The notes beneath the pieces are model-generated. The model was not told the origin of the DNA and searched no databases. It saw only the letters and a program-made list of their open reading frames with translations. Below are positions 1 through 64,000 of a stretch of DNA of 64,000 nucleotides, one piece after another. This DNA is from a virus. Numbering within the stretch: position 1 is the first letter of the stretch; every line of letters begins with the position of its first letter. The DNA lies in IMG/VR virus record IMGVR_UViG_3300045988_175607, positions 111,956 to 175,955 of that record. One strand, written 5' to 3'. The position numbers and the translations under genes were made by a program.

Positions 1-385
1 AGAGAATTGATATTACTGTGTTTTGGTTTTGAAAAAACTTTGGGACAGGAAGTTGCTCAGGTAAAACGTTTTTTCAAATTTCAAAAAAAATTTTTCCTGA
101 AAATGTACCCCACCTTTTCTTCTCTCAGCTTTCATCAGATAAACACTCATGAACCTTACGGACTTTTTATCTGAGGAACGCGCAACCCTCCAACCCCAGC
201 CCCCATACAGAACAATCTTGTTCATCGTTGACGGCCTTAATTTCAATCAATTTAGACCAACAGAGAAAAATCATTTCATCCGCCGCGGCTTTCTCAACTC
301 AAGCCACATCCTGAAACTCTTGCATTCGCGGCGCTTGCCATCAAACTCACCAACAGCAAATAGAAATAAAGAAAAATAAAAAAAA

Positions 386-415
386 TTTGACAAATTTAAA
401 AAAATACTGTATAAT
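386..415 (+). promoter_or_regulatory. sigma-A type promoter in the non-coding leader (TTGACA-N17/18-TATAAT); no ORF downstream
   Basis: TTGACA at 386-391 and TATAAT about 410-415 with an A-rich upstream tract; no ORF over 60 aa in the next ~1.2 kb. Confidence 0.5.
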
Positions 416-1365
416 ATAATTAATCTATTAAGGAAATATTATTTAATGTACTCTTTTTTATACAAACTAAATTCTTTTCTTAAATTAATATTTGATTTTC
501 TTTTAGTAATTCACTTTGCTTTGACATTACAATAAAGATACAAAATTAAATATTAATTAATACTGGTTTTTGTGACGTTTTTCATTACTCTGTTTTAAAT
601 ACAAAAAAGAAAAAATATTTTTTTCTTTTCTTGACCTCCTTTCTGATGTGGCACAGCAAGCACCACAATATGAGCAAGCTAACCTTGTTAGCAAAGACTT
701 GCATACATACAATTAAATAACTTAGCTTTATTTAATTAACATTCAATCATACTAAATAATATAAATGTTGATGCAGGAAGAGCGCAAGCTTCAAATGCAG
801 CAACAATCTGAGGGGAAGACTTTTATTAAAACAAGTAGGGGGAAAGAGATTATAGCAATTACAATTGTTTGTTTGTTGCACTCGGTGCAACAAACAAAGC
901 TATTCTCTCTTCTGCGGTTCTGACACTAAGTAATGCAGTGGCATTAACGCACTGCTTAATATATTCTGTTTGGCGTGAACCAAGAAAGGCCTTTCCGTAT
1001 TCTTTCTCTCTTGGTTTTATTCCAACAGACAAAAAAGTAAAATGAAAACCGTTTTCCTGTTCTTTAATAGTTATTCATCTTTCATTTCCTTTCTTTAAGC
1101 GATTAATTGCGCGAGCAACCCTTACACTGAGCATTAATAATACAACATCTGCGGCAATCGCTCGCTCTAAGCCGCCGCGGCAATGTCCTCCTTGATAGAT
1201 ACTACTCTGTTACTGTAGCACAGCTTGCTAACCTTGCACAAAGGCTTGTTAAGCTGTGCTATTGTTGTATAGAAGGAATAGTATAGTTACGTTGTTCAGC
1301 GCTGCGTGCGCGGTTGGCACGCAGCGACCTTATGTCAAGCATTTGTTTTGGCAAATTTTTGATAA

Positions 1366-1680
1366 TTTTTTATCATTTGTGATAAAACATTATCAATCCT
1401 GAAATTGGACAAACATTGTTAATTTTTTAACAGAGTTAAAATGCTGTAAATGATTTACAGCTTGTTAAAAAAATAACGAATGGTATTCGGTTTCTTATTG
1501 GGAAACGAGTTTCCGCCGCGGAAACTGAGATTGTTAATTAACTATCAATTCATCAATGCTTGTTAATATTTTATCACAAGCACAAGCGATTGTTAAAAAA
1601 TTATCACTAATGATAAATAACTATCATACATGTTAAAACTTTATCATACATGTTAAAACTTTATCATACTTATAAGATAA
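1366..1680. repeat. Array of TTATCA-containing (DnaA-box-like) repeats, including a 20-bp tandem duplication
   Basis: At least 9 TTATCA motifs (ttatcatttgtgataaaa, attatcaatcc, ttatcacaag, ttatcactaa, tttatcataca x2, tttatcatact); ttatcatacatgttaaaact repeated tandemly at 1622-1641 and 1642-1661. Confidence 0.55.
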
Positions 1681-1694
1681 AAAAAATGGGGCTT

Positions 1695-2012
1695 TTAGCC
1701 CCAAACTTGTACATAATCCACGGTCAACGCATACACTACAAGGAAATTGTGGTCATCCAAATAACTAAATTCCATACAAGTCGGCTGTCCGTAATGGTCG
1801 CGGTTCAAAACGTCAATCGTCTCATTCAGCGCGTGCGCCTCTCCCTTGGCAATTTCTTCTTTCGTCTCAGCATACATCCGCTCGAATAGCTTAATGCCCT
1901 CTGCAACGTCTCTGCTTACTGCAAGCACCCTTTGAGCTTTGCCGGAGCGTTCCTCAGTAATAACCGCGCAAGTATCCATCCAAAACCTTTTTTCCATTTT
2001 TATTAACCTCAT
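1695..2012 (-). CDS. hypothetical protein (105 aa), the only minus-strand early ORF
   Basis: ORF ending in TAA with an RBS-like aggag upstream on the minus strand; no recognizable motif. Confidence 0.4.
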   Translation of the reverse strand: MRLIKMEKRFWMDTCAVITEERSGKAQRVLAVSRDVAEGIKLFERMYAETKEEIAKGEAHALNETIDVLNRDHYGQPTCMEFSYLDDHNFLVVYALTVDYVQVWG

Positions 2013-2125
2013 TTCTCTTTTCTTTCCGTTCCCTCTTGGGAACGTCTATATTCTATCGCATTTCAGAAACATTGTCAATACCTTTTTTTCAAAAAAAATA
2101 AAAAAAAAATTTTGAAAAAAAGGTA

Positions 2126-2154
2126 TTGACAAGGAATCAAGCTTAGTGTATACT
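2126..2154 (+). promoter_or_regulatory. early sigma-A promoter (TTGACA-N17-TATACT) followed by a TTCCCAAGGGGG leader
   Basis: aaaaaaaggtaTTGACA...gtgTATACTgtaatcgttcccaaggggg; A/T UP-element-like tract upstream. Confidence 0.6.
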
Positions 2155-2209
2155 GTAATCGTTCCCAAGGGGGAGCGAAAGAAAAAAAAAGAGACTGGAG
2201 ACTGAAACA

Positions 2210-2434
2210 ATGACTTACACGATTATAGCACATGATAAGGTACTGGAGCGCACGACTAATGAAAAATACGCATACACTCTGTATAGAAACCTTGTATCAA
2301 TGTATAAAAATAACAAATATAGTAACTTTATTAGTGAAAACAACTATTATGTTACTCTTAACAGTTTTGAGGCAATGTTCTTTGATACTTTACTTAAAAA
2401 GAATTTTAGTATACGACTTGTAGAGACAATGTAA
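2210..2434 (+). CDS. hypothetical small protein (74 aa)
   Basis: ATG after ggagactgaaaca; TAA stop followed by terminator hairpin agggcaataagccct plus a T-run. Confidence 0.5.
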   Translation: MTYTIIAHDKVLERTTNEKYAYTLYRNLVSMYKNNKYSNFISENNYYVTLNSFEAMFFDTLLKKNFSIRLVETM

Positions 2435-2458
2435 AGGGCAATAAGCCCTTTTTTTTTG
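2426..2458 (+). terminator. rho-independent terminator
   Basis: agggcaataagccct hairpin followed by ttttttttt. Confidence 0.6.
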
Positions 2459-2838
2459 ACTTAATCACTTTAGCACATTAAAGCGTTAACGCGCTAACGC
2501 GCCTTAGCGCGAAACTGGGCAAACATTGTTAATAAATTGCCAATTCTGCGATAGCCGCACCCCATTCCAGTATACCACACTTGCGCAAGCTTGGCAATAC
2601 CTTTGTGTAAAAAAAAGTTGCTAAAATTAGCAACTTTTTTATTCTTTGGGAAGCGACTTACTGATTCCTTGAGCCTCGATTCGTTGGGCCTTACTGCTCT
2701 TTTGGAGACTTACTGCCTGAACCCCTGCACGGTGTCTACTGACCGCGCTCCCTTGGAACAATTATAGTATACACCAAAGGGGATAAAATGTCAACACTTT
2801 TTTTGAAAAAACTTTTTTTATTTTTTTTGAAAAAGGTA

Positions 2839-2867
2839 TTGACAGAATCTAAGAGTTGTGTTAAACT
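2839..2867 (+). promoter_or_regulatory. early sigma-A promoter with ATAATTGTTCCAAGGG leader
   Basis: ggtaTTGACAgaatctaagagttgtgtTAAACTataattgttccaaggg; same architecture as the 8245 and 9949 promoters. Confidence 0.55.
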
Positions 2868-2913
2868 ATAATTGTTCCAAGGGAACGAAAGAAAGAAAAA
2901 GGAGATTAAAATA

Positions 2914-3174
2914 ATGAAAAAGATGTACATGGTTATTGCGGGCAATAACTGTAAAATAATGACAAGCAAGAACGCCGCCATTGAGTATTATGAACTTTTG
3001 ATGGAGAATCTTGAACTTATACCCAATTTTCATAGCGCAACTGAGGAATGCAAAGTCACAACCGTGACTGACAAACAGGGCAACCACATAGAGCTGTTCA
3101 AGCGCGTTACTACGATTGAATTAACTGATGGACACATGGCAAAAATTCAATATAAAGAATTATCTTTTGACTAA
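2914..3174 (+). CDS. hypothetical protein (86 aa)
   Basis: ATG 2914 eight nt after aaaggag; the ORF-track start at 2872 lacks an RBS. Confidence 0.5.
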   Translation: MKKMYMVIAGNNCKIMTSKNAAIEYYELLMENLELIPNFHSATEECKVTTVTDKQGNHIELFKRVTTIELTDGHMAKIQYKELSFD

Positions 3175-3200
3175 AGGGTGCAAACCCTTTTCTTTTTTTT
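3175..3200 (+). terminator. rho-independent terminator
   Basis: aagggtgcaaaccctt hairpin plus T-run. Confidence 0.55.
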
Positions 3201-3312
3201 CTGCGCTACTTTAGCACATTAAAGTGATAATGCTTTAGCGTAATAAAGTGCCCAATCCCGAAATGGCGCAAACCTCGTTAAAAACTTAACAAGCTTTTTC
3301 AAAAATTCCTTA

Positions 3313-3341
3313 TTGACAAATAAACAAATAAGCATTATAAT
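3313..3341 (+). promoter_or_regulatory. sigma-A promoter TTGACA-N17-TATAAT
   Basis: tTTGACAaataaacaaataagcatTATAATatatac. Confidence 0.55.
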
Positions 3342-3392
3342 ATATACATAAAGAAAAGGGAGCGCGGCTCGGCCGCAGGATAGGAGAATAAA

Positions 3393-3542
3393 ATGTTTGA
3401 GAATGATTTTATCAAGGTTGGCCGCAAGGTCATAAGGCCAAAAAGTATAGCGTGGTTCGCCATTCGTGGGGCGCAGTCAATCGCCGGAGCGGCCTTACTT
3501 TATCTGGCATATTGCATTGCTGTTGGACTTTTTGTGGCATAA
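3393..3542 (+). CDS. small hydrophobic peptide (49 aa, MFENDFIKVGRK...LFVA); below the ORF-track cutoff
   Basis: ATG 8 nt after taggaga; predicted transmembrane C-terminus; promoter upstream and terminator downstream. Confidence 0.45.
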   Translation: MFENDFIKVGRKVIRPKSIAWFAIRGAQSIAGAALLYLAYCIAVGLFVA

Positions 3543-3590
3543 GCCACATACTAATTTTTGAAAGTTTCATAATCTCTTTTTCTTTCCTTT

Positions 3591-3632
3591 GTGGGGCGGC
3601 CTGATGTTACCGCCCCACAAAACTTTTTTTTA
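3591..3632 (+). terminator. rho-independent terminator
   Basis: tgtggggcggcctgatgttaccgccccaca hairpin followed by a long T-run. Confidence 0.6.
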
Positions 3633-3651
3633 TTTTTTTTGCAAAAAAGTA

Positions 3652-3680
3652 TTGACTCCGCGGCGGCTTTGGTGTATAAT
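3652..3680 (+). promoter_or_regulatory. sigma-A promoter TTGACT-N17-TATAAT with ACATAATGTAAAGAGG leader
   Basis: agtaTTGACTccgcggcggctttggtgTATAATacataatgtaaagagg; leader shared with the promoter at 6769. Confidence 0.6.
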
Positions 3681-3740
3681 ACATAATGTAAAGAGGAGCA
3701 GGAAAACCTCTCCTTTCAGTTAAAAGTGAGGTGTTATTAT

Positions 3741-3887
3741 ATGGCATCAAAAGAACAGCAATTTGAAACCCTACGAAAAATAAGAAGAGATTGGGGAGAC
3801 GTTAAACCTTATACAAGAATTGAATTGGATAAAAAAAAGTATCGCAGAAAAAAGAAGCATAAGAAAAAAAGTGATGAAGAAAACTAA
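3741..3887 (+). CDS. small basic protein (48 aa, MASKEQQFETLRK...KKKSDEEN)
   Basis: ATG after agtgaggtg; Lys/Arg-rich C-terminus; below ORF-track cutoff. Confidence 0.4.
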   Translation: MASKEQQFETLRKIRRDWGDVKPYTRIELDKKKYRRKKKHKKKSDEEN

Positions 3888-3920
3888 GGCTTGAAAAATA
3901 AAAACAAGAATTGAATTAAA

Positions 3921-3957
3921 AGGCTGTAAGTAATTTACAGCCAATTTTTTTTATATA
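3921..3957 (+). terminator. rho-independent terminator
   Basis: ggctgtaagtaatttacagcc hairpin plus aatttttttt. Confidence 0.6.
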
Positions 3958-4012
3958 TGGCCTTGACTTTGTTGGCGGCCTGTGCGCGATTGGCACAGGC
4001 CGAGCTTTGTGT

Positions 4013-4103
4013 CAAGCATTTTTTGGTGAAAATTTTGATAATTTTTTATCATTTGTGATAAAAAATTATCAATCCTGAAACCCCCATTGTTAAAAAATTA
4101 TCG
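4013..4103. repeat. ~90-bp regulatory repeat, second copy of 1333-1435 (GC hairpin, TGTCAAGCATTTT, TTGATAATTTTTTATCATTTGTGATAAAA palindrome)
   Basis: About 85% identity to 1333-1435; contains the TGATAA/TTATCA palindrome. Confidence 0.6.
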
Positions 4104-4204
4104 TAGTATTTTTAACAATTGTATAATTATACATAGTGTATTATCGCGGCATAAATAATACATTTTTTGGATTGTGACAAAATTGTGAACACTAAAAAAG
4201 CCTA

Positions 4205-4233
4205 TTGTATTCATTATCCAAAAGTAGTAAAAT
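4205..4233 (+). promoter_or_regulatory. sigma-A-like promoter (TTGTAT-N17-TAAAAT)
   Basis: ctaTTGTATtcattatccaaaagtagTAAAATaagg. Confidence 0.4.
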
Positions 4234-4264
4234 AAGGTACACAATAAAGAAAGGGATTTTGATT

Positions 4265-4726
4265 ATGATTTTTTACTTTGATATGGATGGCACATTGAAT
4301 CATTTTTATTCTGTGCCAAATTGGCTTGAGTACCTTGAAAACGAGGATACAATGCCATACGCCATAGCCCAGCCCGCAATTAACTTCTCACTTTTGGCGC
4401 GGCGTATTCATCAACTTCAACGCCACGGCTATAAAGTCGGCATTATAAGTTGGCTATCAAAAAGCGGAACAGATGAATATAACGCCAATGTAACCGCAAT
4501 AAAAAAGGCATGGCTGAAAAAGCACCTGCCCTCCGTGGAATGGGATGAAATAACGATTATTCCTTATGGCACGCCAAAACACAATCATGCAAATGATAGA
4601 TACGCCATACTTTTTGATGATGAAAAGCGCAATCGCGAAAGCTGGAAAAGCAAAACGCGCCTTGCCTATGATGAAACGTGTATTTTTGAAATTCTTGCGC
4701 ATTTTGCAAAAAAGGCTATTGACTAA
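4265..4726 (+). CDS. HAD-superfamily hydrolase, 5'(3')-deoxyribonucleotidase-like
   Basis: N-terminal FDMDGTL (HAD motif I, DxDGT), downstream FDDE motif; ATG 4265 after aagggattttgatt. Confidence 0.6.
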   Translation: MIFYFDMDGTLNHFYSVPNWLEYLENEDTMPYAIAQPAINFSLLARRIHQLQRHGYKVGIISWLSKSGTDEYNANVTAIKKAWLKKHLPSVEWDEITIIPYGTPKHNHANDRYAILFDDEKRNRESWKSKTRLAYDETCIFEILAHFAKKAID

Positions 4727-4747
4727 AATAACCATTGGTGATAGAAT
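4719..4747 (+). promoter_or_regulatory. sigma-A promoter TTGACT-N17-TAGAAT
   Basis: ggctaTTGACTaaaataaccattggtgaTAGAATagt. Confidence 0.5.
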
Positions 4748-4797
4748 AGTATTTGTAAGGGGGAGCGGAAAAACTCCCCCAAAGGAAGGAAGGAAAA

Positions 4798-5499
4798 ATG
4801 GAAAAGAAAATCGACAAACGCCGCCGCTATTATCTGGTATTGGATACTGAAACGGCAAACACCTACAGAGACAAGGACAACAAGCTGGTAAGCAAAGACG
4901 CGCTTTTTTATGACCTGGGCGCGGCAGTCGTAGACAAGGCTGGAAACGTATATGAAACTTTTAGCTTTATCAACCGCGATATTTATTACGCTGAACGCAA
5001 GCTTATGGAAAGTGCCTATTTCAATTACAAAATAAGCATGTATGATGAACAAATTGCCGCAGGTATGCGCACCGTTGCAAGCTTGTATGAAATTCGCAAA
5101 GCCATTGCAGACGTTATTGCGGAGTATGGTATAACCACAGTAATGGCGCACAATGCTAAATTTGATTATGACGCGCTTAATGCTACGCAAAGATATATAA
5201 CAAAAAGCAAGTACCGCTATTTTTTGCCCAAAGGCGTTGAATGGTATGATACAGTAAGAATGGCGCGGTCAACCATTGCAAAGCAAAAAACTTATAGAAG
5301 GTTTTGCCGCGATAATGGATACTTAACAAAAAATAATCAGCCGCAATGTTCCGCAGAAGTTTTGTACCGATACATTAGCGGTAACAATGATTTTGTTGAA
5401 AGCCATACCGGATTAGAGGACGTTTCAATCGAGGCGCAAATCTTTGCCCATTGTATGCGACAGCATAAGCCCATGAAAAAAAAGTTATTTAAGGATTAA
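4798..5499 (+). CDS. DEDDh 3'-5' exonuclease (DnaQ-like)
   Basis: Exo I VLDTET, Exo II HNAKFDYDAL, Exo III HTGLEDVSIEAQIF. Confidence 0.7.
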   Translation: MEKKIDKRRRYYLVLDTETANTYRDKDNKLVSKDALFYDLGAAVVDKAGNVYETFSFINRDIYYAERKLMESAYFNYKISMYDEQIAAGMRTVASLYEIRKAIADVIAEYGITTVMAHNAKFDYDALNATQRYITKSKYRYFLPKGVEWYDTVRMARSTIAKQKTYRRFCRDNGYLTKNNQPQCSAEVLYRYISGNNDFVESHTGLEDVSIEAQIFAHCMRQHKPMKKKLFKD

Positions 5500-5507
5500 A
5501 AAACCCC

Positions 5508-5536
5508 TTGACAAGAACGAGAATTCATGGTAAAAT
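5508..5536 (+). promoter_or_regulatory. sigma-A promoter TTGACA-N17-TAAAAT followed by a GC hairpin
   Basis: cccTTGACAagaacgagaattcatggTAAAATaag, then gaagggggttaaaaacccccctc. Confidence 0.5.
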
Positions 5537-5624
5537 AAGTCATAACCTGAAGGGGGTTAAAAACCCCCCTCGGATTAAAAAATTGTCAAGGACAGACATT
5601 AAAACCAGAAAGTGAGTTGATACT

Positions 5625-5993
5625 ATGACTAAGAAAGAACTTTTTACCGCCCTGTTGAACATCCCCGCAGTTAAGGCACGTCCCGACTTTGTAGAGAGTT
5701 TGGAACATGAAATTGACCTGCTGAATCGTAAGAACAGTTCATCACGCAAGCCCACGCCCCATCAGGAAGAAGGCGAAGAAATAATTACCCGTGTGATTGA
5801 AATACTGAACGATGGCAAGGGGCGCACAGTCACCGAAATTCTCAAGGTGCTGAACATGGCAGAGTTGAGTCATTCTCGCTTGAACCAGCTTATTAAGAAG
5901 GCCAAGGACGCGGGCACGATTGAGCGTGAAGAAGTCAAGCGCAAAGCGTACTTTTTCGCCGCAGGTGTTGAGCGCAAGCCGATTGAAGATTAA
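5625..5993 (+). CDS. winged-helix-like small protein, paralog of 8342-8716
   Basis: MTKKELFTALLN...EHEIDLLNRKN...SHSRLNQLIKK shared with the 8342 product; leader aaaaccagaaagtgagttgatactatg duplicated. Confidence 0.55.
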   Translation: MTKKELFTALLNIPAVKARPDFVESLEHEIDLLNRKNSSSRKPTPHQEEGEEIITRVIEILNDGKGRTVTEILKVLNMAELSHSRLNQLIKKAKDAGTIEREEVKRKAYFFAAGVERKPIED

Positions 5994-5996
5994 AAC

Positions 5997-6386
5997 ATGG
6001 CTGAGCGCAAAAACGCGGGGGGCTGTGTCCCCCCGCAAATCCAACAGCTAATGAAAACATTACAGATTACAGAAGCAGAAGCGAAGGAAGTGTTAGAATA
6101 TGATAAACGCATAGACGCAGGGGAAAAGCTGGGGGAACTGGACAGCGACAAGAAAAAAGTCGCTAAAGCAATGACCTTAACCGGAACACGCGCCAAAGGC
6201 AATTACAAATTCCAACAGAAGGAAAGAAAAGCTAACGCGGCAAAGCTGGAAATAATTGCGGCAATTGCGCAAATGCTTGAAAGTAAAGGCGCGGAAAAGC
6301 TGGAAATCGCAAACGCTGAAAGAGAATTTTCTTTCTTACTGGACAATGTAAAATATAAAATAACTTTGAGTTGTTCACGAAAATAA
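5997..6386 (+). CDS. hypothetical protein, paralog of 8764-9156
   Basis: Shared LMKTL.I.EAEA.EV..YD..ID.G and KKVAK.MT...T..NYKFQ motifs. Confidence 0.55.
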   Translation: MAERKNAGGCVPPQIQQLMKTLQITEAEAKEVLEYDKRIDAGEKLGELDSDKKKVAKAMTLTGTRAKGNYKFQQKERKANAAKLEIIAAIAQMLESKGAEKLEIANAEREFSFLLDNVKYKITLSCSRK

Positions 6387-6390
6387 AAAT

Positions 6391-6418
6391 AAAAGCCCGC
6401 AAGGGGCTTTTATTTTTT
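6391..6418 (+). terminator. rho-independent terminator
   Basis: aaaagcccgcaaggggctttt plus T-run. Confidence 0.65.
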
Positions 6419-6768
6419 AATTTATTACATGAATTGTTACGAATTTGTAATAATTTGAGTTGAAAACCTTGATAATAATTCTTATTTTATTAAAAAAAGC
6501 ATGATTTTTTATAAAAACAAGGCGGTTTTTGATAATTTTTATTGATTTTTTATAAAAAATCATAATTTTTTTAATAAAACTTTGAGAATTTGTATCAATT
6601 TCTTATAATTGTTACAATTTTGTAACAATTTTGTAATAAATTTACCCCTTGACTTTTGGCGCGCCGGTTAGGAATGTAACCGGCGCGATTTTTGTCAATA
6701 TAGAATCTCTGGTAATTTTTTAACAAAAGATTGTGAAAATTTAGACAATAATTTTTTTCCTAAAAGTA

Positions 6769-6797
6769 TTGACTTTCTAAACGAAATGGTGTATACT
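6769..6797 (+). promoter_or_regulatory. sigma-A promoter TTGACT-N17-TATACT with ACATAATGTCAGGAGG leader
   Basis: agtaTTGACTttctaaacgaaatggtgTATACTacataatgtcaggagg. Confidence 0.6.
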
Positions 6798-6861
6798 ACA
6801 TAATGTCAGGAGGACAAGAGGGTTCTCTAAAAGAAGAAAAAATAAAAGGAGATTGAGAAAA

Positions 6862-7122
6862 ATGAAGGTTACATTGCAGGTTTGTAAAATTGAGAATGTA
6901 GACGTCGAGGTTCCTTACGCGATTCTTGCGCCGCTGATGCTGGACAACTGTAAGGAAAATTGGGACAAGAATGGCATTGCCACTGAAAAAGATTACGAGC
7001 GGGTAAAGGATTACATAAGTAGAAATTATGGCTATGTCCTTAGCTGTGATGTGGATTGTGGTAATTATCAAAGCGCAGAAATTACCAGCGGTGATGAAAC
7101 CATAACTATGTTGGAGGGTTAA
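6862..7122 (+). CDS. hypothetical protein (86 aa)
   Basis: ATG 6862 after aaaggagattgagaaaa. Confidence 0.5.
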   Translation: MKVTLQVCKIENVDVEVPYAILAPLMLDNCKENWDKNGIATEKDYERVKDYISRNYGYVLSCDVDCGNYQSAEITSGDETITMLEG

Positions 7123-7198
7123 TCCCTCCAACCCCCTTTGACAAAAAATATAAAAAAAGATATAATAAATAAAGAAAAAAGAAAAAGGTGATTATTTC

Positions 7199-7660
7199 AT
7201 GGTTTTATTCGCAATTTGTACAATTATCAACGTTATCCTTTCAACGTTGAAAAGCTTGATCACGATAAAAGGTTCTAAACTTGCGGCCGCAGTTGCTAAT
7301 GCAATAACCTATGGCTTTTATACTTACGTTATTATTTTAACAAGCGATGCCGCCCTCAGCACAGAAGGCAAGATGGTTATCACCGCGGCGGCAAATTTTA
7401 TGGGGGTTTATCTTGTTAAACTATTGGAAGAAAAGACGCGCAAAGAAAAGCTATGGAAAATTGAAATGACTATCCCCACAAAGTATCGCGCTGCCGTTGA
7501 TTTTGATTTACGAGAAGTTCCCCATTCATACATTGAAATTAGCGACAAGCATACACTATTCAATTTTTATTGCGCTACGCAAGCAGAGAGCAAAAAGGTT
7601 AAGGACATTGTGGCACAGTATGGCGCGAAATATTTTGTTTCTGAAACTAAAAACCTCTAA
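7199..7660 (+). CDS. membrane protein (153 aa), hydrophobic N-terminal half
   Basis: Two or three predicted TM helices; RBS aaaaggtga. Confidence 0.5.
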   Translation: MVLFAICTIINVILSTLKSLITIKGSKLAAAVANAITYGFYTYVIILTSDAALSTEGKMVITAAANFMGVYLVKLLEEKTRKEKLWKIEMTIPTKYRAAVDFDLREVPHSYIEISDKHTLFNFYCATQAESKKVKDIVAQYGAKYFVSETKNL

Positions 7661-7667
7661 AAAAGTA

Positions 7668-7696
7668 TTGACAGGAATTAGGTTAAGTGATATAAT
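7668..7696 (+). promoter_or_regulatory. sigma-A promoter TTGACA-N17-TATAAT with AGTTCCAAGAGGG leader
   Basis: agtaTTGACAggaattaggttaagtgaTATAATgattacagttccaagaggg. Confidence 0.6.
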
Positions 7697-7738
7697 GATT
7701 ACAGTTCCAAGAGGGAACAAGAAAGGAAGGAAAGAAAA

Positions 7739-8047
7739 ATGTTTGAGGTAAGGCGAATTGATGAGTTGGGGCGCATTGTAATTCCTAAAGAAATACGAAA
7801 GCTAATGGGCATTGAAGCGGGCGCGCCCATGATGGTAACAGATGAAAACAAAAATATGGTAACTTTTACAAAGTATGACCCTGACGCTATTTCACATGAT
7901 ACAAGCCCAAGTGAAATTCTTAAAAACGCAATTTCGGAAATGGCATTTTATGCCGTTGAATCTCAATATGAAACTGAATTTTATGAGATAATGGACGAAG
8001 TTGCAAAGCTAATGGAAGAATGCAAAGAAATCGAAAACAGGGATTAA
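7739..8047 (+). CDS. AbrB/SpoVT/MazE-family DNA-binding protein
   Basis: N-terminus VRRIDELGRIVIPKEIRKLMGI matches the AbrB swapped-hairpin motif (VRKVDELGRVVIPIELRRTLGI). Confidence 0.7.
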   Translation: MFEVRRIDELGRIVIPKEIRKLMGIEAGAPMMVTDENKNMVTFTKYDPDAISHDTSPSEILKNAISEMAFYAVESQYETEFYEIMDEVAKLMEECKEIENRD

Positions 8048-8244
8048 AGAAAATAAGTAACATGGTTTTCAAGGGAAAGTTTGTAAAAAACTTTCTCTTG
8101 ACTTTTTCAGCTCGCCGCTGTCAATCCACAGCGGCGAGAATTTGTCAAGAGGCAATGTTTGTGAATTTTTTATCACAAAAGTATGATAAAAAATTCACAG
8201 ACTAATTTTCCCGATTGTTAAAAAAATAACTTTTCAAAAAGGTA

Positions 8245-8273
8245 TTGCTTTTATGGCGTCCGTGTGGTATACT
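8245..8273 (+). promoter_or_regulatory. early sigma-A promoter (TTGCTT-N17-TATACT) with ATAATTGTTCCAAGGG leader
   Basis: ggtaTTGCTTttatggcgtccgtgtggTATACTataattgttccaaggg. Confidence 0.55.
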
Positions 8274-8341
8274 ATAATTGTTCCAAGGGCATCACTATTA
8301 AGTGAAGGACACACTTAAAAACCAGAAAGTGAGTTGATACT

Positions 8342-8716
8342 ATGACTAAGAGGGAAATGTTTACCGCTCTGTTGAACCTGAATGAAGTTGCCGCTCGTCC
8401 TGACCTTGTTGCAGGCATTGAACACGAGATTGATCTTCTTTCTCGTAAGAACGCCAGCACTCGCAAGCCGACCGCGCATCAGGAAGAAAACGATATGCTT
8501 ATCGAGAAGATTGTAAACGTATTGTTCCGCGCTCCCGAAACTGGAATGACTGTTACCGAAATCGCTAAGGCTCTTAACAATCCTGACTTGACCCATTCCC
8601 GCATAAATCAGCTTGTAAAGAAGCTAAAGGATAATGGCACTGTAATTCGTGAGGAAGTTAAGCGCAGGGCATACTTTAGGCTGAGTGAGGAAGCCATGGA
8701 AGGACTTGCGGAATAA
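8342..8716 (+). CDS. winged-helix-like small protein, paralog of 5625-5993
   Basis: See 5625-5993; second copy of a duplicated two-gene module. Confidence 0.55.
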   Translation: MTKREMFTALLNLNEVAARPDLVAGIEHEIDLLSRKNASTRKPTAHQEENDMLIEKIVNVLFRAPETGMTVTEIAKALNNPDLTHSRINQLVKKLKDNGTVIREEVKRRAYFRLSEEAMEGLAE

Positions 8717-8763
8717 GGGGGGAAATCCCCCCTTTCCAACCTTATAAAGGAGGTTAAACAAGA

Positions 8764-9156
8764 TTGACCAAAGAGCAGGAAAAAACGAAGCTTGAAAATT
8801 TAATGAAAACGCTGGACATAAGCGAAGCAGAGGCCCGCGAAGTTATGGCCTATGATGAAGCAATAGACCACGGCAAGCCCACGGAATTTGACCTAACGCC
8901 AGAGCAAAAGAAAGTTGCTAAGAAGATGACTAATTGCGACCACAAAAAGCAGACCGGAACAAACTACAAATTTCAAAAGCGCGAAAGAAAGAAGAACGAT
9001 GCAAAGGCCGATTTAATAGCTTTCCTTGCGGAAGCACTGGGCGAAAAGGTTGCAGAACTTCAAATTGTGAACGAGGAACGCCAGCTAAGTTTTAATTATG
9101 AGGGCAACGCCTATGAATTAACGCTAATCCAAAAGAGGAAAAAGAAAGGCGCATGA
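8764..9156 (+). CDS. hypothetical protein, paralog of 5997-6386 (TTG start)
   Basis: TTG 10 nt after aaggagg; homologous to the 5997 product. Confidence 0.5.
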   Translation: MTKEQEKTKLENLMKTLDISEAEAREVMAYDEAIDHGKPTEFDLTPEQKKVAKKMTNCDHKKQTGTNYKFQKRERKKNDAKADLIAFLAEALGEKVAELQIVNEERQLSFNYEGNAYELTLIQKRKKKGA

Positions 9157-9506
9157 ACAATGAAAAAGAATTTCTCTATGTAGGCTGTTATCTTGATGAA
9201 AATGACGATTTTATTCTCAAGATAGGCACGACAAATAATTTGGCGCGGCGCAGAGTTGAGCACACAAGGAATTACCGCAAAACAGATAAGCATAAACTAA
9301 CAGGGCATAGGGAATTTGTTTATCTGTGGCATACGCAGTTGAGCAAATACAATGCATTGCGGTTTGAGGATAGAACGCGCCAGCGTTGGCAAGACGAAGG
9401 AATTGGGGAATTTGTGAGGAATGACCGATTTGTGTGTAAACAAATTCCTGAACAGGTGCAAGTTACGATACGAAAAACTTATACAATTAAAATACCAGAA
9501 TTTTAA
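9153..9506 (+). CDS. T5orf172/GIY-YIG-like domain protein
   Basis: YVGCY...ILKIGTTNNLARRRVEH resembles the T5orf172 motif (KIG.T.n...R...h); moderate. Confidence 0.45.
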   Translation: MNNEKEFLYVGCYLDENDDFILKIGTTNNLARRRVEHTRNYRKTDKHKLTGHREFVYLWHTQLSKYNALRFEDRTRQRWQDEGIGEFVRNDRFVCKQIPEQVQVTIRKTYTIKIPEF

Positions 9507-9555
9507 GAAAAGGAAAACGCGGGGGATTTACTCTCCCCCGCAAAGGATTGATATT

Positions 9556-9735
9556 ATGGATTATATTTGTTGTCCTATTTGCGGCACTACAAATGAATTT
9601 GAAGGTTTTGACACGGAGATCAGCCTTGATTATAAGAAGATAAGACAATATTTTCTTTGTGGTGGTTGTGGTAGCCAATTTATGGCAGAATACACTTTAA
9701 CAGGTGTTGTTGCTTTGAAAGAACCGGAGGAATAA
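9556..9735 (+). CDS. zinc-ribbon protein (59 aa; CPICG...CGGCG)
   Basis: Two CxxC pairs; the ORF-track frame starts earlier, but ATG 9556 is the plausible start. Confidence 0.4.
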   Translation: MDYICCPICGTTNEFEGFDTEISLDYKKIRQYFLCGGCGSQFMAEYTLTGVVALKEPEE

Positions 9736-9775
9736 ATTATTTACTGCGTAAATAATTTACAATGTAAAATTTTTT

Positions 9776-9806
9776 GGCTGAAATTTTATTTCAGCCATTT
9801 TTTTTC
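9776..9806 (+). terminator. rho-independent terminator
   Basis: ggctgaaattttatttcagcc plus T-run. Confidence 0.6.
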
Positions 9807-9948
9807 AAAAAAGGCTTGACATTTGAGCTCGCCGGTCTCTATTGAGGCCGGCGAGAGTTTGTCAAGAGGAAATGTTTGTGAATTTTTTATCGCAAAAGTA
9901 TGATAAAAAAATAACGAATCAATTTTCCCGATTTCTTGAAAAAAAGTG

Positions 9949-9977
9949 TTGACATCAGCGGCGTTATGGTGTATACT
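9949..9977 (+). promoter_or_regulatory. early sigma-A promoter TTGACA-N17-TATACT with ATAATTGTTCCGAAGGGG leader
   Basis: gtgTTGACAtcagcggcgttatggtgTATACTataattgttccgaagggg. Confidence 0.6.
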
Positions 9978-10042
9978 ATAATTGTTCCGAAGGGGTGGAA
10001 ACCTCCAAGAGCATAAAGAAAAGGGATTGTGAGGAAAATAAA

Positions 10043-11107
10043 ATGAGCATGATAGAAAAGAACAAGAGCCAGTTTATGGTTACTCTGGAGAGCGGTAAGC
10101 AGACTTATTTTAACTTTGCTGATGGTAATATCTATGGTGTAAGCGGTAAAGTTGTACAAAAATTTAACGCTGAAGCTATGAGAATTTTGAAGTCTAATCA
10201 GAACAGCAATTTTATTGCCATGTATTTCTATGAAAGAACGCTGTCCTATTCCCCTTATATTGATATTAAAGAATGGCCTGTTTCTTTGGTAGAAACCATT
10301 TACAGCTTGTATGCAAGTCGCTATTCTGTTCATGTACTGGGTAGAATTGCTGAGTTCTGCTATAAGAATAGTTTTAAGCTGGACAAGAAGGGGGTTAAGA
10401 TTTTAACAGAAGCTCTTTCCAGCATGGAAGATAATAACGGCAAATTGGCTTGGATAGATAGCTATTTGCTGGAAAATGAAATCGCTAAAATGTCTTATAA
10501 TGATTTACCCGCGAAAATTATTTCCCTTATTTCAAGAGCTACGCTTGAAATGAAAAAATATATTATAGAAGATGCTCAGAAAATTGCTTTTCGATATGAA
10601 CATGAAAATTGGGAATATCTAAGTAAAGTAATACATTCTGCTGATACATACATTTATCCTTATATATCTCGTTATATTCAGCTTTGCAATTTCCTCCATC
10701 ATGAACGCACCTATAAAAACCTGTTTCAGTCCATTTGCATGATGGAAAAAGAAAAAGAGTTGATGGCCGATCAATTCTGTCTTGAATACCAGAAAAAAGC
10801 CCCTTTGTTCTTTGAAGATGAAAATTTTACAGTTCTCATTCCTACAACTGCGGACGAATTTAAGAAAGAAGCCGACTACCAGCAGAATTGTGTTTTTCGT
10901 CTGTACTATCCAAGGGTTAGGGAGTGCGAAACCCATGTAGTTTTTATTCGTAAAAAGTCTGACATTAACACGCCTTATATTACTTGCGAAGTTAATAACG
11001 ATGGTAAGATTGTTCAGTACCTTACAAGATTTAATAATAATGTAACAGATGATAATGCAAAAGCATTTGGGATTGCTTACCAAGAATATTTGCATGAGCA
11101 TTTCTAA
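10043..11107 (+). CDS. hypothetical protein (354 aa)
   Basis: ATG 10043 after aagggattgtgaggaaaataaa; no confident domain call. Confidence 0.5.
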   Translation: MSMIEKNKSQFMVTLESGKQTYFNFADGNIYGVSGKVVQKFNAEAMRILKSNQNSNFIAMYFYERTLSYSPYIDIKEWPVSLVETIYSLYASRYSVHVLGRIAEFCYKNSFKLDKKGVKILTEALSSMEDNNGKLAWIDSYLLENEIAKMSYNDLPAKIISLISRATLEMKKYIIEDAQKIAFRYEHENWEYLSKVIHSADTYIYPYISRYIQLCNFLHHERTYKNLFQSICMMEKEKELMADQFCLEYQKKAPLFFEDENFTVLIPTTADEFKKEADYQQNCVFRLYYPRVRECETHVVFIRKKSDINTPYITCEVNNDGKIVQYLTRFNNNVTDDNAKAFGIAYQEYLHEHF

Positions 11108-11111
11108 AAGC

Positions 11112-11146
11112 CAAAAGGGAGGGAAAAAAATCCCTTCTTTTTTTAT
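11112..11146 (+). terminator. rho-independent terminator
   Basis: gggagggaaaaaaatcccttc plus T-run. Confidence 0.6.
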
Positions 11147-11163
11147 ATTTTTGCGTGCGGGGC

Positions 11164-11192
11164 TTGACAAATAAATTTATTGGTGCTATAAT
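11164..11192 (+). promoter_or_regulatory. sigma-A promoter TTGACA-N17-TATAAT with AATCCAAGAGAGG leader
   Basis: ggcTTGACAaataaatttattggtgcTATAATtaagataatccaagagagg. Confidence 0.6.
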
Positions 11193-11233
11193 TAAGATAA
11201 TCCAAGAGAGGAACAGTAAAGGAGGCAATAACA

Positions 11234-11380
11234 ATGAATGAATTTTTTGGTTATTGCGGTTGGGATTTTGGCGGCGCACTGAATAATAAGTTTCAGAGGG
11301 GCGAACATGTACGCATTGGGCGTACTATGTATCGTGTGATTTTTCGTATCGGCTCTTGGCATTGGTTAAAAAGAATTTGA
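11234..11380 (+). CDS. small protein (48 aa, MNEFFGYCGWDFGG...)
   Basis: ATG after aaaggaggcaataaca; below ORF-track cutoff. Confidence 0.4.
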   Translation: MNEFFGYCGWDFGGALNNKFQRGEHVRIGRTMYRVIFRIGSWHWLKRI

Positions 11381-11389
11381 AAAAAAGAA

Positions 11390-11418
11390 TTGACATAACA
11401 GCTCTTTTGTGCTATAAT
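11390..11418 (+). promoter_or_regulatory. sigma-A promoter TTGACA-N17-TATAAT
   Basis: aaTTGACAtaacagctcttttgtgcTATAATaatatc. Confidence 0.6.
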
Positions 11419-11445
11419 AATATCATCAAAAGGAGGTTTGATAAT

Positions 11446-11610
11446 ATGCAGGTAAATGAAAACAGACTTGATACTGTTTTGCAAAGTTTTGTAGAATCAT
11501 TTAATGATTGCGCTTGTTGCCCTTTGACTTTTGATTGCGAAAAAGACAATGAAGGGATTGACTGTTATGAATGCATAGAACTGTTGAAAAAATGGCTCAT
11601 AGGGGAATAA
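11446..11610 (+). CDS. Cys-rich small protein (54 aa; CACCPLTFDC...CYEC)
   Basis: ATG after aaaggaggtttgataat; the ORF-track version starts upstream without an RBS. Confidence 0.45.
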   Translation: MQVNENRLDTVLQSFVESFNDCACCPLTFDCEKDNEGIDCYECIELLKKWLIGE

Positions 11611-12304
11611 CCCCCTATTTTTTTCAGCTGGTCGCCCTTGGCCATGGCGACCAGAATTTCAGTTTAATTAAGACTTGTAAATTTTTTTCTGCGCAAGTGT
11701 GGTTCAAGTGCCCTAACTAAAAAATCCTGTAATTAAGTCTTGGCGTCCCGGAGCCGGTTGTTAGGCTCCGGTATTTCCCCCGTGAACCCCATATGGCGAT
11801 TTTTTGCTCAATCCAGCGGCCCTGCCCATATGCGCCTGTTCTCCCGAAAAACCTGGGGCGCGCAAGCGCAGCCCCAAATAAAAAATCATATGTTTTTGAT
11901 CCCGCCCCGGCACTACCCAACCTTTTTATTCCTTTTGATTTTTTATAAAAAATATGTTATAATATTAAAAAAAAAGTAAAAATTCCAAAAGGAAACAAAA
12001 TAAAAATTTTGTCAAACCGCGCGCAACCATCCTGTGCGCCACCATCGCACAGTTTATTTTTATAAAAATATATTGTATAATAATATCATAATCAAAAAGG
12101 GAAAAAGGAGAATGCGGCAAGAGTATTAAAAGGTTGGTTCTATATCCAGTTTGCCTATCCTTTTGATTTGCTCCAAGTTTTTAATGCTCCAGTTATAACT
12201 TGCCGCCTCGGCAACTTTGTTAATGAAAATGGTTGGTTTTTATTAGCACTGTGCGGAATGTTGTAGAAGGCGTAATGCCTTCTACAATTTGTCCCGCCAC
12301 GGCA

Positions 12305-13033
12305 TTAGTTTTCTTTTAAAATGGCTTTAAGCTTTTCACGATATGATTCTAAGTATGTTATAAATATTTGGAATCGAGTTGTACGTGCAATGATATGGCC
12401 AGTTTTTTCAAGGAAACGTCTAATACAACTTCTAAAAGACAAATAATCATGTTCATCAGCTTGCATTAATCCAAAAAATTCTTCTGGACTCATTTCACCT
12501 TGATATACTGCATCAGCTAATAATGCAGCTTTTTTAATTATATCAGGACTGCGCGAATAGAAATCTGTAATAATTTGGTCAAATAAAATTACCTCATCTC
12601 CAGTCATAAGACGATAATGATCATAATCATCAAGTTTAATGCCCCAAATATAATCACGACTACCTATTTCACCATAGCTATCATCATCTTTAGTTATACC
12701 AAACAATTTAACTAAAATCTTTGATATTATTCTTTTAGCAGTCCTTTCACTGGTAAAGTAATTCTAAAGCATAAATAAACGTGCCATGCCGCTTATAGTT
12801 CCAAGACTATCATTCTCTTTGGCACAACGCAACACTTCATCAATAATTAATAATTCAGTTCTTGCATCGAAGTTTCTTTCATAAGTATCTTGGTATATTT
12901 CATTTATAATAACGCCACCATAAACTTTCTCATATTCGCAAAAATGAGAAAGCTTTTCATAGAATTTTACTGATGAATTTCTAAAATGACCGAACGACAC
13001 ACCAAACCAAGCAGCCAATTCTTGAGTTTTCAT
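12305..13033 (-). CDS. HTH-containing protein (243 codons), possible replication-initiator-like; one in-frame TAG at 12764-12766 fuses two ORF-track fragments
   Basis: 12764-13033 and 12305-12706 are in one frame across TAG (…ARLFML-TAG-NYFTSERTAKRIISKILVKLFGITKDD…); N-terminus MKTQELAAWFGVS is HTH-like. Confidence 0.5.
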
Positions 13034-13344
13034 TTTTCCCAGCTATAATTTCATAACATAAACATCCTCCTTTCTTTTAAGAGTCAAGAAAAAGTTGTAA
13101 TATTTTTTGGCACATCTATATGTCTTATAGAGAGGCCATTTTTCATTACAACTCTGACAAGATAATTAAACTTGTCATATCTTTCTACTTTATATAAAAA
13201 AAATATTTAATCTGTTTTATCATTCTTGCCCAAAGAAGCATAAAAAAAATGTGGGCCAAGCCCACGGAAATATGATATTTTTTTGACACGGTATGTTCCT
13301 TTCTTCCGGTGTAAAAAAAGGAACAACTATCACAAATGTTTTGT

Positions 13345-13440
13345 TCTGTTTCAAAATGAGAATTTTAAGATGAGATTTTCATTTCATTTTTTGAAATGAG
13401 TTTTCAATTTTAAATTGAGTTTTTGAAATCAAATTTTGGT
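13345..13440. repeat. iteron-like direct repeats (AAATGAGWTTTT x4-5)
   Basis: aaatgagaattttaagatgagattttcatttcattttttgaaatgagttttcaattttaaattgagtttttgaaatc. Confidence 0.45.
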
Positions 13441-13794
13441 TTTCTTTTTCATTATATATATAATAACATATTTTTATCAAATTGTAAAATAAAATATATA
13501 TGTTAATTTAAAGCGGAAACGGTTACGATAAAAAGAATGTGACCCTGAACGCGCGGTCGGCCACCACTCTTCCCCAATTCTAACATTTCTTTTTACTTCA
13601 CTCTACGCTCGTCAATTTTGTAACTATGTTTGTGATATCTAAGAATTTTAATTCCAATCTACAAAATTCAAGCTCTATAACCCCAACTCCACAATCTATT
13701 GTCAAAAAGATTGTCCTACCAGCTATTTTATCAAAACTCAAGCGCTTTATACTTACGTACAAAGCGCCCCTACATTACAATCAATTTTGAATAA

Positions 13795-13838
13795 AACACC
13801 TGCATTTCAAAAGTGTGTGAAAATTGCAGGTGTTTATA
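13795..13838. repeat. inverted repeat AACACCTGCA...GAAAATTGCAGGTGTT; its right arm recurs at 14700-14716
   Basis: aacacctgcatttcaaaagtgtgtgaaaattgcaggtgtt; acts as a terminator-like hairpin for the minus-strand gene. Confidence 0.5.
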
Positions 13839-13885
13839 TAAACTAATTGGACTTTATAGAATTTTATCCTACAAAACTCTACTTT

Positions 13886-14626
13886 TTAATCCTCAAACAC
13901 TAGCTCATCTATCAATTGCGTTCTCTTTTCTGGGAAGAATCCCAACTCTTCCGTTACCAACATCACAAACACATTATAATTATCTTCAGTTGACATAGTT
14001 GAATAACGCAAAGCCTCTTCTCGCTCAACCTTATTAATCTCGCCCTTGTGATAAGCATCATCAATTACAGCAATGCGCTCACTTTGTTCTCCATAAGCCT
14101 TTTCCGCACACTCTCTAATAATCTTCCTCGAATCCGCATCAAGAATATCAGTGCCTTCTTTATTCATCCAAACATACTAACTTCTGCCGCATTCACCATA
14201 ATCATTCTCAATATAATTTCTACCATAAGATTTACGTTTCCATATTCCAACATAAGAACAAACAGTCTTCTCAGAAACTTGTGCGCTTACTTCATTATTT
14301 TTACTATAAATACTTCTACCAACTCTTGTACCAGTATCAATCTTGGCTTTTCCCGCAGGAGTCAACCTATTGTTTTTATCTCTTACATTACCCCACTCTT
14401 TTGGAGCTTCTTTTTCAATCAACTCATAAGCTTTAGAATAAACAGGAATCTTAACTTTATCAATAATAATTCTTGATTTATCATAATGCCAATCTGCAAA
14501 TCCACTCAAAATTTTCATTTTTTTTTCTTTAACACTTGCACGACTTTTACCTAATGTATCTGGTTTTAACCCAAACCATGAAGATAATTCTTTTAAAGAA
14601 ATATAACCTTCTTTAAGTTCAATCAC
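13886..14626 (-). CDS. hypothetical protein (246 codons); in-frame TAG at 14177-14179 fuses ORF-track fragments 14177-14626 and 13886-14167
   Basis: …ENDYGECGRS-TAG-MVWMNKEGTDILD… continuous in one frame. Confidence 0.5.
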
Positions 14627-14646
14627 ATTAACTTTTCTCCTTTACT

Positions 14647-14717
14647 AAAATCTACTTTTAAATAAACACCTGCGATTTTTCAGCTATATTATATATAAGA
14701 GTGAAAATTGCAGGTGT
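14647..14717. repeat. inverted repeat AAACACCTGCGATTTTT...GAAAATTGCAGGTGTT (second copy of the 13795 element) enclosing a promoter-like loop
   Basis: The identical 16-nt arm gaaaattgcaggtgtt occurs at both ends of the two-gene cassette 13886-14626. Confidence 0.5.
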
Positions 14718-14864
14718 TCTATTAAAATGATAGGATAATGTAGGACTTCGTCCTACATTTATATATAAAATTTAATTAAAAATCACTACTCAATTTTGTC
14801 CAAAAATTTGTGCGGCAAAGCCGCACAATGTCCGCAACTTTACTTTGCGGACTAACGTCCGCAA

Positions 14865-14910
14865 CTTTACTTTTTTATATTTTTATTATATAATATATAT
14901 AGAAAAAATA
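14865..14910 (+). promoter_or_regulatory. conserved phage promoter motif (TATAAT-ATATATAGAAAA family)
   Basis: ttttttatatttttattatataatatatatagaaaaaataag; preceded by GTCCGCAACTTTACT direct repeats (14832-14870). Confidence 0.5.
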
Positions 14911-14933
14911 AGAAAAGGAGGTTTGCGCACTTT

Positions 14934-15374
14934 GTGCGCAAAACTACTATGAATATTAATGATTACCTTCTGACTTCCCTGCGCGATGGTCAGTCTGCTG
15001 AAGACCTCGCTAAGGATCTTTCTGCTGCCCTACAAGTCGCTGAAAAGCAAATTACCGAAGAAAAGCGCCTTTGCGAGCAAAGCTCGCAGCTTAAAACTGA
15101 CCTGTGCGATTGCCTGCGTAAGTATGTGGGTGCTGCGCACCCGCAGACTTACGATAAGCTTGTAGATGTCCACGGCAAAGACTTCACCAATGATGAAATC
15201 ATTGAAATAGTTGATAACACCATAAAAAATACCTCACTTGCGCTTAAGCTTTACGAAAGTATTGCCGATTTTTGCGGCGAAGCCGCAACCACACCAAAGA
15301 CTTGCAGTGAAGAGGCCACGACCACAAATTGGGAAAAGCTTTTTGGCGATTTCTTTAATAAGTATAATTTATAA
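14934..15374 (+). CDS. hypothetical acidic protein (146 aa), GTG start
   Basis: GTG 10 nt after aaaggagg; a stable hairpin tttgcgcactttgtgcgcaaa overlaps the start. Confidence 0.5.
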   Translation: MRKTTMNINDYLLTSLRDGQSAEDLAKDLSAALQVAEKQITEEKRLCEQSSQLKTDLCDCLRKYVGAAHPQTYDKLVDVHGKDFTNDEIIEIVDNTIKNTSLALKLYESIADFCGEAATTPKTCSEEATTTNWEKLFGDFFNKYNL

Positions 15375-15432
15375 AAGCTTTAATTTGTAAAAGCGCAGCT
15401 TTTACAAATTAAAATTAAAATTTTAAATAAAA

Positions 15433-15476
15433 AGAGAAGTTATAAATCTATTATAACTTCTCTTTTTTTATTATAT
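15433..15476 (+). terminator. rho-independent terminator (second of two tandem hairpins after 15374)
   Basis: agagaagttataaatctattataacttctct plus ttttttt; preceded by the ttaatttgtaaaagc/gcttttacaaattaa hairpin. Confidence 0.7.
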
Positions 15477-15614
15477 CCTTTGGGGCGACAGCCCCAAAGC
15501 GACGGGATGTTTTATAATTGTTCAAACGCAGTTTGAACAATTAACTAAAACTCACGGCGACAAAATACCATTATAATTAACATTATCATTATCATTATAA
15601 TTATCATTGTGCTT

Positions 15615-15860
15615 GTAAATACTTGTACAAGCTTGTTACAAACATTTCTCCCTCGCCTAATTAAAAAAGCTTGTATTTTTAATTAAAAAAGCTTGTATAC
15701 AAGCCCACTTTCCTTGTACAAAAATTTTAATTAAAAAAGCTTGTACAATTTTATTATTTTCATCTATAATCAAAAATAAAATTCAGCTTTCTTGCGCTCG
15801 ATTTCTGCTTGCTTACCAATTTCAACTTTGGTACCAACTTGTACAAAATTTGTACAAGCA
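15615..15860. repeat. cluster of TTGTACAA palindromes (at least 6) and three AATTAAAAAAGCTTGTA direct repeats
   Basis: cttgtacaagcttg, gcttgtatacaagcc, ccttgtacaaaaa, gcttgtacaatttt, acttgtacaaaatttgtacaagc; ttaattaaaaaagcttgta x3. Confidence 0.55.
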
Positions 15861-16300
15861 TTTTCCTTGTGGGGCGTTGCCCCACTATTCTCACTAAGCA
15901 ATTCCGCAAATTCTTCTCTAATTGTGCGCAATCTATACGAAACTGCTTGCTGCGAAATCCCCAGCTTTACACCAATCTCTTTCTGCGACAATCCTTGATT
16001 ATATAAAGCCGCAATTTCCGCAAGCCTATTTTCAACTTTTTTCTTTTGTCTACTGGATTCAAGCTTTGCATTATATTTTTCTACATTAACATCATTAACA
16101 GCTTTTAAAGTAGTCAACATCGCATCAATCATAGGATTATCACTACTTATCTAATCCGTCAACACTAACTCTATAGCCGATTCTGCAAGCTCTCCCGCCA
16201 AAATTGGATCACTCATATGAACTTTCTTAATCATATCCAATAAACTATTATATATAACCCCTGAACGCCTTGCCGCCGCATCATTAAACTTCTCTATCAT
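15770..16300 (-). CDS. sigma-70 family (ECF-like) sigma factor with one in-frame TAG (~16147-16149)
   Basis: 16298-16300 ATG (MIEKFNDAAARR…LVLTD-TAG-ISSDNPMIDAML…) is in frame with ORF-track 15770-16132; C-terminal region-4 HTH LSQKEIGVKLGISQQAVSYRLRTIREEF. Confidence 0.6.
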
Positions 16301-16490
16301 CTGAATAATCCTCTAACAAACGTTCAATAGCAAAACATATTACTTTTGATCTATTGGACATTTGCGTTTCTTTACAAAATCCATCCAAAAGCTATAATAA
16401 ATCACTTGGAATAGTAAAAGTAACTCTTGAGTTTGCGCTTTTTCTTTCTTTCAACTCTTGGAGCAATTGCGTTTTCATACTTTTTTGCAT
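16284..16490 (-). CDS. ribbon-helix-helix (CopG/Arc family) DNA-binding protein with in-frame TAG at 16392-16394
   Basis: MQKSMKTQLLQELKERKSANSRVTFTIPSDLL-TAG-LLDGFCKETQMSNRSKVICFAIERLLEDYSDDREV; a full RHH fold only if TAG is read through. Confidence 0.55.
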
Positions 16491-16628
16491 ACTACCTTTC
16501 ATATTTTTCGTATGACTAAATTATACCATAAAAAGTATGAAAATGCAAATTTTTTAATACTTGACTTTCTTCAAAAAATATCTTATAATATATTTATAAA
16601 AAATAATAAAGGACTTACAAATTGTACA

Positions 16629-16928
16629 ATGACTGAACTTTATAATTTTAGTTTTGAATTCTGCGCCGAAGGCGCAGAAAGCTCCACAAAAGAAAATACT
16701 CCGCCCCTCCTCTGTAATGGCATAGTTGCGGGAGCTGACTACGCGGACGCAGTAGCCAATATTGTCGGAACGTTCCGCTCCGACAAAAACAAAATCTCTA
16801 AACTCCTTGTCGAAGAAGTAGGCTCTTCCGCAGTCTTGATTGGCAACCCCAAACCAATTAAAGAGCTTTACTCTAACCCCGAAAAAGAAGAAGAACAAGT
16901 TAGTAATGAAACTGCTAACAACGAATAA
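16629..16928 (+). CDS. hypothetical acidic protein (~99 aa)
   Basis: ATG 16629 downstream of a conserved promoter motif; the ORF-track start at 16458 is unlikely. Confidence 0.4.
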   Translation: MTELYNFSFEFCAEGAESSTKENTPPLLCNGIVAGADYADAVANIVGTFRSDKNKISKLLVEEVGSSAVLIGNPKPIKELYSNPEKEEEQVSNETANNE

Positions 16929-16930
16929 AA

Positions 16931-16967
16931 TAAAAGGGAAACATATAGTTTCCCTTTTATTTTTTAT
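16931..16967 (+). terminator. rho-independent terminator
   Basis: aaagggaaacatatagtttccctttt plus T-run. Confidence 0.6.
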
Positions 16968-17174
16968 AAAAAATATACTATAATATATATATAAAGAAAA
17001 GAAAAAAGAAGAAAGGCTTGCGGAATGAAATTCCGCAAAGAAGTGATAAATGTGAAAAGCAATCCAATTCTCACTGCAATAACTAAACTCACCTTGCGCC
17101 ACTACCGCAACCTTCGCCGCAAACCTATAAACCGCACACCATGTTCACTTTAACTATCTCTTGGAGGAACCTTA

Positions 17175-17588
17175 ATGATTAACTTTTATCACAAAGAAAC
17201 CGCCGCAACCACCTTCGCTAACCTTACACCTGGTGACATTTTCCGCAAGCCCGATTCTGAAAAAGGTTTTTGTTATCTAAAAACCTGTACAGGTGATGCA
17301 ATAAACCTTATTACTGGTTATTGCTTCTACTGGAATCCAGAAGATAAAGTAATTCCAATCCCTAATACTATTCCTTATACAAATAGTCTTACAGGTAATT
17401 TCAAAGCCTATTTTGATAATATTAGTCTTGGAGAAACTTTTACTATTGACAACACTTATGCTAGTTTTTATATAAAAACTCCCATAAGCGAAAATAAAGA
17501 AAATGCCATCAATCTTGTTACTGGTGAAGCTTGCCATTTTGATAGTAAACAATCTGTTAAAATTTTGCACATAGATATAGAGGACTAA
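17175..17588 (+). CDS. hypothetical protein, tandem paralog of 17591-18013 (shared GETFTIDN motif)
   Basis: Both products ~138 aa with conserved ...GETFTIDN...Y.K core. Confidence 0.5.
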   Translation: MINFYHKETAATTFANLTPGDIFRKPDSEKGFCYLKTCTGDAINLITGYCFYWNPEDKVIPIPNTIPYTNSLTGNFKAYFDNISLGETFTIDNTYASFYIKTPISENKENAINLVTGEACHFDSKQSVKILHIDIED

Positions 17589-17590
17589 AT

Positions 17591-18013
17591 ATGATTACCT
17601 TTGTTACCAAAAACCCTCCTAAACAAGTTCAAATCTCTGAGCTTAATACAACCGCCATTTTTGTAGAACCTTACTTCACAAAAAACCTTTATTACATGAA
17701 ATTAGGATATGCCGATTTCATTAATCTCGCAAATGGTTACTACGGCACTTGGGATCCTGACGTTCTTGTAACTCCAATAGACGCAAATTGTCCTATTGAC
17801 ATTTTTGTCAATAAAACCGCAGACCGCACTCGTTTTTCTGACATAGACTATGGTGAAACTTTTACTATTGACAATGCGGCATTTCAAAGCTACTATATGA
17901 AAATTGACACAAACATACCAAATTATAACGCTGTCAATTTTATCACTGGTAAATTGTGTTTCTTTGAATCAAACCAGCCCATTCAAATTGCGGCAATCTT
18001 TTATGAGGTGTGA
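17591..18013 (+). CDS. hypothetical protein, tandem paralog of 17175-17588
   Basis: See 17175-17588. Confidence 0.5.
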   Translation: MITFVTKNPPKQVQISELNTTAIFVEPYFTKNLYYMKLGYADFINLANGYYGTWDPDVLVTPIDANCPIDIFVNKTADRTRFSDIDYGETFTIDNAAFQSYYMKIDTNIPNYNAVNFITGKLCFFESNQPIQIAAIFYEV

Positions 18014-18019
18014 GCTTAC

Positions 18020-18214
18020 ATGGAATTTTCAAAAATAACTGATTTCTTTTACTACCATGGTATAACATACCTTAAAATAAAACCGACCCATATTTACGAA
18101 CGTGAAACCAATGCAATATTTATGGCTAATGCCATAAATCTCAAAACTCGCAAACCTGAATTTTTTGCGGATGATGAAATCGTAAACCCCGTAAACCTCA
18201 CATTTACACTATAA
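18020..18214 (+). CDS. hypothetical small protein (64 aa)
   Basis: ORF with RBS-like gaggtgtgagc upstream. Confidence 0.35.
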   Translation: MEFSKITDFFYYHGITYLKIKPTHIYERETNAIFMANAINLKTRKPEFFADDEIVNPVNLTFTL

Positions 18215-18229
18215 AAAAGGAGCTACACT

Positions 18230-18481
18230 ATGAAATCTTTTATCTACACTGCTAAATATATTCTTAAAACCATAGATGACGAATACAAGGAATACTGCGA
18301 CCATGGTATAGTCGTAGGTGACAGTTATGCCGAAGCTATGTCTCAACTCGAAAAATTTTATGATCCAGAAGATCTCTATGAACTTAAAATTGTGTCGCTT
18401 CGCGATGACGGCATAACTCTCCTCCCTAATCTTCCCGATGTAGATCTTGAAAGCGCAATAGTTGCGGAAAACATTTGTTGA
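18230..18481 (+). CDS. hypothetical small protein (83 aa)
   Basis: ATG after aaaaggagctacact. Confidence 0.45.
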   Translation: MKSFIYTAKYILKTIDDEYKEYCDHGIVVGDSYAEAMSQLEKFYDPEDLYELKIVSLRDDGITLLPNLPDVDLESAIVAENIC

Positions 18482-18500
18482 AAGTGAGCAAAACTCACTT

Positions 18501-19112
18501 TCAACAACTTCCAAAAGAAGAAAGTAGCTTAACACCTCGTATTGTTGCAGGTATCAAAAAGCAACCTAATACATTACCAACTGCGGCAATCAATAGCGCA
18601 AATAACATTTTCGTAGTAGCCTGCGCTGTAAGTGCGCTAATCCAAAAGTAGAAAGAGTAAGCTATTGAATGTGTGAACCCCGCAACTAAAAACGCAAACA
18701 CATACATAATTGTCTCAAGCGCAGTTTCAGCTTTAACGCCCGCATAAACCAACACGCCGCAAAATATGCTGCGCACAAACACACTTAATAATTCCTCAAC
18801 TTGCGCACGCGAAATTGCCAATGCGATTTCCGATGAATCCACATTCCACATAAGTAACGCCGCAAGCGCAACCAAAAAAGTGCCAAGCGCATTAAACGCA
18901 AATATTCTCCCTAATTCTATTGCGGCTTTTGGAGCTTTAACTCTTTCTTCAATCATAAGTCCCGCTTTACCCGTTAGAAGACGCAATCCGAACCTTTTAA
19001 CCATAAGCAAGCCAATAGCAAAAAGAATTAAACCCACATAATTGGGCGCGCACAGACTGGCCACGCACCCTAAGGCTATTACTACCCCCGCTAAAATTTC
19101 AAGCAAATACAT
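18501..19112 (-). CDS. multi-pass membrane protein with an FNT-like GF(T)HSIA motif
   Basis: About 6 TM helices; AGFTHSIAYSF resembles the formate/nitrite transporter GFEHSIAN motif; locally GC-richer and on the opposite strand to its neighbours. Confidence 0.45.
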   Translation of the reverse strand: MYLLEILAGVVIALGCVASLCAPNYVGLILFAIGLLMVKRFGLRLLTGKAGLMIEERVKAPKAAIELGRIFAFNALGTFLVALAALLMWNVDSSEIALAISRAQVEELLSVFVRSIFCGVLVYAGVKAETALETIMYVFAFLVAGFTHSIAYSFYFWISALTAQATTKMLFALLIAAVGNVLGCFLIPATIRGVKLLSSFGSC

Positions 19113-19202
19113 TAATTATTTTTACCCCACAGTAAGTCTTTTAATATATTTATTATAACAAAAAATTTTGTTTCCGTCAAGAAAGAGAAAGGAATACCGA
19201 AA

Positions 19203-19529
19203 ATGATGAAACTAATACCTGCAGAAATGTCCGTGAAGCTTACCCTGCGCAAGCGCAATAAAAAGTTTAATCAAACAAGAAAGGCCGCAATAAGAGCTAT
19301 TAAAAGCGCCGCAAATAACGGAAAATATATTACTCTAACAAACATCCCTGATGATTGGACTGACGAAGAATTTCTCGCCTTTTGGACTTATTTTACTACT
19401 CAGGGTTATGCTCTTAAAGCTCTTGGAGTCGGAAACGATTATTGGACAAATTCTAAAGCGGCCATTAATCAATATCAAAAATATCCATTTAGTAGTATTG
19501 TTATATCATGGGAGCCTAAAAATGTCTGA
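19203..19529 (+). CDS. member 1 of a four-gene tandem paralog family (~100 aa, C-terminal ...(I/V)SW)
   Basis: NNGKYITLTNIPDDWTDEEFLAFWTYFTTQGYAL...ISWEPKNV; compare 19522, 20116, 20406. Confidence 0.5.
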   Translation: MMKLIPAEMSVKLTLRKRNKKFNQTRKAAIRAIKSAANNGKYITLTNIPDDWTDEEFLAFWTYFTTQGYALKALGVGNDYWTNSKAAINQYQKYPFSSIVISWEPKNV

Positions 19530-19833
19530 ACTAATAAATGCTAAAACTGCCGCCGAACGCTCTAAGATTGCACGCGCAAAAGCTTTTGAAAGAGCAAAAT
19601 CTGCCGCAGTAGAAAAAATCAATAACGCAATTCAAAATGGAAATTATAGTATTGTTATTGATTTAATTTCCCCCTGGACTAAAGACGAATTCAAAAATTT
19701 CTGGGACTACTTTGCCGCAAAAGGTTATCATCTCCAGCTAGGCGTTTATACTGATCGTGAAGAAGCTACAGAAAAATATATTAATGAATTTGGCAATTGG
19801 TATCTTACCGTCTCTTGGGGTGATGACTCTTGA
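19522..19833 (+). CDS. member 2 of the -SW paralog family
   Basis: QNGNYSIVIDLISPWTKDEFKNFWDYFAAKGYHL...VSWGDDS; ATG overlaps the previous stop (ATGTCTGA). Confidence 0.5.
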   Translation: MSELINAKTAAERSKIARAKAFERAKSAAVEKINNAIQNGNYSIVIDLISPWTKDEFKNFWDYFAAKGYHLQLGVYTDREEATEKYINEFGNWYLTVSWGDDS

Positions 19834-20066
19834 CATTCCAAGAGGCCACTAAATCCGTAGAAAACGCCCTGTCTTGCGCTCGTGAGATGGGGCAATTAGA
19901 GTACCCATTAATGCCAACGGCACTTGACCCTCAATTTGCCGAAGGGTCAGACGCACTCACGCAGTTGCTATTGTGGTTGCGGCAACGTGGCTGTACCTAT
20001 CGGCGCGAGGAGTTTTTCTCACCATTTGCAAATGAGAATAGAATAATATATAATATTAGACAATAA
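19830..20066 (+). CDS. hypothetical protein in a locally GC-rich (~50%) patch; coding status uncertain
   Basis: TTG-initiated ORF; the composition break 19850-20030 could equally be a structured RNA or a recent insertion. Confidence 0.3.
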   Translation: MTFQEATKSVENALSCAREMGQLEYPLMPTALDPQFAEGSDALTQLLLWLRQRGCTYRREEFFSPFANENRIIYNIRQ

Positions 20067-20115
20067 TAAAAAAATATAATATAATATATATATAATAAAA
20101 AAAGGAGAACAAGAT

Positions 20116-20412
20116 ATGTATTATGCTTATGAACTTCAAAATATAATGCACAATAATGCCAGAAATTATCTTAATACAGCTTTACAAGAAATAGATGATA
20201 AAATGCTTGATACTGCTACAAGAGGCGAAGATAGGGTAGAAATATGTCTTAATTTCCTCTGTGATAAAACAAGGATTGCATACTGGTCTGACGAAGATTG
20301 TAATTATATAACTAATACTCTTAGAACTTTTGGATATGAAATAATTAGTGTTCGTAAAGAACATCCTAATAGTTTTAAAGTAACTCTTTATTATGTAACA
20401 ATAAAGTGGTGA
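20116..20412 (+). CDS. member 3 of the -SW paralog family
   Basis: ...YNYITNTLRTFGYEIISVRK...YYVTIKW. Confidence 0.45.
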   Translation: MYYAYELQNIMHNNARNYLNTALQEIDDKMLDTATRGEDRVEICLNFLCDKTRIAYWSDEDCNYITNTLRTFGYEIISVRKEHPNSFKVTLYYVTIKW

Positions 20413-20711
20413 TAAATATGAATATGTTAACTGCCGCAGAAGCTCATAAAATTACAAAAGAAACAAATCTTAATGATTTAAGAAAAGGTCTTGAAAAAGC
20501 CACTAATCAAATAATGAATGCTGCTAAAAAAGGAAAATATAGCACTGATATTTGTATTAACGCCATTACTTATTTTACAATAAATGATAATGATAGTGAA
20601 CTCTTTGTTAAAGCTCTTAACGAACTTGGATATAAGTCTCAAAAAATTCGTAAAAAACTCCTTGAACCAGAAAATAATAAATGCCTTTATTTTGTAACGG
20701 TGAGTTGGTAA
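20406..20711 (+). CDS. member 4 of the -SW paralog family
   Basis: AAKKGKYSTDICINAITYF...ELFVKALNELGYKSQ...YFVTVSW. Confidence 0.45.
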   Translation: MVINMNMLTAAEAHKITKETNLNDLRKGLEKATNQIMNAAKKGKYSTDICINAITYFTINDNDSELFVKALNELGYKSQKIRKKLLEPENNKCLYFVTVSW

Positions 20712-21406
20712 TGATACTAGAAAAACAGTTTGAAAAAATAATTTTTAACCATAACAAATGGTTACAATCTTACGGTGAATTTGGCTCTCCTCTCTATATC
20801 TATGATGAAGAATTTTGCTGTGACATTGATCATGCCAATTTTCATCTTGCCCAATTTGAAAATTGTTGGTTTAGATGTTGCGATTTTACCGATTGTGATT
20901 TTACTAAAACACAATTTTCTAATTGCCGCTTTGTCGAATGCCACTTCAGTGGCGATTTCCGCGACGCTCACTTTTTCCGCACTAATCTTAATGGTCTTGA
21001 TTTGAGCTTCGCTCAAAATCTTGAATGGGCTACATTTAAAGAAGAATGCTCTTACAAGAACATTCAATGCCCTGATACAGGCTCTTTTATAGGCTGGGCT
21101 TTAGCCTATCATTGGGGCGATTTAATGCTTGTCAAACTTGAGATTCCTGAAGATGCTTTGCGCTCAAGCGCCGCCGACCGCGTATGCCGCACCAATAAGG
21201 CTAAAGTCCTAGATATATGTTTATGTAATGGCGCGCACGTTGATTTCGAGAGCGCGGCAGCCGCCCAACTTAACCCTATTATTACTTTCACTGTTGGAGA
21301 AACTATTGAAATAAAAGATTTCAATCAAAACCGTTGGAGAATTGATACTCCTTGTATTCAATTTTTTATAACTAAACAAGATGCGATGGATTATTATTAT
21401 GGGTAA
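20711..21406 (+). CDS. pentapeptide-repeat protein with a C-terminal domain paralogous to 21412-21792
   Basis: ANFHLAQFENCWFRCCDFTDCDFTKTQFSNCRFVECHFSGDFRDAHFFRTNLNGLDLSFA has the A(D/N)LxX periodicity; C-terminal KLEIPEDALRS..ADR.C...KAKVL similar to the next gene. Confidence 0.6.
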   Translation: MILEKQFEKIIFNHNKWLQSYGEFGSPLYIYDEEFCCDIDHANFHLAQFENCWFRCCDFTDCDFTKTQFSNCRFVECHFSGDFRDAHFFRTNLNGLDLSFAQNLEWATFKEECSYKNIQCPDTGSFIGWALAYHWGDLMLVKLEIPEDALRSSAADRVCRTNKAKVLDICLCNGAHVDFESAAAAQLNPIITFTVGETIEIKDFNQNRWRIDTPCIQFFITKQDAMDYYYG

Positions 21407-21411
21407 TATAT

Positions 21412-21792
21412 ATGAGATATTACAATAACCCTTGCCCAGAAAAAGGGCCTTTTATAGCTTATAAACTTGGTTGGTTAGATGTTATAAATCGAGTACCCGC
21501 TATAATTAAATTAGAAATTCCCACAGATGCAATTGTTGATTCCCGGTGCTTCCGCGCCGATAGAGCTAAAGTTATTAAAATTATGACTTTGGATGAAAGG
21601 CCAGCAAAAGAAAAGAAAGCTCGCGCCTTTTGGCTTTGTAATTTTGTTTATCCTTTAGACGAAATAGTTTATGCCGCAGATGGAACAGAAGAGGGTATTT
21701 TTGGCTCTTGGATACATTTCTTTATAGAATTTAGAGATGTTATTAACTATCTTGAAGATCTTAGTGAATTAGGATTAATAAAATATGAATAA
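21412..21792 (+). CDS. hypothetical protein sharing a domain with the 20711-21406 C-terminus
   Basis: IIKLEIPTDAIVDSRCFRADRAKVIKI versus LVKLEIPEDALRSSAADRVCRTNKAKVLDI. Confidence 0.5.
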   Translation: MRYYNNPCPEKGPFIAYKLGWLDVINRVPAIIKLEIPTDAIVDSRCFRADRAKVIKIMTLDERPAKEKKARAFWLCNFVYPLDEIVYAADGTEEGIFGSWIHFFIEFRDVINYLEDLSELGLIKYE

Positions 21793-22039
21793 TAAACGAA
21801 AAAAACTTTATCAAAAATGGATACTTTTAAAAATTGCGTTTTGGGGGTCCACGGTCGGTATGTTCGCCGCAATCTTCGTAGTTCCTGCCATTGTCGCAAT
21901 TCTCAATGTTGCCACCTCATGGTTTCTTCTTATTATACCTTTTTGCGCGATAATTGCAATAAGTTTTTATTGTTTGCGCGAAAACTATGTGGTTGAAGAA
22001 CTTAAAGAAACAGAATTTGAATTGTACTACTTGCGGTGA
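21785..22039 (+). CDS. small membrane protein (84 aa, 2 TM)
   Basis: Hydrophobic segments; followed by terminator cttgcggtgatacctctcaccgcaag plus T-run. Confidence 0.45.
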   Translation: MNNKRKKLYQKWILLKIAFWGSTVGMFAAIFVVPAIVAILNVATSWFLLIIPFCAIIAISFYCLRENYVVEELKETEFELYYLR

Positions 22040-22131
22040 TACCTCTCACCGCAAGTTCTTTTTTTATTTTTTATAAAAAATATAGTATTATATATACATA
22101 AAGAAAAGAAAAAGAAAAGGAGAAAAGCACA

Positions 22132-22488
22132 ATGACTTACAAGACTATGGATACCCCCGTTATAGACTTCAATGACCTTGCTTGCGCTTATCAGGAAGAG
22201 TTTGAGGAAGAACTTCGTGTTGAGGATCTTTTTGTTGATCTGCACGGCGAACCCCTCGATTACATTGATGCTTTTGGAGCCTATCGCTTTTTCCTTGATA
22301 CCAATCGCGATAAGCCTTGGGTAACTCCGACCGTGGAAAAGGCCAGCATAGTAATCTATGAATACTTTAATGTTCCTAAGACTTACACTAACGTCTTGAT
22401 AGACCTCTCCAATGCCAGTCTTAAACAGTTTGGCTATGAAGATCTTGAGTTTGATCCCCATCTTGACGATGACCTTTATGAAGATTAA
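22132..22488 (+). CDS. acidic hypothetical protein (118 aa)
   Basis: RBS aaaaggagaaaagcaca; downstream of a conserved promoter motif. Confidence 0.5.
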   Translation: MTYKTMDTPVIDFNDLACAYQEEFEEELRVEDLFVDLHGEPLDYIDAFGAYRFFLDTNRDKPWVTPTVEKASIVIYEYFNVPKTYTNVLIDLSNASLKQFGYEDLEFDPHLDDDLYED

Positions 22489-22503
22489 GGAGTTGATAAA
22501 GTT

Positions 22504-23238
22504 ATGAGCGCATTAGTGGCAAAATCTTATCAAGGCTTAGAACAGATTTGTGAACCCTACACTGTTAATGGCCGCATGTATGTAAAAATTCGTACCAAGA
22601 GTGGAACAGAAAAACAAGTGCGCGCTTACTCTGAGAAGGAATTTGCGAAGCTTTATCCCACGGCCTTATTTGAAGAGCGCAGCTCTTCAAATAAGAGTCT
22701 TAAAGAAGTTCTTGGCTTTACCAAAGGCTATATAACAATCTTTGCGGGAGAGACCTATGCGGCGCTTGAATGGTTCCGGTATAGTCCCGCGCGATTCCAC
22801 AAACTTTTTGGTTGGTATTTTACTTCAACCGAAGAACTGCCGCAAGATGTTCCTTCTTGTATTGAACCGAAACAACTCCTTTGGGCAAAAGTGGCTAAAG
22901 ATGATAATACACTTTTGCCGGATGCCGCAGTCCTTGCCGCAGTTAATGAGCTGATTTACCCGCCCTCTACTTCTCAGTTTGTTGGCGAAGTGGGCGAACG
23001 CATAGAGCGCGTTTTAACTGTGAAGCGCGCAATCCCCATTGAGGGCAACTATGCACCCAGCACTATGCACGTTATGATTGATGAAGAAGGCAATGAATTT
23101 GTTTGGGTTACAAGCGCGCGCACCCTTGAACAGGGCATGATATACAATGTGCGCGGCACTGTTAAAGCGCACAAAGTCTATCAAAATACTCGGCAAAGTT
23201 ACCTAACGCGCTGCACAGTCACGGAGGTTCCCGCATGA
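22504..23238 (+). CDS. hypothetical protein (244 aa)
   Basis: RBS aaggag 8 nt upstream. Confidence 0.5.
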   Translation: MSALVAKSYQGLEQICEPYTVNGRMYVKIRTKSGTEKQVRAYSEKEFAKLYPTALFEERSSSNKSLKEVLGFTKGYITIFAGETYAALEWFRYSPARFHKLFGWYFTSTEELPQDVPSCIEPKQLLWAKVAKDDNTLLPDAAVLAAVNELIYPPSTSQFVGEVGERIERVLTVKRAIPIEGNYAPSTMHVMIDEEGNEFVWVTSARTLEQGMIYNVRGTVKAHKVYQNTRQSYLTRCTVTEVPA

Positions 23239-23633
23239 TGATAATAACAATACTTTATTCAATAATTATGATTGCGTGCATCGCACAGCACATTCAGGGT
23301 TTTCCTTGTTCTTGGAATGTAACCTTTCCTATGCTTACCGCTTGCTGCATTGCAATGTATGGTACTGCTGAAGATATGTGTTATGAGGATTTGCGTAAGC
23401 TTTGCGCTAACCCCGATAAAGAAGCTGAAATGCCGCAAATGCGCTATTATCTTACTGAACCTGGCCTTTTTTATAGCTGGCTTCTGTTTAATTGGATAGT
23501 TTATGTTGTGGCGCCACAGGCTCAGCAATATTGGTGGCCTATATATATTTCAGCCTTTATAGTAATACTATATTCAATATATAGTCGATTACTTGACCAG
23601 AAGATAACACTTGAAAATCTTTATAATAAATGA
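23235..23633 (+). CDS. membrane protein (132 aa)
   Basis: Three or four hydrophobic helices; start overlaps the previous stop. Confidence 0.45.
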   Translation: MMIITILYSIIMIACIAQHIQGFPCSWNVTFPMLTACCIAMYGTAEDMCYEDLRKLCANPDKEAEMPQMRYYLTEPGLFYSWLLFNWIVYVVAPQAQQYWWPIYISAFIVILYSIYSRLLDQKITLENLYNK

Positions 23634-23669
23634 TATAATAATTATATAAAATTAGAAAGGAGTAGATTT

Positions 23670-23912
23670 ATGAAATTTCATGTTGATGCACCTTGGACAC
23701 GCGATTGCCCCATTGAAACCGTTGCCTGGAATCTTAACATAATAAGGGAGCAGCTTATCGAAGATTTGATAGATGCCCTCGCGGCTGAACCTAATTGGGA
23801 GGATTTTGATGTACAGTGTCAGTGTTATGATAGGGTTGGCATAGATAGTGATACTCTCACTCCTGCCGAGGAAGAGTACATTGTCCGTGAAGTCATGAGT
23901 CGCCACATCTAA
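23670..23912 (+). CDS. acidic small protein (80 aa)
   Basis: RBS aaaggag. Confidence 0.45.
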   Translation: MKFHVDAPWTRDCPIETVAWNLNIIREQLIEDLIDALAAEPNWEDFDVQCQCYDRVGIDSDTLTPAEEEYIVREVMSRHI

Positions 23913-24040
23913 TTTTATTTTATATAGATTATTGTTAGTTCGTATGATTATTTCTTCTAGGTTAATGCGTTCTAACACATCCGTTTAATAGTTTATATAT
24001 AGAAGAAGAAAGAAGGGTAGGGTCTTAGCGCCACTACTCT

Positions 24041-24085
24041 TTTTTTATTTTTTTTAAAAAATATTGTATAATATATATATAAAGT
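24041..24085 (+). promoter_or_regulatory. conserved phage promoter motif
   Basis: ttttttattttttttaaaaaatattgTATAATatatatataaag. Confidence 0.5.
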
Positions 24086-24109
24086 AAGTAAGAAAAAGAG
24101 GTAATAAAA

Positions 24110-25945
24110 ATGCTGTTCAATAAGCTCTCTGATTCTGATAAGGATATGATTTCTAATTACATTAGTTATTATGCTGGTTGCCCCAATGGACAGCATCAGG
24201 CCTCCCTTGAATATATTTTGCGCTATTGGGATACAGAAAAATCAGATTATCTTTATGATTTGATGGGTCATGAGTTCATTCTTGAGAAGAAGATAAATTA
24301 TACTAAGAATAACACTCTTATAGCTGAAAGCATTTCTGATGTCCTCAAGATGGAAGGTCATCAGTTTGAAATGGAGTATCTTAATAAAATCATTCGTCCT
24401 CTGCGCTCAAGTATAAATTGGTTTGGTGGAGCGCGCACTGATAATGAGCAGTACAGAATAATTTGCTATTATGCGCTCGAAAAGCTGATGGATCCTGTAA
24501 CCTTGGCCGCAAATCTCTATGATGGTGTATCCCTTAAGATAGCCAATCCAAAAGATGGAAATCACCCCATTCCTTTGAATCAGGGATGTAAGGTTATACG
24601 AGTCCTTGGCAAGATTGCTGATGCTTACGATCTTGAAGGTTATGAAGAATTTCGTCTTGCGCATTCTCGTGTACTTAATGATAAAAAGATTTCTGGTACT
24701 CTGTGTCTTTCTATACATCCTATGGATTATATGACCATGAGTGATAACAATAGTGATTGGGAAAGCTGCATGAACTGGCAGAATGATGGTTGTTATCGTC
24801 AGGGAACCGTAGAGATGATGAATAGCCCCATGGTAGTAGTAGGCTATCTTAAATCCAAAGATGATATGTATGTTGGTACGGACCATAAGTGGAATAATAA
24901 GCGTTGGCGTTGTCTTTTCCTCGTAACTGCGGATTTCATCACCAGCATTATGGCTTATCCCTATCCGCATGAAAAGCTAACCGTGGCTTGCGTTGATTGG
25001 CTGCGCGATTTGGCTATGCAGAATCTTGGGTGGAGATATGATGATGACAAACCTACCACCTATAAGTCTCAGGGTATAGATGTTGTGCGCTCCGATGGTA
25101 AAATCAATGTTATTACTAAGGGCGATTGGTATGATCATGTAGGGCTTACTCTTCATGGCGAAGATGTTACTGAAGATGAAATATATCATTATATTGAGAA
25201 AAATCCTGATACTTGTGACGCAAAGATAGCACGTTTTTGTTTTGAGACTTATCTGATGTATAATGATTTTAGCCGCACTGATCATTACGCTTATTTTAAC
25301 ACCGCAGGCATTCTTACTGATTATTCAATTAAATGCAGCAGGCCAGATAAATATAGTCCTATTCAAAATTATGTTTATTATTCCGGCAAATCTGAATGCA
25401 TGAATTGCGGCAACATAGATGTAGATTTTGCCGATGAAGGACAGCTTTGTTGCACTAATTGTGATGATTATATAACCTGTGAAAAGTGCGGTGAACGCAT
25501 TTCGCAAAGTGAAGCCTATGTAATGGATGGGTACTATTATTGTGAATGCTGTTACCATGAAGATGTAGGGTGCTGCGACGTTTGTGGTGAAGATAATTAT
25601 AATGATTATTTGAAAAATATTAACTTCATTCCAAAACGTATATATGACGTTCTCATCGAAGAACAGGATCATAGACATTATAATTGGCGTTGGTTAAATA
25701 ATCAGATTGCTTATACAATGACCTTTTGTGAAAGTTGTGCGGACGAACTTAGAAGGACTATCGGGCATGAGGAAATTAGTTATGAATACGATCTTTATAT
25801 GCCTTATAATGATGAGATTCTTGAAAAGATGGCTCACAATTGCACTACCACTTATCTTGCAGATTGTATTAAAAGAGATAAAGATGATACCCAAGAAGAG
25901 CTTTCTGAAAAAGTAATCCGCGAAAATCTTTACCCTACGTTTTAA
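24110..25945 (+). CDS. large protein (611 aa) with a C-terminal cluster of CxxC zinc-ribbon repeats
   Basis: CMNCGN...CCTNCDDYITCEKCGE...CECCYHEDVGCCDVCGE. Confidence 0.5.
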   Translation: MLFNKLSDSDKDMISNYISYYAGCPNGQHQASLEYILRYWDTEKSDYLYDLMGHEFILEKKINYTKNNTLIAESISDVLKMEGHQFEMEYLNKIIRPLRSSINWFGGARTDNEQYRIICYYALEKLMDPVTLAANLYDGVSLKIANPKDGNHPIPLNQGCKVIRVLGKIADAYDLEGYEEFRLAHSRVLNDKKISGTLCLSIHPMDYMTMSDNNSDWESCMNWQNDGCYRQGTVEMMNSPMVVVGYLKSKDDMYVGTDHKWNNKRWRCLFLVTADFITSIMAYPYPHEKLTVACVDWLRDLAMQNLGWRYDDDKPTTYKSQGIDVVRSDGKINVITKGDWYDHVGLTLHGEDVTEDEIYHYIEKNPDTCDAKIARFCFETYLMYNDFSRTDHYAYFNTAGILTDYSIKCSRPDKYSPIQNYVYYSGKSECMNCGNIDVDFADEGQLCCTNCDDYITCEKCGERISQSEAYVMDGYYYCECCYHEDVGCCDVCGEDNYNDYLKNINFIPKRIYDVLIEEQDHRHYNWRWLNNQIAYTMTFCESCADELRRTIGHEEISYEYDLYMPYNDEILEKMAHNCTTTYLADCIKRDKDDTQEELSEKVIRENLYPTF

Positions 25946-25953
25946 GAAAATTT

Positions 25954-25995
25954 TTGATTTTAAATAAAAAAAATAGTATTATATATATACAAAAT
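25954..25995 (+). promoter_or_regulatory. conserved phage promoter motif (TTGATT-N17-TATTAT-ATATATAC)
   Basis: ttTTGATTttaaataaaaaaaatagTATTATatatatacaaaataaagg. Confidence 0.5.
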
Positions 25996-26023
25996 AAAGG
26001 AAACAAGAAAGGAAAAAATAACT

Positions 26024-26437
26024 ATGAAGAACACTTTTGCTAAGGAAACCAAGAAGGATATTTACACTCAGATGATAGACCTCTTTAATCACATAGAGGG
26101 CGCCGATGTTCAGAAGTTTATAGATTTCTGCACCGGTGAGATAGAGCTGCTTGACCGTAAGGCTCAGAAGGCCAAGGAGACCGCTGAGAGGAAGAAGTCT
26201 GAGGGCGATGAGCTGCGTGATGCCGTCGAGAATGTACTGATGGAGAATGATGCGTTCATGTCCATAGATGAGATAATGGCAGCACTGGGTGACAATGAGG
26301 ATATAACTCGCTCCAAGGTTATATACCGTCTGAGTGCTCTGGCTGGTCTTGGCCGAGTAGAGAAGGATGAGCGCAAGACTGAGAATGCTGAAGGCGGTCG
26401 CGCTCGTAAGATGGCAATCTACAAGATAGTAAAGTGA
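26024..26437 (+). CDS. hypothetical acidic protein (137 aa)
   Basis: GC-richer codon usage; terminator gagggctaacgccctc plus T-run downstream. Confidence 0.5.
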   Translation: MKNTFAKETKKDIYTQMIDLFNHIEGADVQKFIDFCTGEIELLDRKAQKAKETAERKKSEGDELRDAVENVLMENDAFMSIDEIMAALGDNEDITRSKVIYRLSALAGLGRVEKDERKTENAEGGRARKMAIYKIVK

Positions 26438-26625
26438 AAAGAGGGCTAACGCCCTCTTTTCTTTTTCTTTTATTTTGGGGCGTAGCTCCCAAAGGCTGCT
26501 CGCGCCGCAGACGCTAGCATAAAACCGCAAGCCCAAAATAAAAAAGGCTTTGGGAAATTTTTGCTTGATATTACTACTTTTTTATGTTATAATATTTATA
26601 TATAGACGTAGAAAGGAAGTAATAT

Positions 26626-27426
26626 ATGCGTTATTGTCTTAAATCCCGCCAAAAGAAAGAATTGCTTGCGGAAGCCGATGAAATACGTGTGGCCGCGCGC
26701 GATTATAAACAAGCAATTGATTTAATGGAAGATTATCCAAAAGCAAGAATAATCGTTGAGATAGATGATTTAGATATAAAATGGAGTATACTCCAAACTC
26801 TTAATAAAAAATATCCTGGCCGCCTTGTGTTATGTTTAGCTATTGGAGATGTATTAGAAGAATTTAAGGAATTTGAATATTTCTTTTCTTTTTATTTGAA
26901 TACTTGGCAAGATCTTAATTCTGCTGTATCTCTTGGTGTAAACGAAGGGTTTATTGGCGCACCTCTTTTTTTCCAACAGGATAGAATAAAAGAACGTTAT
27001 CCTGATTTTAAAGTGCGCGCAATTCCTAATCGCGCAGCAACTGGCAATGTGGCGCGTAAAGACTTCGCTCACGGTACATGGATCAGACCGGAAGATACTG
27101 AATTTTATGAACCATATGTCTGGTGTTTTGAATTTGCATCTTCTGGACCTGATATAGAAGAAGTTCTTTATAAAATATATAGACATAATAAAGAATGGCG
27201 CGGTAATATAAACATTCTAATTCCACAATTAGATTATAATACAAATAATCAATTTATCGCTAAAGAAATAATGCCGACTCGACTTAATTGTAATCAAACT
27301 TGCGAGACACGCGGCTCATGTCATTTGTGTGATACCGCACTTAAGTGGCAGGCAACAATTGAAGAATATCGTCGGCAAAAGGAAGAAAAACGCACAGTTA
27401 AATCGAGTTCAATGGCTACTGATTGA
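26626..27426 (+). CDS. hypothetical protein (266 aa)
   Basis: RBS gaaaggaag. Confidence 0.5.
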   Translation: MRYCLKSRQKKELLAEADEIRVAARDYKQAIDLMEDYPKARIIVEIDDLDIKWSILQTLNKKYPGRLVLCLAIGDVLEEFKEFEYFFSFYLNTWQDLNSAVSLGVNEGFIGAPLFFQQDRIKERYPDFKVRAIPNRAATGNVARKDFAHGTWIRPEDTEFYEPYVWCFEFASSGPDIEEVLYKIYRHNKEWRGNINILIPQLDYNTNNQFIAKEIMPTRLNCNQTCETRGSCHLCDTALKWQATIEEYRRQKEEKRTVKSSSMATD

Positions 27427-27462
27427 TTTTTTATATAAATTATTATATAATATATATAGAAA
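27424..27462 (+). promoter_or_regulatory. conserved phage promoter motif
   Basis: TTGATTttttatataaattattaTATAATatatatagaaaataaaggg. Confidence 0.5.
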
Positions 27463-27480
27463 ATAAAGGGAGGTTTATGA

Positions 27481-28524
27481 ATGAGGATATTTACTCCAAG
27501 CGAGCAAGAGCTATTTGAGCAGTTGGTTTGTTTGAAACAGCCAGTGCTTTTAAAGGCTTGTAAAAACTATTTGCAACGAATAGGCTATAAAAATGTTATA
27601 GTTACAAAGGATTATGTGGTTGCGGAAGGTGAGATTCCCATAGTTCTTTCTGCGCATTTGGATACTGTATTTAGTGAACCTCCCAAGGCACAAGATATTT
27701 TTTATGACCGCAAGAAGAATGTAATGTGGAGTCCTAGCGGTCTTGGTGCTGATGATAGGGCTGGCGTCTTTGCGATTTTCACTTTGTTGCGCCGTGGACT
27801 GCGCCCGCACATTGTTTTCACCACCGATGAGGAACTTGGATGCCTTGGCGCCGAAGCTTTGATAACGCGCGAATGTCCTTTTAAGGATATTAGGTATATT
27901 ATACAGATAGATCGTCGTGGTTCTAATGATTGCGTTTTCTATGATTTGGATTATCCAGAATTTGAAAAATACATAGAAAGTTTTGGTTTTGTAACAGCCC
28001 CAGGCTCTTTCACAGATATTGTTGTACTTTGCCCAGCGTGGAAGGTTGCGGGAGTTAATTTGTCTACTGGATATTATAATGAACATAGTATTGCAGAGAT
28101 TCTGCGCCCCAATCAATTGATGGCTACAATTGATAAAATCGAGAAAATGCTTCGTGCGGAAAACACTGTACATTGGAAATATATAGGCTATAAAAAGACC
28201 CCGCACTCGCTTTGGAATATTGCCTATGGTATGGGGCCTTTGGAAGATGACACTGAAATAGTAAATTGTACAGGTTGCGGCAAAGAATTTTTTGAGGTTG
28301 AAACATACCCCGTAAAAGACTTTGATACTAATACAATAGAACATTTTTGTATTGATTGTTTGTGCCAATATGCGCACTGGTGCAATTGTTGTTCAGAACC
28401 TTATATAGCAACAGCAAATTATAATCATAAAGATATATGTCCGGCATGTTATGCCGTAGAAGGAGAAGAGAATGGCAGCGAGAGGAACAATAGCGAAAGA
28501 CAAGATAACAAAAAAAATTCTTGA
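27481..28524 (+). CDS. Zn-metallopeptidase-like protein (M20/M28/M42-type motifs) with C-terminal Cys-rich zinc-binding tail
   Basis: HLDTV, GADDRAG, TDEELG metal-ligand-like motifs; C-terminal CTGCG...CIDCLC...CNCC...CPAC. Confidence 0.5.
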   Translation: MRIFTPSEQELFEQLVCLKQPVLLKACKNYLQRIGYKNVIVTKDYVVAEGEIPIVLSAHLDTVFSEPPKAQDIFYDRKKNVMWSPSGLGADDRAGVFAIFTLLRRGLRPHIVFTTDEELGCLGAEALITRECPFKDIRYIIQIDRRGSNDCVFYDLDYPEFEKYIESFGFVTAPGSFTDIVVLCPAWKVAGVNLSTGYYNEHSIAEILRPNQLMATIDKIEKMLRAENTVHWKYIGYKKTPHSLWNIAYGMGPLEDDTEIVNCTGCGKEFFEVETYPVKDFDTNTIEHFCIDCLCQYAHWCNCCSEPYIATANYNHKDICPACYAVEGEENGSERNNSERQDNKKNS

Positions 28525-28789
28525 TACTTTTGGAAAAGACGCTTTTGTATATGACAAGAAGCTTTATATTTGGTCAGAGGAAAATGGCGAAAAGGTGCAG
28601 GTTGCACTTACACTCACTTGCCCGAAAGTACCGGCCGGAGAGGTTGTGGCCGTAGACCGCAGTAAGGCGCCTAGTATGTCTGATATGCTTGAATTTGGAG
28701 CTCAGGAACATCGTGAGTCAGTTCAGCAGCAGATAACAACTGATGAGCGCGAAAATATTAGGAAGCTTATGGAATCATTGGGCCTTTGA
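28472..28789 (+). CDS. hypothetical protein (105 aa), overlaps previous gene by 53 nt
   Basis: ORF with internal RBS-like aggagaagaga; start uncertain. Confidence 0.35.
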   Translation: MAARGTIAKDKITKKILDTFGKDAFVYDKKLYIWSEENGEKVQVALTLTCPKVPAGEVVAVDRSKAPSMSDMLEFGAQEHRESVQQQITTDERENIRKLMESLGL

Positions 28790-28818
28790 GAAATTTGCCT
28801 TTGGGCAATTTTTCAAAA

Positions 28819-28860
28819 TTGATTTTTTATAAAAAATATAATATAATATATATAGAAAAT
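28819..28860 (+). promoter_or_regulatory. conserved phage promoter motif (archetype TTGATT-N17-TATAAT-ATATATAGAAAAT)
   Basis: aTTGATTttttataaaaaatataaTATAATatatatagaaaatgagag. Confidence 0.55.
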
Positions 28861-28869
28861 GAGAGAGGG

Positions 28870-29150
28870 AAAGAAACAAGGAGTAGCTACCTTAAAGTAA
28901 GTCCTTTGAACATTTACTCTTTGATGGCTGAGAGTATAATTAGGTAACATCGCTTCGTACAGAAAAGTTGTTCGCGGGTTCCACAGCACTGAGCTTCTGA
29001 GTCGTTATCAGCGCAACAAAGCAAATGAACCGTGGGTAGAGGGGATTGATCTTTCCTTGGGACTACCTTAACACTTTCCCTAAAGAGGAGTCATGACCTC
29101 AACTTCAGAGCTGGGTATCTCTGAAGTAAACCTCAAAACTACCTTTTTTA
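28870..29150 (+). ncRNA. ~280-nt GC-richer untranslated leader, candidate structured RNA (function unknown)
   Basis: No plus-strand ORF between the promoter at 28819 and the ATG at 29170; GC about 45% against ~30% flanks; hairpins such as cttcagagctgggtatctctgaag. Confidence 0.25.
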
Positions 29151-29169
29151 AAAGGAGTAATGAAAGCTT

Positions 29170-29358
29170 ATGTATTTTTGTCCAACTTGTCACAAGTCTT
29201 TTGAAGATGAAGAATCTATAAGAAAACATTTTCTTAATTGTTGGAAAGAGCAGCATCCTTATCATGTGTCGAAACCAGCGCCACAAGGTGAAAATGTTGA
29301 GACTCGACAGATAAGTGATGATATAATGAACTTTTTTAATTCTTTTAAGGAGTATTGA
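29170..29358 (+). CDS. C2H2-like zinc-finger small protein (62 aa)
   Basis: CPTCHKSF...HFLNCW; RBS aaaaggagtaatgaaagctt. Confidence 0.5.
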   Translation: MYFCPTCHKSFEDEESIRKHFLNCWKEQHPYHVSKPAPQGENVETRQISDDIMNFFNSFKEY

Positions 29359-29714
29359 TTATGCGGGAAGTAGCTATCAAGACACATTTGATTATACAGT
29401 CCGTCCATGACGAATATCATATGTCGTGGCAGGGTAAGATTATCAATACAAAACCTAAGTTCAAAGATAACAAACTTATGTTTGCTATTGTTGGCGGCAA
29501 AGGGCGCATGGAAATTAATACTCTTGATATGCAGGAAGTTGAGCGGTGCGCAAAGTTGATGACATTGCCGCGCGGTCGTGAAGCTATAACAAGTGATACT
29601 GCAAGGGTTTATATCATTGAAGAAGATGATAAAGAAACTCTTATGGGACTTATGACGCATAATCATGTAAAAAAGTATGCACCTATGTACGATAAAGTGG
29701 GGTATAGCGATTAA
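29355..29714 (+). CDS. hypothetical protein (119 aa)
   Basis: ATG overlapping the previous stop (ATGA); RBS aaggag. Confidence 0.5.
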   Translation: MIMREVAIKTHLIIQSVHDEYHMSWQGKIINTKPKFKDNKLMFAIVGGKGRMEINTLDMQEVERCAKLMTLPRGREAITSDTARVYIIEEDDKETLMGLMTHNHVKKYAPMYDKVGYSD

Positions 29715-29722
29715 TATAACCT

Positions 29723-29876
29723 GACTCGTTAGCTCAGTTGGTTTAGAGCACTCGACTTTTGGAAATATAGCTTAGTTGGTAAAGCTTGCGGCTGTTAACC
29801 GCACGACCGTAGGTTCAAGTCCTACTATTTCCGCCAAATCGAGTTGTCCTGAGTTCAAATCTCAGACGAGTCACCA
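29723..29876 (+). tRNA. tRNA-Lys(UUU) gene interrupted in its anticodon loop (between nt 36 and 37) by a complete tRNA-Asn gene; exons 29723-29760 and 29837-29876, CCA encoded
   Basis: Exons join to GACTCGTTAGCTCAGTTGGTTTAGAGCACTCGACTTTT|AATCGAGTTGTCCTGAGTTCAAATCTCAGACGAGTCACCA; perfect cloverleaf (acceptor GACTCGT/ACGAGTC, anticodon stem CTCGA/TCGAG, loop CUUUUAA); close to Bacillus tRNA-Lys. Confidence 0.7.
29761..29836 (+). tRNA. tRNA-Asn(GUU), 76 nt with encoded CCA, nested inside the tRNA-Lys anticodon loop
   Basis: GGAAATATAGCTTAGTTGGTAAAGCTTGCGGCTGTTAACCGCACGACCGTAGGTTCAAGTCCTACTATTTCCGCCA; acceptor GGAAATA/TATTTCC, anticodon loop CUGUUAA, T-arm GTAGG/CCTAC, discriminator G. Confidence 0.8.
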
Positions 29877-30199
29877 TACTTAAAGAGTCCTCCTAAGACT
29901 TTCTTTAAGGCTTACTATAAGGGAAGAAATGTCGGATATTATATTGAAGAAAGATATAATATTGTACAGGTTTTTATTTTTTCCTTAGAAAAAATAAATT
30001 GGGCGCAAAGCGCCCAAGCTATAATCTTGCCGTCGTCAGTTCCAAGCCTGAGTGGAAAAAAGAGAGGATAGTTTTTCATTTTTAGAGGTTCAAAATTAAT
30101 CCACAGGAAGTGCAAGTCTTCACACGGGTTCATAGAGGATTAATGGGCGTGGTTACAGATTCCACGGCTGGAAGGCGCCTCCAGTAACTTAAATAACAT

Positions 30200-30275
30200 T
30201 GCGGGGTGGAGCAGTGGTTAGCTCACCGGTCTCATAATCCGGGCGTCGAGGGTCCGAATCCCTTCCCCGCTACCA
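30200..30275 (+). tRNA. tRNA with CAU anticodon (Met, or Ile2 if lysidinylated)
   Basis: tGCGGGGTGGAGCAGTGGTTAGCTCACCGGTCTCATAATCCGGGCGTCGAGGGTCCGAATCCCTTCCCCGCTACCA; mismatch at the 1-72 position and a UCC T-loop noted. Confidence 0.6.
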
Positions 30276-30293
30276 CTTACCGAGGAAAAACTT

Positions 30294-30602
30294 ATGAATA
30301 AAACTGCCATTGCGCAAATTAATAACTTTATAAAACGTCGTTTTCCACTTGATTGTAATTGGATGAATGGAAATTGTTATTGGTTTGCGCGCATACTTGC
30401 TGACGCTTTTCCAGAATATGAGCCAATTATATGTTATTGGCCAAAAGATGGACATTTTACTTGTTGCTTTTGGAAATTAAACAAAACCCATTTTGACTAT
30501 TCTGGGGAAGTTACTGAATTAGATAATTTCTTTAGTCTTGATGCTATTGCAGATTTAGATCCTGAGTGGTATCAAAGACTTAAACGGGATTGTATTATTT
30601 GA
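30294..30602 (+). CDS. hypothetical Cys/Trp-rich protein (102 aa)
   Basis: ATG 9 nt after gaggaaaaac; follows the tRNAs directly. Confidence 0.45.
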   Translation: MNKTAIAQINNFIKRRFPLDCNWMNGNCYWFARILADAFPEYEPIICYWPKDGHFTCCFWKLNKTHFDYSGEVTELDNFFSLDAIADLDPEWYQRLKRDCII

Positions 30603-30640
30603 TATTTTTTAAAAAATATTGTATAATACATATATAAGAA
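30599..30640 (+). promoter_or_regulatory. conserved phage promoter motif
   Basis: TTGATAttttttaaaaaatattgTATAATacatatataagaaag. Confidence 0.5.
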
Positions 30641-30886
30641 AGAAAGAATATACTCTCCTTCCTTTTATTTATTTATTTCAAACACATACTTTTTTTTCTT
30701 TCTTTCTTTTTTTTGGGGGTGTATTTTGAGTAAAAAGGGTTACGCGAATACACTAAAAATATCCCCAAAGGGAGTCAACTGTTATGGACTCCATCTTATC
30801 TTTTTTTCTTTTCTTTTGTTGCTTCCTTTCATGTAACAAAAACTTTTCCTGATGAGTTTTTAAATTTTTAGATTCAGGTTTTTATA

Positions 30887-30925
30887 AGCAGAAGTTTTTT
30901 GACTTCTGCTATTTTTTTTGTTATA
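30887..30925 (+). terminator. rho-independent terminator
   Basis: aagcagaagttttttgacttctgct plus attttttttg. Confidence 0.6.
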
Positions 30926-31012
30926 ATTAATATAGGCCAAAAGTGAATAAAAACTAACCACGAAATTTTATATTTTATAGATATAAGATTAAGAGAAAGG
31001 AGTTTTATATTT

Positions 31013-31603
31013 ATGGCTTAGAAAAACTATCCTAATCGAGATTATAATTTCGACGCTGATAATTTTAATGATATATTTAAAAGGCTTGAAAAACTGCGCG
31101 CGGCGCATTATGCGGGCAATGACGCTGGGTCTACCGCCCGAGCACAATTAGCTGATTCTTTTAAAACAAATATAGTTTCAGATAATACCCGTGGCGAAGG
31201 TGAAAATGCTAGCGATACAAGTAGTCCACATAATTTATTAAAAAACTATTTGCTTAAATTATAGACAAGTGCTTTTTTATCTGATAAAGTAAGTAAAGAT
31301 GATATATATAATTTAGAAATCCCCCTTGCCGATGATTTAATTAATGCTAATGAATATGATAATGTCATTGATATAATAAGTAAAATGGAAGGAGAGCCTT
31401 CTACTTATACTAATCATCATGCAGGATATAGTCCAGTTTATAAATGTAATGCGCATGATAATAGCGCGAATTATAATGATGAACGTTATCAAAATAATCA
31501 AAATATAAGAAATACAGAATGTGTTGGCACTGGAAAATGGTATTCAGATTTTCTTTTTCCTAATGGAAAACATAGTTGTACTTGGGGAGTAGATTACTCA
31601 TAA
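31013..31603 (+). CDS. precursor-like protein A1 (197 codons) upstream of two radical-SAM genes; in-frame TAG at codons 3 and 84
   Basis: ATG 31013 after agagaaaggag; MA-TAG-KNYPNRDYNFDADNFNDIFKRLEKLRAAHYAGNDAG... continuous with ORF-track 31385-31603; N-terminal region homologous to 37693-38316. Confidence 0.6.
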
Positions 31604-32866
31604 ATGATTTTAAGTTTAATTACATCTAATTCATGCAATCAAAAATGTTCATATTGTTATTTGCATAAAAATCCTGCTTATCAAGAACAAGATAAAAAGC
31701 TTTTACAGGCATTAGATGATGGTAGTTTTTTCAATAATATTATGAATACCATTCACTCTTTACACTATGACGTAAAAGATTTTGATACACTTGATTTTTG
31801 GGGTGGTGAGCCTACCCTATATTTTGATCAAGAAGATTATTTTGTTGACCAAATATTATATAATTTTCCTAATATAAATAAAATCGCATATTCGACAAAT
31901 TTTTCTACAATAGATCAACAGATAGATTTTATTAAGTATTTTAATAACTACATTCGTCATCTGGATTTATCCATTCAAATTTCTTATGATGGAATATTTA
32001 ATAAAATTACCCGTGGGGTTGATCCAAAAGAAATAAAGGAAAAATTAAAGCAATTTGTTTTCTTTTTAAATAAAGTTTATTTTAATAATTTAACTGTAAC
32101 AATTAATTTAAAAGCAACACTGCCTTGGGCTTTTTACCTTCAGCTTTGCACTGATGTAGAAAAATATCAAGAGTATTTAAAACACATTCAAGAATTACAA
32201 AAATATTTTGAAGCTCTTTCTTTGAATAAAAATGTTTTTTTGCGTATTAGTGATTCTATGATTTATCCTACCACAACCTCTCCTACTCATTACACTCAAG
32301 AAGATGGTAGACAATTTGCGCTTGGGGCTTATAATTTATATTTACATAATTTGCCCAATATACCTTTGCGCTTGGTAGAAAAATCTTTTAATGAGCCTTC
32401 TGATTATTGCGGACATATGACAAGGCAACTTTTATTTAAATACGATGGCACTCTGTCTCCTTGCCCCGCAGGGTTTATGGATGATAATGAGGCCAATCTT
32501 AAATGGTTAAAAGAAAATGACCCAGAAGAATATAAACAATTATTAAAAAGTAAATATCTTAGTAAAGAACACGATTATATTATTAGATATGTGGCGCAAG
32601 ACCTTAGAACGTCAGAGCTAACTTTTGTTATGAGTCAAATGTATGATTTGGCGCAAGCCGGCCTAATTTCTCCAGTGTATAAAGATAATGAGGCCGTGAG
32701 GTTCCGACATGCGCAATATTTAATTAACCTTCATTCCTGTTATTACTGGAATTTGCGCACTTCCGGCAGTTTATTCACCTTTTGGAATGATAATATAAAA
32801 TTATTCTGCAATGGATTGTTTGAATTTTATGATTGGATGAAAAATAATGGAACAGTATCAAATTGA
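31604..32866 (+). CDS. radical SAM enzyme (CX3CX2C, GGEP motif), cassette 1 first maturase-like gene
   Basis: SCNQKCSYCYLHK then FWGGEPTLYF; homolog of 38321-39667. Confidence 0.75.
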   Translation: MILSLITSNSCNQKCSYCYLHKNPAYQEQDKKLLQALDDGSFFNNIMNTIHSLHYDVKDFDTLDFWGGEPTLYFDQEDYFVDQILYNFPNINKIAYSTNFSTIDQQIDFIKYFNNYIRHLDLSIQISYDGIFNKITRGVDPKEIKEKLKQFVFFLNKVYFNNLTVTINLKATLPWAFYLQLCTDVEKYQEYLKHIQELQKYFEALSLNKNVFLRISDSMIYPTTTSPTHYTQEDGRQFALGAYNLYLHNLPNIPLRLVEKSFNEPSDYCGHMTRQLLFKYDGTLSPCPAGFMDDNEANLKWLKENDPEEYKQLLKSKYLSKEHDYIIRYVAQDLRTSELTFVMSQMYDLAQAGLISPVYKDNEAVRFRHAQYLINLHSCYYWNLRTSGSLFTFWNDNIKLFCNGLFEFYDWMKNNGTVSN

Positions 32867-34244
32867 AAATAATAAATTATTAACTTCTTTTATAGAAAGA
32901 CATTATTACAATGATCCAAATAAAGGAATTGAATTGTTCGTGCGCGCAAAATGTCCATCTAATTGTGTTTATTGTTATTTTAAAAAGTATGGTTGTGAAT
33001 TATATCCAGAAGATAAGCAAACTGATGAACAAATATTAAACAATTTAAATATATTTTTAGATTATTATATTAAAAAACAATTTACTAAAGATATTTCCTT
33101 ATTCTCTGGCGAGTTTATTATTGATGGATTATTTGGGCAAATTATGCAAATCTTTTATGATAAATTTACTAATCAATATTATAAACCTCGTGCAATAATA
33201 ATTTCTGATGATGGAGACTTTATTTCATATCCAGAAAAAATCCAAGAGGTAGAAGATTGGATTGCGCGACTGGCTTCAATAGGCATAGGTTTACATTTTA
33301 GTTTATCAGTTGATGGTAAATATATGGATATGAATCGTTCGCGGTCTCAGCGCACCGATGAGTATTACAAAACTCTTATTGATTTTTGTGATAAACACTT
33401 TTTTGCATTTCACCCAATGGTAAGTGCTTTCAATATCGACAAATGGATTGAAAATTATGATTGGTGGAAAAGTGTCCTTGATGATTTTCAATTTTCGCGA
33501 CTTATGTTACTTGAAGTGCGCGATGATAATTGGACAAATGATAAGATTCAAGAATACCTAAAATTCTTAAATTATGTTATTGAGGATAATTTTAAAAATC
33601 GTTATCATGGTAATCGCGAATTAATGGCGCAAAGAATTACTAATCAATTGTATTATACTACAGCTTCATATGATCCGCTTACCATTCCTTGCTTCTTAGA
33701 TGAAGATGGTCGCGATTATTTTGGTATGTGTTGTACTATAAAAACTAATTTGTGCGTGCGCTTAGGTGACCTTGCGATTGTACCTTGTCACCGCACCGCC
33801 TATCCGCAATTTGTCAATGGACATTTTGAAGTAATAGATGGAAAAATAAAAGGTATAGTTTGTGAAAACTACGAAATTCTTTCAGCTATTGGATCGTGGA
33901 ATCGTAATAGCGCACCTCGATGTAATTCCTGCAAAATAAAACAATGGTGTAGTGGAGGATGCCTTGGTTCTAATTTTGAATCAACTCATGAATTATTTAT
34001 TCCTCCTAAAACTGTATGTAATTTTATGCAGGCTAAATATAAATTTTTAATAATGAAATATGAAGATATGGGGTTGATGCCTTATATCAAAAACCATTTA
34101 TCTGAATTTCAATATAAATATATAGAAGATTATATGGATGTTTTATCCAAGGAGATTTTAATATATGGACGAGTTTTATCAGATAGAATCAATGATGCGC
34201 AAAATCAAGGAAAGTCTATCAGCCAATTCGTCAACCTTAGTTGA
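32847..34244 (+). CDS. radical SAM / SPASM-domain enzyme, cassette 1 second maturase-like gene
   Basis: KCPSNCVYCYF (CX3CX2C), FSGEF; C-terminal SPASM Cys cluster CCTIKTNLCVRLGDLAIVPCHRT...CNSCKIKQWCSGGC; homolog of 39633-41114. Confidence 0.75.
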   Translation: MEQYQIENNKLLTSFIERHYYNDPNKGIELFVRAKCPSNCVYCYFKKYGCELYPEDKQTDEQILNNLNIFLDYYIKKQFTKDISLFSGEFIIDGLFGQIMQIFYDKFTNQYYKPRAIIISDDGDFISYPEKIQEVEDWIARLASIGIGLHFSLSVDGKYMDMNRSRSQRTDEYYKTLIDFCDKHFFAFHPMVSAFNIDKWIENYDWWKSVLDDFQFSRLMLLEVRDDNWTNDKIQEYLKFLNYVIEDNFKNRYHGNRELMAQRITNQLYYTTASYDPLTIPCFLDEDGRDYFGMCCTIKTNLCVRLGDLAIVPCHRTAYPQFVNGHFEVIDGKIKGIVCENYEILSAIGSWNRNSAPRCNSCKIKQWCSGGCLGSNFESTHELFIPPKTVCNFMQAKYKFLIMKYEDMGLMPYIKNHLSEFQYKYIEDYMDVLSKEILIYGRVLSDRINDAQNQGKSISQFVNLS

Positions 34245-34410
34245 TTTCGTAGAATTGAGCAAAGCTTATTGGCTGACTAGAAAATATTGTGATGATAGCT
34301 TTCTTTCAGAAAGCATTGAAAGATTATTTTTTGATATTATTCAGTTACAATATGAATATGACCTTTTCCACGATGAAGAAATTCGTAAGGCCATATTAAG
34401 TTTTTATTGA
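34165..34410 (+). CDS. small protein (~80 aa) after the rSAM pair, homolog of 41086-41325; candidate partner or chaperone protein
   Basis: Shared (R/K)KYC(D/S)(D/S)S..E.IE.L motif; start uncertain (overlaps upstream gene by 80 nt). Confidence 0.4.
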   Translation: MDEFYQIESMMRKIKESLSANSSTLVDFVELSKAYWLTRKYCDDSFLSESIERLFFDIIQLQYEYDLFHDEEIRKAILSFY

Positions 34411-34484
34411 TTTTTTATAAAATTTATTATATAATATAATATGAAGAAAGAAGTTGAAAAGAAACTTTTTTCTTCATAATTTTT

Positions 34485-34574
34485 GTGGGGTTGGCAGAGT
34501 TTGGTTTAATGCATCGGCCTTGAAATCCGACGAGCGTAAAAGCTCCGCTAGTTCGAATCTAGCACCCCGCGCCA
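34485..34574 (+). tRNA. tRNA-Ser(UGA), type II with long variable arm
   Basis: GTGGGGTTGGCAGAGTTTGGTTTAATGCATCGGCCTTGAAATCCGACGAGCGTAAAAGCTCCGCTAGTTCGAATCTAGCACCCCGCGCCA; anticodon loop CUUGAAA. Confidence 0.65.
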
Positions 34575-34590
34575 CAGGGAGGATATTTAT

Positions 34591-35133
34591 ATGAAAATTG
34601 AGAATATATTCAAGCATCTACATCTTATTAATAAACACAGATGGTTTGTTTTTAAACGATGTTGTAAAGCGGGAATTTTATTGCAGGGGTTAACTCATGA
34701 TTTGTCTAAATATTCTCCCGTTGAATTTTGGGAATCGGTAAAATATTATAATGGAACTAAAAGCCCAATAAGTCAGTGCAAGGAAGAAAATGGCTGGAGC
34801 GCGGCTTGGCAGCATCATAAAGGTCGCAATAAACATCATTATCAATATTGGATAGATACTCCTGCGGTCGATGGCACTTTTAATTTTATAAAGATGCCGT
34901 ATAAATATGCGCTTGAGCTTATTTGTGACTATCTTGGTGCAGCGCAAGCTTATTTGGGAGATAAGTTTTCTTATGAAGCTGAATACGAATGGTGGATTAA
35001 TGAAAATTCTCTTGCTATGCATCCAGATACTTATAGTTTTATTAATACTATGCTGTTTACTATGAAAATGTCAAACAGTGACGATTGTTTACAAAGAGAC
35101 AAAAGTCTTCAAATTTATAATAGTATTTCCTAA
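34591..35133 (+). CDS. His-rich hypothetical protein (180 aa)
   Basis: THDLSKYSP...WQHHKGRNKHHYQYW; RBS gggaggata. Confidence 0.5.
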   Translation: MKIENIFKHLHLINKHRWFVFKRCCKAGILLQGLTHDLSKYSPVEFWESVKYYNGTKSPISQCKEENGWSAAWQHHKGRNKHHYQYWIDTPAVDGTFNFIKMPYKYALELICDYLGAAQAYLGDKFSYEAEYEWWINENSLAMHPDTYSFINTMLFTMKMSNSDDCLQRDKSLQIYNSIS

Positions 35134-35560
35134 AAATAATGAATATCCTTGGCCTAAGCCTTTTAAATTTATTATAGCCTTTTTAAAACTTAATAGGATT
35201 ATAGGGTTAAGGAGGATTATTAAAATGGCAGTGTCTCTTTATTAGCAAAATAATAAAATTTCATATGGCGTCAGCCGGTTTGTTTGTGATACAGAAGAAG
35301 ATTTAAAAAAGATTCGTGCGCCCAAACCCGGCAGCACCGCATATGTAATTGAAAAAAAAGAAGTTTATATAATGGGCAATAAAAATGTTTGGCATAGTAT
35401 GACTGGCAATGGTTCTTGTGATTGTAATTGTGTCAGTGAACTTACCATATGGGATGATATTAAAGCTTAATTGTTACAAAAGTTTGACATTTTTGTAATA
35501 ATTTGGTAATATATTTTATATAAAATAAAATTTTATTTTGAAAGGATTTTTAAGTTTAAT

Positions 35561-36418
35561 ATGAAGAAAATCTTTAGTGCAATTCTTTGCGTAATTATGA
35601 TTCTTGGTTGTACCTCCGTTGCCTTTGCTACTGGTTGGGGCAAGCTGGAGGAAAATGATACTACTTGTGAAAATTATAATATAAATCTTTATAAGCTTGA
35701 GCGAGTTGTTGGTGTAATGGGCGAGGCCTTTAAGGTTGTGCCTGATGCAACTGCCAAGGTTGGCGATGTAGTTTACTTTACTGGCTATGCTCTTGGTGAA
35801 AATGCTATTAATGCTATGATTCTTGCTTTTACTGAGGAAGATTATGTACTGACTGATCTTGCTAATATTAAGGCCGAAGGTTCTATCACTACTGATGACC
35901 TTGGTGGTGTTATGCTACCCGTGTTCTCAGCTCGTGTAACTGGTAACAATCCTAATGTTTCTGTTACTATTAAGTCTGGTAATGATGTTATGAAGTGCTT
36001 CTATAAGGGCCAGCCGGTTGTTGCTTCTAAGGATGCTCGTGAGGTTACTCTTGGTGAGTATAAATTTATTCGTGATGAGCTGAATGTTGTAACTGAGGTT
36101 TGGTATAATGGCGTTCAGATTACTCCTGTGATGAGCAAGGAAGAGTGGGATAAGTCCACCGCTGGTCTTGTTGAGCTTGGCATAACCATGGATGCAGTTA
36201 AGGCTCGTCAGATTTATATGAGCAATGAACATCTTGTAAGGAACTTTAGTAATTACAAGGAAATTACTAAGATTATAACTTGGGGCGCCAATACTGCCGT
36301 AGTGCCTGTAAATCCTGCACTGCCCCAGACTGGTGATATGTCCACTCTGAGCATTGCGCTCATGGCTATATTTGCTGCGATTGTAATTATTGGTGTTCGT
36401 AAGATTAACGTTCATTAA
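35561..36418 (+). CDS. secreted LPXTG-type cell-wall-anchored protein (sortase substrate)
   Basis: N-terminal signal peptide MKKIFSAILCVIMILGCTSVAFA; C-terminal LPQTG, hydrophobic stretch, then RKINVH positive tail. Confidence 0.7.
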   Translation: MKKIFSAILCVIMILGCTSVAFATGWGKLEENDTTCENYNINLYKLERVVGVMGEAFKVVPDATAKVGDVVYFTGYALGENAINAMILAFTEEDYVLTDLANIKAEGSITTDDLGGVMLPVFSARVTGNNPNVSVTIKSGNDVMKCFYKGQPVVASKDAREVTLGEYKFIRDELNVVTEVWYNGVQITPVMSKEEWDKSTAGLVELGITMDAVKARQIYMSNEHLVRNFSNYKEITKIITWGANTAVVPVNPALPQTGDMSTLSIALMAIFAAIVIIGVRKINVH

Positions 36419-36572
36419 TTTTATAAAATAAATAAAAAGCGATAAGATTTTTATCTTATCGCTTTTTTTGTGTTTATAAAGAAAAAATGGTATAATATTA
36501 ATATATAAAGGCCCAATTGCTTGAATTGGCTTTAAATAAAAGACTTATAGAATAGGAAGAAGTATTTTTACC

Positions 36573-37295
36573 ATGAGTAAAGTATTAAGCATAGATTTGG
36601 ATTGGATATTGGGAGATTGTATATCATTATATAATGATTTAGTAAGAGGAAATATCCCAATGTTAGAATTATGGGAAGAAATAGAAAAAGAGCGGCATTG
36701 CGAATCATTCTTGTCATATGACAAGGCGCATTTTGAGCAATTAAAAAAACTTGTTGTTAAATTAAAACCTAAACAAGTTTATTGGGGGAATGATCATAGT
36801 TCTATTATTTTAGCTATTAAGGATGCAATGGATAAAAAAATAATATCAGCGCCTTTTGTTTTATATAATATAGATCATCACCATGATATTAATTATTCAC
36901 CACAGCAGGAAGAGGCAGTTGATAAATATGATGTAGCTAATTGCGGGTCTTGGATTGCTTATTTAAACAAATATGAATTGATTGATGAATATTTTTGGAT
37001 TAAAAATAAATATTCAACAGATTATCATGGTCAAAAGCAATTTTCACCAAAACGACAAGAAATTGAATTAAAAAAACAAGACACTTTAAATTTTTTATTT
37101 AATGAAGATTTTGATATTATTTATATCACTTCTTCTGACTGTTATATTCCCCCTAAGTTCTATAATATATTAGATGATTTTAAAAAAATGGTTTTATATT
37201 ATTATCCAAATCTAATTGATTATGAAAATCAAACTTCTCATGGTACAATGGTTTATACTTCAAATTATTTTAATAATTGTAAAGGAGTAAAATAA
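36573..37295 (+). CDS. hypothetical protein (240 aa)
   Basis: ORF after a conserved promoter-like element at ~36480. Confidence 0.5.
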   Translation: MSKVLSIDLDWILGDCISLYNDLVRGNIPMLELWEEIEKERHCESFLSYDKAHFEQLKKLVVKLKPKQVYWGNDHSSIILAIKDAMDKKIISAPFVLYNIDHHHDINYSPQQEEAVDKYDVANCGSWIAYLNKYELIDEYFWIKNKYSTDYHGQKQFSPKRQEIELKKQDTLNFLFNEDFDIIYITSSDCYIPPKFYNILDDFKKMVLYYYPNLIDYENQTSHGTMVYTSNYFNNCKGVK

Positions 37296-37300
37296 ATATA

Positions 37301-37690
37301 ATGAATACTCTTAATGTTATTTTAAAAGACCCTGAAAGTGGCGAAATTTTAAAAACTTTTGATCTTGAAGGAGACAATTATTTTTTACGTGCCGACGTTT
37401 ATTCAACAGGCGTTGAAGGAGTAAATTTAAGTCATGTTATTTCAAAAGATGCTGATTTAAGCCAAGAACAAGGGCTGATTTTAAAAATATATGAATACTA
37501 TATGCATCAAATTAGACAAGGTAAGCCAGATATGATGATGGAAATTCAGCTTAATAATACGCTTACGCTTTATTCTTCAACTTATGTTAGAAAGATGATT
37601 TACTTTGTAACCACACCTGGCAATCCTGCTGATGCAGCTACAGCTTTACGTGTTGAGAATATTGACATTGATGGAGGAAGGATTAATTAA
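37301..37690 (+). CDS. hypothetical protein (129 aa)
   Basis: RBS aaaggagtaaaataaatata. Confidence 0.5.
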   Translation: MNTLNVILKDPESGEILKTFDLEGDNYFLRADVYSTGVEGVNLSHVISKDADLSQEQGLILKIYEYYMHQIRQGKPDMMMEIQLNNTLTLYSSTYVRKMIYFVTTPGNPADAATALRVENIDIDGGRIN

Positions 37691-37692
37691 TT

Positions 37693-38316
37693 ATGGCTGG
37701 ACGCTATACTTTAGCCCAAGCTTCTGATATAAATAGTGTTTTTTCTAGACTTGAACAGCTAAGACGAGCTCATTATGAAGGCGCAGGCCAGACAGCAGAA
37801 GGAAAAAATGCCTTAGCTTCTACTTTTTAGACTGCTCCTGTGGTTCAAACATCTACTATTGAAGAGCCATATACTTTAATGAAATCTTACTTGAACGCTT
37901 TACGAAAAAGCGTCTTTTTAACTACTGTGACAGAAGAGCAAATTAATGAAGTCACAGTTCCAGAAGCTGGAGCATTAATTGAGTTTGCAAATTTAAATGT
38001 TGCAGAAAATTTAGTAACAACTTTAGAAAGTAAACCCTCAAGCTATACAACAAATTTTAGTGGACACCATACAACAAATTTTAGTGGCCACAATTCCTCA
38101 GATTTTGGAACAGATTTTTCTTGTTTTATGCATAATGGTTCAGATTTTTCCCCTGAACCAACTTTTTCATCATCTTTTAGAGTATGTACAAAATGCTTTA
38201 AACCTTTCCAAGATTGTTTTAGTAGTCATAGAACTTCAGCATTTGGCAATTCATCTTCATTTGATATATCAGATGGAATACAACATTCTAGGGTGTCATT
38301 CGGTATAGGATTTTAA
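37693..38316 (+). CDS. precursor-like protein A2 (208 codons) with in-frame TAG at 37828-37830; Ser/Phe-rich repetitive C-terminus
   Basis: MAGRYTLAQASDINSVFSRLEQLRRAHYEGAG...STF-TAG-TAPVVQ...; C-terminus TTNFSGHHTTNFSGHNSSDFGTDFSCF...SDFSPEPTFSSSF; N-terminal region homologous to A1. Confidence 0.6.
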
Positions 38317-38320
38317 TAAA

Positions 38321-39667
38321 ATGGAACAAAAAAAAGTTTTAGGTATTATAAGTGCAGCAAAATGCAATTTAAATTGTAGTTATTGTTATTTACATAAGAA
38401 TCAATCTTATATTGAAGAAGATAAAAAAATTATTGCAGCAATGCAAGATGGTTCATTTTTAGCAAATATTAAGCGCAGTCTTTACGCTTTAAATGAATCT
38501 TATAATAATTTTTATCGATTAGAATTTTGGGGAGCAGAGACTTCATTACATTTTATTGATGGGTCAGATTTTTTTAAAGATTTAATATTAACTTTTCCAA
38601 AGTTAGAAGAAATAGCTTATTCCACTAACTTTCGGACGGGCAATGAGCAACACTTACATTTAATTGATTTGATAGAACAATATGCAGAGCAACGTGTTAT
38701 ACTTGAAATGCAAATCTCTGTAGATGGGCCAACAGCAATATTACAAAAAACTCGTCATTATAATTATGAAGATTTAGAGAAAGATGTAATTGACTTTATT
38801 GATATTCTTAATAAAAAGAAATTAAAGAAAACAAAAGTTGTAATTTCTTATAAATCAACCCTTCCTTGGAGCCTTTATCATGAGATATGTTCTTCTACTT
38901 CTGGATTAGTTGATTATTTAGATTTTTGGTCAAATACTGAAAATATGATGTGGGATAATGTAATTAATAAAAATGTTGCTTTCAGTACTGGTTCTTGTTT
39001 TGGGCCAGCTCTTGAATATCCTTATAGCTATACAATTCAAGATGGATTAGATTTTTCAGCTTTTGCGCAAAAAATTGATCGATTAAAATTAGACGAAAGA
39101 TATAATCGACCATCTAATATGCCTTTGCTAACAAGTGGTTTTGTAAAAGAACGTGAACTTCAAATTTATGAATTTTCTGGTTTTCAATGCGGTCAAATGA
39201 ATTCTAATCTTTTGTTTAGATATGATGGGACTCTTTCTCCTTGTTCAAATGGTTTTTTAGATCGATCAATAGACAATTTAAATTGGCTTAAAGAAAATGA
39301 TCCAGTAGAATACACTCATGTTTTAAATACTCGTAAATTAAGCACTACTGTCGATGAGAATGGTCAGGCTGATTTAGATGATTTAATAAAAAAAGTGCGG
39401 CATCGTAAAGAGTTTTGGAAATATCATGCTGATACTGTTGTAAGTATTACAAATTCTGAAATGTATGAATTAGCTATGGCACGACAAATTTCACCTATTT
39501 ATGCGAAAGATTCAGCTTTACGTTTTAAACATAGTCTTTTTATTGTAAAAAAGAATGCTTGTTATTTTAGTAATTTGCGAGAAACAGGCAGCCCCTATAC
39601 GCCTCCAGAAAGCTTAATAAAATTATATTGTAATGGATTGGGAGAATACCATGAATTCAGAAGATAA
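38321..39667 (+). CDS. radical SAM enzyme, cassette 2 first maturase-like gene (paralog of 31604-32866)
   Basis: AAKCNLNCSYCYLHK; shared AYSTNF, LLFRYDGTLSPC, NLNWLKENDP blocks. Confidence 0.75.
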   Translation: MEQKKVLGIISAAKCNLNCSYCYLHKNQSYIEEDKKIIAAMQDGSFLANIKRSLYALNESYNNFYRLEFWGAETSLHFIDGSDFFKDLILTFPKLEEIAYSTNFRTGNEQHLHLIDLIEQYAEQRVILEMQISVDGPTAILQKTRHYNYEDLEKDVIDFIDILNKKKLKKTKVVISYKSTLPWSLYHEICSSTSGLVDYLDFWSNTENMMWDNVINKNVAFSTGSCFGPALEYPYSYTIQDGLDFSAFAQKIDRLKLDERYNRPSNMPLLTSGFVKERELQIYEFSGFQCGQMNSNLLFRYDGTLSPCSNGFLDRSIDNLNWLKENDPVEYTHVLNTRKLSTTVDENGQADLDDLIKKVRHRKEFWKYHADTVVSITNSEMYELAMARQISPIYAKDSALRFKHSLFIVKKNACYFSNLRETGSPYTPPESLIKLYCNGLGEYHEFRR

Positions 39668-41114
39668 AATATTGACTTATTTAGATTCAAACCAACAGGA
39701 AAGAAATGCTTTATTAAATAGCTTTCTTGAAAGATATTTTTATCAAAATTTTCGTGAAGGGGAAAAGCCAGCCGCTTATCGTGCCGTTGAACTTTTTATT
39801 AAAGGCAATTGTCCAAATAATTGCGCTTACTGTTATTTAAAACGGCATGGTAAAGAATTATATCCAATTAATGAACAGTCTAATGAACAAATATTAAAGA
39901 ATATTAAAATCTTTTTAGATTTTTATAAAAAACAACATTTTAGAACAGAATTTTCTTTATTTTCATCAGATTTATTTAAAGATGGTTTTATTTATGATGT
40001 ATTAGATGTTTTTTATGAAGAATTTAAAGACAAATATAATCCTTATCGTCCCATTAGTATTATGATTCCAGACCATGGAAATTTTCTTTATTCTCAAGAA
40101 GAAACTGATAAATTACAGGGCTATATTGATAAATTCTTTGATATTAACTTACGCATTATAATAAGTTTATCAATAGATGGAAAATTTATGGATCAAAATC
40201 GCGGTGATGCTTCGCGCACTGATGAATTTTATCAACGAGCCATAGAATTTGCTTCTAAGAATTTTTATGCATTTCACCCGATGGTAAGCGCCATTAATAT
40301 TGATAAATGGATTGATAATTATGATTGGTGGCATAGTAATGAAGTTCCTGCTCATCTTGCTGATCGCTTAATGATGTTAGAAGTACGTGATGATAATTGG
40401 ACTCCAAAAGCGCTTAAAGATTATCTTAATTTTTTAAATCATGTTATTGATGAAGAATTTGCGCGTACAAATTATGATAAAGCTTTATTTGCAAAACGTG
40501 TTGTAGGTAGCGATAAATATCCTGGAAAAGGATATGATAATATTCTTCTTATACATACTCTTAATCCAGTAACAGAGTGCGATTTCGCAAGTACAGGATG
40601 TTCTGTCGCAAAAAATTTATGTGTAAGAGCTGGGGATTTAGCTATTGTACCTTGTCATAGAACTTCTTATGAACAATATGTGATAGGTAATTATGTAGTA
40701 GAAAATAACGAAATTGTTGATGTAAAATGTAAAAATTGGGAAATTGCTTCAGCGGTTTATTCTTGGAATCGCAATAGTTTTCCTCAATGTCCCGATTGCG
40801 CAATTCGATATTGGTGTGTTGGGCCTTGTTTTGGTTCAAATTTTGAGTCTACTGGAGACTTGTTCTGGACACCAATTTCAGTTTGTAATTTGTTTAAAGC
40901 AAAAACTCATTTTCAATTTATAAAATATGAAGAAATGGGCTTAATGCCGTATATTGAAAAAGAATTGGATGACGCAAACGCTTGGGACAAAATTAAAAAA
41001 CATATGGAAAAAATGAAAGGACAATTTGATAATTGTGGAGAATTGCTCATAGATAAAATCTCAGATACAATCAGACATCAAAAGAATGCAGGAGACGTTA
41101 AGTTATTCTCCTAA
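39633..41114 (+). CDS. radical SAM / SPASM enzyme, cassette 2 second maturase-like gene (paralog of 32847-34244)
   Basis: GNCPNNCAYCYLKR; AFHPMVSAINIDKWIDNYDWW; SPASM cluster CVRAGDLAIVPCHRT...CPDCAIRYWCVGPC. Confidence 0.75.
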   Translation: MDWENTMNSEDKILTYLDSNQQERNALLNSFLERYFYQNFREGEKPAAYRAVELFIKGNCPNNCAYCYLKRHGKELYPINEQSNEQILKNIKIFLDFYKKQHFRTEFSLFSSDLFKDGFIYDVLDVFYEEFKDKYNPYRPISIMIPDHGNFLYSQEETDKLQGYIDKFFDINLRIIISLSIDGKFMDQNRGDASRTDEFYQRAIEFASKNFYAFHPMVSAINIDKWIDNYDWWHSNEVPAHLADRLMMLEVRDDNWTPKALKDYLNFLNHVIDEEFARTNYDKALFAKRVVGSDKYPGKGYDNILLIHTLNPVTECDFASTGCSVAKNLCVRAGDLAIVPCHRTSYEQYVIGNYVVENNEIVDVKCKNWEIASAVYSWNRNSFPQCPDCAIRYWCVGPCFGSNFESTGDLFWTPISVCNLFKAKTHFQFIKYEEMGLMPYIEKELDDANAWDKIKKHMEKMKGQFDNCGELLIDKISDTIRHQKNAGDVKLFS

Positions 41115-41325
41115 TTTTGAAGAAAATATTGCAATGATTTATGCATTAAAAAAATATTGTTCTTCTGATAGCGAAATAGAAAAATTAATTGATTGTTATA
41201 TAAATATAGTATATAATAATTATATAGAAAAAAAGAAACTTGAAGCAACTCATTGCCCTTCCTTTTATTATATATCAGATTCTCAATATAATGAAGGAAT
41301 AATGAATAAACTATTGAAAATGTAA
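41086..41325 (+). CDS. small protein after cassette 2 (homolog of 34165-34410)
   Basis: LKKYCSSDSEIEKLIDCY versus TRKYCDDSFLSESIERLF. Confidence 0.4.
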   Translation: MQETLSYSPNFEENIAMIYALKKYCSSDSEIEKLIDCYINIVYNNYIEKKKLEATHCPSFYYISDSQYNEGIMNKLLKM

Positions 41326-41337
41326 GGATTAATAATT

Positions 41338-42243
41338 ATGATTAAAACACCTATTTGGAATATCGGTGGCGGAATAAGACATGGCCAAAATTTAATAAAT
41401 TATTTTATTGATCAAAAGCAGTTTTATGATACAACTCATAAGCTTTTTAATTATGTTTATGATTCTATTTTTGGATTAAAATGGAATGGTGGACGTGTTT
41501 GTATGCCTGAGCATACAAAAACTTTAAAAGATCTTTTTGCAGAAATTAGCACTTATAATGATTTAGGAGTTGGTTTTAATTGGAGTTTTACAAATCTTCT
41601 TTTAACTCCAGAGGATTTAAATGATGAATATTGTAATTTAGTTCTTGAAGCTACCAATAATTCTTTAAATGGTGTAATTTTAACAAGCGATATTTTGCGC
41701 GAACATGTGCGGAAAAATTATCCTAATATGCGCATTATTTATTCTGTATGTAATGGTTTAAAAACTATTGAACAGTATAAAAAAGCGTTGGATGAAAATG
41801 ATATTGTCGTGTTACATCCAGATTTTAATCATAATTATCCTTTTCTTACTGAACTTGCAAACGTAGGTGGCGCCAATAGAATAGAAGTAATGGTCAATGA
41901 TGTTTGTTCTTTTGGATGCCCCTTCAGAGAACAACATTATAAAAATCTTAGTATTTATAATAAAGTCCAATCTACATGTCCTATTATTCATGATAAAACT
42001 GAACTTGATTATGGTTCAGGTTTAGGATGTTTAGCGGTTCGTAATGGTTATAATAAAGATCATAGGAATAAGCTTTCTTTTACTGATTTAGATTATATGC
42101 TTGATTTGGGTTTTCAACATTTTAAACTTATTGGTCGAGAACATGAATGGCAATATTATTATGATGTTGATTTGCGGCCAAATCTTGAACAATATTGGGC
42201 AAGAAAGCTTGTCAAAGAATGCGGGCAACATTTACATATATGA
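41338..42243 (+). CDS. Cys-rich hypothetical protein (301 aa) downstream of cassette 2
   Basis: RBS aaggattaataatt; CSFGCPF...STCPIIHD...LGCLAV. Confidence 0.5.
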   Translation: MIKTPIWNIGGGIRHGQNLINYFIDQKQFYDTTHKLFNYVYDSIFGLKWNGGRVCMPEHTKTLKDLFAEISTYNDLGVGFNWSFTNLLLTPEDLNDEYCNLVLEATNNSLNGVILTSDILREHVRKNYPNMRIIYSVCNGLKTIEQYKKALDENDIVVLHPDFNHNYPFLTELANVGGANRIEVMVNDVCSFGCPFREQHYKNLSIYNKVQSTCPIIHDKTELDYGSGLGCLAVRNGYNKDHRNKLSFTDLDYMLDLGFQHFKLIGREHEWQYYYDVDLRPNLEQYWARKLVKECGQHLHI

Positions 42244-42446
42244 TGATTTTAAATTTTCATAATTGGGATTTTTCTTAGTCAAGAGAAATCCCAATTAAAA
42301 TTGAAGGATATACCTATATTCTTAATAGTGATTTAGAATCTGATTTTGATTTAATTAATAATAATACTTCTAAATTACTTTTTACAGAATTATTCCAAGA
42401 AATAAAAACAGTAGATTTAGCAATTTATCCTTATCTTTCAATAAAA

Positions 42447-42791
42447 TTGTTTGAAAATAGTGATTATATAGATTTGGGTAAAGTGCGCGAAAGCACTTGT
42501 CGTGTTATAGGATACATGGGCAGTACAAAAGATTATCATGAACAAGAGCGATTAAGTATTAAATTTGAATTTAAAAATCGTTTTATTATTGATAACGGCG
42601 GTTTAATTTATTGTGATACTCAAGAATGTCCTTTTTATGATAATGAATACTGTTTACGATATAAAACTGTATTGAAATTAAAAAATAATGAACCTATTGT
42701 ATGTAAACAATGTTTTATAAATATACAACCTTCAGTTTTTAATCAGTTGCAAAATGTAGCTTATCAAAATATGATAAAGAATAGGGAATAA
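42447..42791 (+). CDS. hypothetical protein (114 aa)
   Basis: ORF followed by terminator gggaataaaaaattccc plus T-run. Confidence 0.45.
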   Translation: MFENSDYIDLGKVRESTCRVIGYMGSTKDYHEQERLSIKFEFKNRFIIDNGGLIYCDTQECPFYDNEYCLRYKTVLKLKNNEPIVCKQCFINIQPSVFNQLQNVAYQNMIKNRE

Positions 42792-42903
42792 AAAATTCCC
42801 TTTTATTTTTTTACATTTTTATAGCGTTATTTTTCCTTTTTTATTTTTATTAAAAAATATCGTATAATATATATAAAATAAAGGAAGGAATAAGAAGGAA
42901 AAT

Positions 42904-43179
42904 ATGAGTAAAATAGTAACAAAATATTTTCAACAATGCGATATGTGCAATCAAGAATTTCAGCTTAAAGGAATAAAAGACGAATTGAGCAAGGCTATAT
43001 TACCCGGCCGATTTATCCCATGCGATGGTAGTGGACCAACATCAACGTTAATTACTGTAAATCTCTGTCCTACGTGCTTGCAAGAAATGTCTGAATACTT
43101 GCGGGATAAATATATATTGAATGATGTTGATTATGCAGGAATCCAAATTAGTAAAATGCCACCGAAAGAGGAAAATTAA
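42904..43179 (+). CDS. hypothetical protein (91 aa) with CxxC pairs
   Basis: RBS aaaggaaggaataagaaggaaaat; QCDMCNQ...CPTC. Confidence 0.5.
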   Translation: MSKIVTKYFQQCDMCNQEFQLKGIKDELSKAILPGRFIPCDGSGPTSTLITVNLCPTCLQEMSEYLRDKYILNDVDYAGIQISKMPPKEEN

Positions 43180-43231
43180 TGACTAAGTTTTGTAATTAAG
43201 GTAAAAAGAGAGAAAACATGGAGGCAACAAT

Positions 43232-43549
43232 ATGACCCAATACGCAGATGCAGACAAGCTACTTTCACTATTTTCATTTGATGATGATGATGAACTAAAA
43301 CATCTCAATGAACATGGCCGTGTTCCTATACCTTTAATAAAAGATAGTATAAAGACATATATCGTAAAAGACGTTGTCCCAATTAAACACGGTCATTGGG
43401 TTAATCCGCATTGGAAAAATAATAATTTTGCTTACGATTGTTCTAAATGTAAACAGGAAGCAATGCATGAAAAGTACCAGTGGGCTAAAGAAGGAATATA
43501 TCCCATTTGTCCTAATTGCGGAGCGAGGATGTATGAGGAAGATGCGTAA
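43232..43549 (+). CDS. zinc-ribbon protein (105 aa)
   Basis: RBS catggaggcaacaat; CSKCKQ...CPNCG. Confidence 0.5.
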   Translation: MTQYADADKLLSLFSFDDDDELKHLNEHGRVPIPLIKDSIKTYIVKDVVPIKHGHWVNPHWKNNNFAYDCSKCKQEAMHEKYQWAKEGIYPICPNCGARMYEEDA

Positions 43550-43694
43550 GAGTACAAAATGTGTAGATATACTTATGGGATTTGCGGCAAGTCGATTGGA
43601 ACTTCTTAACGAAAAGACAAAAGATTCGTAAAAGTCATTTTTAAACAATAAAATTAAGATTATTTTCTCTTTAAAATAGAAAGAAAAAACGTTT

Positions 43695-43740
43695 TTGATT
43701 TTTTTAAAAAAATATTATATAATATATATACAAAATAAAG
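43695..43740 (+). promoter_or_regulatory. conserved phage promoter motif upstream of the tRNA cluster
   Basis: TTGATTtttttaaaaaaatattaTATAATatatatacaaaataaag. Confidence 0.5.
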
Positions 43741-43770
43741 AAAGGAAAAAAATAAAAACTTTTTTCCAAT

Positions 43771-43852
43771 GGGGATGTAGCTCAGCTGGTCTAAGAGCGC
43801 TACTCTGATAAAGTAGAGGTTTTCGTTGGTTCGATCCCAACCATCCCTACCA
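43771..43852 (+). tRNA. tRNA-Ile(GAU) with an unusual 8-nt variable loop
   Basis: GGGGATGTAGCTCAGCTGGTCTAAGAGCGCTACTCTGATAAAGTAGAGGTTTTCGTTGGTTCGATCCCAACCATCCCTACCA. Confidence 0.6.
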
Positions 43853-43860
43853 CTTAATAT

Positions 43861-43934
43861 TGGGGAGTAGTTTAATGGTAGAACTTTCGGCTTTGACCCG
43901 AAGAGCGAAGGATCGTAACCTTCCTTCCCAGCCA
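43861..43934 (+). tRNA. tRNA-Gln(UUG)
   Basis: TGGGGAGTAGTTTAATGGTAGAACTTTCGGCTTTGACCCGAAGAGCGAAGGATCGTAACCTTCCTTCCCAGCCA; T-loop AUCGUAA is atypical. Confidence 0.6.
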
Positions 43935-44006
43935 GCTTCAAGGCGCTTGCAGCCAATATTTATATTCTTAATTTTTTCTATTGAATTTAATGCGTCTTGT
44001 ATTTTT

Positions 44007-44080
44007 GCCATTGTAACTCAGTTGGCCAGAGTTCCGCTCTTGTAAAGCGGGAGTCGTCAGTTCGAATCTGACCAATGGCT
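44007..44080 (+). tRNA. tRNA-Thr(UGU), CCA not encoded
   Basis: GCCATTGTAACTCAGTTGGCCAGAGTTCCGCTCTTGTAAAGCGGGAGTCGTCAGTTCGAATCTGACCAATGGCT. Confidence 0.65.
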
Positions 44081-44155
44081 CGACCGCATAAGCAAGCCTT
44101 CTCGTGGCGCGGTTGTTTTTAACTAATTGCTTATCCAAAAGAAAAGAAAAAATAA

Positions 44156-44542
44156 ATGAAAGGATTTGCGAGCAAAGCTCGCAAAAAGAAAATGAAGAAC
44201 TATCCTCTTTCTAAGTATCGTTTTTACCATGCAACGCGCGGAGGTCAGAAGCAGGTAATTGCTGTTTCTACTTATGCAGGAAAGACAGTGCGCGGTCGTG
44301 CGACTTGCGCTCCTGAAGATTCTTATGATGAACAGGCAGGTCGTGAGATTGCGGCAGCTCGTTGTAATCAGGAAATTGCGCGACGTCGTTATTTGAGAGC
44401 TTGTGCTCGTTATAATGAAGCGCAGCGGAAATATGAAGAAGCCATGGTATTTCTCAATCGTATGGGCGAATATCTTGATGATTCTCAGGCGGCATTTGTC
44501 GATGCTAAGATTTTGATGGATAATCTTCTTAACAAGTATTAA
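44156..44542 (+). CDS. Arg-rich hypothetical protein (128 aa) between tRNA genes
   Basis: GC-richer ORF; no motif recognized. Confidence 0.45.
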   Translation: MKGFASKARKKKMKNYPLSKYRFYHATRGGQKQVIAVSTYAGKTVRGRATCAPEDSYDEQAGREIAAARCNQEIARRRYLRACARYNEAQRKYEEAMVFLNRMGEYLDDSQAAFVDAKILMDNLLNKY

Positions 44543-44545
44543 AAA

Positions 44546-44590
44546 TTGATTTTTTAAAAAATTTATTATATAATATATATATAAAGTAAA
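44546..44590 (+). promoter_or_regulatory. conserved phage promoter motif
   Basis: TTGATTttttaaaaaatttattaTATAATatatatataaagtaaag. Confidence 0.5.
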
Positions 44591-44730
44591 GAAAAGATAA
44601 AAACAAATTGCGCAATGAGCGTTTGCGCGCATAAAGACGATCACAGCAAATTATGAAGCATTTAATTAGGGATTAAAAAAGCAAATATCGTCTTGTCGTT
44701 TAAATGTGCGGTTGCACATTTAAACTTCGT

Positions 44731-44807
44731 GCTCCGGTATTCCAACGGCAGAGAAAGTTGACTTAAAATCAACCAAGTGTGGGTTCGAATCCCACCCGGA
44801 GTACCAG
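44731..44807 (+). tRNA. type-I (short variable arm) tRNA with UAA anticodon (Leu-type anticodon, non-canonical architecture)
   Basis: GCTCCGGTATTCCAACGGCAGAGAAAGTTGACTTAAAATCAACCAAGTGTGGGTTCGAATCCCACCCGGAGTACCA; anticodon stem GTTGA/TCAAC, loop CUUAAAA, 5-nt variable region. Confidence 0.5.
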
Positions 44808-44946
44808 GCCTTTCGGCCAACAGAGACAGTATAAATTAAACATTAAGGCTTAACATTTTATGTTAAGTCTTTTTTTTTAATATTTGATTTTTAATAAAAA
44901 ATATTTTATAATATATATAGTAAATAGAAGCGAAACTTCTACTTAA

Positions 44947-45023
44947 CAGAGTGTGGCGCAGTTTGGTAGCGCGCTCGGTTTGGGTCCGAGAGGATTTCGT
45001 GAGTTCGAGTCTCACCACTCTGA
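44947..45023 (+). tRNA. tRNA-Pro(UGG), 8-nt variable loop, CCA not encoded
   Basis: CAGAGTGTGGCGCAGTTTGGTAGCGCGCTCGGTTTGGGTCCGAGAGGATTTCGTGAGTTCGAGTCTCACCACTCTGA. Confidence 0.6.
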
Positions 45024-45084
45024 GTCTTTCATGATATAAGCCTCCACGCGGCGAAAGATGGGTAATACTAATTATATCAATTAT

Positions 45085-45130
45085 TTGATTTTTTTATAAA
45101 AATATAATATAATATATTTATAGAAAGTAA
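45085..45130 (+). promoter_or_regulatory. conserved phage promoter motif
   Basis: TTGATTtttttataaaaatataaTATAATatatttatagaaagtaagg. Confidence 0.5.
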
Positions 45131-45144
45131 GGAGGTTAAAAGTA

Positions 45145-45411
45145 ATGGCACGTTCATACAAAAAACATCCTTATTGCGGCGCTCGCAAAAGCCGCTTCTA
45201 TAAAAATTATGCAAACCGACGTCTTAGACGACTTCCAGTAGAAGAAGAAATCCCAAGTGGCAAAGAGTATAAAAGATATAATTACAGTTGGAAGATTTGC
45301 GACTATTGGAGTTATCACCCTGGGCCTTTTCTTTATTTGCGCTGGCGCACTGAAGAAGAGGATGAAGAAATTGCATTTTGGCGTTGGTATAAAAATTGTA
45401 AAATGAAATAA
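45145..45411 (+). CDS. hypothetical basic protein (88 aa)
   Basis: RBS aaggaggttaaaagta. Confidence 0.5.
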   Translation: MARSYKKHPYCGARKSRFYKNYANRRLRRLPVEEEIPSGKEYKRYNYSWKICDYWSYHPGPFLYLRWRTEEEDEEIAFWRWYKNCKMK

Positions 45412-45886
45412 TTTTTGACTTTTTAAAAATTATTTGTTATAATATATATAAAGAAAAGGTAAAAAACCTTTCTTTAAAAGACGTCCCCGAAGATTGTTTT
45501 GCAAGGTATTCAACTTTATAAAGAAACTCTTGCTTTAACTTGTTGGGGATAGGGTCGGCCCCTATTACTAACTCCGGATTTAATTATAAAGGCATAATCA
45601 GCAAATTCTTATATAATAGCACATTTTTGTGGAGAAAAAATCATTTATGCCTTGTATCTTTTAATAAGAGCCATACAGCAAATTATTAATTAATAAGAAT
45701 TATTAATCAGGCTCTTGAAATATTCATTTTTTTTTATTTTTAAAAGCGCGTCAACTGCAAATTTTTTTTATGATTTACATTTAATTGGAGAGATTAATAA
45801 TTATCAAAATCGTCATAGCACATCGCGTTTTGTTTTTCCTTGATTTAATTATGTTAAATCGAGGATTTTTTTATAGGAGTAAAAAT

Positions 45887-46438
45887 ATGCCAATTAATAA
45901 AGGTTACTTATAGGCAAAAACAAATAAAGCATCAGATGAAGTTTATACTCCAGCTTATGCTATTGAACCTTTAGTAAAATATATTAAATAGTTTGAAAGC
46001 AGATTGAATAAAAAAATTACTATTTGGTGTCCTTTTGATTTAAAAAATTCTTGGTATGTAAAACTTTTTACAAGAGAAGGTTTTAATGTATTACATTCTC
46101 ATATTGATGAAGGAAAAAATTTCTTTTTTTATGAACCTTCTGAGAATTACGATATAATTATATCTAATCCACCTTTTTCACAAAAAGATGATGTTTTAAA
46201 AAGATTATATGAATTAAATAAACCTTATGCAATGCTATTACCAATTCCTGCCCTTTAGGGCCAAGCAAGATTTCCTTATATAAAGGATAATCTGCAATAT
46301 TTGGGATTTGATAAACGCATTAATTATTATACAAATCAAGATTTAACTCAGGTACAAAAGGGTGTTTCTTTCGGCTCTTGCTATCTTTGTAAAGGCTTTT
46401 TGCCCAAAGATTTAATTATTGAAGAACTGTTAATTTGA
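45887..46438 (+). CDS. N6-adenine DNA methyltransferase (DPPY/NPPF class) with three in-frame TAG codons
   Basis: DIIISNPPF catalytic motif and N-terminal EVYTPAYAIEPLVKYI; TAG at ~45911, ~45986, ~46256 (MPINKGYL-TAG-AKTN..., ...KYIK-TAG-FESRL..., ...IPAL-TAG-GQARF...); the ORF track shows only the 46004-46258 fragment. Confidence 0.65.
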
Positions 46439-46480
46439 TTTTTATTTAAAAATATATTATAATATATATATAAAATATTT
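46435..46480 (+). promoter_or_regulatory. conserved phage promoter motif; its -35 overlaps the methyltransferase stop codon
   Basis: TTGATTtttatttaaaaatatatTATAATatatatataaaatatttc. Confidence 0.5.
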
Positions 46481-46525
46481 CTTCTGTCCAGAAGAAATCA
46501 AAGAGAAAAAGGAGATTAAAATATT

Positions 46526-48013
46526 ATGAGTAATGCTTTCATAAATGGCCTGCGCGAAATGAGCAATTATACCTATACTGAGAATGGCGCTGTAAGCTTG
46601 CGGAGTACTCTTGATGCAGTTTACGATCTGTTTGCACTGGGTGCGGCGTATCGTCAGCGTAGCGAAGAAGATATTATAAATCTTTTTAAGAAAGCTTATA
46701 GGGAAAATGCGGAACTGGCTATGAAGTGCCTGTTCTATATTCGTGATGCGCGTGAAGGTCAGGGCGAGAGGCGCTTCTTCCGTGTATGCATGAATTGGCT
46801 GGCTAAGTCTGATGACCGTGAAGCTGCAAAGCGCAATCTTCAGTATGTATCTGAATTTGGCCGATACGATGATTTGTATTGTTTCATTGATACTCCTCTT
46901 CAGAATGATGCTCTTGAAATAATGCGTCAGCAGATAGCTCTGGATATGTCTTGTAAGACTCCTTCTTTGCTTGCAAAGTGGTTAAAGTCTATTAATACTT
47001 CCAGCGCAGAATCCCGTAAACTTGCTAACATTACTCGTGAATATTTTGGTATGACTCATAAGCAGTATCGCCGCACTCTGTCTATACTGCGTGAGCGTAT
47101 TAACGTACTTGAAAAACTTATGTCTGCCGGTGAGTGGGATAAGATTGAATTTGATAAAATACCTTCTCGCGCGGGACTTATATATCGCAATGCTTTTGCT
47201 CATCGAGATGTATTGCGTGAACGCTATGAAAAGTTTATAATGGATAAGAATACTAAGGTTAATGCTAAGGTGCTTTATCCTTATGAATGTGTTAAGAGCG
47301 CGCTCGATCATATAGACCACAAAATTTATGGTTGTGCAGATAAGCTTGAACGCGCCGCAATTAATAAGTATTGGGATAATCTCAGAGATTATTTCGATGG
47401 CGCCGCGTTTAATGGTATGGCTTTGGTTGATACGTCCGGTTCAATGACTATAAAGCGCAATTCCATAGCTCCTATCAATATTTCTATTGCTCTTGGACTT
47501 TATTGTGCTGAAAAGTGTTCTGGACCTTATGCTGGACATTTTATTACCTTTGAGTCCAATCCTCATTTTATCGAAGTGGAAGGTAAGGATTTTGTTGAAA
47601 AGGTTGAAAATATAAGCAATGCACCTTGGGGCAACAGCACCAATGTTGAAAAGGCTTTCGACTTGATGCTTGAAACAGCAATAAGGAATAATCTTTCTCA
47701 GAAAGATATACCTGAAAATCTTATCGTTATTTCTGATCAAGAATTTGATCAAACGGGCTACAATAATCGTATTTTTAATACTTTATGTGATGGTATCAAA
47801 AATAGGTGGAAGGCTGTTGGATATGAGATGCCGCATTTGGTATTTTGGAATTGTAATGCTCGACATGATCTGATTCCTATGAAAGATGATGGTAATGTTA
47901 CTTTTGTTTCTGGTGCAAGCCCCGTTATCTTTGAAATGATTATGTCTGGTAAAAAGGGCATTGAAGTAATGAAAGAGACGCTTGAATGCGAGCGTTACTC
48001 TTGCATTCATTGA
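46526..48013 (+). CDS. von Willebrand factor A (vWA) domain protein, DUF2828/TROVE-like (495 aa)
   Basis: MIDAS motif in MALVDTSGSM; ...VISDQEFDQ; N-terminal FGRYDDLYCF. Confidence 0.6.
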   Translation: MSNAFINGLREMSNYTYTENGAVSLRSTLDAVYDLFALGAAYRQRSEEDIINLFKKAYRENAELAMKCLFYIRDAREGQGERRFFRVCMNWLAKSDDREAAKRNLQYVSEFGRYDDLYCFIDTPLQNDALEIMRQQIALDMSCKTPSLLAKWLKSINTSSAESRKLANITREYFGMTHKQYRRTLSILRERINVLEKLMSAGEWDKIEFDKIPSRAGLIYRNAFAHRDVLRERYEKFIMDKNTKVNAKVLYPYECVKSALDHIDHKIYGCADKLERAAINKYWDNLRDYFDGAAFNGMALVDTSGSMTIKRNSIAPINISIALGLYCAEKCSGPYAGHFITFESNPHFIEVEGKDFVEKVENISNAPWGNSTNVEKAFDLMLETAIRNNLSQKDIPENLIVISDQEFDQTGYNNRIFNTLCDGIKNRWKAVGYEMPHLVFWNCNARHDLIPMKDDGNVTFVSGASPVIFEMIMSGKKGIEVMKETLECERYSCIH

Positions 48014-48079
48014 CAAAAATAAAAATTTTTGTTATAATATATATGTTAAATAAATGGGAATGAAAAATTCCCATTTTGA

Positions 48080-48153
48080 TGCGGGCTGGTGAAATGGTAG
48101 CCACAGCGCTCTCTAAAAGCGCCTTTTTCTGAGTTCAAGTCTCAGGCCCGCCG
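48080..48153 (+). tRNA. suppressor tRNA with CUA anticodon (reads UAG)
   Basis: tGCGGGCTGGTGAAATGGTAGCCACAGCGCTCTCTAAAAGCGCCTTTTTCTGAGTTCAAGTCTCAGGCCCGCCG; anticodon stem GCGCT/AGCGC, loop CUCUAAA, T-arm CTGAG/CTCAG; acceptor pairing imperfect in my hand fold. Confidence 0.6.
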
Positions 48154-48270
48154 CGGTATCATGTAGGGGCCTTTTCGTGGCGATACTATTTAAACTAATT
48201 CTACTAAACTCTCAGTATTTTGCTGAGAGTTTTTTTTTATTAAAAATTTATGATATAATATTTATAGAAA

Positions 48271-48513
48271 ATGAAAAAGGAGTTATATAAAAATATGGCC
48301 GTTAATTCTACTCTTGCAAAAGAAACTATAATTAAGGTTCTTACTCACTATCCTGTTTGTACGACTAAAGAAATTGCAAAATTTGCTTGGCAGGCATATG
48401 GCGTTGATATGACTCCCGCTTCAGTCAGTAGTCAATTGCGCTCGATGCGTAGCACTGCAAAAATTGGTAGCTCTAAAAACGAATATGGCGCAACAGTTTA
48501 TTGGCTTAATTAA
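48271..48513 (+). CDS. hypothetical protein (80 aa)
   Basis: RBS aaaaggagttatataaaaat. Confidence 0.5.
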   Translation: MKKELYKNMAVNSTLAKETIIKVLTHYPVCTTKEIAKFAWQAYGVDMTPASVSSQLRSMRSTAKIGSSKNEYGATVYWLN

Positions 48514-48525
48514 GGAGAATTAAAA

Positions 48526-48675
48526 ATGTCCAAGAGAAAACACAACGTAATAACTGTTTGTCCTCTATGTCATAAAAGTTTTGTTTACAGTAAATCTGAG
48601 ATTGAAATAATTGATGGATTTCATCTTATAAAGTGTCCTCATTGCGGCGAACATTTGGAGGTAAACCATGACTGA
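48526..48675 (+). CDS. zinc-ribbon small protein (49 aa; CPLCH...CPHCG)
   Basis: ATG 8 nt after aaggagaat; below ORF-track cutoff. Confidence 0.45.
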   Translation: MSKRKHNVITVCPLCHKSFVYSKSEIEIIDGFHLIKCPHCGEHLEVNHD

Positions 48676-49471
48676 AAAACATTTAAATATAATGACTGGT
48701 TTGGTAGGCCATTATAAAGATGCGCTTGAACATTTTTCAGAAAATCAGATTATTGGCTTATGGCTTCAAGGAAGTCAGAATTACGGTCTTGATGATGAAG
48801 CTTCAGATATAGACACCAAACTTTTGGTAACTCCCTCTTTTGCAGACTTGGCTTATGATAATGCGCCTATTAGTCGCACTCATGTGCGTAAAAACAATGA
48901 ACATATAGATTTTAAAGATATTCGTCTTTATATGGATATGTTCCGTAAACAGAATATAAATTTTGTAGAAATTTTGTTTACTGATTATTATATTATCAAT
49001 CCTAAATATAAGCATTATTGGCAACAGCTTATTGATAATCGTGAAGCGATAGGGCGATATAATCCTTATGTAGCAATAATGTGTATGGCAGGTCATGCTC
49101 TGGAGAAGTACAAACGACTTTCTTGGGCTTATCCCAGCAGGGCGGAAATTGTTCAGAAATATGGATATGATCCAAAACAGCTTACTCATTTACTGCGGAT
49201 TGAAGATTTTCTTGAAAGATATATTGCGGAAGAACCTTATGAAGATTGTATAATACCTGAAAACCTTAATGTATTGCGTGAAGTTAAAAAGGGCATTTAT
49301 TCTCTTGATGAAGCTACTAAAGTAGCTGATGCGGCATTCATGCATATAACTAAAATGCGTGATGATTATTGTTTGACACATAAAAACAAATATAATCCCT
49401 TGGTTGAAGATTTGTTTCGATCAGTACAATATGAAATAATAAAGATAGCAATAAAGGAGGAGTTGGATTAA
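48668..49471 (+). CDS. nucleotidyltransferase (pol-beta superfamily)
   Basis: GSQNYGLDDEASDIDTKLLV matches the GS-x(9-13)-DxD NTase motif. Confidence 0.6.
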   Translation: MTEKHLNIMTGLVGHYKDALEHFSENQIIGLWLQGSQNYGLDDEASDIDTKLLVTPSFADLAYDNAPISRTHVRKNNEHIDFKDIRLYMDMFRKQNINFVEILFTDYYIINPKYKHYWQQLIDNREAIGRYNPYVAIMCMAGHALEKYKRLSWAYPSRAEIVQKYGYDPKQLTHLLRIEDFLERYIAEEPYEDCIIPENLNVLREVKKGIYSLDEATKVADAAFMHITKMRDDYCLTHKNKYNPLVEDLFRSVQYEIIKIAIKEELD

Positions 49472-50268
49472 TGATAAAGAAGTATATGATTACAGGTGAC
49501 ACTCATGCTAATTTTTCTCGTTTCTATCCCCTTTTTAATAATGATTGGGGCATACAAGCTGATTATCCGCCTGATGAGACTGGTATTATTGTTCTTGGAG
49601 ATGCCGCACTTAATTATTTACTTAATGAAAATGATAAATTTCTAAAAAGGAAGCTCCAAGATAGCGGATACACTTGGTATCTTGTGCGTGGCAATCATGA
49701 AGAGCGTCCACAAAATGTAAGTGGAGTTATCCAAGAGTATGATAATGAAACTGATGGACTTATTTGGGTAGAAAAGGACTATCCTAAAATAAAGTATTTT
49801 CAAGATGGTGGCACGTATAATCTTGGTCCTTGGCGCACTCTTGTAATTGGTGGAGCATATTCTGTTGATAAATATTACCGACTTGCGCGCGCAGGTTTTG
49901 ATGCTCAATCTGTTACCCCTGAGAATCGTAATTTTATTCAAACCCTTGCTCATTGGTTTTATGATGAGCAGCTCAGTACTCAGGAACAGCATGAAATTTT
50001 TAATGCGGTAAAGGGTGAGGATTTTGATATTGTACTATCTCATACCTGTCCTGTGCAATGGGAGCCTACTGATTTGTTTTTGCCAAATGTTAATCAGGCT
50101 ACAGTAGATAAAACCATGGAAATTTTCCTAAGCGAAATTGAGGCAAACATTAGTTATCGTATGTGGTTTTGCGGCCACTATCATGCCGAACGTCGGTTAA
50201 GTTCCAACGCACAAATGATATATGAGGACATATATGATTTGGCTGATTTTATGGAGGATGACTCCTAA
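49471..50268 (+). CDS. calcineurin-like metallophosphoesterase
   Basis: GDTHAN, VLGDAA, GNHEER motifs. Confidence 0.65.
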   Translation: MIKKYMITGDTHANFSRFYPLFNNDWGIQADYPPDETGIIVLGDAALNYLLNENDKFLKRKLQDSGYTWYLVRGNHEERPQNVSGVIQEYDNETDGLIWVEKDYPKIKYFQDGGTYNLGPWRTLVIGGAYSVDKYYRLARAGFDAQSVTPENRNFIQTLAHWFYDEQLSTQEQHEIFNAVKGEDFDIVLSHTCPVQWEPTDLFLPNVNQATVDKTMEIFLSEIEANISYRMWFCGHYHAERRLSSNAQMIYEDIYDLADFMEDDS

Positions 50269-50331
50269 GTATTGTCCTAATTGTGGAGCTAAAGTTGAAG
50301 TAACTTATGGCTTTAGAATTAGAAAACGAAG

Positions 50332-50360
50332 TTGACTTTAATACCTTTTTATGCTATAAT
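50332..50360 (+). promoter_or_regulatory. sigma-A promoter TTGACT-N17-TATAAT upstream of SHMT
   Basis: gTTGACTttaatacctttttatgcTATAATaatttc. Confidence 0.55.
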
Positions 50361-50398
50361 AATTTCTGAACGGAAAAAAGCATAAAGAGGTATTTTTT

Positions 50399-51607
50399 TT
50401 GAATATTTTTGATATAATAGCAAAGGAAGAATAGCATCAAAAAGATACCATTGAGCTTATTGCTAGCGAAAATTTTGTTAGTGACAATGTAAAGAAAGCT
50501 CTTGGCTCTTGTTTGACAAATAAATATTGTGAAGGTTATCCAGCAGAGAGACATGATGGTTGCGGCCTTAGCGGACGTTATTATGGCGGTTGTAATAATT
50601 ATGATGAAATAGAAGAATATTGTTGTGACATTTATCGTAAAGTATTTAATACTAATTATCATGTAAATGTTCAACCTCATTCCGGTTCTCATGCTAACAT
50701 GTGCGCTTATTATGCTTTCTTACAACCGGGCGATACACTTCTCTCAATGTCACTTGATGCTGGAGGTCATCTCACTCACAGCTCAGCCGTATCATTTGTA
50801 AGCCGATTTTATAATGTAAAACAATATGGGCTGGACAAAAATGGTTATATTGATTATAATGAAATTGAATCAATGCTTCTTGCTCATATGCCTAAATTAA
50901 TTGTAGTTGGCGCAAGTGCCTATTCGCGCGAAATAGATTTCAAACGCATTGCTGACATTATTGCAGAAGTTTCAGACCATCTTTTGGCTCGTGATAATAT
51001 TCATTATGAACCTATTTATATGGTTGATATGGCTCATATCGCAGGACTTATTGCGGCAGGTGATCATCAGTCTCCCTTTGGTATAGCTGATGTGATTACA
51101 ACAACTAGCCAAAAAACTCTTAGGGGCCCAAGGGGTGGTATCATTTTCTGCAGACCTGAATATGCAAAGTTCATTGATAGGGCCGTATTCCCAGGTAATT
51201 CTGGCGGTCCACATATGAATACAATCGCCGCAAAAGCAGTTGCAGGGGAAGAAGCTTTAACTGATGAATATCGTAATTATATTCATCAAGTGGTTAAAAA
51301 TTCTAAAGCAATGGCGAATGAATTTATTAAAATGGGATATGAAATTATCAGCGGTGGTACAGATAATCATATGTTCTTACTTTCTTTAGCTATAGCTAAT
51401 TGCAGTGGAGCACAGTTACAAGAAAAACTGGAAGAGGAAGCCCATATTATTGTAAATAAGAACATGATTCCAGGAGACAAGCGTAAACCTAAAGAGACAA
51501 GTGGCGTGCGCATAGGCACTGCGGCAATGACTACTAAAGGCTATACAGAAGATGATTTCATAGATATTGCACATACAATTGATTATTATATAAAATCTTT
51601 TAATTAA
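50399..51607 (+). CDS. glyA: serine hydroxymethyltransferase (GlyA/SHMT) with TTG start and an in-frame TAG at 50432-50434
   Basis: IELIASENFVS, VQPHSGSHAN, TTTSQKTLRGPRGG (PLP-lysine motif), GGTDNHM; TTG 8 nt after aaagagg; MNIFDIIAKEE-TAG-HQKDTIELIASENF; the ORF track starts at 50513. Confidence 0.75.
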
Positions 51608-51611
51608 TATA

Positions 51612-51650
51612 AAATAAAGGTTGCATATAAAAATGCAACCTTTATTTTTA
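51612..51650 (+). terminator. rho-independent terminator
   Basis: aaaggttgcatataaaaatgcaaccttt plus T-run. Confidence 0.65.
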
Positions 51651-51701
51651 TTAAAATTTATAGTATAATATTTATAGAAAATAGAAGTAGGTGATTAATA
51701 A

Positions 51702-52517
51702 ATGAAATATTTCATAGACTTTGAAGCAACGCAATTTACAAATGAAATTATAGAAATAGGTTGTATTAATGAATATGGCGATACGTTTCATAGTTATATA
51801 AAAGCTAAAAAGAAACTCACTTCTTTTATTACTGGTTTAACGGGTATTACCCAAGATATTATTAGTGAGGCGCCCTCAACTGATGAGGTTTTTGAAAATT
51901 TTTTTGAATGGCTTAACAAATTTAATAATGAAGAAGAAATGTGCTTCTTTTGTTATGGCGATACTGATTTAACTTTTATAAAGAAAAATCTTCAAAACAC
52001 TAAGAGCTATAAGGCTCGCACCGCACTTAGCCTTCTTGGTATGAATCTCTTTAATTACGCCGCAAAAGTACAAGAAGAATTGGAGTTGTCAAAGCCTATA
52101 AGCTTAATTAAACTTTATCGATATTATATAGATGCTGAAGCAGAACAAAAGCATTGCGCACTTGATGATGCCATCTATCTTAGAGAGGTTTTCTTAGCTA
52201 TTGGAAATGATGACCATAAAGAACGTATATTCAATAATTATCCAGAGTATCAAATTGGGTATGATTCCTCTAATAAAAATCATAAACTTACCAATGATGA
52301 TGTTGATAAACTAATAGGTGTTTATTATAATAAAAAAATTAAATCTGGAAAGCAAAGGTTTGATAATTTCCTTGTAGCAGTTGATTATATTTATGCGGAC
52401 TGTTTTCCGCCAATGCAACGTTCGCAAACTAATAAAATAACAGTAGCTAAGCATTTGCGCACCGCACTTAATTTAGATAAGAATTATTTTGGAAGAAAAT
52501 GGAGGTATATCGATTAA
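51702..52517 (+). CDS. DEDDh 3'-5' exonuclease domain protein (second copy in window)
   Basis: FIDFEAT (Exo I), CFFCYGDTD (Exo II), HCALDDAIYL (Exo III). Confidence 0.6.
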   Translation: MKYFIDFEATQFTNEIIEIGCINEYGDTFHSYIKAKKKLTSFITGLTGITQDIISEAPSTDEVFENFFEWLNKFNNEEEMCFFCYGDTDLTFIKKNLQNTKSYKARTALSLLGMNLFNYAAKVQEELELSKPISLIKLYRYYIDAEAEQKHCALDDAIYLREVFLAIGNDDHKERIFNNYPEYQIGYDSSNKNHKLTNDDVDKLIGVYYNKKIKSGKQRFDNFLVAVDYIYADCFPPMQRSQTNKITVAKHLRTALNLDKNYFGRKWRYID

Positions 52518-52518
52518 A

Positions 52519-52911
52519 ATGAGTAATGAATATAGAGATTGGTTGTATGATAGTGCAGAAGAAGAAAAGATATATCCCTATTTTAAAATTTCTTCTGATG
52601 GTAGCTCTTGGATGGATCTTATACCAATAGGATGGCAAGATAGGGTTTATAAGCTTTTTGATGATATAAACATAATACTTGGAGATAGAATTAATCATTT
52701 TCATATTCTTGATGTTATAGGGAAATGTGGTGAGTTTAGACTTTATTGGACGATTGATGATGGTATAGCCACTAATGCTGAAAAAGCAAAAATTGAAGAG
52801 CTTGCACAACAAACGTATCTTGATTTATTTTCAATTTGTATACTTTGTGGCAACCATGCGAAGGGGTTTTCACTTTGTGAAGACTGTGCAAATAGTTTTT
52901 TAAAAGTTTGA
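52519..52911 (+). CDS. hypothetical protein with C-terminal CxxC...CxxC
   Basis: ATG 52519 ten nt after ggaggtat; the ORF-track start at 52489 overlaps the upstream gene. Confidence 0.45.
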   Translation: MSNEYRDWLYDSAEEEKIYPYFKISSDGSSWMDLIPIGWQDRVYKLFDDINIILGDRINHFHILDVIGKCGEFRLYWTIDDGIATNAEKAKIEELAQQTYLDLFSICILCGNHAKGFSLCEDCANSFLKV

Positions 52912-52969
52912 TTAAAAAAAATCAAATTTTTTCTCTACTTATAATTGAATAAAATAAAGAAAAAAAATT

Positions 52970-53695
52970 ATGGCATTGATAGATATAACAAATCAAAAAT
53001 TTGGACGACTTGTTGTTTTGTATAGAGATAGAGAAGCAGAAATAAAAAGAAAAAGTAGAAACGCAATGTGGCGATGTCGTTGTGAATGTGGTAATGAAGT
53101 GAGTGTTGTGGGTAAGGATTTACGCTCAGGAAAAACTTTATCTTGTGGATGTTTACAAAAAGAAAGAGCTTCACAAGCAAATAGTAGTAATTTAATTGGA
53201 CAACGTTTTGGTAAATTAGTAGTAATAAAACAAGTTGTTTCTGAAAAGCATCGCTCAAGATGGTTATGTAAGTGTGATTGTGGTAATATGGTTGAAGTAA
53301 AAGCCCGCGAATTATAGAGGGGGGATACTCAATCTTGTGGATGTTTGTTTTCTGCTGGAGAAGCAAAGATATCTCAAATATTGGCAGAACTACAATTGGA
53401 ATATAAAAAAGAATATATTTTTAAAGATTATCCAACTGCCAGATTTGATTTTGCTCTATTAAAAAATAAACAGGTATATTGTCTTATTGAATATGACGGT
53501 CCTCAACACTTTATTAATACTGCTAATTCTGGTGGATGGAATACTATTGAAAGATATAAAACAATTACCCATCCTAAAGATTTAGAAAAAAATAAGTATT
53601 GTCAAGATAACAATATCCCTCTTATTAGAATTCCTTATAATGACTATAACAATTTAACGAAAGAATGGCTTGAAAGGAAAATAAATAATGTATAA
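52970..53695 (+). CDS. putative endonuclease: N-terminal zinc-binding repeats plus C-terminal Vsr/DUF559-like PD-(D/E)xK domain; one in-frame TAG at 53315-53317
   Basis: ORF-track 52970-53317 and 53345-53695 are in one frame across TAG (…KAREL-TAG-RGDTQSCGCLFSAGEAK…); repeats W.C.C.CGN and C-terminal LIEYDGPQHF. Confidence 0.5.
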
Positions 53696-55085
53696 AGCTT
53701 ATATAACTTATGTAAAAAATATTCGTCCTGCGGAAAACTCTGATTTTCTTAATGCTTGTGAAGTATTTGGTAATACAACTATTATTGATAAAACCATCAC
53801 TGAAGATACTCTTGTTCTTTATTTTCCTTCAGATGGTCAAATTTCTATAGAATTTGGTGAGAAAAATAATCTTTTTAGAAAGAAAGATGATGCTGGTAAC
53901 AATATTGGTGGTTTTGTTGACCCCGTTAAAAGAAATATTACCGCAATTCGTTTAAGGGGTAATCGTTCAGATGGTTTAGTATTACCCATTTCGTGTTTAA
54001 ATTATTGCTATACTCATGATAATGCTTCTGCTGAATTACATGCTGGCGATATAATTAATGGAACTCTTAATGGCCATGAAATATGCTGTAAGTATATTCC
54101 GGTTGTAAAAAATAAAGCTTCCAATAAAGCTAAGAAGTGTAATAAAGTGCGCAAGCACATAGCTCCTATTGCTCCCTTGTTTATAGAACATGCAGATACT
54201 GAACAGTTGAATTATAACCTTGATGCGTTTAAGTCTGGCGATCAAATAGAGATAACTCTCAAGATGCATGGCACTTCAAATCGAGTGGCATATGTTCCAG
54301 TTCTTAAGAGATTTAAGCGAACTCTGTTTGACCGTATATTTGGTCGCGAAGGCAAACCTATATATGAATATGACTATATAAGCGGAACTCGTAGAACTGT
54401 ACTTGATAACTTTGATGGTGGCTTTTATGGAAGTAATGCTTTCCGCAAGCAGTTTGAAGATCGACTGCGCGGCAAGCTCTATAAAGGCGAAGAGGTTTAC
54501 TTTGAAATCGTGGGGTTCACTGATGCGGGCATACCGATTATGCCAATAGGGGATAATAATAAGGTCGGTAAGGATTTTGTAAAACAGTATGGTGAAAAAA
54601 CTGTATTTAGTTACGGTTGTGAAGTGCCGCAGTCTGAAATGTATGTCTATCGCATGACTATGACTAATGAGGATGGCGATGTAGTAGAATATTCTCCTGA
54701 CTTTATGCGCTATCGCTGCGAGCAAATAGGTGTAAAGACTGTGCCAGTTTTTTACAAGGGCTATATACCGGAAGAATATACTGAAATAAATACTCGACTC
54801 GATAATCATATTGTAAAAATAGCTAATTATATTACTCCTGGCGAATGGGTAAAAGATTTAGCTGAGGAATATTATAACGGCCCCGATCCGATAGGTAAGA
54901 CTCATGTGCGCGAAGGTGTGGTAGTTCGTATCGTCAATAGGCCTAAGTTCTGCGCGTATAAAACTAAGAATTTCTCATTTAAGCTGGTCGAAGGAATCGT
55001 GAAGGAGAGTGCACAAGCGCCAGATATGGAAGAAGCGCAAGATTTATTGATTGAAAATGAGGAGGAAATACAAAATGACGAGTGA
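53688..55085 (+). CDS. ATP-dependent RNA ligase (Rnl2-like, KxHG motif I)
   Basis: Motif I ITLKMHGTSNR (compare T4 Rnl2 KIHGTN), motif III YFEIVGF, motif IV REGVVVRIV, motif V CAYKTKNF. Confidence 0.65.
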   Translation: MYKAYITYVKNIRPAENSDFLNACEVFGNTTIIDKTITEDTLVLYFPSDGQISIEFGEKNNLFRKKDDAGNNIGGFVDPVKRNITAIRLRGNRSDGLVLPISCLNYCYTHDNASAELHAGDIINGTLNGHEICCKYIPVVKNKASNKAKKCNKVRKHIAPIAPLFIEHADTEQLNYNLDAFKSGDQIEITLKMHGTSNRVAYVPVLKRFKRTLFDRIFGREGKPIYEYDYISGTRRTVLDNFDGGFYGSNAFRKQFEDRLRGKLYKGEEVYFEIVGFTDAGIPIMPIGDNNKVGKDFVKQYGEKTVFSYGCEVPQSEMYVYRMTMTNEDGDVVEYSPDFMRYRCEQIGVKTVPVFYKGYIPEEYTEINTRLDNHIVKIANYITPGEWVKDLAEEYYNGPDPIGKTHVREGVVVRIVNRPKFCAYKTKNFSFKLVEGIVKESAQAPDMEEAQDLLIENEEEIQNDE

Positions 55086-55224
55086 TGATTTGATTGAACG
55101 CCTTAAGCTTGACCTTGAATGGGCTGAGGCAAATGAATGGGAGACTCCAATATGTCTTTCAGATGATTTGCTTGAGGCAATTGAATATATTAAATGGGCT
55201 AATGATGTAATTAAGGGAATATAA
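55075..55224 (+). CDS. small acidic protein (49 aa), overlaps the ligase 3' end
   Basis: ATG within caaaATGacgagtg; followed by terminator aaactgggataaaaaatcccagttt. Confidence 0.35.
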   Translation: MTSDDLIERLKLDLEWAEANEWETPICLSDDLLEAIEYIKWANDVIKGI

Positions 55225-55312
55225 AATAAACTGGGATAAAAAATCCCAGTTTATTTTTTTATAAAAATGTAATATAATATATATAAAGAAAAGGAAAAAG
55301 GAGAAAAGAAAA

Positions 55313-64000: not shown

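Follow-up and report, generated by a model that had tools for sequence, protein, structure and literature searches.

The second of two radical-SAM (rSAM) cassettes in a large gut phage is probably one copy of a phage-specific, RiPP-like system that modifies a protein, here called A. The window, which is the whole analysed stretch of 64,000 nucleotides, comes from a phage with TAG decoded as glutamine and with several diverged copies of a gene set A-B-C, in which B encodes an rSAM enzyme and C an rSAM/SPASM enzyme. As read from the sequence, the genomic logic fits the general definition of a RiPP. The N-terminal helical domain of A (~115 residues) would serve as the recognition element for the two rSAM enzymes encoded directly downstream, and the disordered low-complexity tail, composed of S/N/G/T with Phe/Tyr/Trp and some Cys, would be the substrate. 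B, with one predicted auxiliary cluster, and C, with a SPASM domain and two auxiliary clusters, would each abstract hydrogen atoms from the tail. The most probable outcome is intrachain cross-linking through C-C, C-S or C-O bonds, with epimerisation at C-alpha as the alternative. Cassette 2 might add optional tailoring through the UPF0489-like hydrolase F, the Cys-rich protein H and E2, a putative U32-type Fe-S protein that may be an O2-independent hydroxylase; in other phages this part would fall to YcaO proteins, GT2 glycosyltransferases and an Fe-S aldo-keto reductase.

Two paralogous cassettes in a recoded phage

The second cassette had been described as paralogous gene-for-gene to the first, at about 40-50% identity. 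Pairwise alignment shows that all four pairs are indeed homologous, at a slightly lower identity of 34-44%. By BLASTP with composition-based statistics, A1 and A2 share 34% over 128 aa (E 7e-20), B1 and B2 37% over 448 aa (E 1e-85) and C1 and C2 44% over 470 aa (E 2e-144). D1 and D2 gave no direct BLAST match to each other; the link is through D of locus L007, which matches both (E 1.8e-6 and 8.9e-4), and the two can be aligned once D2 is started at 41026, which places the in-frame TAG of D2 opposite a Gln of D1. Predicted operon signals flank 30899-34478 and 36526-42801, and both cassettes lie among tRNAs and auxiliary genes, outside any structural module (Table 1). A third cassette was not found within the window. 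A 96%-identical relative has three copies, A being duplicated along with B-C, and its third cassette lies just past the point where its match to the window stops; by synteny, a third copy would sit just beyond the 3' end of the window.

It is exceedingly improbable that cassette 2 arose as an artefact of assembly or is a decaying, functionless duplicate. Nothing was found in favour of it, and the in-frame stops could look like the marks of pseudogenes only under the standard code. Against it, DNA identity between the cassettes is 64-74% and occurs only in patches, and both cassettes are also present in IMG/VR contig 3300045988_177309 and GenBank JALFQD010000409.1 (86-96% protein identity), two independent assemblies that rule out the assembly duplication considered in the preliminary description. 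Further, all cassette ORFs are intact when TAG is read as Gln, with TAG positions conserved or swapped with CAA/CAG in relatives, and proteins like A2, C2 and E2 have 118-173 member sequences in public metagenomes.

Comparative evidence indicates that the phage recodes TAG to Gln. Conservation between A1 and A2 runs across the TAG codon of A2 and both TAG codons of A1, and therefore each supposed precursor is one ORF (A2, 207 aa; A1, 196 aa); A is readable only with TAG as Gln. Among 21 TAG substitutions relative to related sequences, 15 exchange TAG and Gln, and these are every one of those in real genes; the other six are in spurious overlapping frames. The window thus has the features of genetic code 15, namely in-frame TAG in conserved genes, Gln exchange in relatives and a tRNA(CUA), the last predicted by ARAGORN and not recognised by the Rfam tRNA model. 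This candidate suppressor would make A1, A2, D2 and H translatable. Its derivation from the phage's own tRNA-Gln was considered and rejected, given no obvious similarity between the two. RNA-related genes are abundant in the region, which encodes nine tRNAs, an RNA ligase and a Ro/TROVE-like protein.

Phages that read TAG as Gln have been published from Firmicutes and Bacteroidetes hosts, and a model for recoded phages links recoded codons to late genes (bioRxiv 10.1101/2021.08.26.457843). The present phage shares with the code 15 gut phages in-frame TAG in a gene subset, a phage tRNA(CUA) and TAG exchanges with CAA/CAG, with no difference in kind. What is new is that recoded codons occur in the putative substrate genes of a modification system, at codon 3 in A1 and codon 46 in A2, and in none of its enzymes here, as B, C and E2 of the window have no in-frame TAG. 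The substrate would therefore have to await the reading of TAG as Gln, late in infection according to the published model, and the enzymes could be made earlier. In other phages B and C themselves bear many TAG codons, for example 12 and 5 at L015, so a timing of enzymes first and substrate later would be specific to the present phage at best. TAG is also found within non-structural genes of the window, such as PhoH and an SHMT-like gene.

Table 1. Features of the two cassettes and the candidate suppressor tRNA (window positions)
Feature	Position	Strand	Basis and remarks
A1, 196-aa A2 paralogue (cassette 1)	31013-31603	+	TAG codons 31019-31021 (codon 3) and 31262-31264; tail non-repetitive
B1, rSAM paralogue of B2	31604-32866	+	sequence comparison
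C1, rSAM/SPASM paralogue of C2	32847-34244	+	sequence comparison
D1, small protein	34165-34410	+	sequence comparison; followed by terminator-like hairpin 34440-34478
Promoter-like site before cassette-2 unit	36526-36553	+	consensus scan only; just past terminator-like hairpin 36434-36467
F, 240-aa UPF0489-like protein, putative metal-dependent hydrolase	36573-37295	+	NIDHHHD motif; Pfam UPF0489 1.5e-5, just under cut-off
G, 129-aa protein immediately 5' of A2	37301-37690	+	ORF
A2, 207-aa putative substrate	37693-38316	+	ORF read through TAG (= Gln) at 37828-37830
24-nt tandem duplication, codes TTNFSGH twice	38045-38091	+	TRF, 2.0 copies, 95% match
B2, 448-aa rSAM enzyme	38321-39667	+	cofactor motifs
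C2, 493-aa rSAM/SPASM enzyme	39633-41114	+	cofactor motifs
D2, ~99-aa small protein	41026-41325	+	79-aa ORF lengthened 5' through TAG 41050-41052; distant D1 homologue
E2, 301-aa U32-type TIM-barrel protein, putative Fe-S enzyme	41338-42243	+	invariant C190-x3-C194 and C231
H, ~180-198 aa, Cys-rich C-terminal part	42195-42791	+	TAG 42276-42278; start uncertain; weak Fe-S_biosyn match
Terminator-like hairpin ending cassette-2 unit	42783-42801	+	predicted
Candidate suppressor tRNA, anticodon CUA	48080-48154	+	ARAGORN tRNA(cta) and cloverleaf fold

The head domain and variable tail of protein A

The preliminary description likened A2, with its conserved leader, to multi-core RiPP precursors. The similarity to A1 is real rather than compositional (E 7e-20), and it extends over ~115-125 residues instead of ~35. 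Residues 1 to ~117 of A2 form a conserved helical domain, and the tail (residues ~118-207) is disordered, rich in S/F/T/G and marked by a C-x2-C-F motif; AF2 pLDDT is 70-79 in the head and ~30 in the tail. As modelled, the supposed leader is a folded helical domain of ~115 aa in a ~200-aa protein, instead of a short leader peptide. A1 and A2 have no match in Pfam, PHROGs or NCBIfam, and 25 N-domains of the family have none in Pfam. No match to A2 or C2 was found by tblastn in 50,697 deposited phage genomes.

Rather than being conserved with the head, the tail diverges faster, as had been suspected. A public protein collection holds a full-length match 98% identical to A2 (P0209), and with rising divergence the identities of N-domain and tail are 98/92, 83/61, 59/34 and 57/32%. 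Three family members (P0163, P0165 and P0174) have near-identical heads, with tails that differ by repeat gain and loss. The repeated TTNFSGH of A2, seen correctly at the outset, results from a 24-nt tandem duplication; Ser makes up 23% and Phe 16% of the A2 tail, and the A1 tail has no repeats. The N-domains of the A1/A2 type and of an 'SNG' type align colinearly (hhalign E 3e-5) and belong to one A family, whose profile finds 351 clusters at 50% identity. The domain is almost always N-terminal and followed by a low-complexity tail; one member (P0328) has the reverse order, as expected of a portable recognition module. The proteins are ~200 aa here and up to 560 aa elsewhere, with tails of up to 450 residues.

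The analysis found neither a protease or transporter nor a leader-cleavage motif. The release of several small cores is therefore unsupported, and the product of A may stay a modified protein. No sequence motif is common to all of 52 tails. N-x-S/T is enriched only 1.14-fold in them, and an N-glycosylation sequon was rejected as a general rule; the strongest general signals are S/T-N (1.57-fold) and N-G (1.84-fold). In the A2 tail all five Asn are within N-x-S, compared with 0 of 13 in A1, and GT2 genes adjoin A-B-C elsewhere. An aromatic-X-X cyclophane motif was rejected as the common substrate, since it fits A2, L034 and L038 and many tails are only 2-7% aromatic. A splicease-type X-Y-G motif was likewise set aside, being present in some 'SNG' tails and not in A1 or A2.

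Rather than a small modified product, A could be a virion component or another structural protein, for instance a fibre, whisker or decoration. Its head would serve for anchoring or oligomerisation, and B, C and E would turn its tail into a stable material by cross-linking, glycosylation or hydroxylation. The head would be retained and no small peptide released, such that this reading differs from the main one in the fate and role of the product and not in the identity of the substrate. It is rather unlikely. In three loci (L023, L025 and L041) two tail-fibre-like genes precede A, with a gap of 2 nt, and in L026 the gene upstream matches the PHROGs 'head decoration' and 'virion structural protein'; the GT2 glycosyltransferases in eight loci, the length of the longest tails, the lack of a detected protease or transporter and the in-frame TAG, which is typical of late/structural genes in recoded phages (bioRxiv 10.1101/2021.08.26.457843), also agree with it. 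However, a structural-gene neighbourhood is seen in only ~6 of 47 loci, neither cassette of the window is in a structural module, and the head lacks both a PHROG match and, by structure comparison, a structural match to any phage protein.

A bolder and quite doubtful extension is that A is a phage low-complexity 'material' protein and not a small-peptide precursor. Late in infection, the paired rSAM enzymes with U32, YcaO and GT2 helpers would cure its tails, either inside the infected cell or on the virion, and so form a covalently cross-linked gel, shell or fibre. If true, this would be an enzymatically vulcanised viral protein material whose production is gated by a genetic-code switch. The A tails resemble FG-nucleoporin or FUS-type sequences, with NFSG/SNFGG, SYG and SNG repeats.

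The paired radical-SAM enzymes and their neighbours

Both enzymes of cassette 2 carry the CX3CX2C motif of the radical SAM superfamily. In B2 the motif (C15-x3-C19-x2-C22) is invariant among 26 homologues, and three C-terminal Cys (C290, C308 and C414) are invariant in the family, by which B2 is a putative twitch-like enzyme with a single auxiliary cluster. In C2 the cluster motif (C60-x3-C64-x2-C67) and the seven Cys of a SPASM domain (C323, C341, C386-x2-C389-x5-C395-x3-C399 and C418) are invariant among 33 homologues. Scores against curated models are low: PF04055 matches B2 (1.8e-4) and C2 (1.9e-3) under the gathering score and B1 above it, and C2 is a marginal match to the SPASM model TIGR04085 (26.5 bits versus a cut-off of 27), which B2 does not match. 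The best curated match of B1 is the twitch-domain family NF033640 (44.7 bits, cut-off 170), and that of B2 is the anaerobic sulfatase maturase anSME, TIGR03942 (29.5 bits, B1 23 bits, cut-off 349). The nearest curated families of B and C are mostly peptide maturases (PapB, GggB, YhhB and HxsB), with MoaA and viperin among the weak matches. Searches of PDB sequences with B2, C2 and an E profile yielded no significant match.

In every one of the 47 distinct loci B lies next to C. A recognisable A-type gene accompanies them in 40, and several of the others are cut at a contig end. A is directly upstream of B in nearly all; L024 has three small genes between them. The loci are nearly all on Clostridia-phage contigs of 100-200 kb. 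Neighbouring genes for tailoring enzymes of RiPP type include YcaO in six loci, GT2 in eight and U32-like genes, often as adjacent pairs, in 12 (BLAST clustering) or 18 (HMM); an aldo-keto reductase with Fe-S clusters is another of the tailoring neighbours in other phages. The search for further copies with other tails thus succeeded, and each A gene has its own rSAM pair, as the proposal of a dedicated maturase pair per precursor had it. The suggested diversification of a phage-borne system holds across phages, with 47 loci and 351 A clusters, but not as a recent event within this genome: C1 and C2, at 44% identity, are no closer to each other than to the C genes of other phages (45-48%), and are therefore old paralogues.

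Within the window, a 301-aa gene follows the second cassette only, as was noted at the start; E is also absent from most loci. Eight Cys are present in E2, so 'Cys-rich' puts this somewhat strongly, and those conserved are the CX3C pair (C190-x3-C194), C231, C55 and C99. E2 has the U32 TIM-barrel fold; it has no Pfam U32 match at E<0.1, and one homologue of 46% identity carries PF01136. The U32 four-Cys motif is CX6CX15CX3/4C, and quinones and RNA bases are hydroxylation targets of characterised U32 enzymes (PMC6747719). Compared with the O2-independent hydroxylases UbiU/UbiV and with TrhP and RlhA, the CX3C and further conserved Cys of E2 are comparable to the CX3/4C part, and E genes in other loci are often adjacent paralogue pairs, like the UbiU-UbiV heterodimer. 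In contrast, the other Cys of E2 are spaced differently, the gene is single copy in the window and the substrate here would be a protein tail. F homologues adjoin E in L004-L007 and L038, and H is conserved in related cassettes; G has no family match and no detectable homologue in other loci.

The known targets of U32 enzymes (PMC6747719) are one reason to consider that B, C and E act on a tRNA or rRNA, a nucleotide or a cofactor and that A, perhaps a scaffold or regulator, is no more than a conserved neighbour. The abundance of RNA-related genes in the window, the generic nature of the twitch-domain family that B1 best matches and the weak MoaA and viperin matches point the same way. Such a target is nevertheless very unlikely, given the strict linkage and co-duplication of A, B and C, the full SPASM domain, a hallmark of enzymes with peptide or protein targets, and the presence of YcaO neighbours, which are peptide-backbone enzymes. 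In addition, the tails of A are hypervariable, cassettes that share a genome have different tails and their own enzyme pairs, and E is missing from cassette 1 and most loci.

Relation to known systems and significance

The putative modification of A by B and C has clear parallels in the rSAM/SPASM RiPPs, which include ranthipeptides (PapB), SCIFF (CteB), sactipeptides and the triceptide 3-CyFEs XyeB, YhhB, GrrM/OscB and FxsB. The precursor gene is likewise directly 5' of the maturase, C has the same CX3CX2C motif and seven-Cys SPASM domain, a conserved recognition part is joined to a variable and sometimes repetitive core, and aromatic-X-X or Cys-X3 units abound in some A tails. Within NCBIfam, C1 and C2 both match PapB best (E 6e-8 and 2e-8). 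However, B and C score 12-35 bits against these families, with cut-offs of 310-650. C1 and C2 reach 32.2 and 33.7 bits of the 340 for the PapB family NF047865, and the A2 tail has no Cys-X3-Asp repeats; the triceptide maturases (XyeB TIGR04496, YhhB NF041707, GrrM TIGR04261 and FxsB TIGR04269) give 12-26 of 310-450 bits, with aromatic-X-S/T units in A2 and its relatives and not across the wider A family; and the SCIFF/sactipeptide maturase TIGR03974 gives 13-21 of 425 bits. Many A tails are nearly without aromatics or Cys, and so no single known cross-link type fits all.

Other differences are the ~115-aa helical recognition part, which is absent from Pfam, PHROGs and NCBIfam, the constant pairing of two distinct rSAM enzymes, the phage context and tails of up to 450 aa. 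B, C and D have no PqqD or RRE match at E<=0.1 in Pfam or NCBIfam; B is without an N-terminal extension and C has only ~55 residues ahead of its cluster motif. With no RRE/PqqD, protease, transporter or leader-cleavage motif, the cassette is not a textbook RiPP cluster.

The His-Xaa-Ser system (HxsA, HxsB, HxsC and HxsD) shares the four-gene logic of a repeat protein, two rSAM enzymes and a small extra protein, and B1 and B2 have weak HxsB matches (9.5e-6 and 3.2e-4). It differs in that scores against HxsB (TIGR03978) and HxsC (TIGR03977) are 14-25 bits versus 370 and 268, A2 has no H-x-S repeats and an unrelated N-terminal domain, and the genes are carried by a phage. Proteusins and spliceotides have large NHLP or Nif11 leaders and rSAM epimerases such as PoyD, and the splicease PlpX acts on repeated X-Y-G motifs, also in proteins. 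Like them, A has a very long 'leader' (~100 aa) and cores rich in Asn/Gly/Ser/Thr, the rSAM enzyme would act many times per substrate and some A members have repeated S-Y-G or N-Y-G. Unlike them, A has no NHLP or Nif11 match, A1 and A2 lack X-Y-G units and rSAM_nif11 scores (23-24 bits versus 519) are not above noise.

The literature searched contains no description of a phage rSAM/SPASM or RiPP system of this kind, nor of the A head. If A is modified by B and C, the cassettes would represent a large phage-restricted branch of ribosomal peptide and protein modification, absent from the curated libraries and this literature, with at least 351 A clusters at 50% identity in gut Clostridia phages of 100-200 kb. 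The branch would bring a new type of recognition domain and two new rSAM subfamilies that are always paired, and because they always work as a pair, the chemistry would probably be new as well. It would also be a concrete case of stop-codon recoding that separates enzyme synthesis from substrate synthesis. A1 would stop after two codons in the standard code, and therefore genome-mining pipelines would miss such substrate genes. That a single phage carries several diverged cassettes whose tails differ suggests a function under diversifying pressure, for which competition, interaction with the host and evasion of defences are candidates.

Recoding of TAG and the extent of the putative substrate genes

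Under the standard code, the gene for the head-plus-tail protein of the second cassette (A2) appears as two ORFs in the same frame, of 45 aa (37693-37830) and 158 aa, with one TAG as the sole separator. A1, its counterpart in cassette 1, carries TAG at codons 3 and 84. The read-through products are 34% identical over 128 residues (BLASTP with composition-based statistics, E 7e-20), and since this alignment runs uninterrupted across the TAG positions, A2 and A1 are each one gene.

TAG is read as Gln by the phage. In a comparison of the window with a 96%-identical phage, represented by two assemblies, 15 of 21 TAG substitutions, which are all those in real genes, exchanged TAG with CAA or CAG; the remaining six fall in spurious overlapping frames. 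Many ORFs become longer once TAG is treated as sense, and the pattern agrees with that of published code-15 gut phages (bioRxiv 10.1101/2021.08.26.457843). The candidate suppressor tRNA is atypical: the Rfam tRNA covariance model fails to report it at thresholds as loose as E <= 1, which leaves the call only moderately secure. Directly 5' of it lies a gene for a Ro/TROVE-like RNA-binding protein (46526-48013; DUF2828 and DUF7788; phrog_850, 3.6e-126), with an RNA ligase gene close by (53688-55085), and the two genes resemble a module for RNA repair or quality control beside the recoding tRNA. Further along, an 813-aa ORF (56367-58808) with matches to Pfam MVP_shoulder (7.6e-20) and Vault_3 (2.4e-10) is a predicted major-vault-protein-like gene in a phage genome, and an ORF of 372 aa (60992-62110), unmatched in PHROGs and interrupted in frame by three TAG codons, has repeated GG.I.G motifs and the appearance of a right-handed beta-helix, and is possibly a tail spike or depolymerase.

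Features of the two cassettes and of the recoding tRNA, in window coordinates
Feature	Position	Description
A1-B1-C1-D1 unit	30899-34478	promoter-like and terminator-like sites at ends
A1	31013-31603	single gene, 196 aa
F-G-A2-B2-C2-D2-E2-H unit	36526-42801	promoter-like and terminator-like sites at ends
F, upstream of A2	36573-37295	UPF0489-like
A2	37693-38316	single gene, 207 aa
H, after E2	~42195-42791	Cys-rich C-terminal part, conserved in-frame TAG
tRNA, anticodon CUA	48080-48154	ARAGORN; cloverleaf fold

Suppression of TAG is needed in this phage by the putative substrate genes A1 and A2, and by the small-protein gene D2 and gene H. None is required by the genes for the radical SAM (rSAM) enzyme B, the rSAM/SPASM enzyme C or the U32-type protein E2, or by F and G upstream of A2. 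Given that suppression is needed for the substrate and not for the enzymes, the Fe-S enzymes could mature ahead of the substrate. Such timing is not general, because B and C of other phages are themselves full of TAG codons. At four loci in other phages (L013, L017, L026 and L037), a TAG codon is the only separator between A and B; the code used by the phage in question decides whether these are two genes or a single A-B fusion of 810-950 aa. At another locus, L034 (6508-9245), B and C lie in several fragments with TAA and TGA as stops, which suggests another recoding, of TGA, or decay of the cassette.

Paralogy, extent and a third cassette

The preliminary description proposed that the two cassettes are paralogous gene for gene, and this holds, with B1 and B2 37% identical and C1 and C2 44% identical. 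The small proteins D1 and D2 give no direct BLAST match to each other, and both match the D gene of locus L007 in another phage. The true start of D2 is near 41026, 5' of the ORF first proposed, and the extended D2 contains a TAG aligned opposite a Gln of D1. The doubled TTNFSGH seen in A2 was confirmed as a 24-nt tandem repeat.

The DNA of the two cassettes can be matched in patches only, at 64-74% identity. Both cassettes also occur in IMG/VR contig 3300045988_177309 and GenBank JALFQD010000409.1 (174,861 bp, from a Clostridium MAG bin), which excludes the second copy as an artefact of assembly; the data refute both an artefact and a pseudogene as explanations. C1 and C2, at 44% identity, resemble each other no more than they resemble the C genes of other phages (45-48%), so the duplication is old or the cassettes were separately acquired. 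C2 is 66% identical to one metagenomic homologue.

Judged by the sites that bracket each unit and by the content of L004-L007, loci of other phages with the differing gene order A-B-C-D-H-E-F, the finding extends on both sides past the stretch from A2 to E2 that was described at first. Between the cassettes lie a DUF5662 protein gene (34591-35133; 5.6e-32), after a tRNA-Ser gene (34485-34574), and a gene for a 285-aa protein (35561-36418) whose signal peptide, C-terminal LPQTG sortase motif and membrane anchor mark it as a phage-encoded surface protein anchored in the cell wall, a sign of a Gram-positive host. Close to the cassettes there is a single peptidase candidate, an M28/M20-type peptidase-like protein with a Cys-rich, zinc-ribbon-like C-terminus (27481-28524), encoded 2.5 kb upstream of cassette 1.

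The 96%-identical relative has a third, more distant cassette (C 32% identical), immediately past the part that matches the end of the window. In the window, a PhoH-like gene with five in-frame TAG codons (62996-63838) ends prematurely at ...NSARLG. In the relative (L024, 3553-9880), the same PhoH N-terminal part is followed by the third cassette, in the order A, three small genes, B, a 98-aa gene and C. By eye, a 146-aa ORF after it resembles the C-terminal half of PhoH, and endolysin-like (cell-wall-binding domain) and holin-like (transmembrane segment) genes lie beyond. Apparently, the third cassette was inserted within PhoH or splits this gene, next to putative lysis genes.

Protein anatomy and the wider family

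The structure of A was modelled with AlphaFold2 from an alignment of 43 sequences, with the 98%-identical homologue P0209 as target. The head is modelled as five helices (residues 10-112, pLDDT 70-79), while residues 118-207 have no modelled structure (pLDDT ~30). In the A2 tail, 23% of residues are Ser and 16% are Phe; Thr, Gly, His and Asp are also present. The tail is built of units such as NFSGH, DFGT, DFSC, DFSP and TFSS; it also has a C-x2-C-F motif common to its nearest relatives. The head is unmatched in Pfam, PHROGs and NCBIfam, and its fold is unmatched in PDB and BFVD.

B2 carries CX3CX2C at residues 15-22 and C290, C308 and C414, invariant in 26 homologues. C2 carries CX3CX2C at residues 60-67 and a complete SPASM pattern (C323, C341, C386x2C389x5C395x3C399, C418), invariant in 33 homologues. 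Against characterised NCBIfam families (PapB, GggB, YhhB, XyeB, GrrM, HxsB/C, SCIFF, anSME and nif11-type), all matches of B and C score 12-35 bits, where the cut-offs are 268-650; PHROGs labels both just 'radical SAM domain-containing protein'. No RRE or PqqD domain was detectable.

With an alignment of C homologues as query, 40 viral and 12 MAG loci were recovered; after collapsing, 47 distinct loci remained, nearly all from contigs of 100-200 kb. The MAG bins are mostly Clostridia (Lachnospiraceae, Oscillospiraceae, Peptococcaceae), with single loci in Bacilli, Staphylococcaceae and Muribaculaceae bins. At every one of the 47 loci B lies next to C, and an A-type gene is recognisable at 40, in nearly all immediately 5' of B; several of the others are truncated by a contig end. 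Action of B, C and E on a non-protein substrate, a less likely possibility, is a poor match to this synteny.

The majority of A proteins are of a second subtype, with the head pattern SD..WY..LN ... ASD.N.L..K...K.D.YL ... VKCRN and a tail of 60-450 residues that is composed of units like KSNGT, RSYGT, CSNTCSGQA and HSSKSCT and often ends in T.IDI.N. The heads of the two subtypes are colinear (hhalign E 3e-5, probability 73%). Searched against 1.84 billion representatives, a head-only profile found 351 clusters at E <= 1e-3 and 108 at E <= 1e-10. In the pooled tails, Asn, Ser, Gly and Thr make up 58% and aliphatic residues are few. Three homologues (P0163, P0165, P0174) have near-identical heads and unequal numbers of tail repeats. 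P0328 has the reversed order, with the repeat tail N-terminal and the head C-terminal, and P0341 has a Hint/intein-like domain (CLIPGT ... VHN) fused behind the repeat tail; these two bear on head modularity and tail-end processing.

A probable RiPP-like pathway and its alternatives

The neighbours of A-B-C are recurrent but optional. U32-like proteins, frequently in adjacent pairs, are found at 12 loci by clustering and 18 by HMM, GT2 glycosyltransferases at eight (one fused to an additional rSAM domain), YcaO proteins at six and an aldo-keto reductase with 4Fe-4S domains at three. HNH endonucleases also recur, and tail-fibre-like or head-decoration-like genes occur at about six loci.

The system would consist of a fixed triad surrounded by a shifting set of peptide-tailoring enzymes. 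The members of the triad would be a protein with head and tail, an rSAM enzyme that has one auxiliary cluster, and an rSAM/SPASM enzyme. The arrangement most likely follows the logic of a RiPP-like pathway, as argued by the strict linkage, the co-duplication, the contrast in conservation between head and tail, the SPASM domain of C and neighbours of RiPP type. The enzymes would bind the head, and the disordered tail would be modified many times by hydrogen-atom abstraction, for which cross-links or epimerisation would be the usual products of this enzyme class. E2 could contribute O2-independent hydroxylations, which would fit an anaerobic host. The tails yielded no motif shared by all of them, so the enzymes may have co-diverged with their substrates.

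In the main rival explanation, A is still the substrate and the product is a structural, possibly virion-borne protein, cross-linked and glycosylated, rather than a released peptide. Support for such a product comes from structural neighbours at some of the loci, from the length of the tails and from the finding of neither a protease nor a transporter; the window's own context weighs against it.

Modification of a ribosomal product by rSAM/SPASM enzymes is a known kind of system. The libraries and literature searched contain no description of the features that are new in the phage cassettes: the head domain, the two enzyme subfamilies and their obligatory pairing, together with the confinement of the system to phages, its presence as multiple cassettes and its link to stop-codon recoding.
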